From Trypanosoma brucei (lineage: Eukaryota), in assembly GCA_000002445.1 (NCBI GenBank), contig CH464491.1, positions 4,544,001-4,608,000 on the forward strand: DNA of 64,000 nucleotides, written 5' to 3'. Shown here piece after piece: positions 1 through 64,000 of this stretch; the stretch's first letter is position 1, and every line of letters starts with the position of its first letter. The notes beneath the pieces were generated by a model. That model worked only from the letters and a program-made list of their open reading frames with translations, had not been told where the DNA came from and ran no database searches. A program made the translations under genes and the position numbers.

Positions 1-1
1 C

Positions 2-943
2 ACGGCCATCAACACTGCGAAGTTAACTGAGATTAAAATAACACCGGACACCGAGCTCACCACAAAAATATTCAAAGACAAAATAACCATTGGCGGGTTC
101 AGTACATGCACAGGATCCGCAGTAGCAAAAACACCGACGTTCTCGAGTGTCCTAAACACCTGCACCGTATCAAACAGTGAAACAGTAACCTATGCACGTA
201 ACGCCCCAGACTACATATACGGAGGGACAGCACAAGCGGTCTACAAAGATCATGACCCTGACCAAGGCTGCAAAGACGCGGCAGCGGCGGCCGAGCCCGG
301 CGCAACGGATGACATCAAACTCCGCTATGCAGTATGCGAAGCGCTCAAAATTATACAAACAGACGGGGGCAAGGTGCCACCCTTAAATGGCAAAGCACTG
401 AAAGGCGACAAACTAGTAACAAATATACTAAGAAACTGCCTACCTGCATACCAAGCAGTAAGTAAGCCGTTGGACTCAGTCGAAGCGAAGAATTTAAACG
501 ATTTTATAGAATCAGCATATGGTGCAGACGACGGAAAATTCAAAGAGATTTTCGATACCCCACTCGACTCACGACAGATAACCGTCAAACTGAATGACAA
601 AAGCGAAGACAAAGCACTAACTGCACTATCTACAGCTAGCGAACGCAACGCAGCGACTAGCCATAGCGCTGGCCAGCGGAACAAAAAAGAAATTGAAACA
701 TCAAAGAAACAACCAGCCGGTGCACCAGTTGCTTCCAAAGAATCAGAAGAAAAATGCAAGGACAAAACACAAAAAGAGTGCAAAGAGGAAGATGGGTGCG
801 TATTCAAGGGGGGAAAGTGCGAAGCTAAAGTAACCACAACAACAGGGACAGATGGGAAAACAAACACCACAGGAAGCAATTCATTTGTCATTAAGAAGGT
901 GCATCTTTTGCTTGCATTCTCCCTCGCATTATTAAATTTCTAA
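2..943 (+). CDS. VSG: VSG, 3' portion. The 5' end is cut by the window edge. The frame is open from nt 2 to the TAA at 941-943.
   Basis: Continuous frame-2 translation ends ...EKCKDKTQKECKEEDGCVFKGGKCEAKVTTTTGTDGKTNTTGSNSFVIKKVHLLLAFSLALLNF*. This is a Cys-rich C-terminal domain followed by a hydrophobic GPI signal. The track ORF 374..943 is the Met-started tail of the same frame. Confidence 0.85.
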   Translation, partial: TAINTAKLTEIKITPDTELTTKIFKDKITIGGFSTCTGSAVAKTPTFSSVLNTCTVSNSETVTYARNAPDYIYGGTAQAVYKDHDPDQGCKDAAAAAEPGATDDIKLRYAVCEALKIIQTDGGKVPPLNGKALKGDKLVTNILRNCLPAYQAVSKPLDSVEAKNLNDFIESAYGADDGKFKEIFDTPLDSRQITVKLNDKSEDKALTALSTASERNAATSHSAGQRNKKEIETSKKQPAGAPVASKESEEKCKDKTQKECKEEDGCVFKGGKCEAKVTTTTGTDGKTNTTGSNSFVIKKVHLLLAFSLALLNF

Positions 944-1199
944 AAGATTATGCTCAATTTTATGAAAATTATGAAACTTTATATTGTGAGAGAATTTGAT
1001 AAGATTTGATATCATTTGATATATCATAACTCTTTTTGATTAAAATTTGTAAACTGTTCAAGCATTCAAATATTTTGAAAACGTAAAAATTTAGCAAAAT
1101 TTATATGAAAGCAACTTACCAGTGTAAAGCAGTAGAGTGATAGGGTATGAAAAATTATTGATATTCTCATTTGGTTTATTTGTTTATTTTATTAATATT

Positions 1200-1300
1200 G
1201 TTTTATGATGATGGTAATAATAACAATAATAATAAGAATGTGTTGTGAGTGTGTTTATAATAATATTATTCTAAGAGTCGTGGTGAAGACTGAATTGATG
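1200..1300 (+). repeat. 70-bp-type repeat (VSG upstream recombination repeat), about one copy
   Basis: tgatgatggtaataataacaataataataagaatgtgttgtgagtgtgtttataataatattattctaagag matches the (TAA)n-GAGTGTTGTGAGTGTG-ATAATA consensus of T. brucei 70-bp repeats. Confidence 0.8.
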
Positions 1301-2193
1301 AACAAAACACAAGCACTTACAGAAATGACAAGGACGAAATGAGAGTAAGTAAGTTGGTATGAGAGTGTGTGAGGGCACGAGTAATATTATTATTAAAGGG
1401 AAGCAGAAACATAGAGAGGAAAAAGGAGATCGAATGTACGCAGCTTAAGACACAGATATGATAATAGTCATTATCATACACAAGAAGGCAATGAAGGGGC
1501 ATCATGTATAAACCAGAATGCAGTGTACAGAAAAAAAAAGGACTCTCCACCTTATCTTAAGTGAAAGAAGTAGAAATAAAAGTAAAAAATGGAACGAAAA
1601 TAACAGTATGTAATGAAAGAATATGCGACAACGCAGCGGACCACAAAAGGAAATGATGCGTCATTATGAGAAGTAGTAGCTCGTTCTGACCCTATAGTAC
1701 TCAAAAATGAAGATATAATACTGCAAAAATGATAATAGAGACGGTGTTCTTTTTCTTGATGGAGGGACCCTATGTTAGAAACTAAGGTCATGTGACAATA
1801 CTGATTAATAGAATAAATAATATTTATTTGGGATAAGAAGTGGTTGAATTCCAAAAAGGAGTTGAAATGGAGGATTTTTGAAATTAACCTTTTAGTTACA
1901 TAAAAAATAATATATTTCAAACATAGACCTATATGCATGATAGGTTGTAGCTAGCTGTAGCGAAAACTAAGGCGTAGTCAGTGCCGACGAACAACAGCAA
2001 ACCGAAAATCCGAACACGACATAACGGTTTAGAGGCTGTCTGCGGCAAAGAAGCGCAGCCGATGCACAAAGACCATAGTGGTCAGCCGAGAAATGCTATA
2101 GTTAAAAAACCAACATAAGTAGCAACTTAAAATCGACCTAGCCATTTACAAACAAAGATCCCTAAACAAAGCAAAGCACACGTAAGTAAGCGC

Positions 2194-3585
2194 AATGCGG
2201 TGGATCGGCATTTCCCTCGTCTTTGTCATAATGGCAACAGCAGATTTCGGCGGCTCAACAACGGGGGACGCAGCCCAAGACAAACTTCATACAGCATGCC
2301 AGGAGGTGGTATTCACCGCAGAAGTGGCACATACCTACGAAGAAAGAGCAGTTTAGGCGGAAAGTGCTTATCGGCAAATCGTGAAGCAGGCACTAATTTG
2401 GAACTTAGAGGCACAAACAGAAATAAAACACGAAAGAAGCGTCTTACTAGCAGCACTTTCTGCATCAGCGACGGCACTCGCCTCCGAATCAGAGAAAAAA
2501 GGAAAAGAAAAAGCCGCTAAGCTCAGACAGGCGGCGCAGGCGTTCGCACAGCGAGCGGAGGCTTTGCAAACAGCGTATAAAATGGCTGCACAACTTACGC
2601 AGCAAACAGCAACCCTTTCACAGCTCCAGCGAACACCGGCTACACGATAACGAGCGGCGCTACACAAGAAGGACAAAGTGCTTGTGACGACGATGCGAAA
2701 AAAGTCGACGGCAAGCAGCCGCAGCCAAAAGCGTTCGGGACCACCGCCCTAAAGAAACTAAAGCTGACGAAAGCCTCCGAGCTGCACACGCTGCTAAAAA
2801 AGGCATCCGTCAGCGTAACAGCAGCTGGCAACAACTGCGCCAGAGCCGATTCGGCGACGAACAGCATAACGTCATGCACCGGAAACATAGGTGCCGGTAC
2901 TGCGTTTAAACTGGCTGCGCAGAAGGAACCGCAACCACCCGAGACCAGCATCTTCGACAGCGATGACCGCCAAAAGGGTTGCGCAGAAAAGCTTGCAAGT
3001 GAAGACGACAAAAAAGACACAACAAAAGTTTTTCTGAACACGATCTGCTTGGCGGAACTACATACAACCAAGGACCTGCCCAAACTAGCCGACATCATTC
3101 CAAGCTCGCTGGCAGCAGACGACAGTGTGATAGCAGCAATCCGAAACGCCGATACAGCGTTCAGTAACATCAAAGACGTCAGCGATGGCACGAAAGACAG
3201 CGAGTTAGTAAAATATGTAACCAAGACCTACGGTCAAACCCCTGAAAAATTCACAGATGAGTTTATCACAAAGATGAACAAGCAACCTTTAAAGTATAGA
3301 GCCTCTAAAGAGATGACAACCAGTACCCTTGAGGAATTAGCAACAAAAAAAGAAGCAGGAACAGCAATCAGTTTTTATCATGCACAGCAACAAAGAAAGA
3401 GAACAGAAGAAGATTCAACTAAGGAAAAAGAAGCAACAGACAAAAAAGAAGAAAAGAAAGACGGGAATAGTAAAGCCAAAGTTGTAAATTGCACCAGTCA
3501 TGCCACTCACGATGGGTGCTCAAAGGGAAAGAATTGTAAATGAGAAAATAATGCTTGCAAAAATTCAAGTTTCCTTGTAAATTAA
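2194..3585 (+). pseudogene. VSG: VSG pseudogene, full length but carrying in-frame stops and frameshifts
   Basis: It starts with ATG and a signal peptide (MRWIGISLVFVIMATA), then hits a stop at about 2353. The frame restarts at 2381 and 3049. The C-terminus reads ...NCTSHATHDGCSKGKNCK*ENNACKNSSFLVN*, so a premature TGA precedes the SSFLVN GPI motif. Confidence 0.85.
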
Positions 3586-3867
3586 TTTTTTCTATGATTG
3601 CTGCGGATTTTGTGGGACTTCTATTTTAAGAATTTTTGCTCCATTTCACAAAATTTACCATTAACAGAGAGTTACCTATATTTGGAAAAATATGATATAT
3701 TTGAAAAGCATTTAATTAAAATGCATAAACTACAGAAATTATTAAGAATTTTACGTATAACATTTTGTTATGAAAGTGGCATATTTTTTCAAAGTAATGG
3801 GCAAATAGGGTATGAAAATGAATCATATTATTAAACTGTCATAACTATGTTAACTAGTAATAGTACC

Positions 3868-3945
3868 CCTAGAGATGCCGGCCACCTCAACGTGGTGCCA
3901 GGGTCCAGTACCCCGTATCATCTGGGGAAGCCAAGAGCCAGCAGC
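3868..3945 (+). promoter_or_regulatory. Pr77-like 5' signature of ingi/L1Tc-family elements (internal promoter)
   Basis: The first roughly 77 nt of the element match the conserved ingi/L1Tc/RIME 5' signature GCCGGCCACCTCAACGTGGTGCCAGGGTCCAGTACCCCGTATCATC. Confidence 0.7.
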
Positions 3946-5023
3946 GTTCCCTTCATGGGGAACACTGCTGTGCTCCGGCTACGGCATCATACAGCACAGG
4001 GATCAGCAGCGTCTTGCTGGGACACCGTCTTTCATTTGTCGGTCCCTGGGCACGTGCCAGTGTGCCATCAGCAGTATCATCCGCACTAAGATGCTGCTGT
4101 CCGGTGATGTGGAAGAGAATCCCGGCCCGTCTTTGCGCGGGATGCAGTGGAACTGCGCCGGGCTATCTCAAGGAAAGAGATTAGCACTCCACAAAACCCT
4201 TGTTGATGAGCGGATCGCCTTTTGTCTGTTGAGCGAGACAAGGATGACGCCTGAAGAGGCGGCTTGCTTTAGCGTTGCTGGCTACCAACATCACGAAATA
4301 GCTCGTAACTGCAAAGGAGGTGGTGTATCAATACAAGTGAGGGAGGACCTGCCAGTCGAGACCGGTATGCCCGTTATTGGTCGCATTGAACAAGTGCATG
4401 CAACAATTCACCTTGCACGTGGAACGGCGCTGACTGTCACGTCGGCATACATCCCACCAAAACACACCTTCACGGCAACTGACCTAGATACGCTTCTGAC
4501 GACTGACGGTGCCCAGCTCATCGGTGCAGACGCTAACGCACACGCGTTGGCATGGGATCGCGCGAGCCCACCAAATACCAAGGGTGAAACCCTCACACAG
4601 TGGTGCATTGACAACCAGTTTCTGGTCTGCAACACTGATGAGTGCACCAGGTACGCGCGCCACCACGGGGAGTCCACCCCTGACGTGACACTGTCAAGGA
4701 ATTGCACAGTGTACACGTGGACATCGCTGTATTCTCCCGATAGCGATCACCATCACATATTTTTCGACGTTATCGTTGGAGACGACACAGATGCACTGAG
4801 TTGCCCGCGGCTTCGAAAGCCCATGTACGGATGGCTAAAAGCTAACTGGAGGAATTTCCGTCTCAAGGTTGACGAGCTCTGCAGGAAAATTGGTAGAAAG
4901 AAGAACGTCAACACCCTGAAACAGAAATTGAGCTCCGCCATCCGCATTGGACACCTGAGCTCGCGAAACTCGATGAAGAGATCGCTGGATGCGGACCCTC
5001 CCACCGAAGGAAAAAATTGGTAG
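3875..5023 (+). pseudogene. ingi ORF fragment: 2A plus AP-endonuclease-like N-terminal region
   Basis: 382-aa track ORF. The frame changes at about 5017-5023 into ORF 5017..5409. Confidence 0.7.
4106..4129 (+). other. 2A-like self-cleaving peptide motif DVEENPGP in the ingi N-terminal region
   Basis: The frame 3875..5023 contains ...KMLLSGDVEENPGPSLRG..., the canonical D(V/I)ExNPGP 2A motif reported for L1Tc/ingi. Confidence 0.8.
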
Positions 5024-5464
5024 CCACGCGTAAGCAAATCCTGGACCGTACCACAAAGAAGAGATGGAGCACGCTATGCTCCAGACTTGCGGTGTCGGAC
5101 CGCTGCAGTTGGCACATTGTCAAGAAGGTATATGCGCCACGACCACTAACCACACCGGCTGTACTTGTTGATAACGCGGCCATCACGGACTACCGTCAAG
5201 CTGAGAGGTTCAGTAAACTGTACTCGTCCCGCGCAAGAAGGCACCCCAACTCACACCCACCGGCACCAATAAAGACGATAGCGAGTGAGTTCAGTCCCAT
5301 CACGATGGCTGAACTACGGAGATCGATCAAACTGCTACCGAGTGGATCCGCAGCCGGACCTGATTGCTTATACAACGAGGCACTGAACATCTCGGTAAAA
5401 CAGCGCTGAATGTTGTTCTGAGGCTATTCAATGAGAGCCTACGAACGGGAGTCGTGCCGCCTGC

Positions 5465-6829
5465 ATGGAAGACTGGTGTTATCATCCCCATCCTGAAGGC
5501 CGGAAAAACGCGGAGGACCTCGATTCTTACAGGCCTGTGACACTCAGGAGCTGTCTCTGCAAAGTCATGGAGCGCATAATTGCGGCGAGGCTTAGAGACA
5601 CTGTTGAGTCCCAGCTGACGCCACAGCAATCAGGCTTTCGCCCCGGATGCTCAACGCTCGAACAACTCCTGCACATCCGCGCTGCCCTCTGCCGTCCCAC
5701 GCACCAATCTCGTACGGGTACTGTATTTGTCGACTACGAGAAGGCATTCGATACAGCAGACCACGACAAAATTGCGAGGGAAATGCACAGAATGAAGGTA
5801 TCACCCCACATTGTGAAGTGGTGCGTATCATTTCTGAGTAACCGAACTGGCAGAGTGAGATTCAAGGAGAAGCTTTCCAGAAGCAGAACATTTGAGCGAG
5901 GAGTGCCACAAGGAACTGTCCTTGGCCCAATGATATTCATTATTGTCATGAACTCGTTGAGCCAACGCCTTGCAGAAGTGCCGTTACTGCAGCACGGATT
6001 CTTTGCAGACGACCTAACGCCACTTGCGAGGCACACAGAGAGGGATGTCATCAACCACACGCTACAATGCGGCCTCAACGTGGTGTTACAGTGGTCAAAA
6101 GAGTACTTCATGTCTGTCAACGTAGCGAAAACAGAGTGCACACTCTTCGGGTGTATAGAGCGCCACCCCCTTACATTACAACTGTACGGCGAAAGAATAG
6201 GAGCCGACAGGACACCGAAGCTTCTAGGAGTAACATTCCAGTGTCTGCAGGGGATGGCAACACATGCGGCCGAAACGAGACGCAAGATGGACTTCAGACT
6301 ACTGCAGATAGCAGCCATCTCAGCTTCTACATGGGGGCCAAGACGACAAGTACTGAGAGCTTTTTATCTAGCACTCGTACAGGCACACACCATGTATGGC
6401 ATTGAGGTATGGTACTGGGACGCTTCGGAACGAAGTCGCAACCTCCTTGCAGCAGCACAACACAAAGCCAGTCGCATCATAGCTGGCATACCGCATGGGA
6501 CGCGCAAAGAGGACTCTCTGCTGGAAGCAAACCTCCTGCCACTCAAGACGGCCACTCTTGTGCGCAGAATGAAATTCATGCTGATGTGTGAGTCACGAGG
6601 CGGATGTTTGCGGCGTAGTGCTGAGGAAGTATACCACAGCAAACACCCAGTCAGAGCCCTGCATTCCCGTATCATGCGGTCCTACCCCCACCTCCGCATT
6701 GAGCCACGCGAGCACCCACTAGAGACATCGACGCTCCGCCACAGCTGCCGACCGCTATTTCACACGCAGATAAAGCCTGTGTGCGCTGATGACCCTGACG
6801 ATGTAAAAACAAAGGGTTCCAAAAAGTGA
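5465..6829 (+). pseudogene. ingi reverse transcriptase domain fragment
   Basis: 454-aa ORF with the RT motifs FVDYEKAFDT, GVPQGTVLGPMIF and HGFFADDLT (an FADD variant of YXDD). Confidence 0.85.
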
Positions 6830-7088
6830 ATTGCACGGCATTTTGCACGGAGGGGGATAGGAGCCACCGCGGCGAGAGCACTACGAATTGTAGACTGATG
6901 GATCCGTCTCCCTCGGTGAGAAGCCCGGAGCAGCTGCACTGCTCTATAGAAACAACACGCTGATTTGTGCACCCAAAACTGGAGCAGGGGAACTCTCATG
7001 CAGTTAAAGAGCGGAATGCGTAGCATTAGAGATAGGACTGCAACGGCTGCTGAAATGGCTTCCGGCATACAGAAGCACACCGAGCAGG

Positions 7089-8912
7089 TTGTCCATCTTC
7101 TCTGACTCGCTGTCAATGTTAACAGCACTGCAGACAGGCTTTCTAATAGTGTCGGACCCAATTCTAAGACGACTATGGAGGCTTCTGCTTCAAGTTCAGA
7201 GAAGGAAGATGCGTATCCGACTGCAATTTGTATTTGGCCATTGTGGCGTGAAACGGAATGAGGTTTGTGATGACATGGCCAAAAAGGCCGCTGATTTACC
7301 ACAGTTGCGAGACACATGGATAACGGACATCATTGCTTACGCGAAGCGAGTGCTTAGGTCGGAAGAAGTCCATGAGAACACTCATAGGTTTGGTATTACA
7401 GGCAACCACTTTCCAACAAAAAATAAGGAAGAACTGACGAGGGAAGAAGAAACGGCACTGGCACGCTTTCGGGTTGGGTCTTCAAGACACTATGGATGGA
7501 TGTTGCGAAAGATCAACCCGAGTGTGCCTCCACAGTGCCGATGGTGTAACCCGCAACATGCAGCGATAGGGCCAACAATACAAACAACCACACCTGTTGC
7601 GACACGCACTCTTCAGAGAACCTCCGAATCCACCAAATGTACGGAATGTGATGCCACATACCAATGCCGCTCGAGTGCTGTAACGCACATGGTAAACAAA
7701 CATGGCTTTGTGCGAGCTGATGCCCTCCGGAGGATCAAATACGGCGATGCAAGACCTGCAGTGGACATCCCCCCGGAGCCCCTTCCAGTGGTGGCGATCG
7801 TTCCTCTACCATCGAGCACACGAGTCCCGATGAGACCGCAGGTGCTTCATTGTACCCTCTGTGCCTACAAATTCGCAGTGCCAGGCCGACTATTACACCA
7901 CCTTAGAACAATACATGGCATAGGCAGCGGTAGTTGCCGCGTGAAAAGGGGGCGAGAAAACGAAGACTCAGTGCAAGGAGATGGTAGAGCCCCAGCAGCG
8001 CCAGCCTCTCAGGATACACGGAAGCTGCCGTTTCAATGTGACCTGTGCGAGGCGAGCTTCGGTACACGCTCTTCCCTGTCACTACACAAGAAATTCAAAC
8101 ATAAGAGCATAGTGACGGAGGACGGTACCGTGGTGGTGGTGCAAATCCCTCGTAAGCGTGCCCGTGAGGGAAACGTTGACGCCCCGGGGAAAGGCGAGGT
8201 GCAGTGTGGTGTGTGCCAAAAAGTGCTCAGTTGCAGGGACTCCCTCATCCGACACTGTAAGGCTTTCCACAAAGGTGAGGGAGTCGAGCTTAAATGCAGC
8301 AATAACACAAAATTGTGTGCCACTGATTCCCCGCATACAAACACATCCATGTTGGTTTGCCCGACATGCGGAAGGCAGTGTGCTAGCAAAACTGGCCTCA
8401 CCCTACATCAAAAGAAGATGCACGGTATGAGAGTAGAGCGCGCTGTTACCAGCCAACGCGGCAACTGCGAAGAAACGTCGCTGCACTTGATGAGCTGTCC
8501 CGGTTTGAAGGAGTTACGTGTCAGGTTTGCGGTAGAAGGTGTGTGTGTGCAGGATGTATGTTTCTTTAAAAGGCTGGCGCAATTTCTCATTGCGGTTGAA
8601 CGGAGCCGGCCGCAGGTGAAGTCTTCCCCTAATGTAACAGTCATACAACCCACTCTCCCTTCTGCAACTTCCCCCCTTATTGCCGACTGTGGAGCTAGCA
8701 GGAAAAGCACCGGACGCAGGAATAGTCCAGACACCCTCAGAGACAGAGGGGGTATGCAATCAACAAGCAAAAAAACAGAAAGAGGGGGAGAGAATAATAA
8801 ACGAATAACAAAAATCAAAACAAAAGAATTGCTAATTGACATCTTTGGGAGAGTCCAGGGTGGGGGGCTTCTCGCCCCATCTGCTGTATTCCGTTCAAAT
8901 GCGGAGCTATAA
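7089..8912 (+). pseudogene. ingi C-terminal region with five C2H2 zinc fingers
   Basis: 607-aa ORF. The C2H2 units are CTECDATYQCRSSAVTHMVNKHG, HCTLCAYKFAVPGRLLHHLRTIHG, FQCDLCEASFGTRSSLSLHKKFKHK, VQCGVCQKVLSCRDSLIRHCKAFHK and LVCPTCGRQCASKTGLTLHQKKMHG. Confidence 0.85.
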
Positions 8913-10240
8913 CAAAAATTATAGAGAGTGTGTTAGGCTTAATAAAAGAAGGAGACTCTGCCACAGTCGCCAGAACGATAGCATCTCAGGGCTCTACGGT
9001 GATGGCTGATGGCCGCGCCAGGGGGAGGGGAAACTCTCACGAAAGCAAAAATTTTTTTTTTTTAAAAATCCTGTTGTGCCTATGCATCTTCAGTAACATT
9101 ATAACGCTGAAACGTTTGCAGCACATGTGACCTCGGAAATTTTGCACCGTGATCCTGGTTAATTGTAATTCCTTTCGCATTTGTGTTGCAATTTTGGTCC
9201 TCTCTGCATTTGTGCTTTGTGTTTATTTTATCCGCCCAAAGAGCGCCGGGTCAGCCTGTATTCTCATGTGAATTATTCGTTCCTTGAATGGTCTTAACGT
9301 CTGTCCTGTCTACTAATAAATAATTAGAAAAATATTTTTACTGATTCTTTTTGCTTTATAATGCTCGACAATAAGTTTATACATACGTTACTTTAACAAA
9401 TGTTTGTTCTTATATTCCTATTGCTGTCCACGTTGATCCAGAAATAATCATAGTATTTATAGTATTTGACAACACAATATTATACTGTTGGGAACAAACA
9501 TTGGCACTTATTATTATGTTTAATATAAAAATTCTTCGATATTAACTCGGATGTGACCAATATTTTCTTTCTTATTATTCTTTTTCTCCACAGGTGGATA
9601 TTAGTAAATCCCATCATATTAAAAACCAGAATCATTACCATCTCTGAAGTTTTATATGTCCATATTTAAGTGAAATATGGTGCTAATATCCCCTTGTATT
9701 ACTTGCGTTTGTGATGCAATGCCGGTCATTCGGGTTTTTACTATGTATTTTATTCTTTTCCTTTTCGTCTACCATTTTTACCCCTTCATAACACGTGGTG
9801 TTTTTATTTTACCAGCACACTGGATTGTGCTTCACCATCATTTTCTTCGCCATCATATACTTTCGGATAATTATTCCCTGCATTTTTTGTATAAAACTGC
9901 GCAATTTCCATTTTTTGCATGTATAACTCACCTACTCCCATTGCACCCTTCCAATTGATTTAAGTGCTTCTACTTCGGACGTATGTTTAGTCATTAAGAC
10001 AACTCCTACTGCAAAATTAGTATATATACACTTACAATACACTTCTATCTTCGCCATTATTATTACTATCATTGCTATTATAATATCAATAAAACAATCC
10101 AAAATAAACAAAGTTAGCAAATTAAAATATCACACATTTTTTATAACTTATCACACTACTACTTTATAACCATTGGCCGCTTTCATGCTAAAATTTTTAT
10201 AATTTCAATAATCTTCCATATTGCAAATGATTGACAGACA

Positions 10241-10256
10241 GTGTTTAATTATATCA
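10241..10256 (-). promoter_or_regulatory. VSG 3'UTR 16-mer-like element
   Basis: The reverse complement reads TGATATAATTAAACAC, which resembles the conserved VSG 3'UTR 16-mer TGATATATTTTAACAC. Confidence 0.5.
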
Positions 10257-10310
10257 AATTTTAAACATTTTTATAAATTTCATAGAGCTGAGAAAATATC
10301 TTTAGAATTC

Positions 10311-11839
10311 TCAAAATGCTACAAAACTTACAAAAGCACAAGCCATCAAAGCCAATTTCTTATTGAGAAAAATAGAGGGATATTTTCAAGTTTCGCCCTC
10401 CCATTTGCAATCCGGAGATTTGCATTCTTTCTCTACTTTCCCTTTGCATTTCTCTGTTGTTGTTTTCTCTCCTTTTTCTGTTGCTCGTTCTCCCTCTACT
10501 GATTTTATTGGATTGTATTTGTTTGTCTTTTTATCGTATGTGCATGTTTTATCTTGGCACTCCTTGGCCTTGTTGTGAAACTGTTCGCATATTTTTTTGT
10601 TTGTGTAATCATCCTTTGGTGCTGCCGTTTCTGTTGGGAATGCAGTTTCTGCAACATCAGGTTCTGGTTGGCTAGTGTAGTATAGTAGTAATTTGGAATA
10701 TTGGTCGCTGCCTCCGTCTAGGTTTTTCAGTTTATTATCCTTGACGTTTATTCCCCACTCATTGTCGCTTACTATCGTTGTCTGCCGGATGTTTTTTAAG
10801 TAAGTGTTAACAAAGTCGTCGGGTGTTTTGCCCAAAATTTCCCTCAACTGATCCTTCTCACTGTTTGAAGTGGCGAAAGCTGCTGTTTTTAATGTCTTGT
10901 TGAGTTGTATTTGCGCGGTCGCTTGTATAAAGGTGACGTCGTCGAAAAGCTGATTGTAGATCGCCTTGTCGGCTGCTGTTGGTTCGTCAATGTTAATGCT
11001 GTCCAATGCTGTTTGGGCTGCCTCTGCCTCTTTGTACGTCGGTTGGTTTGTGGAGGCTTGTAGGTTGTTCATGCCCGGCACCGCTAGTGTGGGGCCGGCC
11101 GCCATGGTTATTGCGCCGCCACCATAGTAAATTGTCCCTCCGGTCACGGCGTTATTGGCTGGCATCTCTCCTTTTGTTGTGGGTGTGCCGAAGAAAGTAC
11201 AGTCTGCTTTGGTGTACGTGGCTGGGTCGTCTATACTGGATTTGGCGGTTACCGCCTTGAAATTTACGGGTGCTGCTCCTGCGTCTGCGTACCGTTGGAG
11301 CTGCTCTGGCGTTGTCTGGTCGCATCCTGGGACGTTGTCGTTTAGGCCCGTCCACGATGCAACGGAAGCTCCTGTGGCTGCTGTTATAATGCAGCCGCTG
11401 CCGCTTGAAGTTGCTCCGGAAAATTGGCTCAGCAACGACAGAAATTCCGTTGCATGCCCAGCAGCTAGACCTGCACGGACAGAAAAAGTTAGCCCTGCCG
11501 TTGCTGCGCCGTGGAAGGTTGTTGTTTTTGTTCTTTAAATATATCGACGTTGGTAGCAACTGCTGAAGCTAACTTGCCGACGCGTTGCATTTTGTTCATT
11601 TCTGCATAAATAGCCAGCTGGTTTCGTGTAATGGTCAGCTGCTTGATGAACGCTTGAGCTGCCGTCAGCTCCGAGTTGGCATATTGGTGCGATTCTTTTA
11701 GTTCTCCATCCAGCGTGCAGATTGATGTGAACTCAGAGGCCGCAACTGCATACGTTGCGTTGCGAGCCTCAGAAACCGTCAGCATTGCGCTCAAAAGTAG
11801 AAGACGTAGGAGGGCACGCTGCGCCATGTGTTTCTGCAT
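10311..11839 (-). pseudogene. VSG: VSG pseudogene with an N-terminal frameshift and a TGA before the GPI signal
   Basis: Track ORFs 11489..11935 (signal peptide MAQRALLRLLLLSAMLTVSEA) and 10386..11435 lie in different frames. The C-terminus reads ...[44 protein letters not shown]. Confidence 0.85.
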
Positions 11840-12794
11840 CCTTTGTTGTTTTACTACTTGAAAGGTGACTTCCGTTTTGACCCTTAGGTGAACACAACCC
11901 AGTCGGCTGGGTAAAACTCGCGTTTGCGAAAACACGTATAAATTAAATCAAACTTGGTTAAAGATAATCACTCCAATATTTCGTCTTTGTCATATGTTCA
12001 ACTTATGAAAAAAATTGGTTTGATAAAAGAAACCAACGATTATCAAGACCGAAAAATATTTTGACACGTTTTCACATTATGTCCTAGTTTATCTATATAT
12101 ATATCTGTCTAAAGCCTTTACCATTTTATGTTCTTGTGCGCTTCTATTGCGGTAAAACTCGTGTTGTGGGAGTGAGTCTGAAATAACGACATGACAGTGC
12201 AGTTTAATTCGTAAACATGCTCTTTCGTATTTTTCACTGTTGTCATATCTTATTGCTGTTCTATTTTGACTATTTGCTGGCAGCTGCGATATTTCTGCAC
12301 TCTTTTGCTTTGACGTTCTCTGATATTTTACATACATGTCAGGACACTGTGCATTCATACACAAATAATACGTTCCGTGAAAGCTGTAAACGTCTTACAA
12401 GCGTAGAAATACATAATTGGAGGAAGATGGTCATCGATTCTCTATACTTCACTAAGATCCTCCATTGGTTTATATACACGGTTTATTCACAGTGGTTTCC
12501 TCCGTGCTTTAGTCAGCACCGTCTGCTGTAGATATCGCTGCGAATATTTTACTTGTCGGATCTGAGTCAATCGTTAGAATCCTAATTTTCATGGACACAG
12601 CTTGTACTTTTTTTTGCTACGAAGATCTCTTGTTTATTGCTGGGTTTGGAGGTGCCAAGAATTTGTTTATTCTCTGTGTTTTTTTTTATAACAACAATAC
12701 TATCAGCTCCTAAACGTTATTTTACAAATCCTTACCACCACTTCACCATTTTAATTATCTTACTTGTTTCTATTGTTTGACTACATATAGTCTT

Positions 12795-12890
12795 CAGCAC
12801 AACTCGTGTTATAATATTCGTATATACACACACTCACAACACTCTCCTATCATTATTATTATGATTATTATAATCAGAACTAATATCCAT
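12795..12890 (-). repeat. 70-bp-type repeat, minus orientation
   Basis: The plus strand reads ...ataatattcgtatatacacacactcacaacactctcctatcattattattatgattattat, the reverse complement of the consensus. Confidence 0.8.
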
Positions 12891-12982
12891 AAAATAAACA
12901 AATTTAGAGTAGCATTTTTTAAATACTACATCTCTTTACAATTTCAAACTCACAGGTCACTATGATCACAAATTTAGTGTTT

Positions 12983-14582
12983 TTAAAATTTTTTTATTTT
13001 TATATTTACACATATAAATCGAAAAGTATATAAATAAATCAAACTCTCACAAAATAGCTTATTTAATAAAATTGGGCAATAATCCTTTTTAAATTTTAAT
13101 TCTAGAAGCAAAAATGCAAGCAAAAGAAGAGGCTTATGAAGGACAAAAGAATTGTTTCCTGTGGTGTTTGTGGGTTTTCCATCTGTTCCTGTTGCTGTGG
13201 TTACTTTAGCTACACACTTTCCCCCCTTGAATACGCAGCCATCTTCATCTTTGCACTCCCCCTGTGGTTTATCCTTGCATTTTTCTTCTTCTTTTTTGGA
13301 ATCAGTTGCTTCACCGACTGCTGTATTCTTTGCTCCTTCAAGTTCCTTTTTATTTTTTTGCCCTCTCAAGTAGCTTAGAGTCGCTACCATGCTGAAGGGT
13401 GTAGTCAAGTCACTTATCTTCTTATGCTCGGTGGTTTTCTCGCTCCTTGACATAATGTTTTCTGTTTCAAGTTTAGTGATGAAATTTTTGACAAAGTCAT
13501 TGTTAGTGCTGCCATAAGCTCTTTTAATGTATTCTGTTAAGGGCTTGGATTGTTCTGTGTCGTCGAGGTCAGTTTTTTTTTTGAAATTCCGGTACACAGT
13601 TGCGCAGAAACGTTTGGATTGTCTTCCTGTTGCTGAGAGTCTCACCTGTTGCTGTCCGGAGCGTTTTCCCCTCCCCTGCTTTTGCTTTTATCGCCTCACA
13701 GATGGCCTTGGCTAGTTTTTGCGCTGGGCTCATAGCTTCCGCTGATAGACCGCTGACTTCGCCGCAGTTCGTTGTCCTGCTCTCCTCTTTGAATACAGGT
13801 ACTGAACTTTGAGCGTTTCCTGTGGTCGCGGCTGCTGTTGTGAATTCGTATTCTGCAGAGCCGCCGAGGTTGCAGCTCCCTAGCGCTTCTTTGATGCCGG
13901 TTTTGCCGGTGGAGTCGCTCGGACAGTTGCTGCTTGCTGAGCGTATGGATATCGCTGTTTCCTTCAGGCTTTTTACTACATCAGTTGCGGCTGTTAGTTT
14001 TAAGTTTAGTATGTTTTGCTCATTTAAAGGGTCGTCTGCAAAAGGATTGCCTTCTCCTGCCTTTGTCAGGCTGCAGCCGGCATTATTGCCTCTGGCTATT
14101 TTGAGTGACAGCTTGGCTGTGTTTGCGCTGCTGTCTGCATTCACTGGTGTTGTAGAATCTACGATTTTGTAGCTGCTTGCCTCTACCGCCATCTCCAGCA
14201 TACCAAGATGCTTGGCTATCGCCAGCTGTGCCTCTTTTGCCTTTGCCTGTGCTGCCGCTTGTCTGCTGTTCAGTTCGGCCAGTTGCTCTCCGGCCTCGGC
14301 TGCTAGTGCCAGTAGCAGGCACTGTTTGTCAGCTGTCGGTGCCGCTTCACCGTGCAAAGTCCACATATGTTTTAAGTGTTTCAGGTCGGTTAGTGCGGGC
14401 GTCGCAGTGCTCGCCGATTGCCACAGCTTGATGCTTAGCTGTGTTAGGTATTCGTGTTCTTTGCAGTTGTCTGAAATTTTGTTTTCTTCCTTTGTGTGAT
14501 CAGGCCCCGCTTGGACTGCCTGCAATTGCAGGACCGTTGACACTACTACCAACCGAATGCTTGTCTTGATCGCTGCCGCCAT
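12983..14582 (-). pseudogene. VSG: VSG that is nearly intact. It has one frameshift in an A10 run at about 13600 and a possibly extended C-terminus.
   Basis: ORF 13569..14582 gives the N-domain with signal peptide MAAAIKTSIRLVVVSTVLQLQAVQA. ORF 12983..13645 gives the C-domain ...EKCKDKPQGECKDEDGCVFKGGKCVAKVTTATGTDGKPTNTTGNNSFVLHKPLLLLAFLLL, followed by a roughly 30-aa readthrough tail. Confidence 0.8.
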
Positions 14583-15379
14583 TGTTTTTAGGTGTAAGCA
14601 AGGCTTGTCGGTCTGATGGCTTTCCGGTCGTTACTGGGCAGATCTCTGTGGGTTTCTGACGCCAGCCTACGCTTCGACGGAATAAAATTATTTACGTGGC
14701 TTTCTCTCCCCTAAAAGGATTCAGAACTGGTTGAGAGGGAAACTAGTGGTTTTATCTTTGGACTGAGAAATCTAATTTTCTTCTTCTACAACTCATTCTC
14801 GCTCCTAACATATCAACAGCACTCGTCATCCTTTGTATTCTTTCACTAAGCCAAATACCTTATTTGCATTAAAAGATATATCCCCATGAACTTTATGCCT
14901 AACATCAGGAGTATCCATTGGGTTAAAAAACACGGTCGCCACCACTATTTCTGCGGTACGATCTGCATAGTTTTGTTAGGAATGTAGGAAAACATTTTCC
15001 TGTATCATTGCATTCTGTGACACCATACATCATATCACCTTTTTTAGTAAATATTTTCTTTTCCTATTTTTCCTCTTCTGTTATTTTTTCCGACGCTACT
15101 GATAACACAACGAATGAATTTCGCTTATACACCAGACTCTGTCTGTCCTTCTCTATTGCCTCCCTTATAATCTTACGTATTACAATGCATATCGTCACTT
15201 TTATGTTCAAAACTGTGCGTAATCGACATCCTTCTCTCTCTTTGTGTCTCCTTAAATAATACACTTCTTGCTCTTGCTCTTTCTCTCTCTCCCTCTATCA
15301 CTTAGAAAAATAGTATCATCACCATTACTACGAAGAATTTTACATTAGCAAATCGGTTGGTCTCCATTTAATTTTATAA

Positions 15380-15470
15380 AATAATATTCGTATATACACA
15401 CACTTACAAAACTCTCCTATCATTATCATTATAACTATCATTATTATCATGGCTGTTATCCTAACTAATA
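15380..15470 (-). repeat. 70-bp-type repeat, minus orientation
   Basis: ataatattcgtatatacacacacttacaaaactctcctatcattatcattataactatcattattatc. Confidence 0.8.
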
Positions 15471-15612
15471 TCTATAAAATAAGCAAAGTAAAAAATTAGG
15501 ATATTTTTATAATGACACTCAATTTTTATATAGCCCTACTATTTTACACCCAAAAGTCAAGGTCATGCACATTATACTAAAATTACACCAATTTGCACAT
15601 TTTCATTAAAAA

Positions 15613-15628
15613 GTGTTAAAATATATTA
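15613..15628 (-). promoter_or_regulatory. VSG 3'UTR 16-mer-like element
   Basis: The plus strand reads gtgttaaaatatatta, the reverse complement of TAATATATTTTAACAC. Confidence 0.5.
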
Positions 15629-15713
15629 AATTTCAGAAATTTTATCAAACTATCTCAAAATAGAAAAATTTATGAACCTTACACTTATGAGTAAATTTAT
15701 TTTAGAATCATAA

Positions 15714-17163
15714 TTATCGAAACAAAAATTCAAGCAAAAGAGGAGCCTTATTAATCACAATAGAATTTCTCTCTGTTGTGTTTGTAGTTTTGCCATCATT
15801 TTTAACTTTCATGTTATCTTTTTCTACCCATTTATCCCCTTTTAACTCGCAGTTGTCGCTGTTGAAATCATTCTTTTCCATGTTCGCATTATTTTTTGTC
15901 GTTACTTTCGGGAATATTTTGGACATTTGTGGACTTCTGTTTGTCAACCTGATGTCCAAAGGTTATCGAGAGGCCCCCTCTTACATCCGCCACTGTGCTG
16001 AGTAAAGCCTCGGTTAGCTCTTTTTTGTCCCCTGACATTTCGTAACTCAACTTGCTTTGCTACAGTGGTTGTATTAAAGATGCTTGTGGGTTAGTCCTTT
16101 ATTTTCCAAGAGGCGTCCTAACTGCGGCTTTAAGAGAATTTTCATCAACTCCGGCTTTCATATCAAGGTGTACTATTAACTGCGCGTATGTTTGTGCTAT
16201 GGTATCGTTTATTAGCTCCTCTGTGCTTAGTTGTGTGTGCCTCCATTCCTGTATGAGCTCAACTTTCCTGGCCTCGCACACCGCGTGTCCGATGCTCTTT
16301 GCGGTTATGATGAGGTGTGGGTTTGCTGTTTTGTCGACGCATTTTCCTCCCACGTTGTCATTCTGCGTTATCGGTGTTTTTGTGGGTGCTGTTATTGGTG
16401 GTATTACCGGGGGCATTGGGACTCTGAAGCCGTTTGTTGCGCCGCTGAACTCTTCTGCGTTGTTTATACGAGCGCCTTTGCCAATGACTGCACCGTCGTT
16501 GTTACCCGAATTACCTGCAACGTGCACTGCCACTGGTATCGGGTTGTTTGTGAATGCAGCCGTTGCTGTCGTCTTCAGCTTTGTTAGTTTGTCGACTTCT
16601 TCGCCTGCCTTTCCTAGGTTAGTGTTTGTGATCGCCGCTTTGTCGCATTTGACAGCGTCGTCAGTAGTGAGTTTTAGAGTGACTGCGCAAGTCTTGTCTG
16701 CTGATGTTGAAATGCAGTCTGGGTCCGCATCGGTATTGAAGGCTGCATTGCCTACTGCTAGACTTTTTACTCTAGGTTGCTTTACTGCTGTGAGCAGTTC
16801 TGCTCTCTTTTTGAGCACGTATATAGCACGCTGAAGGTTTTTCGTCTTTCCATGCATCTGAGCCCTTTGCTTTAAGCGAACATCAGCTGTGACTGCAGCC
16901 AGCAGTGCATAGCCTCCGGCTTTGGGTATCCATAAGTTTTGCTCGTAAGCTGCTGTTAGCATGGTCAAATCCTCGTTAAGGTCGGATAGCCTCTTCCTCG
17001 TGTCTTTTAGCTGACTGTCAAAATAAGATGCTATGCTTCCGTTGTAGACTACTTCATCGCACAGAGTTGTTATCACCGTTGTTGACTCCTTCTGTTCGGC
17101 GTTTATTCTCGACTGCGTTGTGACTGATATTACGAATGCTAGCGCCAGAGGTCTTGGTAGCAT
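15714..17163 (-). pseudogene. VSG: VSG pseudogene with an intact N-domain and a short, disrupted C-terminus
   Basis: ORF 16099..17163 (354 aa) begins MLPRPLALAFVISVTTQS, a signal peptide followed by the N-domain. ORF 15714..15959 ends ...NDGKTTNTTERNSIVINKAPLLLEFLFR, a GPI signal. An approximately 140-nt gap and frame change lie between them. Confidence 0.8.
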
Positions 17164-18869
17164 TTTCAGCTTTGATGTACCTTTTGCACGTCCTTGTAAA
17201 TCGCTTCAGTTAGATCTTCCTTAGCCTGAGCTGCTTGCTATGTTCTAGCAAGAAACAGCTTGCAGTTTCAACAAAGGTGGAGGACACTTGAAAGCTCTTT
17301 TACGATAATAACAAGCTTGTCGACTTCGGGAATTTTTACCTTAGTGAAGCGGCTCACATCGGCTTTTGTTACGTACTTTACCCCTTAGCTGTCCATAGTT
17401 ACAATTTTCGCCGTTTACCCTTCTTTGTGACTATGATTTCTCCACAGTTTCTTCCTTGTGGGTTGCTTGTGTTCGGCGGTTATTTTTCTTGAATTCTCCG
17501 TTACTGCTTGTCAGCTGTATGGAGGTGACGTTCCTTTGTTTTACGCTGTTATTTGCGAAATTACCCTCGATCCCTTTTCACCCCTTGATCCCTTTTTACA
17601 TTCTTCTAGTTCAAATAATCCACAGCAACTCAATTAATTGCTTTGGTGTGCACTTAGTCCTTAACATTAGGAGCAGGAGGAAGGTTCAAAAGCCAGTTGT
17701 GCGAGTTGGTATTGGCTCTCATCTACTCATTCTTGTGTAAAATATAGGTTTTAAAGTTTCTCTGCCGTTTGGTAATGCTGAATTCGCAATGGTCTATCAG
17801 TTAGAGCGCTTGGCCACGAAGATATTTTAGGTTCGTCTGTGTGGTTTGGTCTTCTTACGTGTAGACATTTTGCTTGTTGGGGTGGAGATGCCCCTAATAT
17901 TTGACTATAAATGCCTCTGATTTAGAACTTTAATATCGTCTTTTCTTCCTTTTGTGTCTCTTATCCCTATGCCTCTCTTCTTTTTATCGCTTTCTTTTAA
18001 ACTTGAAAACGCAGAAATCTGTAACGGTAATTGAAATCTCATGAAACGTGGCTGCATTTTTCTAGTTTATGTTTTATAAGGTAAATTCAATTGCATCATT
18101 GTAATTTACGTTGTTTATAATCTGCTAAATCTTCCATTTAAAGTGCATCGCCGCTCCTTTCATGCCTGACCCTTTAACACAACTAAATGTTTGTTTTTTT
18201 CTGTAAATTATATAATTCACCTTAATGTATTAGTCATTAAGGTTCATTGTTTAGACTCTGTCTTTTGATGCAATAAAAAGTTTACTAGCGCTTTACGTGT
18301 TTGTTTTGTTACGTTATTCTTCTTCTCTGTGGAAATTCGTCTAATTTGAATGCTGCTTTCTGATTTTTCTGAAATGTTGGATACAATCCTTAGTTGATTG
18401 CATTAGGTTTTTGTCTTTCTCCGCTTCATTATAGAGATAAACGTAATTTCAGGAAATTTTTAAGGGTAATATCAGCCACATTCTTTCTGTTTGGTTATTG
18501 TATAACTATCATAGTACTTTCAGTGTAAAAAATGCATTATTCAAAGAGATATTGTGCCCATATAAACAATATTTCCCTTGGTATCTTTACACACGTAGTC
18601 TCACGTTTCTATAGTTAAATCGACTGCATTTGGAATATACAATGCACTCTCTTTCTCACATCGTCCGCTCCCCAACCTTTTTTGTGTATGATTGTGTTAA
18701 TCGTTATGTTTGTGCATTAAGCTACACAAATTCCATTTCCTTCGCTTCCTCACTGCTTTTCTGCATTTTCTTAAACTATATTCATCGCACACCGCCTTTC
18801 ACTTATCTAATCCTGTTGCATTTCCGCTGTTTTTAATGGGTCTATTTTGGTCTTCCGTTTAATATATAC

Positions 18870-18965
18870 CACAGTTATTATAATAATAGTATACTTACAC
18901 ATTTACAACATTCTCCTATTATTATTATTGTTATTATCATTATTCTAATTATTATTATTATAGCC
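18870..18965 (-). repeat. 70-bp-type repeat, minus orientation
   Basis: atacttacacatttacaacattctcctattattattattgttattatcattattctaattattattattat. Confidence 0.75.
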
Positions 18966-19204
18966 ACTTCTACCCATAAAACAAACTAATTAAACCCAAC
19001 TATATTATCAACAATTTTCACGCCTTGTTTTCATAATAATTTACGTTCACAGGCTACTATTATACTTGTTTACTAAAAATTTCAAGATTTTTACTAGTTT
19101 GTATATTTCCATAGAAAAGTATTAAAATATATTAAATTTTAGAAAGTTACATAAGTTCATAAAACTAAGCAAAACTCCTTCATAATTTCAAAAAATCAAA
19201 ATGC

Positions 19205-20715
19205 TTAGAATGCTACCGAACTCATAAAATCAGCAGCCATACTCAGACCAAATTTCTTCTTGACTAGAAAACTGGAAGAGAGGCATTCTGGTGGGTCAAG
19301 TTTACCTTTGCCGTCAACATAATCTATCCATCCACATACTGCTTTTTCACCCGGTTTTACATCCTTGTTTTCCGCTTCACATGCTTGCTTAGTTTGGTGT
19401 TTACTGCAATCTACCCCGTTACTTGTCTCTCCTGTTGCTGCTGCTGTGTTTTCTGTTCCTTGTTTAGGTTTGCATTCCTTTTTTAGCTGTCGTAGTCGCA
19501 GTGATCTTTTGGGCATTGTGCAGAAGTTTGGTTTTTCGTTACGCACTGCTCCTGTTTGCCTAAACCATTGTAATTACCGTGTTCCCCTTTTGGTGCATTG
19601 AGCTCAGCACTGACAGCTTGTTTGTAAATCGCCCATGTAGTCGTTTGGAGGGTCTGAAGTTGTATTTTTTATGCATGTTCCCGTGCCTGGGCTGCTGCAC
19701 TGTTGCGTAGTTTGTTCGCAGCATCGACTAGTCTGTTTACCCATGGTATGCCGCCGCCGGTGGTTTCCAGCTGCATTTTGTAATTTATGCACATACCTTG
19801 TCCAGAGCTAGTGTCGCAGCCGCCGTCAGTGTGCGGGCGGCCAAATGTTGATGTTGCTGTCCCCGATGCGCTCGCCTTGGCCGCTTGGTTACATAGCAGA
19901 GCTTCGAACGCCGCTACCTTGGTGTCCAATATGCTGGCCGTGATTAGCTTCCTTTTTTTGTCCGTTTTGCAGGCTGTGATTAAAGCGTCGTACGCTGTTT
20001 TTGCACCTGTACGCCTTGACCCCGAGGCAACGCTGGTCGGCGTTAACCCGGCTCGGCATGTGCCGTCACTGTCTTGTGCATCCTGTGGTACGCACAAGCA
20101 AAGTAAGTCTAATGCTACATACTTGCCGACGTCGGCATGACCGGCTGTTGTCCCGCAGTTGTTTCCGACGGTGGTGGCATCTAGCCCGTTGGCGTCGAAT
20201 TCAGTCTCGTCTTTACCGAAAAGAGCGTTTTTAATTAAGGTTTTTGCCTCTGCTGTTGTTTCTTCCGCTTCTTTGTTTGTGGTTCTGTATTCTTGTGCTA
20301 GTTCAGTCGCTTTCGTGAGCAATGTTTTGATGTTTTCATTGGCTGGCGTTCGGACGTTTTTGTTCTTAAGTCTTTGATACTTGACGGTTGGCGGCGTGCC
20401 CTCTGGTTTGTCCAGCTTTGCTAATGTTGCCTTCGACGCCGCGATTTCGGCTTTCTTTTCACCCGCTTTTGCTTCCGTCAGCTCGCCGTCTTTGTGTTGT
20501 ATGTAGCTGTCCGTGGCTGTTGATATGTTTAGCATTGTTATTTCCGCTACCACTGCGTCCGCCGTTGAATTTTCTGTCGTGACAGCTATTGACGAAACAG
20601 AGTCCTTCAGAGCCAGTATGTCGCACAAAACCCTGAATTCTGCGCCGTTGTCATTTTTTGCACTGTAAATTGTGCCACACAGACCTATCAGTGCCAATAT
20701 GAATTTGTAGATCAT
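19205..20715 (-). pseudogene. VSG: VSG pseudogene with a frameshift between the N- and C-domains
   Basis: ORF 19669..20715 (348 aa, signal peptide MIYKFILALIGLCGTIYSA) stops at 19669. ORF 19205..19546 ends ...CGWIDYVDGKGKLDPPECLSSSFLVKKKFGLSMAADFMSSVAF*. Confidence 0.85.
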
Positions 20716-21099
20716 CAGGTGCTATTACTTCTTTTGTATTCCTTAATTTGTTAAGCATTGAAAGGTATGGAGTTCTGACTGTTTCCTGATTCTGCCTATT
20801 TTTTCAAAAGTTCTGAATTTATTTGACCTCTCTGATGATTGATAACATTATTTATAGTGCTTATAGCTGATGATTTTAAACGATATATGTATTGGTTCTT
20901 CTACTGTCAACAGCTGTCTGGCGGCACTGAGACGGTGGTTCCTTTGTTTGCAGCTGCCACACTTTTTTGATTTAAATAATTCCCCCTTATTAAACGGTTT
21001 ACCACGTACTTCCAGATCCTCAAAATCTTATTCCTTCCGCCTATAGAATATATTTTAATTTTTACAAAATCACTGGTTATAAATTTCTATTTTAAAAGT

Positions 21100-21950
21100 T
21101 CTTTATACCAAGTAAAATTTCTTACAATCAATTCCACCCCTTCTTGTCATGCAATATGCTGCCCAGGAAAATGAATGAATGGCGCCTTTTCGACTTCTCC
21201 ACTATGTGGAATAGAAAAAAATCTCTCCTCGTAATCTAGCTCAATCATTCCTCTCTTCAAAACAAATCTCTGTCCAACAGCTTCTTCTGTAATCGCACTC
21301 CATATTAGCAATGGTTTGTAAATACTCTGCTCTGACCACCATTCCCCACTCCCCTTTAGTAACTCTCCAAATGCATATTCAAACCTTCTAAATGCCCAAA
21401 TTCTGGCTATCAAACCGACACCACTAAGATAAGGCTTTCCACTTGGAGGCGATATTGGTAAGTGGTGTAACTTTTTATCTTTTTTTTCTGCGTCAAACAT
21501 TGACAAACCAGTAGCATCTCTCCACATGATCTTTTACTATATACTCCTCGCTAAATTTTTCCTCATTAGCTGCACTATTCTGTATAAAATATTACACACC
21601 AGTATTATACTTCTGTTCATCAGTAACAATAACATTAGACCCATCTACAGTTATTAAAATATCCTCATCACTTGCATTCTGACTTTCTAAAAATTCCATA
21701 ACTCATCTAGGCATTTTAACATGGCTATACAAACCCCCCATTGTAATTGTAATAATTTCAACATGGCTTAGTTTAGCATTCAATATGGTCTTACACCATT
21801 GTTGAGTTGCATGAGTTTGAACTGCAACCAGAAACAATTTAGTCTTCTTAGCATCACTCTCTGTTAAAATTCCCGTTGTATCTCCTCAAAGTGATATTAG
21901 GCATGAAAACAATGGGTATAACAGTAGCTGTTATAGAAAAGTTGTGGAGA
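21100..21950 (-). pseudogene. ORF X copy A. An unidentified degenerate ORF lying upstream of a VSG, homologous to 28700-29480.
   Basis: ORF 21147..21527 reads ...KPYLSGVGLIARIWAFRRFEYAFGELLKGSGEWWSEQSIYKPLLIWSAITEEAVGQRFVLKRGMIELDYEE.... Upstream frames give MEFLESQNASDEDILITVDGSNVIVTDEQ... and ...KLFLVAVQTHATQQWCKTILNAKLSH... with stops and frameshifts. Confidence 0.6.
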
Positions 21951-22804
21951 TAAAAAATTTCATTTACTAATATATGTTTAAAATTTGAAAGGGTTATAAT
22001 TAAAATTACTAACTTTAATAAAATTAATCAGTTATATCACTGGGGTTGTGGCAAAAAAAAGATATTTATATATAAGTAATTCCTTCTTATTGTTATGATA
22101 TCTCTGTTTAGTGGTTTATACTTAGTTTCTGCAGCTTATCTTTTAACGGGCATATTGTTCTATTGGTTTGTAAATTAGCTTTACCCATAGGAGCTTCCAT
22201 ATACTACGTGCATTACGCTGTTCGTTGCATTCATATTTCCCTTCCGTGCATTGTTTTAAGAGTTGCAGTAGTTAGGTGAACCGACTATTTCAAATATACT
22301 AATAGTCACAGGTTTCCTGTTATAACACCCCATCGACCATGTTTCACCATAAGACCCTGCCACCTCAGATTTATTAGCAACCGCTGCTGAAGTTAATACC
22401 ATTATCTATGCAGTAGCAGCTATCCACTTTTGGTAGCAGTGTATGGCACAAAATTCTGCTGTGTCATTTCTTCCTGAGTGTCACTTACACTGTCATTTAA
22501 CTCTATTTTTTATTTATCTCGTGTTTTGCACCTTCCTTTGCTGTTAATAGAGCATTGACTCTAATTGGATTCTACATTAAACTCTGTTTTTTCCTCATTG
22601 TCCATTCTATCATATCCTCGTGTTAGAAGTTGCGCATATGGCATACTCATTTCTTTCTCTATTTTTCATCGAATTTTCTTTAATAATATTCCTTTTCAAA
22701 TCTTGCACTCTTACACACCTAATCTGCCTCACTCACTCACTCCCATTACATTCTCATAATTGTTAAAATTTCTTTTATTTTGAGTGTCCATTTAGCCTTC
22801 ACAG

Positions 22805-22900
22805 ATATACTCATTATAACATTAATGTATACACACTCACAACACTCTTCTGTTGTTATTATTATTTCTATCACTCTTGTAGTCATGATATTCATAAAAT
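22805..22900 (-). repeat. 70-bp-type repeat, minus orientation
   Basis: cattataacattaatgtatacacactcacaacactcttctgttgttattattatttctatcactc. Confidence 0.75.
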
Positions 22901-23149
22901 GGTCAAAATTATCTATATTGGAATAGCGCTCTTTTATCAAACCCTTTCTCCATACTAATATACACCCATAGGCCACAATCATGCAAATGTCCTATATTCT
23001 CTGAATTTAAATTTTTCACCAGTTTTAAAAAGTTTTATAAAAGGAGTTAAAGCTTATCAAATTTTAGGAAATATATCAATCCTCTCAAAGTAGCAAGTTT
23101 CATAAATTTCATAAAATTTACCCAAGATATTTAAAATTCTACAAAAATT

Positions 23150-24560
23150 AGCCCAGAAAATACCTGAGGAGCAGAAACTCTCAAATTGCTAGAAAACGAC
23201 TTTTCATTTTTTTTTTCGGTTTCAGGTTTAGGAAATAATTTTGGGTCTTTTTTCTCATCAAAATCACAACATTTTTCATCTTTTCACGGTTTAGCTGTTG
23301 TATGCTTTTCGTATTCGTCTGCTGTTTTGGTCGAATCTGTTGTCTTGTTTGTTTTGGTGGGATAAAAAGGATTTGCTTGTGTTTTTTTGTTCCTGTTGCT
23401 CAATAAAGTGACGATCAGTGCAATATGTTGTTGCATCTGTAGTGTCTTATGGTGCTGTTATTGCTTTCATTTGTCTGTCACCATTTCAACAAACGGCGGC
23501 TTTGGGTGGTGTCAGTTCGTTAACCGATTTCCCTACTGTGTTTTAAGTTTTTCGGCACTTTCGCCAATTGGTGCCTTTAGTAAATTGTCCACTTTAGTTT
23601 TTGTCGCTCCGCTGTACTTGGTTTGTTCACCTTCTATTGTTTGAGACATCCGCTATTTAAGTCTGTTACTTGCTATTATGGTTGAAATTCTGCGCTGACG
23701 GTGAGTGTAGAAAGGTCTGACATCACCTTTTCTAGTGCCATGATGCTGGAGAGTTCTCTTTTTATTGTTGCTGGCGATGGTATGGCGCAGGTTTCGCTTG
23801 ACGTTGAGTAGTCGGAGCTGCCGTCGGTGGATTTGCGGCTGAGTTTCAAATTTTTTGGTTCGAAGACGCTGCCGTCTACCATAGCTACCTTGGTGGTTTG
23901 TGCTGAGACGCACGCGTGGGTTCGTGATCTTTTGCCTGTGCAGGTGGTACAGCCGCAGACAGTTAGTGGGCTGGTTGTTGCGTCTTTTGCGACAATCGAG
24001 GGTTTGAATGCTATTACAGTTATGGATCTTGTGCCTGCCGGTGATGCATTTGTTTTGGATGCTTCTTGTTACCTGTTTGACTCGCCTTTCATGCAGAAGC
24101 CGTGTTTCGTCGGTGTTACTGCTGGTTTTATCTTGGAGTAGTTTTTGTATTGGTACGCGCTTGATGTTTTAAGGTACTCTGAGTCTTGGATAGCCGCGGT
24201 GGATAGGTCGTGAATTGCTTCTATTTTACCGAAAATTCTGTAAGCGGCCGCTGCCGCTTCGAATATAGTTTGCCTGTGTTAGTTTATTTTTTCCAACAGT
24301 TTACTTGAGTCTGCTGAGATTGCCGGAGCCAGCAGGCATGTTGTTGCCGATCGCGCGCCGTTTTTTTCAGCTTCCAATAGCTGCAGCTTTGCAATTTTGT
24401 CAGTTTCTTGTTGCGCCTGCTTTGATGCTGTTGTTATCATCTGCAGTGCGTTGGCTGCAAGTTCTCTTAGATAATCTGCTGTGTGTCATGGTGCCATAAC
24501 GGTCGGTTTGTTCTGGTGCAGTGCCGAAGATCGCTTTACATTTGTAACGACCAATGTCAC
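23150..24560 (-). pseudogene. VSG: Decayed VSG pseudogene (N-domain remnants, degenerate C-terminus)
   Basis: The minus-strand translation contains ...HTADYLRELAANALQMITTASKQAQQETDKIAKLQLLEAEKNG..., a VSG N-domain helical region, and ...CGCTTCTGKRSRTHACVSAQTTKVAMVDGSVFEPKNLKLSRKSTDGSSDYSTSSETCAIPSPATIKRELSSIMALEK.... Several stops are present. Confidence 0.65.
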
Positions 24561-25509
24561 TAATAAAAGAGATACAGGTGCCTTAGCATACGATAAAGTT
24601 GCATCTATGCATCCAAAAGAGCTATCTCGTATTTCTGTGATATGTGCTTCCTTCCCGAATGGCATGCTGCGCGTTAGTTTCCTTTTCTTAGTGCTTTTGG
24701 CCGGATATTGTGTCTGAAAGGGGTGAAATGATCACTGCTTCTCTAGAAAGCAGTTATAAGTAAAATAGTATGCCACGTAAAAAACAATATCGGCTTTAAG
24801 ATATTATCTATAGCATTCTACACATATACATATCTGTACGTTCTATTATTTATTGTCGTTGTTTTCTTCTATTGCAGGATGACTGTCTTGTCTGAATGAA
24901 TCTTTGATGACGATATAACACTGTCGGTTCGCACTGCTATCCTGGTTTATTGCCGAAAATTCCCTCTTTTCTTGAAACTGTGGCACTGACTGTGAACTTT
25001 TTCTTTGAAGTTTCTTGATGAGATCCATCAATGGTTTGTCTTTGTATATACTCTTACGAATGAACCGTCACCTGAATTTGTGTGAAAGTTTGCCTCTTAG
25101 ACATTATGGGGGGAAGGAGTATTATTATAAAATTTCTGTACTTAATAAAACTCTTCTTCATGCTTTCATCACAGGTCTCTTATTCTCTTTTTATAATTCT
25201 CCGTTTCTTTTCTTTTGACGTCAGTAACTTCTCCTTTTTATACCACTGTGTACAACATGGCTGCTACATTTCCTATGTAACTGCGCCGCGTCTTTTTGAT
25301 ATTCTTTGTTTACATATTCTTTCCCACGAAACTACATTGGTCATTTCTGCGTTTACTGTTGCGTATATTCCATCTTCATCATCCTCTATTTTTCTACATT
25401 TCCTTTTATAAGAATATTCTTGTACCCACTGTGTCACTAACTTACTTCCATTCCACACCTAACTTTGTTTTAGAACCTTCAAATTCGGTTGTAAATTTAT
25501 TCTCCACCA

Positions 25510-25610
25510 CCGCTTTTATTATAATATTACTATTTTTACACCACAACGGAACTCTCCACTATCACTATCATTACTATTAGTGTTATTATGTTAACCCTAA
25601 CTATTTTTTA
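25510..25610 (-). repeat. Degenerate 70-bp-type repeat, minus orientation
   Basis: tacaccacaacggaactctccactatcactatcattactattagtgttattatg. Confidence 0.6.
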
Positions 25611-25740
25611 CAAAACAAACAAAAGCAGAAAAGCACTAATTATTCATACCCTCTCAACCTAATGTTTTACATATATAAACCGTTATTATAAAAAACTTAA
25701 TACTTTAGAATTTTTCACATTTCGCATAGGTTTTACAAGA

Positions 25741-25756
25741 GTGTTAAAATATATCG
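25741..25756 (-). promoter_or_regulatory. VSG 3'UTR 16-mer
   Basis: The plus strand reads gtgttaaaatatatcg, the reverse complement of CGATATATTTTAACAC. It lies about 70 nt downstream of the stop of the intact VSG. Confidence 0.6.
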
Positions 25757-25822
25757 AATATTTTAGATTTGTTAAATTCTCTATAAAAATTCACAAAATT
25801 AAGAAAAATTCTTCAATTTTTA

Positions 25823-27256
25823 TCATAGAAGCAAAAATGCAAACAAAAGGGGTGCCTTATGAATGACAAAACAATTGTTTCCTGTGATGATTGTGGTTTT
25901 TCCAACTTTTTCAGCATGACTTTCTGCTTCTTTCGCTGCTTGTTTACCCTTGTCACTCAATACGCATTGCGGTTCTTCTTTTTTTGTCTCGTCATATTTG
26001 CAGTTTTTGTCAGCTTTGCAGGTATCGGCATCTTTTTTTTCGTTGCAAATTTGTTCCCGGGTTTTTGATTTCTTCTTGGTAGTTTCTTGTAACTCCGTCA
26101 GCTGCTTTTGAAGTTTTTCTAGTTGCTGGTCTTTTAGAGCTTCATAATACCCCGTAACCCGTGTTAATTCTTGGAAGCTGTTGATGCTACCTAGTTTTCT
26201 GTCCGAAGCCTCTGGTAAAGCTTCTTTTGCGACCTCTAATTTTTCCACTACATGCCACAACGCTTGGTTAATTTTGCTGCCTGCGTCGCCAAATTCCTGG
26301 GTTTTGAGTTCTGCGCCTTCGCTGTCTTTTTTTTCTTGTGATGCTGCTGCGCGGCTCGCTAGGGTCGACAGTGTTGCAAGTTGTTCCGTACTTTTGTTGC
26401 CCGCGGCTGCACCCGCTTTGCCTTCGATCGCGTTTAGTGTTTGCAGTGCCGTTTTTTCCGTGAAAAGAGCAAGGTGGGTTGCCTCTTGTGCCGTAGAAGG
26501 GTCAAAGGCCTTGGTTTTTAGCCCGTCCTTTTTTAAACCCACTAGGCCGTCCAGGAAATCGATCGTCCTTGTATTGACATGGCCGCTGTGAAAAAGACAG
26601 TCACTTTGCGTGCTTGTTAGTGCACAGGTCTGGTGGTTGGTCGATGTTAGCGCTGTTCCGCTGCGTGGTGCCAGTCTTACGTTTGCTGCTGTTGGCTTCT
26701 TCGCTGGGTTGTGTGGTCGGTCTGCTTTGTAGCGTTCCGTGCACGCCGCATTTAGCTGTGACTTTGTTTTTGCTGTTGACGATGTAGCGTCGCCTGTCCG
26801 AGTGCACGCGCCGTTGGCGCCTGCTGCGCCCGCCTCCGCTCCGATTAGAAGATCCATTACCGCGTCTACACCAGCTGCGACGTAATTTGTTGCTGCCGTG
26901 TACCCCAGAGCCGTTTGACAGTTGTTGACTGTGTCCGTAAATTCCGCTATGCAGTAGTCTATGTACGCGTTGGCCAGGGTCCTCAGCTTGGTTCGTTGTG
27001 TTGCAGTAGACAGTGTTTCGGCATATATCTTGAGTCTTAGTGCCTGGTTGATTCCTACTGAAGCCGCCGCGTCAAGTTCTGATATTAGATGTTTAGCGTA
27101 ACCTTCTGATTTTTTTAGCTCGTCTGATACAGCACACAAAGGATTAAAATCTTCTTCGTGTATGCCCTGACCTGCCGCTGCCTCCGCTTTCTGTATCGCT
27201 GCTCCTGCCACGAGAGAAGCCGCCACAGTTAAGAATATTTGAAGTAAAGAACGCAT
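25823..27256 (-). CDS. VSG: VSG, apparently intact (477 aa)
   Basis: A single ORF with signal peptide MRSLLQIFLTVAASLVAGAAIQKAEA, an N-domain, a Cys-rich C-domain (...CNEKKDADTCKADKNCKYDETKKEEPQCVL...) and a GPI signal TTIITGNNCFVIHKAPLLFAFLLL*. Confidence 0.85.
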   Translation of the reverse strand: MRSLLQIFLTVAASLVAGAAIQKAEAAAGQGIHEEDFNPLCAVSDELKKSEGYAKHLISELDAAASVGINQALRLKIYAETLSTATQRTKLRTLANAYIDYCIAEFTDTVNNCQTALGYTAATNYVAAGVDAVMDLLIGAEAGAAGANGACTRTGDATSSTAKTKSQLNAACTERYKADRPHNPAKKPTAANVRLAPRSGTALTSTNHQTCALTSTQSDCLFHSGHVNTRTIDFLDGLVGLKKDGLKTKAFDPSTAQEATHLALFTEKTALQTLNAIEGKAGAAAGNKSTEQLATLSTLASRAAASQEKKDSEGAELKTQEFGDAGSKINQALWHVVEKLEVAKEALPEASDRKLGSINSFQELTRVTGYYEALKDQQLEKLQKQLTELQETTKKKSKTREQICNEKKDADTCKADKNCKYDETKKEEPQCVLSDKGKQAAKEAESHAEKVGKTTIITGNNCFVIHKAPLLFAFLLL

Positions 27257-28604
27257 CAGTCGCTATTTGCTAGCTTGGTGTGAGTTAGCAAAAAGAGAAA
27301 AGACTGTAGTGATATCTTCGACTGTAGCTGCGCTCCTTTTAAGTATTAACGGATCCAAAAGCCACGGTTGTATGTTTATCACAAATAACATTTATATGAA
27401 GCTTTATGGTCGCCGTGTTACAGACAGAGTCGCTCGAAAAGTGTCGTTTGCAAAGCATAAAAATTTTATGAAACCAACTTTCAAGAAGATGTAAATGTTA
27501 TTTTTCAAGAGCACTGCCACATTATTTTAAATCCGTAACGGTCTGTATCTATTGTATATATACTCCTCCTCCACACGTCCAGTCCTTCACTCCTTTAAAA
27601 ACAGCGTACATTTCTATACCTAAAAGTACAAACTTCATGACTTGTCGGTGATGCTGCTTGGTGGTAATTATATATTACATACGGGTGAAACAACCCGGTA
27701 CAGCTGCTGTTTCTCGCTGGTGCGGTTAGTTTTCCGTTTCTTCTATTTATTATGGCTGACTTGTGGTCTTGATTCAGCTTCCTTTCATGCTGCGACATTT
27801 TAATACCCTACTTTAAATGAGGTTGACTCTTGATCTTTAGATGTGGCATTCGATCACTGAATAGTGTTAACTTCTCCTCTGTACAACAGTATGGAATTAG
27901 TGGAGTTTTGCTTTCAATTCTTTTAACTTCATCAAAATTCTCACTAAGTTTATGTTAGCGAGACTTTAGATTTATTTTACTTCTTTATTCTTTTGCATCC
28001 TCGGTCATTCAATAATAATCATTGTTTTAAATTCTCCTCCCAATAATATAATATTGTTCACCACCAAGTGTTGGTCATTATTATTATATCCTAGAAAAAG
28101 AAGAACTTGGTGTTGCATCAATTTAATAAATCCATCCCTCCCACTTCTACTGTATCTGCTTATATATTTTGTGGTTTTTCACAGCTGAATATTAGGATTC
28201 ACTATCATATTGAAAAATGCAAACTAATATTTCCACTGTAAAAACTATTTTACAGTGAGCTATAGAGAATCATCTTCTTATCATGATGTATTTTTTTGTT
28301 CTTTTGCTATCATGTACTCTTTTTTTATTATTTATTTTCTTTTTTTGTTTTCATATACTGCTTTACTTCCTGCAGCTACATCAGCGATGATATGTGTCCT
28401 GTGCACTGGACTCTGCCTTTCCGTGATTGCTTTCCCCACCTTTTTGTGTATATTTATGACAGTCTTAGTATTTGTATAAAAAACTACGCATATTACATAT
28501 CTTCTCCCCATATCTTACTTCATTTAACATCCCAATTCACTCACTTATTCCCATTAAGCTTCGTCAATTTTTTAACTACCTTTATTTGAGTTATGCCTTT
28601 ACTT

Positions 28605-28675
28605 TCCACTGCTCTTATTATAATATAAGTATATACTCACAACACATTCAACGTTTCATATTAGATTAGAATATT
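28605..28675 (-). repeat. 70-bp-type repeat, minus orientation
   Basis: ctgctcttattataatataagtatatactcacaacacattcaacg. Confidence 0.65.
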
Positions 28676-28699
28676 AAATATGATATTAAAAAACTTATA

Positions 28700-29480
28700 C
28701 TGTTGTTACTAAATTTAGAGTGTTTATGCTCAATATCTATTCATGAGGACACAAAGGGAAATATAACAGAAAATGAGCCTACGAATCCCAAAGTGTTTCT
28801 GGTTGCAGTTCAAACTCATGCAACTCAAGGATGGTGTAAGACCATATTGAATGCTAAACTAAGCCATGTTGAAATTATTACAATTACAATGGGGGGTTTG
28901 TATAGCCATGTTACGAGACCGACATGAGTTATGGAATTTTTAGAAAGTCAGAATGCAAGTGATGAGGATATTGTTATTCATTTGTATGTATTTGATGTTA
29001 TTGTTAGTGACGGAGAGAATTTTGGGACTACTGTGGAACACTTTTTAAAAAAGACTGCAGAAAATGAAGAGAAGTTTAGTAAAGAGGATATAGTAAAAGA
29101 TCATGTGAAGAGATGCTATTGGGTTCTTTAAAGTCGGTTAAAGGAAAGAAGAGAATAAAGAGTTACCTCATTTACTAAAGCCATCCCCTAGTAGAAAACC
29201 TTATCTTAGTGGTGGTGAATTAATTGCAAGAGTCTGGGAATTTTAGGAATTTGAATATGCATTTGAAGACTTATTGAAAGGGAATGAAGAATTTTTGTCA
29301 GAACAGAGCATCCACAAACCTTTACCAATATGGAGTGCGATTAAAGAAGAAGCTGTTGGACAAAGATTTTTTTGAAGAGAGGAATGATGGAACTAGATGA
29401 TGAGGAGATATTCTCTTATATTCCTAGTAGTTGTTGAGTTGGAAAGGCTACATTTATTTATTTTCCTTAAAAAACCGAAT
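28700..29480 (+). pseudogene. ORF X copy B (plus orientation), degenerate. It is homologous to 21150-21950 in reverse complement.
   Basis: Frames give ...NPKVFLVAVQTHATQGWCKTILNAKLSHVEIITITMGGLYSHV..., MEFLESQNASDEDIVIHLYVFDVIVSDGENFGTTVEHFLKKTAENEEKFSKEDIVKDHVKRCYW, and ...YLSGGELIARVWEF*EFEYAFEDLLKGNEEFLSEQSIHKPLPIWSAIKEEAVGQRFF.... These are interrupted by stops. Confidence 0.6.
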
Positions 29481-29851
29481 TTTTGGATAGAAAAAGCGAA
29501 ATTTATTGTGAAAAAACTTACTTGTTATGATGAATTGTGGAGGAGACAATTTAGTACAAGAGAGATCGGCATAATTAAAAGTTACGCTGCTGATAGAAGA
29601 AAATGTGTTTTTAAATACACTCAAGGTTGTGGTTATGCGTCTTAATATGATGACTTATTTAAGGCTATAAAGTTTGAAAGAGAACAAGAGGGGAATTCAT
29701 CCCAACTCAGAAATAAAAGACAACGGTGTTAAATACAAACCAAAATGCCAACAGGCTAACACCAATGAGGTACCAAACATTTTCCATAACATGAACACCA
29801 TCGACTACAGCTCTAAATAAAATTCAACTGAAGTAAACAAAAAAAGACGGT

Positions 29852-31403
29852 ATGCAGCTGGAAGCTAAAGCGAAAGCACTTGTAACTGAACTGCGAGGAG
29901 TACTTTCAGTGGCGCCAGCTAGCGCCGTCGTGGCAGCAGGTGAAAATTCCGACGTTTTTTTCAGCCTCTGCAGCCTGATAAGAATAGCGAAACAAACCAT
30001 CAAGGTGCGGCAACACACGAGAGCGAAACTGTGGCTTACACCAAAATGCAGCAACTAAACAGAAGCCTAAGTCCGGCAAGCTGGGGGGGGAGCAAACTTT
30101 GCAAAGAAAGGATCAGACAACAAACGCCCGGACTACGACGAAGATACCGTGACCGTGAAAGAAATCAGGAAGCGCCGCTGGCCTCACTGGAAAGATGCAG
30201 AAGACAAATTAGAACCGAACGACGCGGAAGCTAACAAGCTCAAATCGGCGGGCCTAATAAAGGGATCTGACGAAAGCAAAGAAAGACTGCGCGTCGCGAT
30301 CCAGCCTCTACTAGAAGAGGCTGACAGTATAGTCCACAAGCTGGAGAACCCTACACCCGACCTGGAGATAATAAAACCAGATTCGATCAAAAAGATACTA
30401 ACTGACGCCGCCTTCGGCAGCGGCATAACAGACGCTGAAAAACTTGCAGACAATGTAATCGCGGGTACAACGGCAAACTCAGCAAACAGAGACGACCTTT
30501 GCGGCAAAGCAGCTGCGTCGGCAACAGCTAACACCGCAGCGGCGTTTATGTACTGCATTTGCGCAGCGGAGGGGAGCGAGAACTCAGGAAACCTGAAAAT
30601 CTGCCACAGTCAACAAGCCGACACAGGGATTCGAAAAACAACAATGACTGACAGCGCAACCTGGCTAAAGGCGTTGATAAAACAATGTCCAGAAGGCAGC
30701 CAGGAGGAGCTGGAGCCAGAAAGCCTAGAAGCAGCGGTTAACCAACTGCAGACAAAACTCAAACCAGGGGCTAGCGGTTTGTACTACGGCAAATTCGCGG
30801 CCAACGGATGCACGGGGGAATCCAACAGCGGTGCCTGTGTTTTCAACAAGGACTCAGCGGCCGGGGACATAGGTAAGATAAAGGAATCAGCGTGGATTAC
30901 GCAAATGAAACTAGCAGCAAAACAACTAAGAGCCAACGACAACGCAATACGCAACCGACAGGTCCTCACAGCACGTCTTGAGGAATTGCGCAGACAGGCC
31001 TTCCGCACGCAGGCGCAGCTTACGCTGACAGAAAAAAAAAAGTCAGCAGCAAGGTCGTTTAAAAGCAAGTGGTGCAGACACAAAAACAACATAAACCATC
31101 AAAAACCAATGCGAGGCGATAGAAAAAGCAACACTTTGCAAAGAAAAGGAAGAATGCAAATGGGAAGGCGGTGAAGCGTCTGAGGGAAAACACTGCAAAC
31201 TGAAAGAAAAAAAAGTGGAAAGAGAAACCCAAGCAGGAACAGAAGACAAGAAGGAGGAGAAATGCAAGGGGAAAGGACTGAAAGAGGGCGGAAAAGCTAC
31301 TGCTTGCAAATGGGAGGGTGAAACTTGCAAAGATTCCAGTTTCCCCGTCAATAAGAGATTGCCTCTGATTGTTTCCGCTTTTATAGGTTTGGTAGAATTT
31401 TAG
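29852..31403 (+). pseudogene. VSG: VSG pseudogene with in-frame stops and a frameshift before the C-domain
   Basis: The ORFs are 29852..30058, 30149..31174 (N-domain) and 31215..31403. The last ends ...[49 protein letters not shown]. Confidence 0.85.
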
Positions 31404-31559
31404 AATTCTAAGGATATGTGCTCAATTTCACTCAATTTCTTAAAATTATGAAATTAAAGTAAAATATGTATAATAGTGGTATATGGGTGCAAAGTAATAG
31501 AGTAATAGTGTATGAAAAATAAGTGCTGTTCTAACTTGGTTATTTTTTTTATTTAATGA

Positions 31560-31628
31560 ATGCTGGTTAGGAATATAATTATTATCACTATTATTATTAT
31601 TATGATAATTATGATGATGATGATGATG

Positions 31629-31692
<64 letters not shown>

Positions 31693-31810
31693 GAGGAGAG
31701 TGTTGTGAGTGTGTATATACGAATATTATAATAAGAGCAGTAATGATAATAATAATGATAATTATAGATGAATGTTATGGGTGTGTATCTAGTAATGTTA
31801 TAATACTTTC
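31560..31810 (+). repeat. 70-bp-type repeats, 2-3 copies, with an expanded (TAA)n tract
   Basis: ...gatgatgatgataataataataataataataataataataataataataataataataataagaggagagtgttgtgagtgtgtatatacgaatattataataagagcagtaatgataataataatgataatt... Confidence 0.85.
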
Positions 31811-33644
31811 ACAAAAGTGGGGAAGACTAAATGCACGCTAGAAATATGAGCAGTTCAAGGACGGTGATTGTGATTTTCGAGAAAATAATGTAAGGTGAAC
31901 GAAAAAGATAAATATTATTACAGGAAACGGTAAAAAAAAGATGAAAAAAGGCAATATGCAGAATTTGAAGCATAAACATAACGATAGATATAAAGCTATA
32001 CGAGGCGGTGGTGCAGGCACAATCATGGAGAAACAGAGTCCAGTGTGCAAAGAAAATATATGTTGCTAATTCATCGACAGCCAAAACATATGATAAAAAT
32101 GGAAAAGAAAATATAGAGTAAGAAAACGGAATGCAAGAATGAAGAGCACAGTGGAAAATAATATATCAGGTTGAGGAGCTAATGACACCCTGAATTCTAC
32201 TACAAAATGATTAGATTCTAACGCAGAAATGATGGTAGCAACTGTTTTTAAGTCTTATAGCGGATCCTAATACAAAGATATGAGTGGTAACAAGAATAAT
32301 TGAGAAATTTAGTCAGGGTTGTGTAATATCAAAGTCCTTTTCGAATTAATTATAGTAATGGTAAAAATTGTTGCACACAAGATAATGTCATCTGGAGGAA
32401 GATTTTAACGTACGAACTAGTAATGGATTACCGTTAAAGGCAGAGGAGGAAATAAAAACGTAGAAACTGCTAAAAACGGTGTATATATGTTGTGTTTGAT
32501 GGGCATTATAAGTAGTAGAATGTTTATTCTGATACTTCTCCAATTATGTATTAGTATTCTTCGCAGGAATTCATTCCTTTCGAAGGGTGAGTAATTCATA
32601 TAAACATTGTTGGTAAGCCGCAACTTAAACCTTAAATCAATAAAATGGCAAAAGAAAGGTACTTTCTGGACCCAACTTATCCATTATAAAATGCTTTTGA
32701 CACAAATTACTATCAGATGATCCCAAACAAAACGCAAGATCAATTTTGTTCTGTAGAGAAAAAAGAATTACTTTGTTATTTAAAGTGAAAACAGGACGAG
32801 AAAATTGGCATATGATAGAAGCCATTAAGAACCATAAATCATATATCTTGATTTTTTTCATACAAGTATAGTAAGGTATAGTTTAGAATGAAATGTGGAG
32901 ATTCTTATGCTTAAACTGAGTGTTTTTTAAACATTCTCCAACTAAACACGGCACTTGAAACGCAGTTAAAAATTTGTAGACTTAAACTGACAGCGAAACA
33001 AATAGCACTTGGAAACTATAATATAAAGGACTAGATCAGAATTTAAAGAAACTTATAATATGAGAGAATCGGATAGAAATTTTCACAACCGCATTTGACT
33101 TTAGATGGCAGTCAAATGTAACAAACAGAGAACTATCCGCACAGGAGAACTCCCAGTGGCAACATGTACACGAAGCTGAAAAAAGGAAAATAAAACCCGT
33201 GGAAAGATTTGACTGTATACTCCCTAAAAACTCTACTAACGTTGCGGTATGCGCTTCAAAAGGCCGACGAGGCCAAGAATAATTCAGCTCCTCGCGTATT
33301 CAGCGAACACCGCAATAAGAAAAATAAACGTCTGAAAGCAGCACATGTAGCACCATTTTGCTACACAAGGCGACTGGAACCAGTGGCAATTCAAGCAAAA
33401 ACAAACGGTCAGCAATACTGATCAACGCCGCACTGCAAATCGAAGCGGAAGTAAGCTCAAAATATTGTTTTCATAGGATATTGTAACAACTCAAGTCGGG
33501 GCCCAGGACCGGTTTATTGGAACAGGTGATATATATTTTGGAAATAATGCTTCAAACCTCCGTTATGCGATGAAATGAACTAGTTGACAAATGTGTCACA
33601 CCAGCGCTTTTAACCTTCTTTTCTTACGACGACAGAAGTTAAAA

Positions 33645-35192
33645 ATGTCGATCCAACAAGGGGCCGCAGCACTAGTGGCCCTGATAATGCTAGCAACAGA
33701 CAGAGTCAAGGCCGTCGCAGACGAAAGTGAGGCGGCACACCGTGCCATGTGCGCCTTGACCGAAGCAGCATCAGCGACCTTCACGACACCGGCCGGCTCG
33801 CCCGAAGCTGAGGGACTAAGTGACAAGATACAAGCAGCAAACATGTCCGTAGCTGATGCGCGATGGCAGGCTTTTTTTGACTCCGAGGCAGGGTCAAAAC
33901 CGTACGATGAGACAACCGGCGACAACAGGACGCTAGCAGACAAGCTTGGCGGTAAAGAAAAATGGGACGGCTGGCGCAAAGCTTTTGCCAACATCAAGGT
34001 GCTCAACATAGGCACGAAACCGCAAGGAGAATACCCAAAGATCAATAGTGAGGTCGACCGAAAACTTGCAAGGCAGCAATTACGGGCGGTTGCTGCACAA
34101 GCAACCCAGCTTGAGAGGACAATGAAGCCACTAAAAGCTTTCTTATCAGACGACAAAAGCAACAAAATAAACGAAAATCTGAGGAAAGCACTTTACGGTG
34201 GCGATGGTGAACTAAGCACACCAACTCTGGGAAAAAGCTTCGGAGCCAACGGCGAAAGCTGGGCCGGGCTTTGTGCGACCAAAGCTAACCGCAAGTCGAT
34301 AGCAGGAGATTTTTTTTGCATATGCACAGGAGCGGACGCAACCACAAAACAATGCAGCGGCGCATACAGCAACACTGCGCACGACAGCCAACCCAGCATA
34401 AATACAGGCTGGACAGCACTACAGCAGTCTTGCGGAAAGAGGGAACAATCAAAGGCAACTGCCGGCACCATCTACGCGGCCGTGGCGCAATGGTGAGCAG
34501 CGCTCAAGCAGAAGGCCAGCGGCTCAGACAACAGCGTCTGGCTCGGCAAATCAAGCAGCACCGGCACAGCATGCGCAGGGACGGACACGAACACGTGTAT
34601 AGACTACAGCGACTTTTTCAAAAAAAGCGCCGGAGCTGACCTAGCGACATTACCATGGCTTTCAGCTCTCTCAGACGCAGCGGCAGCTAAAACAAGCAGA
34701 AGAAGCTGCCGCTGCCGTTAAGTCACTTCAGGCGCAAATTCAGGCGCTGCAGGGAGCAAGTGTTGAAATATATTCAGCAGCAGCATCCGGCGTACTCGCC
34801 AAAGAAATGCCAATAGCCATACCCACAGCCCCACCTACACAGCAGCGGCTGCAACCGCAAACACAGAAAAAACAAGCAGAGCTTACAGAGAAAGAATGAA
34901 ATTCAGAAAAAGACGCAGAAGAATGCAAAACAAAAACTGGATGTATTTACGACAAAGCAAACAAAAAGTGCACATTGGGGAGGAAGGAAAACAAGCGGCA
35001 GCAAAAGAAGCAGTGAGGAAAGGAGAAGGTAAAAAGGTAAAAGGTGCTCTGACCGCACGAAAAAAGACTGTAAGGCCGCAAATTCGGAACCAGCTCCAGG
35101 AGAAAAACAAAAATACGATTAAATTGACAACACATGCAAAGACTCCAGTTTCATTGAAAATAAGAAATTTTCTTTGCTTGTTGATTTTGTGA
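33645..35192 (+). pseudogene. VSG: VSG pseudogene with multiple frameshifts in the C-terminal half
   Basis: ORF 33591..34496 contains the signal peptide MSIQQGAAALVALIMLATDRVKA and an N-domain. The distal frames read ...KDAEECKTKTGCIYDKANKKCTL... and ...CKDSSFIENKKFSLLVDFV*. Confidence 0.8.
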
Positions 35193-35429
35193 GTTTCATA
35201 GCATTTTAAAGATCTTGAGAATTCTACAATTTTAAAGATTTTTTATTTTAAGAGATTTTGAATTATCTTAACACTTTTGCAAAAGCTTTACAAAACGTGC
35301 AAGTTAGTAGAATTGAGAATTTGAAAAATATAAAAATTCAGTATGATAGTGGCTATAGACGTAGAGCAGTAGGGTGATAGGTTATGGATACGGTCGATAT
35401 TTTTATCTGGTTTATTTTGTTTATTCTAT

Positions 35430-35545
35430 GGCTATTAGTTAGGGATATAATGATTATAATTATCATAATGATAATAATAGGAAAGTGTTGCGGCCGCGTG
35501 TATATACTAATATTACAATGAAAATTGTGGTAAAAAGTAAATGAG
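35430..35545 (+). repeat. 70-bp-type repeat
   Basis: gataatgattataattatcataatgataataataggaaagtgttgcggccgcgtgtatatactaatattacaatg. Confidence 0.75.
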
Positions 35546-37976
35546 TGATGAATATAAAATATTTTAAACAATAGAAGAGTTGAAATGGACGTAAGTGAGT
35601 AAAAGAGATAACACGATTAATGTTATTAGAGAAAACACGGAAATACAGAAAGAGAGATGGTATATTGAACAGAAGCAGTTGCGAACAAAAACTGAGGCTA
35701 GTCATAATCATACACAACGAGATGACGAATGGAAAAATAAGGGAGAGACAAAGTTCAGTGACCAGGTTAACTTCTGGCGCTATGTTATGTGCAAAGTATC
35801 GGAAGTTACGGGAAAGGTAGAAAAAAATATATACACCGAAATATCTGGATATATGACACTACATTTCAGAGATTTCACTACCTAAAAATGTATTATTTTC
35901 TTGAAGATGAGCCAGTAACTAGAAGTAAGGAGAAAGAAAATCCAGCACCCAAGCAATAATTCACTGATCGCAGCCAACAGTGCAGAAACTAGCAAAAACA
36001 GCACCGAAGTTTGAAAGACTGGCAGTAAACGGAAATACGCACTGAAGTATAAACGTTGAGAACAAAAAAAGGTGGCATTGCTTCAAAAGTAGTCAAGACA
36101 CACTGACACTTAGTATCCCTTTACACTCGAGGTAATTGTCAAGATTATTGGAAAGAATTAAGTTTTTTGTTATTTTTCTAGAACAAAGACAGGTAGAGAC
36201 GTGGAAAGTGCATCCCAAATGACGGAAGCAGTAAACTGAAAACAAGATGACTTAGTAGAGGTTGATTGAATCTACCTTAGCTTATAGAAACCACAGTAGC
36301 CTACCTGTTTCATACAAGGCTCTTGTTCCCCTAAAGCTTTCGGTCTCGCTATGTTTAGAAGGAGTCAAAATATAGCACACAAATATAAAAATAAATATCT
36401 CAAATGGAAGAAAAAGCAGTACTTAAGTTACAAAGGCAAGTATTCTCAAGGAAACTAGTAGCAGCGACTCTTCTTCAATGTTCATAATGTCCATACGAAA
36501 AAAAAGATGAAACACATATAGTATGGACCTGAATTGGCTGTACAGTTAGAAGGTGTGACTACAAAGGAAATTAAAAATGATCGGTGCGATCAACCGGCAA
36601 GCCTCAAAAAAAAAACATATTTCACTCAAAACTTGATAGATACAGAAACGGATATAATGGTGACAATCATGTTTTTAATCCGTTTGGAGTTTCTAATATA
36701 AAGTTATAGATACCCAGAAATGTATTGGATAATTGTGAGGTGTTATAAAAATTTCTTATCGTATTTATTAATAATGGAAAACATTGTTGGAAAAAACATA
36801 ATATTATCGGAAGGAGAACTATACAAATAGAATTGCTAATGGATGACAGTGGACAGGAAAAATAAAGCTAAGAAAATGATTAACACAGGATGTTTATGGA
36901 GGGATGATTTATGAATTAGATGGAATTAACAGCAACATTCCTGTAATTTCGTATTGATATACTGGACACGCATTAGGATATTTCAAGGAACAAGCAATCT
37001 ATATAAAAGTAGTCAATGTTGAGCAAATGACGGTTGTTATTAACAAGTCAATCCAATAAACAAAAGCTCCCAAAGCACAAATGTCCAGTTATTAAGAGAA
37101 AGAGGAACATCCACGCCTAGGATTTCAAACATAAGAAAAAAGCTAACCTTTTTTTGTAAAAATAAGCAATGTTACATTGTTATTCCACAAGCGGCACCTG
37201 GAGTCAATAATGCAGTAAATAAAACAAGCGAACGCCATTGAGGTTAAAAATTTAAGATATAGGGGCTTTTTAGATTATTTGCAAAAACATAAGGGTTTAG
37301 TGACAGAGGGATAAATTAAAAATTCGATACGCCTGCAGCGGAAGTGGACAAGATTAGTGTAAATGACTCTAAGTGAGATACAAAGAAACATGGCAGAAAC
37401 TGCCAGCACCAACGTTTAAGAGCACACATTTTCCGTCCGATTCACAGGTTCATATCCGCATTTGAACTTGAGTGTCAAAAAGCTCACAACAGCAACGGAG
37501 TCCCATAATTAAACAGCAGAGCAACAACAGCCTGGAGTACCTGCGCAGTTTCGATCAAAAGTTTCGGCGTGCGCGAACCAAAATGGCATCGAAAACACAA
37601 GTTTTCAAAGCGCTATCATCGATCAACACAAAAGAACAACCAAAATGGAGATTCACAACGGCTTATTCAGAGGCGCTATCCAAAGCCCTGACCACTTCCC
37701 GTCGCTGGCAAATGCGGCAATAACTGGCTGAGAACCAGCAGTTAAAGGGAAGGAAATGCAATATGAAAAGGGAGCTATCCACGATCCATGTCATCGCCAA
37801 CAAACATTTTTCTTTGAACCACAAAACCACACAAGACACCGGTGATGCCATCAGCAAGAGGCAGACCAGACCTACAGACCAAATAGCTGTCTCCCTAACC
37901 ACACAAAAAACCAAGGTGGATACTCTTAACTTACAAAAATTCACTTTAGGAAAGCGAAACACAGCAAGTTGTAGAG

Positions 37977-39423
37977 ATGCTAAGACAAAAAGCCCGGAAG
38001 TCCGCAGTTTTTCTGGCGGCATTTGTGGGCGCGGTATTCGCACAGGATGAAGAGTCCTCAGTCGAAGCAATAAAGAGCACGTGTGATGAAGCGGTGTGGC
38101 TTCAGACCGTCCAAGATCATTACATCAAAAATGTACAAACAGCTGCAGCTCGAAATTCTGACCTACTCACAGAAGCCAGGAACCTAACCCTAGCCGCGGC
38201 ACAGTTCTCCGACCAAACGCAACAGGCGGTACTAACCTCGTTAGCTGCCATTGCAGACCAGCGAGCAACTGCAGCGGCAGCGATCCTAAATCGAGAAACA
38301 CCAAGCTTACTAGCAGCGGTAGCCTTGCTGAACGAACGACGCGGCAACGTCCGAGCACTGTCGCTTATAATGAACACCCAGGAATCCGCAACTTTCTCAG
38401 GGTCGACGACAACGGCTGGCGACAACGTACTCTTTGCCGCGACAACAGTCAAGTGCTTTCTAATAGCAACACTGGACAAGAAACCCACAGCGGAGTGCAC
38501 AGTAACGGAACAGAGCGCGACGAAGCTAGTAGATGCAGGACACCACCTGGCCAAAATAACGAAAATGAAAGCGATACCGCTAACAAAATTTGGCATGCCT
38601 CAACTTGGTGTGGACATAGAAACGAAAGGTACGTTCACCGCAGGCAGTAACCAAGCAAACGAAAATAACAAATGCGCAGACAAACCCATAAAAAGCAGTG
38701 AAACCAACGGTGCCGGTTTAACGAAACTAGCACTAAATCAACCTACAGCGGCACCAACGGACGTGAAAATGAAAGATAACGACGGCTTCGTAAACGTATC
38801 CAAAGAAAAAGACCACTACATCACCACTGGGACCCAGGTAGCAAGCGCCACCTATAACCTAAGAGCCCTAACATCCAAACTTCTAGGAAAGATAGCGGAT
38901 GAAACAGCCGATTCCCTGAGCAACGACCACAACGTTCAGAACGTAATTTACCTCACACTCGGTAAAGGAGAAAATATCAATGACAGCACCGACCAAAAAG
39001 CAGAAAAGATAAAAAGCCTGTTTGGCGGCGCCGGGACCAAACTGTAAGACAAATTTTTTTCGACTTTCAACGCAGACAACATAAAATATACTGTTGGTAA
39101 ACAAACCGTAACCACGAGCGTAGCGAAGGCTGAAAGTGATTCAAACTACGCAATAACCCTAGCATTTTCGCATAAAAGCCAACACGGCAATAGCCAGAGC
39201 AAGGAATTCCAGAGAGCAGGTGAAAGCACCGACAAAATCAAAGAAACTGAATGCAGAAATAAAAAAGACAGAGGCAAATACAAGGAAAAGAATGGGTGTG
39301 AATTCAAAGATGAAGATTGCAAAGTTAAAGTGACCACAGCAACAGAAACAACAGAAAACACCACAGAAAGCAATTCTTATGTCATTAACAAGGCTCCTCT
39401 TTTGCTTTTATTTTTGCTTTTAT
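37977..39423 (+). pseudogene. VSG: VSG that is full length except for a single in-frame TAA (39045-39047) at the N/C-domain hinge
   Basis: ORF 37977..39047 (356 aa, signal peptide MLRQKARKSAVFLAAFVGAVFA). The same frame continues after the TAA, reading ...GAGTKL*DKFFSTFNADNIKYTV...ETECRNKKDRGKYKEKNGCEFKDEDCKVKVTTATETTENTTESNSYVINKAPLLLLFLLL*. Confidence 0.85.
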
Positions 39424-39458
39424 AAAACTTTTTATATTTCCCCTTCTGTTTTGCTATT

Positions 39459-39475
39459 CGGATATATTTTAACAC
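39459..39475 (+). promoter_or_regulatory. VSG 3'UTR 16-mer
   Basis: cGGATATATTTTAACAC, about 40 nt after the stop codon. Confidence 0.6.
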
Positions 39476-39559
39476 TTGAAAATTCCGCGAAAATAATGTG
39501 TGTTTGTGTAAAATTGTGACTTTGCAAAAAAAAATTGATCTGATAAAAATTTCTCTTTT

Positions 39560-40030
39560 TTTGTCGCTGATTTTTTTCCAGAAAAACAAGAAGGTAAAAA
39601 AATGGCGAGGTTATGGAGGATTGAAATTTCTAGCGACCATTTTTAGGGTTAAATTTCGGTTTTTTTGACAATTTTTGGTTTTCGATTTTTCGAGTGACTT
39701 TTGAATTTTTAAGGTTGAGGTTTTTAGGATTATTGGAGTTAAGGTTTTTTTGTTAGACATTTTTGAGATTTATAAATTTTTTTTGGCATTTTTCACATTT
39801 TTTAAAGTTTTTGGAGTTGGATTAATTTTATAAAAAAATTGGGGTTTTAAACTCTTTTATGCGTTTTATATTATTTTTCGTAACTTCAGATTTACACTGA
39901 ACCAGGCAGCAGTTGTGCTAAAACCAAAAACAAAAGAAAGGAAGGATAGATAGGGTTATGGCTATAGTTAGGGTAAGAGTTAGGGTTATTCGGATAGATG
40001 TTTTAATTCTCCTTTTTTGGATTTTTTTTA
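39560..40030 (+). repeat. T/G-rich degenerate tract containing telomere-like TTAGGG-derived units
   Basis: tttagggttaaatttcggttttttt...ttaaggttgaggtttttaggattattggagttaaggttttttt and ...gatagggttatggctatagttagggtaagagttagggttattcgg. Confidence 0.5.
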
Positions 40031-40379
40031 ATTTGTCATTTTTTCTTAGTGATGCAGCGGCTCTTTCTGTATGTCACCTCTAGGCCTTTTTCACTCAACA
40101 CGCATCTTCTTCTTCATATTTTTTACATATTTATTTCATATCCACATCGTTACGATCTACTTCTAACACTTTTTTTGAATTTGAGCTCTGCATTTTTCTC
40201 TGCGCGCGGCCTCAAAAAAAAATTTTTATGCTGGCGCGTGGCAGTTTTGCCTCACAAAACGATTTGCTTTCAAAGAAGAAATAATATAAAAAGAGACCTA
40301 TTTGGAAGTAGGAGATTATCATGATCAGTGGTGAAGCATCATCAGCCCGATCTACCGCTGGCAGGCGACGTCTAATGCC

Positions 40380-40700
40380 GCTCAACTGTCAGTGGCGCGT
40401 TTTTAACCCCAAAGGAAAAGACGACAAAGAGTGCACATTGATTGAGGAAACCAAACAAAAAGCAGCAGAGCAAGCAAATTGAGAAATACGAGGGAAAGAT
40501 GGCAAACCTGACTGCAGCAAACTTCTAACACAACTGGAATATGAGGCAGTAAACAAGGATAACAAAAATTATTGTGTATAGAGAAGTGGGAAAGATAACA
40601 AGGATGAAAAAGACACAAAAATTCTGTGATTCCAGTTTTCTCGTCAATAAGAAAATTTCTCTGATGGCTGCTTCTGTTTTAAGTTTGGTAGTATTAAAAG
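40380..40700 (+). pseudogene. VSG: Solo VSG C-terminal fragment (C-domain and GPI signal only)
   Basis: ...[36 protein letters not shown] is preceded by a Cys/Lys-rich stretch. No N-domain lies upstream. Confidence 0.75.
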
Positions 40701-40789
40701 ATTTTTCGCTTAGTTTTATTAAATACTTCATTTTTGAGAGAATCTACAAAAATTTGAAACAATCTGATATATTTTAATTATTTTTTTAT

Positions 40790-40935
40790 AGTTAGAGTTA
40801 TATAATAATTATGATATTAATAGAAGTGCACTGTAAGTGTATATATACTAATACTATAATAATAATAATAGGATAGTGTTGTGAGTGTGTTTATAATAAT
40901 GTTATGATAAGAGTTGTGGTGAAGAATGAATTTAA
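40790..40935 (+). repeat. 70-bp-type repeat
   Basis: atactataataataataataggatagtgttgtgagtgtgtttataataatgttatgataagag. Confidence 0.8.
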
Positions 40936-42256
40936 TGACAAAAAATGGAAGCACTGAAAACAATGTTATGTGTGCAATTGCAGTAATTGAGTAAGTGTGA
41001 TAGAAAGAGCTTTTATATGTGTAGGTTTAAGCACATATGTAAATATGGGTATCATTATACAAGAAGGTGATGGTTATTGATAGGAAGTGGAGGCAGAATG
41101 CGGTGTATAGGCCACATGGAATCGATACATTGTCTGTAGAAGAGAAATTACACAAAAAAGAATAAACGAAAGTATGGAATAAAATAACCTAAGAGAAAAT
41201 AGCACAGTATGAAAGGAAATTATACCGAAAATAAATATGCTCCGTATTTCATGTGGAAATAGATATAATCCACTGCGAAGATAGTGCTTTGGAAAGTGGT
41301 TGTTAATGTGATGACGAATCCTATTTTTTATAATGTGAAGAAATACAAAAAAGAGAAACTGATAGGAGGAGCGGATTGAGAAACTGTGAAGCAATTTAGA
41401 AGTATTCTCATCAAATGTAGCAATAATGACAGATATGTGCTGGATATGATATAACATTGTCTTGAAAAGGATTTTAGAACTGGAAATACAAATGAGTTAT
41501 CGCGGATAACAAAATAGACAAAACGCCGAAGTTTCTTAGAATAGAACGTGTGTCAAGCTATGAATTATCTCTATGAAGCGAAGAGAAATAATGACGATAT
41601 TCTTCCAATCTTGTATTGGTATATTTACCAGTCATTAATAATTTTCAAGGATCAAGTAAACCATATAAAAGTGGTTGCCGACACAAAGTGAACGGCGCGT
41701 GTTTACAAATCAAAAAAGTGGAAGAAGGCGGTTTTGTGTCCACTGTTTTCAAGTCTTCAGCGACAGTGTCCGATTACAAACAAGGATGTAAGGCAGTAAC
41801 ACACTGCAAACCTTTTCGTGATAAACAACAATGCTTCCTAGTTATTACGCAGATATTCAATGTAGAATTGAAAGAAAATAGAACCAATAACAAAACATGA
41901 GATTTGAATTCCCATGCATAGAAATATGTCTGACGTTCATCCATGAACCTCAAGGATGCATCAGAACAAACATCATAGATGTAAGCCAAAATAAACACGC
42001 GAAGTGTGAGCAGGAAGAGCATTCGTAGTGAGTATGTCATTCAGCTACAACCTTAAAGGTTACAACAACACAGAACGTAAATAGGAGAAGCGTGATGCAT
42101 CAAAAACAGCCACAACAGTTTAATGCAATTACTGAAACAAACACAAATGAAGCATAACCCAACTCACCATTGCAACACCCACCAGCAGCGTGACGAACGA
42201 CTGCCACACAGCTCTAAACAGCACTTGCACGTCCTACATACTTTTCAGCACGCCGT

Positions 42257-43793
42257 ATGAAATTCAGCCCTGTGATACACATAAATCCCTTAATTTTAGT
42301 CAATGTAGCTAGAGAAACGGACGATGTTCAAGCCGACAGCAGCGGTGACGCTAACTCTTGTTTTTATCTGTATCGAACAGCATGCAGATGCCCAAGCACA
42401 GAAACTTTGATTAGCGCTGTCACCACACCGTTTCATGAACTGCAGTATCTAAAAAAGTTAATAGGCCACTTCGAAGGACAATTACAAGCAGCGAGCAACA
42501 ACCTCAAAGATCTGGCGGCGGACTTCACCCAACTGACAATCAGCCATGCGTGCTCAACGTCAACTTCAACGAAACAAGCGGTGGGAGCTTTTCTCGTGGC
42601 AAGATCTGAAGCAATGCACTAACAAGAAGCGATTATTCAAGCTGGTAGAGGCCCAGTAACGAAATTGTTAAGCGCACTCAAAGACAAGAGGATGCAAACA
42701 CGAACACTAATAAGGTCTGCACTAGACAAACTAACTCTAAGCGGCGGATCAAACCCGAAAAGCAGCTAGGCCGGCCTAAGCAGGGCCAGCGACGTCCAAT
42801 GCGACGTACAAGACACAGGCGATGGAAAAGACAGTAACACTTGCGACACCGAAGTCACAGCCGGAGCACACAAAGAAGCCACAGCGATAATAGAACTGCC
42901 CAACATCGAAAACATACAGCTTATCCCCGATGCCAAATTCAACCCACCGAGCTACAAGCTCAAAATAGCTTCGGCAGTGCGGGCTCAATGAGCACAAGGA
43001 AACCAGGAGCCTGCGCGATAACCCCGACATATGACAACACACCGCTCGGGCAACTAACAAAAGCGTTCGGAGTAGTGTCAGCGACGCGTGACACGAGCAA
43101 TGACCGGCCGACCAAAACAACCTTATTTAAGCCAGCTGGCAAAAATGCTGGCTGCGAAGATGACAACACAGACGAAAAAAAACCTAACAACGACTAAAAG
43201 ATTAGCAGCCCTGCTTTGCCGGCACCGACACATCAACATAAAGACAGTCGCCCGACCTCTTCAAAAGAGAAAAAATGACCTATAAAGTGACGCGACATTA
43301 CGAAAAATAGCCCAGCTATTCAAACACCGACAAGCCAATAGTTCCGAAGAGGAAAGCAAGCAAACCTCAGCTGTCAAGGCTTTGCTGCCCAACGGCGAAG
43401 CAACCTTAACTTCAGATCTAAAACCGTTGGAAAACGAGCACATCAGTTACAAAGCAGACAACGGTATAGCAAAGATAAACTTAAAGGAAGCCAACAGCGC
43501 CGGCGAAATTGCGAAAACTCTTGATTTTTGTTTCGCAAAAGAACACGCCGCCAAAGTAGCGGAAAGAGCACAAAAGACAAACCCAGATACTAAAACAGAA
43601 GAAAAATACAAGGAAAACACAGAAGAAAAAAATGCAAAGAGGACAAAGATTGTGAGCTCAAAGATAGTAAATGCAAACTTAAAGAGGGTGTAAAAGCTGA
43701 AAATGATGGGAAAACTACAAACACCACAGGAAGTAATTCTTTTATCATTAAAAAGGTCCCTGTTTTGCTTGTATTTTTGATTATAGTATAACA
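42257..43793 (+). pseudogene. VSG: VSG pseudogene, heavily fragmented
   Basis: The ORFs are 42257..42622, 42841..43197 and 43382..43693. The end reads ...CELKDSKCKLKEGVKAENDGKTTNTTGSNSFIIKKVPVLLVFLIIV*. Confidence 0.8.
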
Positions 43794-44439
43794 CATTTAA
43801 GAAATTTGCTCAATTTTTATGAAATATTCTAACGTTTACCAATATCTGACACACTTTAGCACCTTTAAATTCCCCGTAAATTGTGTGCTTTTGTTAAATT
43901 TTGAGTGTGTACAATTTTTTGTTGCTTAAAATTTTCTCTTTTTTCTTTTGTTTTCTTTTGTTTTCTGTTGATTTTTTTTGAATTTTTTGGGTTAGTTTTT
44001 TTGGTATGTTCGATGTAGTAAAACAGACAAAAAACCTAAAGGCAAGCTAGAAAATGTTAGCGGTAGTGTCATTCGGGTTGTGGTTACGATTTGTAATTTT
44101 TGTTTTAATTTTTTAATGATGCAGCTGCTCTTTCTCGATGAATACTCTAACTATTTTTCCTCCAGCAGACATCTTTGCTTAAATTCTCTTGATATTCATT
44201 TTTACTACGCCGCCGTTACGCTTTTGTTCATTTTGATTTTGTGAATCTCAGTTCTGCACTTTCCGCTGCTCGCGGTTTCAAATTCTTTTTTCGTTGGGAC
44301 AAAAGCTGGAGGGTGGCCTCAGCGGCTGCATGCGGTTTTTTTACAGTGGCGTGTGGCAGTTTCGCTGCAACAATCTGTCTGCTTTTAAGGCGGGGTAGAA
44401 GCAAGCGAACGATATTCTGCAGCAACACATGAGGCTAAT

Positions 44440-44810
44440 TTGGCAGAAAACTTTAGCGACGCGTGCAGACAGCAAGCGTTACACAACAAACGTGACCTGC
44501 AAAGCAAACGACTGCAAATGGGAAGGGGACAGCGAAACCACTGCAAACCCAATGATGGAGAAACGCAGACAATTCAAGGAACAGATGGAACTCTATCAAC
44601 AGAAGACCCTAATTGTAGCGAGTATACAGACCCAGATAAATGTGCCAACGCGCCACGCAAAGCTAAGGAGTGAAAGAAATCTGTTTGTGATTGGATTGAT
44701 TTCATGGATGGACAGGAAAATTTTTGAACCAAAATTCCGTGATTGAAGTTTCCTTGCAAGTAGAAAATTGGCTCCGATGTCTGCTTCTTTTCTGCGTTTG
44801 GTGTCATTTT
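44440..44810 (+). pseudogene. VSG: Solo VSG C-terminal fragment
   Basis: ...VTCKANDCKWEGDSETTANP...EYTDPDKCANAPRKAKE* is followed by the frames ...KKSVCDWIDFMDGQ... and ...LKFPCK*KIGSDVCFFSAFGV, a remnant of the GPI region. Confidence 0.7.
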
Positions 44811-44939
44811 AAAGATTTTTACTCAATTTAATCAAATTTATTAAGTTTATGAAATTTTCTATTTTGAAAAAATTTGCTAGGATTAGCTAACAATTGATAT
44901 ATTTAAATACTTTTCGATAAAATATGAAAATTTAGAAAA

Positions 44940-45075
44940 ATGTGAATGATAATAGCCTATGATTGCGATGTAAAATTGTAATAGGATATGAAATGTGAGT
45001 TCTTTTCTGATTTTGGTGAAATAGTAATAGACTGTTTTGAGTGTGTATATACTAATATTATAATAAATGTCTTGA
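44940..45075 (+). repeat. 70-bp-type repeat, degenerate
   Basis: gtgaatgataatagcctatgattg...gactgttttgagtgtgtatatactaatattataataaatg. Confidence 0.7.
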
Positions 45076-46805
45076 CGAACACATGGACTACAAAAATAGA
45101 AGAATTTAAAATCAGAGAGGGTACAATGGAAGTGAATGAGTGAAGGAAAGTTCAAGGAATATATTTTATACGGAGAAACAGAAAGACAGAGAGAGTGTGG
45201 GGAAGAAATTAACGCAATAACAGACGCCGAAATAAAGAAGGGACTCTCATATGCCAACGAATGTGGAGGCAGTAATTATGAATAAACAGAGCACAGCGAC
45301 CGAGAAAATGCAACTCCTACGTTTTATACAGTGATAGCAAAGGAGAAGCTGCTGGCGAAAGTGAGAGGGTGGGAAACGCCGTGAAAAAAGTCCATATATG
45401 AGTCAGTTGTGGCTATTTACGAATTTGAGGGAATAAACAGCGATACCTTTCTAATCCCGTACCTGTATTACAGGAAAACAGTAATACATTTCAATGGGTG
45501 GTTAATTGACGCAAGGATTGTGACTGAGAAAACAAAAGATGACAATTAACAAAGCAAAATTGAAGAAGAAAAAGAAACTTTCAGGACTTTAATTGACAAA
45601 TCTTAGACGGCGTCGGCAACAGCTGAAAGCAGGCATAAACAAAAGTTTGTGCATGCTCTGGAATAATAAAAGCCTCATCTTCTCATTACAGCGGGATGTG
45701 ACAACAGCTATATAGCAGTAAATAGAACAAATTAGAAACCACAAGATAAGAATCTTAACTCGTAGAAAGTAGTCTGGTGTTTTATACAGCTATAAGAATG
45801 AATTTGGGAACAAATAAAAAATATTCAAAAGGTAATGGACAGGAAGAAAAGTCGGTTAAACAACAGTTATGTCAAGTTCAATAGAAATAGAGAACGAAAA
45901 TAACAGATGAGACTTCTTACTTTTTTGCTTTGTCCTGATTAGTTTGCTCGAAGTAGCCAATTCTATCTTTTATTTACACAGGAAATACACGCAATAAAAC
46001 AAGGCAAACGATTTTAAATGTCCAGATCAGAGACAGTTGCCCTCAGTATTTTACAAGTAGAGTCTACGTTACTGTTTTTAAAAAGCAATTGAAGCTGGTG
46101 GAGCACAGTCAGGCGGTTTAAGCGGCTATAAATGGATAGGGTCTGCTCAGTAGAAAAAAAATTTAGGAATGTGAAAAAACGCCCCGTCCTCAGAGCTTTC
46201 ACCCCCGATAAAACAGAAAGTCATTACTTACAGCAGTTTTTATGGGCACTAAATAAAATTGGAAGAACAAAAGTGGTGAATAAAAAGGCAACTCCAATGC
46301 AAAAATTAACTGCTATACGGGTTTGGCAAAACGGTTTCTCAAAAATGTTCAAAGTCATGCGTACGAGTGAAGCGTCAGTGTTATGTAGCCGCTGATAAAT
46401 TCATCCACAAAACAGGAATTGGACTACAATAGAAGAACACAGCAAACATTAATGAAAGATGCTTTAGATATAGAATGGTATTTATTAAATTTGAAAATCG
46501 AGGCTATTTGCCTTAAGTGGGTGCCGTTTTCCGTTACTAAAGGAAGATGCTGGCCTCTTGAGTTCTTCTTTTTTGTTACATACGTGTTTCTTAAAAGTAA
46601 CAGACATCATGAAGCTATAACCACACGTGCTAGCACGTGACTTACAGAACAAGCAGAAAAATCGGCTCCATCGAGGCAACCCTAATATCGAGAAGGGGCA
46701 GAAAACAACATACCTACGTCTCCACCGGCAACCAATTGGCACAAACTCAACTTCTCTTGGTATCCTTCACTCTAGGGACACGAGCTAGCACGAAGACACG
46801 AATTC

Positions 46806-48252
46806 ATGTCACTGCCCTTTATATGGACGATAGCCGTACTAGCCACCGCAACCGGAACATTAGCGACCATTCATGAACACACAAAACAGGTTGCTACAGC
46901 TTGCGCCGCTGCCAGACAGTTTGGAGAAGCTTTAACGGTCATCAAATCAAAGGCAACGGACCTAATCACAAGCCAGGAAAAGTTACAAAAGGACTACACA
47001 AGACTTGTCCTCGCCGCTACGGCCACACGCGGAGACCTGCGGATTGCGGCAGCAGCACTACTACCGGTTGCGGGGAAACTGCTAGACAAAACCGCCGCAG
47101 ATGTTTCCAGGCTAACAGCCCTAGCCCTACAGGTCACAGCCAAGATTGGCCGGCACCAAGGTGTAAAGGCTGTCCTAGCCGATATTGAATCACTGTCCGT
47201 TCCGACCATGGCAGACAGAACACTCAGTGAAAACGACTGACCAGGAGCCGACGGAGAGAAAATAAGATATACGCCGTTTTCTCACGCCAAAGGCACGCTC
47301 AAACAAGAACCAACAGACCAAATAAAAACCATAAGCGCCCCAGACATTTCACAAACCGGCACAACCCTGGTGTTTATCCATGCACAGGCGGAAACTCAAA
47401 AAAGCGGCTTGTCAAACAGCGTGACGATCTGCGGAGAAACGGCCAGCAACCGAGGAGCAGACTACGAATCAGCAGCCCCCAACCAAAACCACCACCTACG
47501 CATGTCCGGAGGTGAGCTGCTAGACTTTAACAAACAAATCTACAAGAAGGGGACAACAACCGACGGAGAATACACAGCAGTAACGCCGACGTCCACCAAC
47601 ATCATACCAACGCAGGACTTTGTAACCGAAAACCTGGATGGCCTAAAAGCAATTGAAAAGGAGTTAAGCTGGATAGCAACCACCGGCAACGAGCTCGTGC
47701 AAGCGGCGATAAAAACCGACGAACACACTCAACAAGCAATAAGGAAATTGATCCTCAAACACACAACTGAACAAGCCACTTCCGCGGAGGCAAACAAAAT
47801 CAAAGACACGGTAAACCTCTTATACGGGGACGACCAGGAAGCTTTCACAGACATAGTCTGGAACCAAGTGGAAGCAGTAACAATTCCGAAAGAGGTGATC
47901 GCTAATAGAAAAAAGACAGATGTCAAATCTACAGAGAAAATTAGCGAGCTTAGCGCAAGTGCAACTTCTTGCTTAATTCAAACTGAAAGCAGCGCAAATT
48001 CAGGAAAGGCCAAAGACAGCACACCACAGGAAGTAAGTAAGAAAACAGAAAACAGCGAGAAAACAGAAATAGACAAAAAACAGGAGTAAATTGCTCTAGC
48101 CATTCAACCAAGGAGACATACGAAGCAGTGACAGGTACTCCTTCTACAGGCAAGGCCAAATTTTGTGGATGGATTGAAGGCAAGTTTCAGGATTCCTCTA
48201 TTCTCGTTAATAAAAATTGGCTCTTATTGCTGCTGCGTTTGTTATTTTGGTG
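46806..48252 (+). pseudogene. VSG: VSG pseudogene with frameshifts
   Basis: The ORFs are 46806..47240 (signal peptide MSLPFIWTIAVLATATGTLA) and 47370..48089. A third frame ends ...GKAKFCGWIEGKFQDSSILVNKNWLLLLLRLLFWCNL. Confidence 0.85.
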
Positions 48253-48529
48253 TAATTTAAGGATTTTCAATTATTTGAGAGTTATGAAATATGTTATTTT
48301 TACATAATTCGGTTAATTCGCTAAACTTTGATATGTTTGATATAATCTGACACTTTTGATGAAATTGTACAAAGCTGGAAATTTTTGAGAGTTTAGAAAT
48401 TAGTGAACAATATGGACTTTGAAGACACAAAACGTTGGTATGCTATTGGCATATGGGCACAAAGTGGTAAGATGATATCGTATGGAAATAATTAATATTC
48501 TAATTTGGTTTAGGTTTGTTTATTTTATG

Positions 48530-48650
48530 TATATAAGTGAAGTTTATAATGGTAATAGCAATGATAATGATAGGAGTTTGCTTTGAGTGCGTATATTGTA
48601 ACATTGTTAATATAATAAGAGCAGTTTCGACTACCAAGCGGACTACCAAA
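48530..48650 (+). repeat. 70-bp-type repeat
   Basis: ggtaatagcaatgataatgataggagtttgctttgagtgcgtatattgtaacattgttaatataataagag. Confidence 0.75.
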
Positions 48651-49656
48651 ATTGGAGCACTTAAACAATGTGAAAATGGAGCGGGAGTAAGAGGGAGTTA
48701 TAGAGAGCGAGAACTATTATTTTTAAACTAAACACAGAAATTTAAAGAAGAAAGAAGTGATATACGTGCACTTTTTTTATCACTGTGCGGATTCACGGCT
48801 ATTGTGCCTACCTTACACTAGTAATGAGGAGGAAATGTGTCTATGCACATCATATAACATGGCGTGATAGTGTGAGGTCCAGTCTTGGAGAACAAGCCAC
48901 TACCCACCAAAGCCTCCTTATGTGGAGATTATTACCAACCCACTTCGCAAACAGACGGTAAACACAACGCGGCCACCGTTCTATATACATGGTCTCCATT
49001 GCAGGACGCGGCACCACATATAGCTGCTGCGGCATCTCACCCTGTAAATTCACCACTAGCTCTACAGCTAATGACATGTATACGACTTCGATGGGTTTCC
49101 CTTGGACAGGGTACTTAACCCCAAAGCATGAAGTATTCACTTTTTCTCGGATTGAGTTGCGGTTCACACACATAAATATCTTCAACGTCCAAAAGTGCAC
49201 TCACTATGGCACCACAGGAATCACTTACCCCGGTAGATATACCAGTGTTCACGTCGTAACAGTTAGCCTCCGCAAAAAATTTTTATTCTTCCTCGGTACA
49301 AGACCCTGACACCACAATGAGGTTGCTACCACTAACGTCAGGGGGTTGACTGTGCTTGGAATAGAAAGGATAAAAGTGATAGACCAGTAATTTGATACCT
49401 GTAAAAAGCTGAAAGTATTTAGAATTTTGCAACACACTCTTAAGGAGGGGTTTAAAGATGAATAAAAAGTGGCCTTGGCCCAGAAACCATGCCGAGAAAC
49501 CTTTCTCGGACCGACACGCATATCGCAACGAAAATAAACCAAGAAATCTTAATACACCCACACCTCTCTAGTACCTAGTCAAGGAAAAGTGGAGCAGAGC
49601 AACGAAGCGAAGAGCTTTGATAACAAAAAACAACTTTCTCCTGACCTACGACGCCA

Positions 49657-51105
49657 ATGACAAAGCTAGCTGTGTATTCAGTGGCAATAGGATTGCTTCT
49701 GGAATTTCAATCTCAGCTGAGCGCAGCAGGACAGGTCTCAGAGCCAGCCAGCAAAAAAGTAGGATCACTCTGCTCGGAACTGAAGTATCTAAAGATCGCA
49801 GCTTCGGAAATTCAACAAACGGCAAGCCACGGACGCTCCCAAGCGCAGAAGCTACAAAGCTACGCTGATGCATGGCTTTTGCTTGCCCTAAAGACACCCG
49901 ACGAACATACGAAACTAGCAACACTGGCACTAGCAGCATACACTAGCTCAGAAGCGGCCCAAGCAACAGTGAGAGTGGAGCAGCACAAAACACTAGCGGA
50001 GAGCGCGTCACAAAGATTCTTACAGAGAGCGGCGTACACCGAAGCTTTGTTGTACTCGGATACATCGATTCAGGAGCAAACGCCGACAGCAGACACCGCC
50101 AGCAGCCCAAAAACCTGCACATTCACAACAACGTTCACACATCAAGCCCCGACGAACTGCGCCCTAAACGCAGACGAAGCAGCTTTCCTTGGAAGCAACA
50201 AATTTAAACACAAAGGCGTGACGCACTTGCATATTCTGAAGGAGACGGAGCTCAAGCCTCAGGCGACCAAAGTCGTGGCAACGTTAAAAGGCACGGTGAC
50301 CAACCTAGACAGAACCGCAACCGGCGTCTGCTCAGACACAACAGCCAACACCAACGACATCTCAGCAAAGCTACAAATAACGCCGACAAGCAAACAAACA
50401 GACGCAACCGGCTACCCCATCACGGAAAGCGGGCAGACAACAGGGGCCTGCCTCAAACAGGCCGAACGAGAGAAACAGACATTACGGTCCCGTGAATGCG
50501 TAGCGGAGCCTTTCTGCGAGTACACCAAGCAGCCCTTTCCACATGTCACAGACCCAGAAAACTTCAGCGGCAGCGAACTCAAAAATAACGCTTTAATCAA
50601 AAATTTATACAGAGAGAGCTGGCAAGTATACAGCGGCGAAAAAATAGAAGACTCTGACGCCGAAAAACAGCTCGAAAAGATATTTGGCGACAACAGTCAA
50701 AAATTTTAAACCAATTTCGTTACGCTACTAACAAGCACCAGGCTGCTAGTGGTGGCCGCAGCAGCTGAAAATGCAGAGGACTTGCTTACAATAGCCAAAA
50801 AAACTCAGTCGGCACAAGCGATTATTTTTATCACATCAGCCAACAAGACGCCAGGAAAAGAGCAGAAACAAGAAACGTCGCAAGGAGGTGGCAAAAAAGA
50901 TGCAGCAGAAGACAAAGCAGGAGAAAATAAAGACGGGGATAATAAAACAAACGCAGCTGCATGCAAAGGAACTGAAGAGGGTAAATGTGACACAAAAAAA
51001 TGCGCTTGGGATAAGGACAATAAAGAGTGCAAAGTTAAAGAGGGGGCAGCAGTTATTTCTTATCTGATGAAGGTCCCTCTACTGCTTGCATTTTTGCTTC
51101 TGTAA
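49657..51105 (+). pseudogene. VSG: VSG that is full length except for a single in-frame TAA (50707-50709) at the N/C-domain hinge
   Basis: ORFs 49657..50709 (350 aa, signal peptide MTKLAVYSVAIGLLLEF) and 50749..51105 share a frame. The join reads ...GDNSQKF*TNFVTLLTSTRLLVVAAAAENAEDLL...CKGTEEGKCDTKKCAWDKDNKECKVKEGAAVISYLMKVPLLLAFLLL*. Confidence 0.85.
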
Positions 51106-51369
51106 TTAAGTGTTTAAAGATTTTGATTAATTTCATGAAATTCAAGAAATTTAGTATTTTGAGATGTTTTCTAATATTGTCTAAATTTTCTAATATTTCA
51201 TACATTTTAAAACTTTTCTATAAAATGTAAAATTTTTGAAATTTAAAAAAATAGAAAAATGAGTATGATAGTGACCTATGAATGTAAAGTAGTAGGGTTA
51301 TAGGGTTTAAGAAACGAATGCTGTCCTTATAACTTTTATTTTTGTTAATTTTTTATTTATTTTACGTAT

Positions 51370-51475
51370 ATCGTTAGGAAAATAGTAATGATAATCACAG
51401 AGGGTTGTGTTGTGAATGTGTGTATATACGAATATTATTATTAGAGGTGTTGTGGAAACTGGATTTGTGGTCAAA
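51370..51475 (+). repeat. 70-bp-type repeat
   Basis: aatagtaatgataatcacagagggttgtgttgtgaatgtgtgtatatacgaatattattattagag. Confidence 0.8.
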
Positions 51476-52700
51476 ATAGTAGCGCTTTAAACAGTTAAAA
51501 GGCTGAAATAGGGGTAAAGAAGTGGGAGCGAAGTATGAAGAATATTGTTAAATAAAACAAAGAGAGATATAAAAGAAGATGTAATTTTAACTGTTTCAAA
51601 CATAAACATGACCATCGGCATCATGTAAAAAAGAAATAAAGGAATATAACGTGCAAGCTAAATTGAATGGCTTTAACTAACATAACGAAGCGGTAATAGT
51701 TGAGAATGACCAAATGAATCATTTCTAATATGCTTCTAAGAACTCTTCGATAGATGCATTTTTTCTAAAGAAACTTTCATGGATAAACAGCAACATAAAA
51801 AAAGGGAAAGAAGCTTATAAAGTGAATATAATTAGTCTATAATTTTTTTCTAATAAGAACTAACCACGCTTACCAAACAATACCCGAGAAAACAGCTGGT
51901 AACCTCATGAAAATAATATGCAAAGAGCGAAAAACACCACCAAATATAGAAAACCTAACGCAAAGTAGAATAATTAAGCAAAAAGGAAAGGAACTGAAGT
52001 AATAAATATATTATTGTATCATAAGATAGTGTGGAAGTTCTGACATTTAATGAGCTCTATATTCAGTCTAATTTGAAAGGGTATTAGATAGAACCGAGCT
52101 TTTTGTTGTCTTCTAGATTCAAGTATGTAAATGTGTCATCAATGAGCTGAAAAAACAGGTGTAGTAGTATAAAAGTGATGTGAGTTATAAGAGAGAAAAA
52201 AATACCGTCACAGAAGACAGAAAAATACCACCATCTTGCAAAGAAAATTAACCGACATGGTGAAACTTCGGTAGTATAGCAGTTACGATATCTGCTGAAG
52301 CAAAGGTGTAGCATGTAGCTTAAAAAACATAATAAACGCAACGAAGAAGAAAAGTTCAATACCAAAATGTCACCTGGAAAGACAACTCGGTAATACATAA
52401 TAAAGCTAGTTATAAATTTACACCACAGGCAAGCAAATACAGCGGCCGGCAGCTAGATGCAGACAACAAGCGAAAGTGCACAGAAACCGTTCCTCAACTC
52501 GGTGCTGAGCACCTAAAAGCCTGGCTAACAGCGGATGTACACGAAAAAACTGACCAATCAGGCGCAATACCGTGTAAAAGACAGGGTTTCATCCGCTAAT
52601 GCTACACTGCATCCTGTTTCACAAGGTAACAAAGCGATGTCACCCTCCAGCAAAACGAACTATCTCTTATGACACGCTAAAGAAAGTGCAATAACTACAC

Positions 52701-54176
52701 ATGAGGAAAGCACGGCGGAATTTTCTGGCTAAACTAGCGCTGGCACTCGCCTTCGCAGCGACCACGGTCGGAGTGGGCGGCGCCGCCAATGACAACGCCA
52801 AAGCATTCAACGCTCTCTTCACCATAATCCAGATAATGGGTGGGACACCCATGTTACCCCCAGCAGCGAGCACCAGCGACTTAGATTCCCTAATGACGGA
52901 CGTAAGACAACTAAATCTATCAGCATCAGAAGACACCCTCTATGACTCCAACTTTGAACCAAACACAGACGACGACAAAAAACCTGAAGAGTATAAAACA
53001 AACCGAGAAGCATGGAAAACAGCAAAAAACTTAATCGCAAAGGGGGAAACGGAAATTGAAGGAGTGAAGCTAACACGGCCAGGCGCCTCGCACGCACGCA
53101 AAGTCGCAAGCAATATCCTAAATCTGAGGCTAAAAACAATCACCGCCCTAAAAGACAAACTTAAAACAACAGTCACGGCGGAGGGAATACGCAGCGACTT
53201 GGATAAAGCTTTGTTCGGCAAAACGGGGAAGCGCAGCGACAAGGCAGGTGACACATACGCGGACTCGGGAGCCAGCGGCTGCGGCGACAAAAACCCAGCA
53301 GGGAAGTACCCAGGACTGTCGCTTTACTCAGACTTGTTGTGTCTTTGCTCGGTATCGGGCGGCGCATCGACCAGCTGCACAGGCAGTGCTCTGTCATCAG
53401 TCACGTACGGCGACGGCACACAAACAACACAAGCCGCAGCAACTGCGCTCGCAGCAAAATGCCCTAAAGCAGGCAAGGTTCAAGTAACGGCAGCCGAGCT
53501 AAGGCATGCCAAGAGCATTTTCACAGTAGCTCTCAAGGCGGATAAAGTAGCCGCAGTGCAGGCCGCAAATATTCTGGGTAATCCATCAGGAAAGCAATGT
53601 GATGGCGGAGCAAACGGCAATTGCGTTTACTACAAAGACACCAGGGCCGACGGCACGCTCGACATACAGTGGCTCACACACATAGACGATGCCATAGCGA
53701 AATTTGAAACGGCAGATCCGGAGGCGGCAGTCAACAACAGAATCGTAGCGCAAGCAGCGGCGTTAAAAGGGACCGCTCTAGCCGCCTATCTACAAATTTT
53801 AGAAGGCGATGCCCAAAAGCTGACAACGGCAACAGCGATACCAGTATTAAGCAGCACGGCGCCGAGCACAAGCGACTGCAACAAACACCGATCAAAAGAC
53901 GACTGCAAAGACCCCTGCAAATGGAACGAGAATGCCACTGAAAAAACTAAAAAATGCTCATTAGATCCCGTAAAAGCGGCAGAACAACAAGCAAACCAAG
54001 CAGTGACAGGAGAGGGAAAGAAAGAAGAGGTTCAGGGGAAACACGAAGGAGAGTGAAAATATGTTTGCAAATGGGATGAGAACACTTGCAAAGATTTTAG
54101 TTTCCTCTTCAATAATTAAATGAATATGATGATTATTGATTTTATGAGTTTTGTAGAATTTTAGTGTACTAAAAAA
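52701..54176 (+). pseudogene. VSG: VSG with an intact N-domain ORF (451 aa), a premature TGA, and a disrupted GPI signal
   Basis: Signal peptide MRKARRNFLAKLALALAFAATTVGVGGAA. The C-terminus reads ...DCNKHRSKDDCKDPCKWNENATEKTKKCSL...HEGE*KYVCKWDENTCKDFSFLFNN*. Confidence 0.85.
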
Positions 54177-54243
54177 CTTTGCTCCATTTTGTAAACATTA
54201 TGAAATTTTCTATTTTGAGAGGGTTTTTAAAATTTGAAACATT

Positions 54244-54259
54244 TGATATATTTTAACAC
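54244..54259 (+). promoter_or_regulatory. VSG 3'UTR 16-mer, exact match
   Basis: TGATATATTTTAACAC. Confidence 0.65.
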
Positions 54260-54399
54260 TTTTTGATTTAAAAATTGAAAATTATTAACTTTTTGCAATT
54301 TAAAAGATATGATAAAAATAAAATTTTGGTGTAATATCAGCCCATGAGTATACAGTTGTAAGGCGATAGGGCGACAAAACTGATTGTTATGCTGACTTT

Positions 54400-54540
54400 G
54401 TTTATTTTGCCTATTTTTGAGTAATAGTTAGGGTTATAATAGTATTAGGAAGATAATAATAATAATGATATAAGTGTAAGTGAGTGTATCTATAATAATA
54501 TAGTAGGTGTGGTTGTGAAAATAAAATGGATCACCTAAGT
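54400..54540 (+). repeat. 70-bp-type repeat
   Basis: tagttagggttataatagtattaggaagataataataataatgatataagtgtaagtgagtgtatctataataatatag. Confidence 0.75.
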
Positions 54541-56384
54541 AAAAGCAATTAAAACAGTGGCAAGGTACGATGGAAATAAGTAAGTGAAAGAGGAAGAGAA
54601 ATATTATCAAGTTAAATGCATAAAGTTAGATGGAAAAGGACAAAAAAAGAAAAAGAGAGGTATTATGCCTAGTTTCTGAAGCAGCTATGACGGTGATAAT
54701 TGCTAATAAGAAGAAGATGGATAGATCAATCAGTGAGAAAGCAGAGTCTAATGTACAGTCAGATCAATCCGCTATAAAATATGAAGAAATAGTAATTGAA
54801 GATGAAACATAAGTCCCAAAAATACAAAAAAGAATGGAGGAATGCGAAAAAAATACGGCAGAGCGAGGAGCTATAAAAGGACTATAGATCTCTACATTGT
54901 ACTCACAAATCGATAGATTCTACTTCAGAGATGGTGGCCCCTGTAGTTTTTTATTTAATAGCGAATGCTAATTTATGGCTCTGACAGAGAAGATAAGGAA
55001 GGGGGTATTGAATAGGTGTAAGGAAAATATCTTAGTTTTCTCGTCAAATGTAATACTAATAGCAAACATTTGTGTTTAGTAATATAATATTACGGGGGAA
55101 AAAATTAAAACTATGACTACCAATGCATTACCATGAATAGAATAATGAAAACACTTGAACTGCTAAAAATAGCGCATGTATAAACTGTTATGGAGCCTTT
55201 ATGAAGTAGAGAAAAACAATGCCACTATTTTTCAAGTTATGTATTTGCATACTGGAAAGATATTAAGAGTTTGAAAGAAACTAGGGCACACCTCCAAAAG
55301 TTCTCTGATATTCAGGTGAAAAAGTGGATTGATAAGACTAACGTTGTCAAAAAACACTTTACGAACTCAAACTGAAGGGTCTTATGTGGTTTCTGACTAT
55401 ATTATACAACAAGATCTAAAATAGAAACAGAAACCAAACCGTGTTCGTCAAAAAATGCCGTTACTTTTATATTCCAGCAGCTGTAAAAGCAAATAAAACT
55501 GTAGAAAGCAGAATCCGTTAAAAGCCGTAGAGGACGATATTAAAGACAAAAAGTATTAAATTATTTTAACCGACAAACGACTTGTATTCCGGAGAATAGA
55601 TGACAATTTATATATGAGAGATGAGAAAAGTTTAGATTCTTTTTAATGATGGTTACATGGAGTTTGGATTACAAGTCATGACACAACTTGAAAAAAATTG
55701 ATCATACACTAAAAAGGTGTGACACGTTAAAAGGAGTCGAGCAACGTTCTCACCAACAAAAGCAAGACCATATATACCCAATAATGATAAGAAACAAAAA
55801 AATCTATGAACAGCTGCTAGCTTCGATATTAGCTCAAACCACAGGGCTTGTACTCCAAAAACAAAAGAAAATAAGAACACCAATGCAGCTGACAGGCAAG
55901 CGAGGGCGCTTTCGTCAGCGATGGGTGAAGTATGCAGCTGAATTAGTTGCCAAACCAGTACTGATACAGTGGTAACTATAAAAAAATTCCAGTTGTGATG
56001 TGAGCTGAAGCTGTGTGAAATTAAGTGGAATTGTCATAAAGGAAATAGTGAGGATAGAAAGGATTGATAAATAGAGAGTCAAATGGTTGAATATTGCAAC
56101 GTAGGTGAGTTCAGAGAGCTACTAGAAGTTTCTCGAAAAGTGGTGAATGGTGCTAACGAATATTTAACCTAAACTTACCAGAAAATAATTTAACTGCAAA
56201 CACTACTGCAGACAATACGGCTCCAACGCAACAACTCTCACCCAAAACAGACTCAAGCAGCGACAGGAAACGCAACCAAATTCATCATTAAACACACTCT
56301 TAAAATAAGAGGAAGAATGCTGTATCGATTGGAGGGATACAGCTCAGACACTAAAAACAGACACTCGTTTAACTTCTTCTCTAA

Positions 56385-57995
56385 ACCTTATCACAGCTAT
56401 ACAAACAAAGTACGACGAGCACGGCAATACAGGCACAAAGACTTCTGTTAGCTTTAGATTTGATAGCTTTTCAGATTGAAGCAGCGAACAAAGACGCAGT
56501 AGAAGCAACGAAGCTGGCACAACTTTGCAAAAAAACTCTAGGGATGAGGAAAACTGCGGCGGAAGTCAAGTCTGACCTAGCAGCAGGAGATGCAAAGCTA
56601 GCTCAAACGGAACAGCTCAGGGACCAAATGACTATATATGGCTTGCTCTGGCAATCGAAAAAATCAAAGGCAATCGCGATGATAGCTGCACAAGCCACGC
56701 AAACCATCATTCATTCGTTTTACACGACGATGCAGCGGCAGGCAAGTGCAGGTATGGTAAAGGCGGCGACGACCGGTATACTCGGCGGGCAGATTATAGA
56801 GGCAATGAATTTGCTAGAACAGCTGAGGGCAAGCACAGCGACAACCAATGGAGCGTACTTAACTCAAACAGCGAGTGCAAAGGCGGACGCTCAACTTAGC
56901 CGTGAGCTAGCAGGCTGCAGCAGCACCGACATACCGACCTCAAGCGAACTAGACTCGACAAACAGATTCGATAGCACAGGTCTACAAGGGGAACTAGCAT
57001 CCGGCAGCGCGACAGGAAACGGTGGTTGCGACTTCACCAAATGCAATTTTATAGCACACCCACCATCAGACATAAAGTTTTTCGACGACCAAGAAATGGC
57101 AAACCAACTGAGCATAGTGGCCGGGCTGCTTTCAACGAGCTCCGGCGGTGTGACGTTTAACAACCCAGGAAGTTTAAAACACGATACGGCAGACTCACCA
57201 ACGATGCATGCAGTGCTCGCAGCAATCAAAGCAGCACACAACTACGAGCAAACACCAGCGACAGCGGCAATCGACCCCTTCAACGAACTATATGCCATGC
57301 TAGGTGCCGAGGGGAGATTTTCCCACGTAAACTTCGCAATAAACGGCAGATTCAAAGCACCAGAAGCAGGAGCATAACAACAGAACCTAAAACAGCAAAT
57401 AACAGCAATAATCAGCACCGATGCGGGCAAATTAAAAACCGAGTTCGTCGAAAAATTATTAGCGGAGGACTTAGACTTTCCACCGGAACTTCAACTAGAA
57501 GTAAAAAAGATAAACCAGATACCAACTGACAGGCTCCGTGAAGTCGCAACATTTTTACTTCAGCGACGCGGTTCTCAGGTTCCAGAAGCAAAACCATGTT
57601 CAGACCACAATCCACTGCCAAACCTGTCAAATTCGGAAACAGACACAACTTGCGAAAAGAAAGGGGTAGATAACTGCAAACCCCCATGCAAATTGGTTGA
57701 AGATAAAGGTGGCAAAAAGAAGTGCACATGGGATAAGGATGAAGTAACGAAACATGCAGCAGGAAATCAAGCAGGAACAGGACGGACAAGTGCCTGGGTA
57801 TATTGCAGTAAACGTGACACACTAGAGAAATGTAAGAAGGCCAACAAAGGCCAAACCACCAAAGTTTGCGGATGTAAGGGAGAAAATAGTGACGAAACTA
57901 ACAAATCCGGCTACAAATTCCGCTCTTCCAGTTTTCTTGTTAATAAGAAGTTTGCTCTGAGTAAGGCTGCTTTGATGAGTTTCGTGGTATTCTAA
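56385..57995 (+). pseudogene. VSG: VSG pseudogene. It has no ATG or signal peptide and carries a single in-frame TAA (57375-57377) at the hinge.
   Basis: The frame is open from 56385. The track ORF 56460 starts at a TTG. The join reads ...GRFKAPEAGA*QQNLKQQITAII...CKPPCKLVEDKGGKKKCTWDKDEVTKHAAGNQ...[26 protein letters not shown]. Confidence 0.8.
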
Positions 57996-58149
57996 ATGTT
58001 TTCTATTTTATGTGTGAAGAGATTTGCTAAAATTTGCAATATTTTAACACTTTGTGATTAAACTCTGCAAATTAGTCGAATGTGTATGATGGTGGCCCAT
58101 AGGTAAAACTTATTAGTAACACAGTGTTAAAAATAATTGATATTGTAAA

Positions 58150-58380
58150 ATGTATTCTAGTTCAATTTATTTTGATTATATAATAATAATAATTATTATT
58201 ATTATAACAAATAAAAATAAATAGTAATAATAAGATGAAAGTGTTGTAAGTGTGTATATACGAATATTGTAATAAAAGGAGTAATTATAATAATAGTAAT
58301 AATGATAATAATGATAGGAAAGTGTTGTGAGTGTATATATGCGAATAGTATAATAAGAGTGGTGGTGAAGGAATAATGAA
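58150..58380 (+). repeat. 70-bp-type repeats, about 2 copies
   Basis: ...aataataagatgaaagtgttgtaagtgtgtatatacgaatattgtaataaaaggag...aatgataataatgataggaaagtgttgtgagtgtatatatgcgaatagtataataagag. Confidence 0.85.
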
Positions 58381-59416
58381 GGTGTAAAAGAAGAGTACTT
58401 AAAACAATGGAAAGGGTGGAGTCGGTATAAGTGACTGAATGGAAGTGGATAAGAGGAAGTGGTACAGCTCGTAGGGGGAACATTATTAGAGGAGACACAG
58501 AGAAGAAAATATAATATTCACAGTGATAAACAGTAACATGGCGACGTGCTACATTTTACAAAGAAAGATGATGGAAGGAACAATAAGGGAGAAAGAGAAT
58601 ATAGTGTGAAGAAAAAAACTAAGTCAGTGCATGATATGCAGAAGCAGCGAGAGAATACAAAAAAGAAAAGAATATGTAGAATGAGATAAGAGGCCGCGCG
58701 ACAACGAAGCTGAGCACAGGCAAAAAGATTGAAGAGGAGATTGCACCCTGTATTTCACTCAAAGATGCATCGATGTATTAGCTTTTATGGTGAAGACTGT
58801 GTTTTTTAAACAAATAGCGGATACTTATAAACAACAGTGAATAAAAAGCAGTGGAAGTAGAAGATGGAAGGGATTAAGTATGTGTGACGTAACGCCAAAG
58901 TTTTTTCTCATTAGATATAATAATTTTGGCCGACTTATGTGATAAACAATATAGTATTATAGGAAAGAAAAATTTGAAACGAGGACTATCATTGAATTGC
59001 CGTGGACACCAAATAAAGAATAAATGTGCTGGGACTTCTCGATGTAGCGCATACATCAAGATTTAAAAGATATATATATAAATTACCGAAATTTCCAAAT
59101 TATACTCCTCCAACCACTTAGAGGCGCAACGACAACCCGTTAAAGCGATTTAAAGTATACATAGTTCATTTAAAAATACACACGGCCGCGGTATTGATAG
59201 GGATAAACAAGTAAACTCAAAAAGAAAAAGTGTATTCAGGACCGCAATTACAGAATAACAGATAACGACCGACACTTAAGCTTTAATACAGTGGAAAACG
59301 TCGAGCATATGCGAACGACAAATCGTCTATGACATAACTTCATTATGAATGCATCCACAAAAGAGGAGTTGGGGACCATTAGCAGCATGTGGAGACCACA
59401 AATAATAGATACATAT

Positions 59417-59450
59417 AAATATATATATATATATATCGATATATATCATA
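59417..59450. repeat. (TA)n microsatellite
   Basis: atatatatatatatatcgatatatat. Confidence 0.7.
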
Positions 59451-59568
59451 AGTAAAAATGCAAACTTGTTAAAGAATAATATTTAAATCATGCCACAAAT
59501 GACTTCCTTTTTTTATTTTATACAATGACTTTATGATGTATTCAAGGTTTTCATTAGTATGAAACTAA

Positions 59569-60678
59569 TATCTTATAAAGTATATAAGAAGTATTTGTGC
59601 GACTGTAGTTTCTTTAGTTTTTATTGTTATGGGAATTAATTTATTTGTATCGATATACAGCTTTTTTGGTGAGGGTGAACCTATTTCAGTTGAAATTGAT
59701 GAAAATGAGTATATGATATTTGTGTCCACTGATTTAAGGAGGATTTGGAAAACTAGAGATGATTTAGTTGTGGCTGGAATTCCCTCAATAGATAATGATG
59801 AAAGATTTAGAAGAAGGAATCTACAGAGAGAAACTTGTTGGAGTTACCATGAAGTGGCAAGAAAGTCAAATAATTTTACTGGGAAGTTGCTTATTGTTTA
59901 TGCTCTATCACCTCATACAAATAATAATCGCGAGTTTAGATAAATTGAAGAAGAAGCGGAGTTAAATCAGTATATTATTATTTTACCTGTTTGTGATGTA
60001 AATCCAACAACAAATAAAAAATTGGGAGATTCTGGTAATTGTGGTTGGGAAGTAGAATTCACTGTGAGTAGGAAAACATATCTGTGGTTCAAAGTTGCAG
60101 TGGAAATGTTTAAACCAACTAATCCATATATAATGAAAGCAGATGATGATATATTTATGAGGGTTTCATTGTATCTAAAATATCTGGAGGTGCTTCCAAG
60201 GGAGAAATTGAATATGGGAAGAGCAATGGGCCATGTTGACGACATCATTTGGAGGCTGAGATGGCACGCCGTTGGGTATGCAAACACACTTTCAAGGGAT
60301 GTCGTAAAAGAAATAGTTGGCTATTCAGGCCTTTGTAAACTATTATTCGAAAGAATCAGCTTTCGAAACTTTTATAAATACATAGATTATGGCGCGCTTA
60401 ACGAAGATATTATGATGGGCGAAGTTATAAGGAATAAGTTGAAAATTGAAGGATTGCTGACAGTGGATATGCAAGATTGTCATTATGTCATGCATGTAAA
60501 AAAGCCACTCGACACATTTGTAGAAGAAAATCCCAACCTTATTGTTTTTCACCACATTGCCAACGATGAATACAGATGGCTCATGTTACACTGTCAAGCC
60601 CCAGCGCCACATAACCAGCAGCCACCATCAATATTTCAAATTACAGCGTTTGGCATGAATTTACATGCTAGCTTCTAA
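59569..60678 (+). pseudogene. beta-1,3-glycosyltransferase-like pseudogene (GT31/GT67-type, UDP-Gal/GlcNAc-dependent). It has an in-frame TAA at 59941 and is probably N-terminally truncated.
   Basis: One frame spans 59569-60678 with a hydrophobic anchor ...CATVVSLVFIVMGINLFVSIYSFF, the stretch ...LLIVYALSPHTNNNREFR*, and then ...NPYIMKADDDIFMRVSLYLKYLEV.... The KADDD(I/V)F motif is diagnostic of the beta3GT family. T. brucei has a large family of such genes, some lying in subtelomeres. Confidence 0.6.
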
Positions 60679-60835
60679 AATTCAGCACAAGCGCAGCAGT
60701 TTGAGGTCAAACAAGTCCCAACTCAGTGAAACTCGTTTGCAGTGCATAATTTTTTTTACCTCTCCAAGTAACCCGACAGTCAAGCAAAAAGAAATCTAGA
60801 GTCAAAGGCCACAACATCTGACAGGCGACGATACC

Positions 60836-62347
60836 ATGCGACTTATATCTTTGGCAGTGGCTGCATTTATTGTACTACGCTCCACAAAACCTGCCAATAT
60901 AGCCGACGCAGCAAATAAGGAGGAGCATGCAGCGCTGTGCAATTTTATTTCCATGGCTGGGAGAGTCATAGCGGTACCAACGGTGCCACTGCTAGACACC
61001 GCAAGCTACGACTACATTCAGCAACTAAACTTCGCGCTCGGCGACCAGCAATGGCAAGAAAAGTTCTACAAAAAATCCGATAAGAAAGAAGTTAAAAATA
61101 CAGCAGCTGAGGCCGGCATAACAGGTGAGGGAGCAGCCGACATGTGGGCAGACCTAAAAAAAGCGGCGGAAGCCATGAAAAGTGATAGCCAAAATCCACT
61201 ACTCAAGGAAATAGAGGAAATGAAGCTAACAGCAGCGGCCAGGCGACTGGCAAAGGCCGAGCTGGAGAGTCTGGAAAATGAGTCAAGAGCGCTAAAAAAG
61301 ATGTATCCGGCACCACCCAAAAATGTCGACTACGAAAATAACAATCCCAAAAGCAAATTACTAGCAGCTTTACTTGGCGCAGGCAACGCAGACGTAGGAA
61401 CAGCAACAGGCCAAAAAGCGGTGGGAGCAGAAGCAACCGACACACGGCAAGCCACCTGTACAGCAGGCGAAAAAACAACGGCGAGGCCTGCAAGTGCTTT
61501 GGCAATGTTAGCTTGTGTATGCCAAAGCTCGGGCACGGCAGTGACAAACTTTATTTGCACAGAGAAAGCCAAGGATTCAAATGCATGGACGGCCAACGCA
61601 TACCCACACGACACCGGGCTACAACATATCGGAAAATCGTGCCCTAAACCGAGAACGGCTCCGATCACAAAGGCAGAATTAGAGGCCGCCCTAAACAATT
61701 TGCAAGCACTAATTCACGCCGACGGCACCAACGGTTATCTTGGAGCATACGTACAGACTGGTTGCGATGGCACATCGCCAAATGGCATCTGTGTGCAGTT
61801 CCCAGGGATAGCCGCAACAAACCCTGACGTCGCCACAAAGACCACATGGCTGTCAGATGTCACCGCCATAATAACAAATCTAAAGATCCTTGAACACAAC
61901 CAAGCAAAAGCAGAATACGTAAACAACCAAATAAAAGCCAAAAAGCACCAAGCACTCGCAGCATTAAGGCGAAGCAAAGCAATTGCTGTGGCCGTTCAAG
62001 TTCCAACACCACAAACCGCACAGCAACCACAAATTGACGTAAATACTCGATGCGAGGCACACAACAAATCTAAAACAGCATGCTTAGGAGCTAAATGCGC
62101 ATGGAAGGGGCAAAAGGATGATGACGGCCCATGCACACGAAGCGAACAACAAGCTGCAGAAGAGGAAAAACAAACAGCTGGAGAAGCAGTAACAGGAACA
62201 GAAACAGAAAAATGCAAAGGTAAAGGAGAGAAAGATTGCAAATCTCCTGATTGTAAATGGGAAATTAATGCTTGCAAATATTCCAGTTTTCTTGTGAATA
62301 AGAAATTTAATCTGATTATGGCTGCTTCTTTTGAGAGTTTTCTATAA
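60836..62347 (+). CDS. VSG: VSG, apparently intact (503 aa)
   Basis: A single ORF with signal peptide [25 protein letters not shown], an N-domain, and a C-domain ...[29 protein letters not shown]...[46 protein letters not shown]. Confidence 0.85.
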   Translation: [503 protein letters not shown]

Positions 62348-62589
62348 TTTTAAGGGTTGTTGTTTAATTATATGAAAATGATGAAAATTTGCAATTCTGA
62401 GATAATTTGCTAAAAGTTTCTAATATTTGATGTATTTTAAGGATTTTTTATAAAATTGTTCAAGTTGTTGAAAAAATTGTTATCATGAAGTTTTTGTACG
62501 AAAATGTTCCATTGGTGTCAAGCAGTGTGTTTATAGGGTTAGAAAAACGGATTTTGTTCTATTTCTTTCATTTTGTTTATATATATTGC

Positions 62590-62765
62590 TTAGGGTTATA
62601 ATTTAAGAGAAGTAATATTAATAATAATAATAATAAAAGACTGTTGTGAGTGTGTGTGTGTACTAATATTATAATATGAGCAGTAATAATAATAGTTATG
62701 ATAATAATAGGAGAGTGTTGTGAGTGTGTGTATATACGAATATTATAATAAGGGTGATCCTGAAA
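62590..62765 (+). repeat. 70-bp-type repeats, about 2 copies
   Basis: ...ataataataataataaaagactgttgtgagtgtgtgtgtgtactaatattataatatgagcagtaataataatagttatgataataataggagagtgttgtgagtgtgtgtatatacgaatattataataag. Confidence 0.85.
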
Positions 62766-64000
62766 ACTAAATGCAATGCCCAAGTAGCAGCACATAAAAA
62801 TGAGATTGGTGCAATAAGTGCTGGAGTGGGGGAGACGGAGAGCAATAGAGGATGCATACAGAATAATACTAACGAGGCACATGAATAAAATTTGATTTTG
62901 TGGAGCTTAAAACACAAATATGAGTAAAGGCACCATCATACACAAGGAAATGATGGAAAGAACAATTAAGGATGGGGAAAGTGCAATGTACAGGATAAAT
63001 TTATTCTTTACGTTAATCACAGAAGCAGCAACAGAAGACAAAAAATGCGGCAGACAGAGTGAAGTAACAGGATACGCGAAACGCAGGATTGAGGAATAAA
63101 ATAGTGATACAGGAGCAGAAGGTACCCTGTATATCACTTACAAATGAATAGATAATCTGTGGAGATGATAGTATAGACTGTAGTTGTTAATTAAACTCCA
63201 AATCCCAATATTCATCTATGTATAAGAAAGAGTAAAGCAGAAATATGAGGAAAAGAATGGGTAAGCGTGAGGTAATTCAAATTTTCTTTCATAAGACATA
63301 CTGATAAGCACCAATATTTGCATGAAATAATTTAATTTTTTGGTGGAAGATGTTTTTAAACCTATGACTACCAATGAATTATGGTGGAGAGCAGAAGGCG
63401 AAGAAGAAAAACGTGGAAAAGCTCAGAAAAGCACAGGGGAAAGGGACGAAGGATGACTATTAAGTGAAGGAAACAAATGGTGAGGCTTCTACAGCTTCAT
63501 ACTGATATACAGATGAGAAATTAATACCATCCAGAAATGGTGCGCTACATATTAGAGTCAGAACTAGACCCTCATATAATGAAGACAATAAATATGTCGC
63601 AACAGATATGGGGAGTTAAAAATGAGTTCCACGTTTCGATTACCAAACGGAGAAGACGTAAAAGCATGCAAATTTTGAAGCAAACACAAGGACGATCGAG
63701 CATGCGCGCAAGGAAGGGACGTTGCCCTGCTAACTCAGTCTGAAATTAGAATGTAAAGTTAGTTAGAGATTCTAGATTTGAAAAGGTAAATTTTTATTTT
63801 AGGGTATAGAAAAGTGTCAGTTTTTTATGAAGCACCGCGATGTATTTGACGATAAATAGAGAAAAACAGATATAAACCTAACTAACTTGGAATTAAAAGT
63901 GGTAAACATTTGTTATTTTCACGCGCGTTTTACTCCCATCCTGCAACAGAGAAAGCCAGTAGTCGCTGCAGGGAGAACCCTGAAGGGCAAACTGCCAACG

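Follow-up and report, generated by a model that had tools for sequence, protein, structure and literature searches.

GRESAG3 is an ancestral clade of ESAG3-related genes that occurs in all trypanosomatids, at both chromosome-internal and subtelomeric positions. ESAG3 itself, expression-site-associated gene 3, has been shown to be the VSG O-glucosyltransferase (preprint 10.64898/2026.01.27.701950). Pseudogenes of ESAGs are common in VSG arrays (PMC4766357), and among the bloodstream expression sites BES7 has an 'ESAG3 pseudogene 3' of 70-bp repeat' and BES15 has two (PMC2567434). ESAG3 pseudogenes in subtelomeric arrays, and between a 70-bp repeat and a VSG, are already known and published, and the feature described here is real but ordinary.

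We analyzed a stretch of 64,000 nucleotides from Trypanosoma brucei (the window). It is a VSG array in which VSGs of types A and B, 70-bp repeats and 3'-UTR 16-mers flank the copies described here on both sides. The initial annotation of this DNA had noted a degenerate open reading frame of no assigned family, 'ORF X', that occurs twice in opposite orientation, each time just upstream of a VSG. We are highly confident that ORF X represents two dead copies of ESAG3 sensu stricto (Fam53) in a silent subtelomeric VSG array, dispersed non-functional relics whose opposite orientation follows from the flanking strand switch. The features of the locus are collected in Table 1.

Table 1. Coordinates of the two ESAG3 pseudogenes and of surrounding features in the window
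Feature	Position	Strand	Details
ESAG3 pseudogene, copy A	20959..21963	-	Residues 1-368, ATG kept
ESAG3 pseudogene, copy B	28673..29675	+	Residues 1-368, start codon lost (first aligned codon is Ile)
Inverted arm pair 1	21505-21910/28720-29125	opposite strands	406 nt, 82% (repeat search)
Inverted arm pair 2	21260-21487/29146-29373	opposite strands	228 nt, 76% (repeat search)
Inverted arm pair 3	21165-21265/29367-29467	opposite strands	101 nt, 78% (repeat search)
87-nt (29-codon) deletion junction, copy A	21531..21532	-	Boundaries as in copy B and L002
87-nt deletion junction, copy B	29098..29099	+	Boundaries as in copy A and L002
175-nt patch, copy A side	21660..21834	-	Putative gene-conversion tract; shared W90 TGA at 21705-21703
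175-nt patch, copy B side	28796..28970	+	Putative gene-conversion tract; shared W90 TGA at 28925-28927
B-type VSG pseudogene downstream of copy A	19205..20715	-	Pfam: VSG_B domain 19669-20715, C-terminal domain 19205-19546; 3'-UTR 16-mer 19119-19134
Intact A-type VSG (477 aa) between the two ESAG3 pseudogenes	25823..27256	-	Pfam; 3'-UTR 16-mer 25741-25756
B-type VSG pseudogene downstream of copy B	29852..31403	+	Pfam; split into three ORFs
70-bp-repeat remnant, 5' edge of copy A and VSG pseudogene cassette	22828..22866	-	865 nt upstream of copy A
70-bp-repeat remnant of the VSG at 25823-27256	28608..28645	-	Ends 28 nt from copy B start
Next 70-bp repeat after the VSG pseudogene of copy B	31629-31762
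Divergent strand-switch junction	28646..28672		Minus-strand cassettes left, plus-strand right; from 16-mer and 70-bp-repeat orientation across the window

Gapped blastn aligns copy A (21165-21910, minus strand) with copy B (28720-29467, plus strand) at 79% identity over 754 nt (E=3e-179), merging three collinear inverted arms into a single alignment, and finds no third copy in the window. The spacing between the inner arms is 6809 nt. The homology in opposite orientation is as the initial annotation described it; all of the peptide strings quoted there are found in translations of the two copies, and so are stops in both. However, the gene is longer than was claimed, running in the alignment to intact ESAG3 from 21963 to 20959 on the minus strand and from 28673 to 29675 on the plus strand. 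Because the homology reaches further, the distances to the VSG start codons shorten to ~244 nt for copy A, which had been placed about 400 nt away, and to ~177 nt for copy B (claimed as about 200 nt). The same arrangement is found at 99.7-100% identity, over the parts covered, in a contig of a Trypanosoma equiperdum assembly, so it is not an artefact of the assembly used here.

The stitched translations of ORF X match no Pfam family even at E<=10, and ESAG3 was recognized only via a large protein database. A profile built from both copies matches Trypanosoma brucei ESAG3 (Q26748) with E=1.4e-114 and 99% query coverage, and the 90% cluster of Q26748 consists of bloodstream-expression-site ESAG3 genes. 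Both copies align over nearly the whole length of the 368-aa protein (residues 1-368) by tblastn and by frameshift-aware protein-to-DNA alignment, the latter giving an identity to BES ESAG3 of 66% for copy A and 62% for copy B. In blastp comparisons, made without a tree, the stitched copies are 58-62% identical to 13 BES ESAG3 proteins (E about 1e-140), versus about 25% to a GRESAG3 of Tb927 (P0017; E about 1e-39). An ESAG/GRESAG-type pseudogene had been among the identities initially proposed, and it is the one borne out. A homologous-protein search with intact ESAG3, made to add pseudogene loci, returned ESAG3 alone, and exact look-ups of ESAG3 (P0001) and of the 126-aa ORF of copy A matched no record.

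The product of the intact parent ESAG3 is a Mn2+-dependent, UDP-glucose-specific, retaining GT-A O-glucosyltransferase acting on class-B VSGs. By family profile and modelled structure it is predicted to have a GT-A fold of the LH3/PLOD type. The only family in the PDB matched by the ESAG3 profile is LH3/PLOD3 (6wfv_A, E=2.1e-7). With an AF2 model of ESAG3 (pLDDT 86) as the query, the top ten Foldseek matches are LH3 chains, with E about 5e-10 (4.5e-10) and a TM of 0.65 normalised to the isolated GT domain. ESAG3 scores 16.5 bits against Pfam GT_PLOD (PF25342), for which the gathering threshold is 27; a relative (P0043) passes. The same relationship to LH3/PLOD is reported in preprint 10.64898/2026.01.27.701950.

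Copy A contains seven stops (at about codons 10, 25, W90, E127, Y190, W305 and S325), two frameshifts (near residues 192 and 344) and the catalytic substitutions D113N and G215V. Its best-preserved part is the C-terminal half, with an ORF of 126 aa at 21147-21527. Copy B contains five stops (W90, Y190, K225, V289 and K358), three frameshifts (near residues 184, 265 and 299) and the catalytic substitutions D110Y, G216E, W242L and H297Y. The lesions common to the two are an 87-nt deletion, the stops at W90 and Y190, and one frameshift. Neither copy combines an intact ORF with the full set of catalytic residues (D110, D113, G215-G216, W242, E244/Q245 and H297), whose roles are taken from preprint 10.64898/2026.01.27.701950. 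Judged from these lesions, neither copy can encode a functional O-glucosyltransferase, and presumably neither is transcribed or translated.

The 87-nt deletion removes ESAG3 residues 148-176 from both copies. In the predicted model this segment holds the core beta-strand E154-159; it also contains the conserved CYAPQ motif and, in the family alignment, the invariant or near-invariant residues F156, C162 and Q166. The boundaries of the deletion are identical in A, B and a copy at another T. b. equiperdum locus (L002), so the three are members of a single dispersed lineage of pseudogenes, older than their separation. A T. b. gambiense copy (L003) still has the segment. We found no description of this deletion lineage in the ESAG3 literature searched. 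Outside a 175-nt patch of high identity, A and B are 70.6% identical in the middle of the gene (A-L002 74.7%, B-L002 74.3%) and 60.8% identical in its 3' part (A-L002 61.7%, B-L002 61.5%). By this measure A and B are no closer to each other than to L002, and are not each other's closest relatives.

The differences between A and B outside the patch are distributed 71/70/111 over the three codon positions (p=0.0015), and NG86 dN/dS is about 0.3. Purely neutral decay, with all A-B divergence post-mortem, was rejected on this residual coding signal in the codon-position counts and dN/dS. Such a signal would be unexpected if the common ancestor of the copies was already dead. In combination with the shared lesions it would require either that copies already diverged acquired these lesions, the deletion among them, by gene conversion, or that functional members of the family donated patches of sequence.

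Within the 175-nt patch the identity between A and B rises to 95.4%, compared with 67.8% elsewhere. The patch has an LLR of 35.9, a value reached in 0 of 200 permutations (maximum 9.8), and normalisation to family conservation gives an OR of 0.32 (p=0.003). Conservation across all four copies is highest in this same region of the gene (77-88%), and some of the heterogeneity in identity therefore stems from old constraint and not from conversion. The patch is probably a gene-conversion tract, and would then be a concrete case in which two array pseudogenes on opposite strands, separated by 7 kb, underwent gene conversion.

Pfam upholds the three VSG calls of the initial annotation around the copies. 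The divergent strand switch that the copies were said to bracket is also real; however, it is not midway between them but lies against the 5' end of copy B, where the junction can be located to within about 27 nt. The description of ORF X as a passenger in the VSG upstream region suits copy A, which is found between a 70-bp repeat and its VSG, but not copy B, which has no upstream repeat on the same strand. The sole repeat near copy B is opposite in orientation and belongs to the neighbouring minus-strand VSG. Between two of the 70-bp repeats, the interval 22867-25506 gave nothing by Pfam or by tblastn with four window VSGs. By eye, the interval looks VSG-like.

Several other explanations of the pair can be weighed against this evidence. 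We give practically no credence to the idea that one or both copies are functional ESAG3 or GRESAG3 genes whose stops and frameshifts are sequencing or assembly errors. Copy A does retain its ATG and the open stretch of 126 codons, about 83% identical to ESAG3 by a hand count on the alignment, and the period-3 divergence signal shows past coding constraint. However, the second assembly has the same sequence over the parts covered, and the 10-12 lesions per kilobase are beyond what errors would yield. The 87-nt deletion and the Y190 stop are common to both copies, the deletion is also present in a copy from another genome, and catalytic residues are substituted, four of them in B and two in A. 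There is similarly next to no chance that ORF X is a very degenerate GT67/beta3-glycosyltransferase like the pseudogene at 59569-60678, a kinship that had been suggested from a similar order of motifs. Both are GT-A-type enzymes with an acidic DxD-like motif, and the hunch is right in that broad sense only. Neither copy matches Pfam Galactosyl_T at E<=10, whereas the pseudogene at 59.5 kb matches this family (PF01762), and tblastx finds zero matches between that pseudogene and ORF X. The match to ESAG3, in contrast, is strong and full-length, and the ESAG3 profile and fold searches lead to LH3/PLOD3. The GT67 kinship is not borne out, which removes a false lead: ORF X is neither a new gene nor GT67-like.

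It is also very unlikely that an 'ESAG3 pseudogene plus VSG' cassette was duplicated locally in inverted orientation, giving A and B as its two arms and creating the divergent strand switch, even though the copies are opposite in orientation and 6.8 kb apart, both are just upstream of a B-type VSG pseudogene, the switch abuts the 5' end of copy B, and the deletion, two stops and one frameshift are shared. The homology stops at the ESAG3 body, and blastn and tblastx detect no specific similarity between the VSG sides or between the upstream sides of the two copies, on which ground a mirror-image duplicated cassette was rejected. Additionally, outside the patch the likeness of A to B is no greater than that to the T. 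b. equiperdum copy, and 865 nt separate copy A from its 70-bp repeat where copy B has no same-strand repeat. We consider it unlikely, too, that the dead copies are kept for a role at the DNA level, as homology tracts guiding recombination of the adjacent VSGs or as boundary elements of the strand switch. Breakpoints of recombination in expression sites fall at ESAG3 loci, which have been suggested to help orient exchange (PMC2567434). The putative conversion tract connects A and B, and ESAG3 pseudogenes lie between a 70-bp repeat and a VSG both in BES7 and in the copy A cassette. However, most of the sequence is at 60-75% identity between copies, which is too low for efficient homologous recombination, and there is no sign of selection on the DNA here; passive hitch-hiking fits equally well. 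A dsRNA or hairpin role of the inverted repeat was rejected on reasoning alone. The arms lie in divergent transcription units, so both would be transcribed as sense ESAG3, and one transcript covering the two would need to pass through the strand switch.

We favor a history of dispersed relics, in which segmental duplication and ectopic recombination, the processes that shape VSG arrays, would have spread the ESAG3 copies. Each of the two now has an unrelated B-type VSG pseudogene within about 250 nt downstream. Gene conversion may later have homogenised the 175-nt tract between A and B, and perhaps another tract of about 90 nt as well. Alternatively, such sequence may have been copied into both from a common donor, again by gene conversion. 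The opposite orientation would merely reflect the position of the copies on either side of the divergent strand switch, which lies right next to the 5' end of copy B. As genes A and B would do nothing; at most they would offer homology for recombination.

A preferential link between ESAG3 pseudogenes in silent arrays and class-B VSGs, either as relics of an ancestral enzyme-plus-substrate cassette or as a handle of homology carried along when B-type VSGs move into expression sites, is conceivable but doubtful. The VSG beside the ESAG3 pseudogene is B-type in three of three typed cases (copy A, copy B and L002). As about half of the VSG repertoire is class B, this corresponds to a p of about 0.125, and the three copies, being related by descent, are not independent cases. 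Common ancestry is not detectable among the VSGs adjoining these three pseudogenes, and the VSG that lies downstream of the T. b. gambiense copy yielded a C-terminal domain alone, with no N-terminal class. We take the VSG 427-3 of BES7 to be the VSG3 of the ESAG3 preprint. In BES7, which holds the class-B VSG 427-3, an ESAG3 pseudogene is located between the 70-bp repeat and this VSG (PMC2567434). The genome-wide placement of dead ESAG3 copies relative to class-B VSGs is newly meaningful because ESAG3 has just been shown to be a VSG O-glucosyltransferase.

With this assignment an 'unknown ORF' becomes a named pseudogene family, which has little import beyond annotation. The 87-nt deletion is a handy lineage marker for the dispersed ESAG3 pseudogene group and may help in modelling the evolution of VSG arrays, as may the near-identical 175-nt tract and the close placing of the strand-switch junction.

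The closest solved relative of the family is the GT domain of LH3/PLOD3. The parent ESAG3 resembles it in the predicted GT-A fold, the DxxD motif (D110/D113), the glycine loop (G215-G216), the acidic-polar pair (E244/Q245) and the C-terminal His297. However, ESAG3 falls below the Pfam threshold, the identity is only about 15%, and the window copies are without key residues. LH3/PLOD3 acts on collagen galactosyl-hydroxylysine, whereas ESAG3 acts on VSG serine/threonine, as an 18-mer ring (preprint 10.64898/2026.01.27.701950). The GT67/beta3-glycosyltransferase pseudogene within the window is alike in its setting, with 70-bp repeats upstream of it and about 160 nt between it and a downstream B-type VSG, but GT67, whose members are UDP-Gal/UDP-GlcNAc-dependent and Galactosyl_T-like, has no detectable sequence relationship to ORF X and is another GT family with other closest structures. 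GRESAG3 and ESAG3 share a superfamily and a set of motifs; identity of the window copies to the T. brucei GRESAG3 representative is only about 25%, versus about 60% to ESAG3 sensu stricto. From functional ESAG3 the copies differ in their stops, frameshifts, lost catalytic residues and the 87-nt deletion. They are like ESAG3 and its subtelomeric pseudogenes in Trypanosoma brucei in standing directly 5' of a VSG, a position published for the ESAG3 pseudogenes of BES7 and BES15, in their setting in a silent VSG array, and in their full-length homology, with 58-66% amino acid identity despite decay.

The initial annotation had described an ORF of unassigned family, ORF X, as a homologous pair in opposite orientation, here copy A (minus strand) and copy B (plus strand). 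A repeat search recovered this pair as three collinear inverted arms of 406, 228 and 101 nt (82, 76 and 78% complementarity, respectively), which pair 21165-21910 with 28720-29467 and have 6809 nt between their inner ends. By gapped blastn the copies form one merged 754-nt alignment (79% identity, E=3e-179) and are the only two in the 64-kb window. Every peptide string quoted in that annotation is present in our translations, which contain the stops it reported and frame changes as well.

Conceptual translations of the two copies gave no Pfam match, even at E<=10. A stitched profile of both, searched against a large protein collection, returned the single match Q26748 (E=1.4e-114, 99% coverage), a T. 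brucei protein of 368 amino acids whose 90%-identity cluster comprises the ESAG3 genes of Lister 427 and T. b. gambiense bloodstream expression sites. In tblastn and in a frameshift-aware protein-to-DNA alignment, each copy extends from ESAG3 residue 1 through the C-terminus. Because the stitched copies share 58-62% identity with expression-site ESAG3 versus ~25% with a T. brucei representative of GRESAG3, an ESAG3-related clade, they are by sequence members of ESAG3 sensu stricto. Of the two families previously proposed for ORF X, an ESAG/GRESAG-type pseudogene was therefore the right one, as the profile match and full-length alignment indicate. The other, a GT67/beta3-glycosyltransferase resembling the pseudogene at 59569-60678, is refuted: that pseudogene touches Pfam Galactosyl_T whereas ORF X does not, and tblastx found no similarity between them. 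The glycosyltransferase-like layout that had been noted holds only as far as the GT-A superfold, not as GT67/beta3-GT.

With intact ESAG3 as the query, exhaustive HMMER searching found 46 representatives at E<=1e-3; the entries consulted are ESAG-like proteins from T. brucei, T. vivax, T. conorhini and T. congolense, and unnamed environmental sequences. The motifs VQTxxSPGWCRM, DxDVVVxFDGxDT, CYAPQ, YLNxGGxIGRVWA, WWCDQS, LDYxxxFF and LHFxG recur in a 21-member family alignment. ESAG3 itself is below the Pfam GT_PLOD threshold (16.5 bits versus 27), which one relative passes. Both the family profile and the predicted fold match LH3/PLOD. In a PDB search with the profile, LH3/PLOD3 was the sole match (best E=2.1e-7) and the alignment spans the DxD motif. 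For the AlphaFold2 model of intact ESAG3 (pLDDT 86, pTM 0.83), the best ten Foldseek matches are all LH3 (E ~5e-10, TM 0.65 normalised to the isolated GT domain), followed by Mimivirus R699 and other GT-A enzymes. ESAG3 has been shown in a 2026 preprint to be a Mn2+-dependent, UDP-glucose-specific, retaining GT-A O-glucosyltransferase that is required for O-glucosylation of class-B VSG3, with a catalytic set defined by experiment (D110, D113, G215-G216, W242, E244/Q245, H297) (10.64898/2026.01.27.701950). By these four lines (Pfam, PDB profile, Foldseek and the preprint) the ESAG3 family is an LH3/PLOD-like GT-A family.

Features of the window and the additional ESAG3 pseudogene loci (window coordinates unless an accession is given)
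Feature	Position	Strand	Remarks
ESAG3 pseudogene, copy A	21963-20959	-	66% identity to ESAG3 (frameshift-aware alignment); ATG kept; 7 in-frame stops; 2 frameshifts; D113N, G215V
ESAG3 pseudogene, copy B	28673-29675	+	62% identity to ESAG3 (frameshift-aware alignment); start codon lost; 5 in-frame stops; 3 frameshifts; D110Y, G216E, W242L, H297Y
VSG, B-type	19205-20715	-	broken between N- and C-terminal domains
VSG, A-type	25823-27256	-	intact, 477 aa
VSG, B-type	29852-31403	+	three ORF pieces
VSG 3'-UTR 16-mers	10241, 15613, 19119, 25741	-	
VSG 3'-UTR 16-mers	39460, 44895, 54244, 58035	+	
70-bp-repeat remnants	12809, 15381, 18875, 22828, 25507, 28608	-	
70-bp-repeat remnants	31629, 35447, 40836, 45033, 58180, 62613	+	
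Minus-strand order, right to left		-	70-bp repeat 28645-28608, intact VSG 27256-25823, 70-bp repeat 25545-25507, 2.6-kb interval, 70-bp repeat 22866-22828, 865-nt spacer, ESAG3 pseudogene A, 244-nt spacer, B-type VSG pseudogene
Plus-strand start		+	ESAG3 pseudogene B at 28673, 177-nt spacer, B-type VSG pseudogene
ingi-like non-LTR retrotransposon	3875-8912	+	three large ORFs
ORFs of 337-356 aa in VSG-cassette positions	10386-11435, 13569-14582, 16099-17163	-	
ORFs of 337-356 aa in VSG-cassette positions	37977-39047, 49657-50709	+	
ESAG3 pseudogene locus L002	CM010678.1:229913-246200		T. b. equiperdum
ESAG3 pseudogene locus L003	FN554968.1		T. b. gambiense DAL972

Both copies are predicted to be dead as genes. 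Four lesions are common to them: TGA replaces Trp90, a stop replaces Tyr190, the frame shifts at about residues 184-192, and an in-frame 87-nt deletion removes residues 148-176. Beta-strand 154-159 of the predicted ESAG3 structure falls inside the deletion, and the CYAPQ motif is lost with it (Cys162 is invariant and Phe156/Gln166 nearly invariant in the 21-member alignment).

Pfam domains bear out the three adjoining VSGs of the initial annotation. The pseudogenes lie just upstream of their VSGs, as it proposed, but at shorter distances: because both copies extend to the ESAG3 C-terminus, only ~244 nt (copy A) and ~177 nt (copy B) separate the pseudogene end from the VSG start codon. The minus-strand series is bounded on its right by a 70-bp repeat and the plus-strand series opens directly with copy B, which confines the divergent strand switch to ~28646-28672 (~27 nt), immediately beside the 5' end of copy B. 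On its left the switch is bordered by a 70-bp-repeat remnant in minus orientation, on its right by the opening codons of copy B; no same-strand 70-bp repeat was found for this copy among the remnants mapped across the window. Upstream of the ATG, a flank of ~70 nt is common to copy A and L003 and missing from copy B, which places a rearrangement breakpoint at the gene start.

The whole arrangement recurs with 99.7-100% identity on T. equiperdum contig CZPT02001055.1 (assembly GCA_001457755.2); the species assignment follows from an NCBI protein labelled T. equiperdum, which maps to this assembly. An N run in that contig (L001:15813-15889 in the coordinates of locus L001, corresponding to window ~21400-21273) falls inside copy A, and the contig end (window ~21102) does too. 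Evidently the repeat family broke this assembly, whose gap is closed by the window sequence.

Between two minus-oriented 70-bp-repeat remnants, the 2.6-kb interval 22867-25506 matches a VSG cassette in size and, by eye, resembles a VSG on the minus strand. No match there came from Pfam or from tblastn with four window VSGs, and the 3'-UTR 16-mer is absent; the interval is probably a very decayed VSG. The five ORFs of 337-356 aa have no Pfam VSG-domain match at E<=1e-3 and are presumably divergent VSG N-terminal domains missed by profiles. The ingi-like element, with endonuclease (Exo_endo_phos_2), reverse transcriptase (RVT_1), RNase H and C2H2 zinc-finger domains, has a higher GC content (0.52-0.53) than the remaining array.

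Copies A and B could be read as the arms of a recent local inverted duplication, in line with the inverted cassettes pictured in the initial annotation. This is not supported: the homology ends with the ESAG3 body, and neither the downstream VSGs nor the upstream flanks have specific similarity. Two further ESAG3 pseudogene loci, L002 and L003, were reached via annotated ORFs inside them. In a four-way alignment the boundaries of the 87-nt deletion are identical in A, B and L002, and the segment is retained in L003. When two high-identity stretches (a 175-nt patch and a region of ~90 nt) are left out, A and B are no more similar to each other (70.6% in the middle, 60.8% in the 3' part) than to L002 (74.7 and 61.7% for A, 74.3 and 61.5% for B). 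Given the deletion shared with L002 and these identities, A and B are old members of one dispersed lineage of pseudogenes that the deletion marks, and not the halves of a recent local event. At both L002 and L003 a VSG pseudogene lies within a few hundred nucleotides downstream of the ESAG3 pseudogene, as in the window, and L003 has a 70-bp repeat 861 nt upstream. In L002 itself the ESAG3 copy (L002:7800-8790) has a truncation at residue 74 and is fused directly to the 3' end region of the A-type VSG before it; no 70-bp repeat separates the two, and the fusion is likely a recombination junction inside ESAG3.

Within the 175-nt patch (A 21834-21660, B 28796-28970) A-B identity is 95.4% versus 67.8% elsewhere (log-likelihood ratio 35.9; none of 200 column permutations above 9.8). 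Old constraint accounts for part of the contrast, since the four copies are all best conserved in the patch region (77-88%). However, the excess A-B similarity persists after normalising to L003 divergence (odds ratio 0.32, p=0.003), and protein-level selection does not explain it, since the Trp90 TGA, present among the four copies in A and B only, falls in the patch. The most economical reading is that the patch would be a gene-conversion tract, either between A and B or from a common donor into both. The ~90-nt region (A 21327-21237, 89% A-B identity) may be another.

Outside the patch, A-B differences at codon positions 1/2/3 number 71/70/111 (p=0.0015) and dN/dS is ~0.3, so that part of the divergence arose under protein-level selection. 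Such a signal is surprising if A and B descend from an ancestor that already had the 87-nt deletion. Period-3 divergence despite shared disabling lesions suggests lesion spread by conversion or import from functional members. Conversion among copies that had diverged before may have spread the deletion and the other lesions common to A and B. Stretches may have been brought in from functional ESAG3 genes, and residues 192-305 of copy A are indeed open and ~83% identical to ESAG3 (hand count). Finally, constraint on the deleted form may have persisted for some time.

All three typed VSGs next to ESAG3 pseudogenes are class B (copy A, copy B and L002:8930-10600). With about half of the repertoire class B, three of three gives p ~0.125 (overall ~0.06-0.13) in a sample that is too small and whose members are not independent; the count is weak because the copies share descent, and the adjoining VSGs give no sign of common ancestry. 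BES7, a bloodstream expression site with an ESAG3 pseudogene next to its VSG (PMC2567434), holds class-B VSG 427-3, which we take to be the VSG3 of the preprint, and class B is the enzyme's own substrate class (10.64898/2026.01.27.701950). We nevertheless consider a preferential linkage of ESAG3 pseudogenes to class-B VSGs improbable. The GT67-like pseudogene at 59569-60678 follows 70-bp repeats (58180-58359) and precedes an intact B-type VSG of 503 aa (60836-62347) by ~160 nt. Its layout is that of copy A, a dead glycosyltransferase between a 70-bp repeat and a B-type VSG, although the two glycosyltransferase families are unrelated.

VSG arrays commonly contain ESAG pseudogenes (PMC4766357). 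In both BES7 and BES15, ESAG3 pseudogenes lie between the 70-bp repeats and the VSG, and recombination breakpoints coincide with ESAG3 loci (PMC2567434). The ESAG3 pseudogene pair described here is an ordinary feature of an already known kind.
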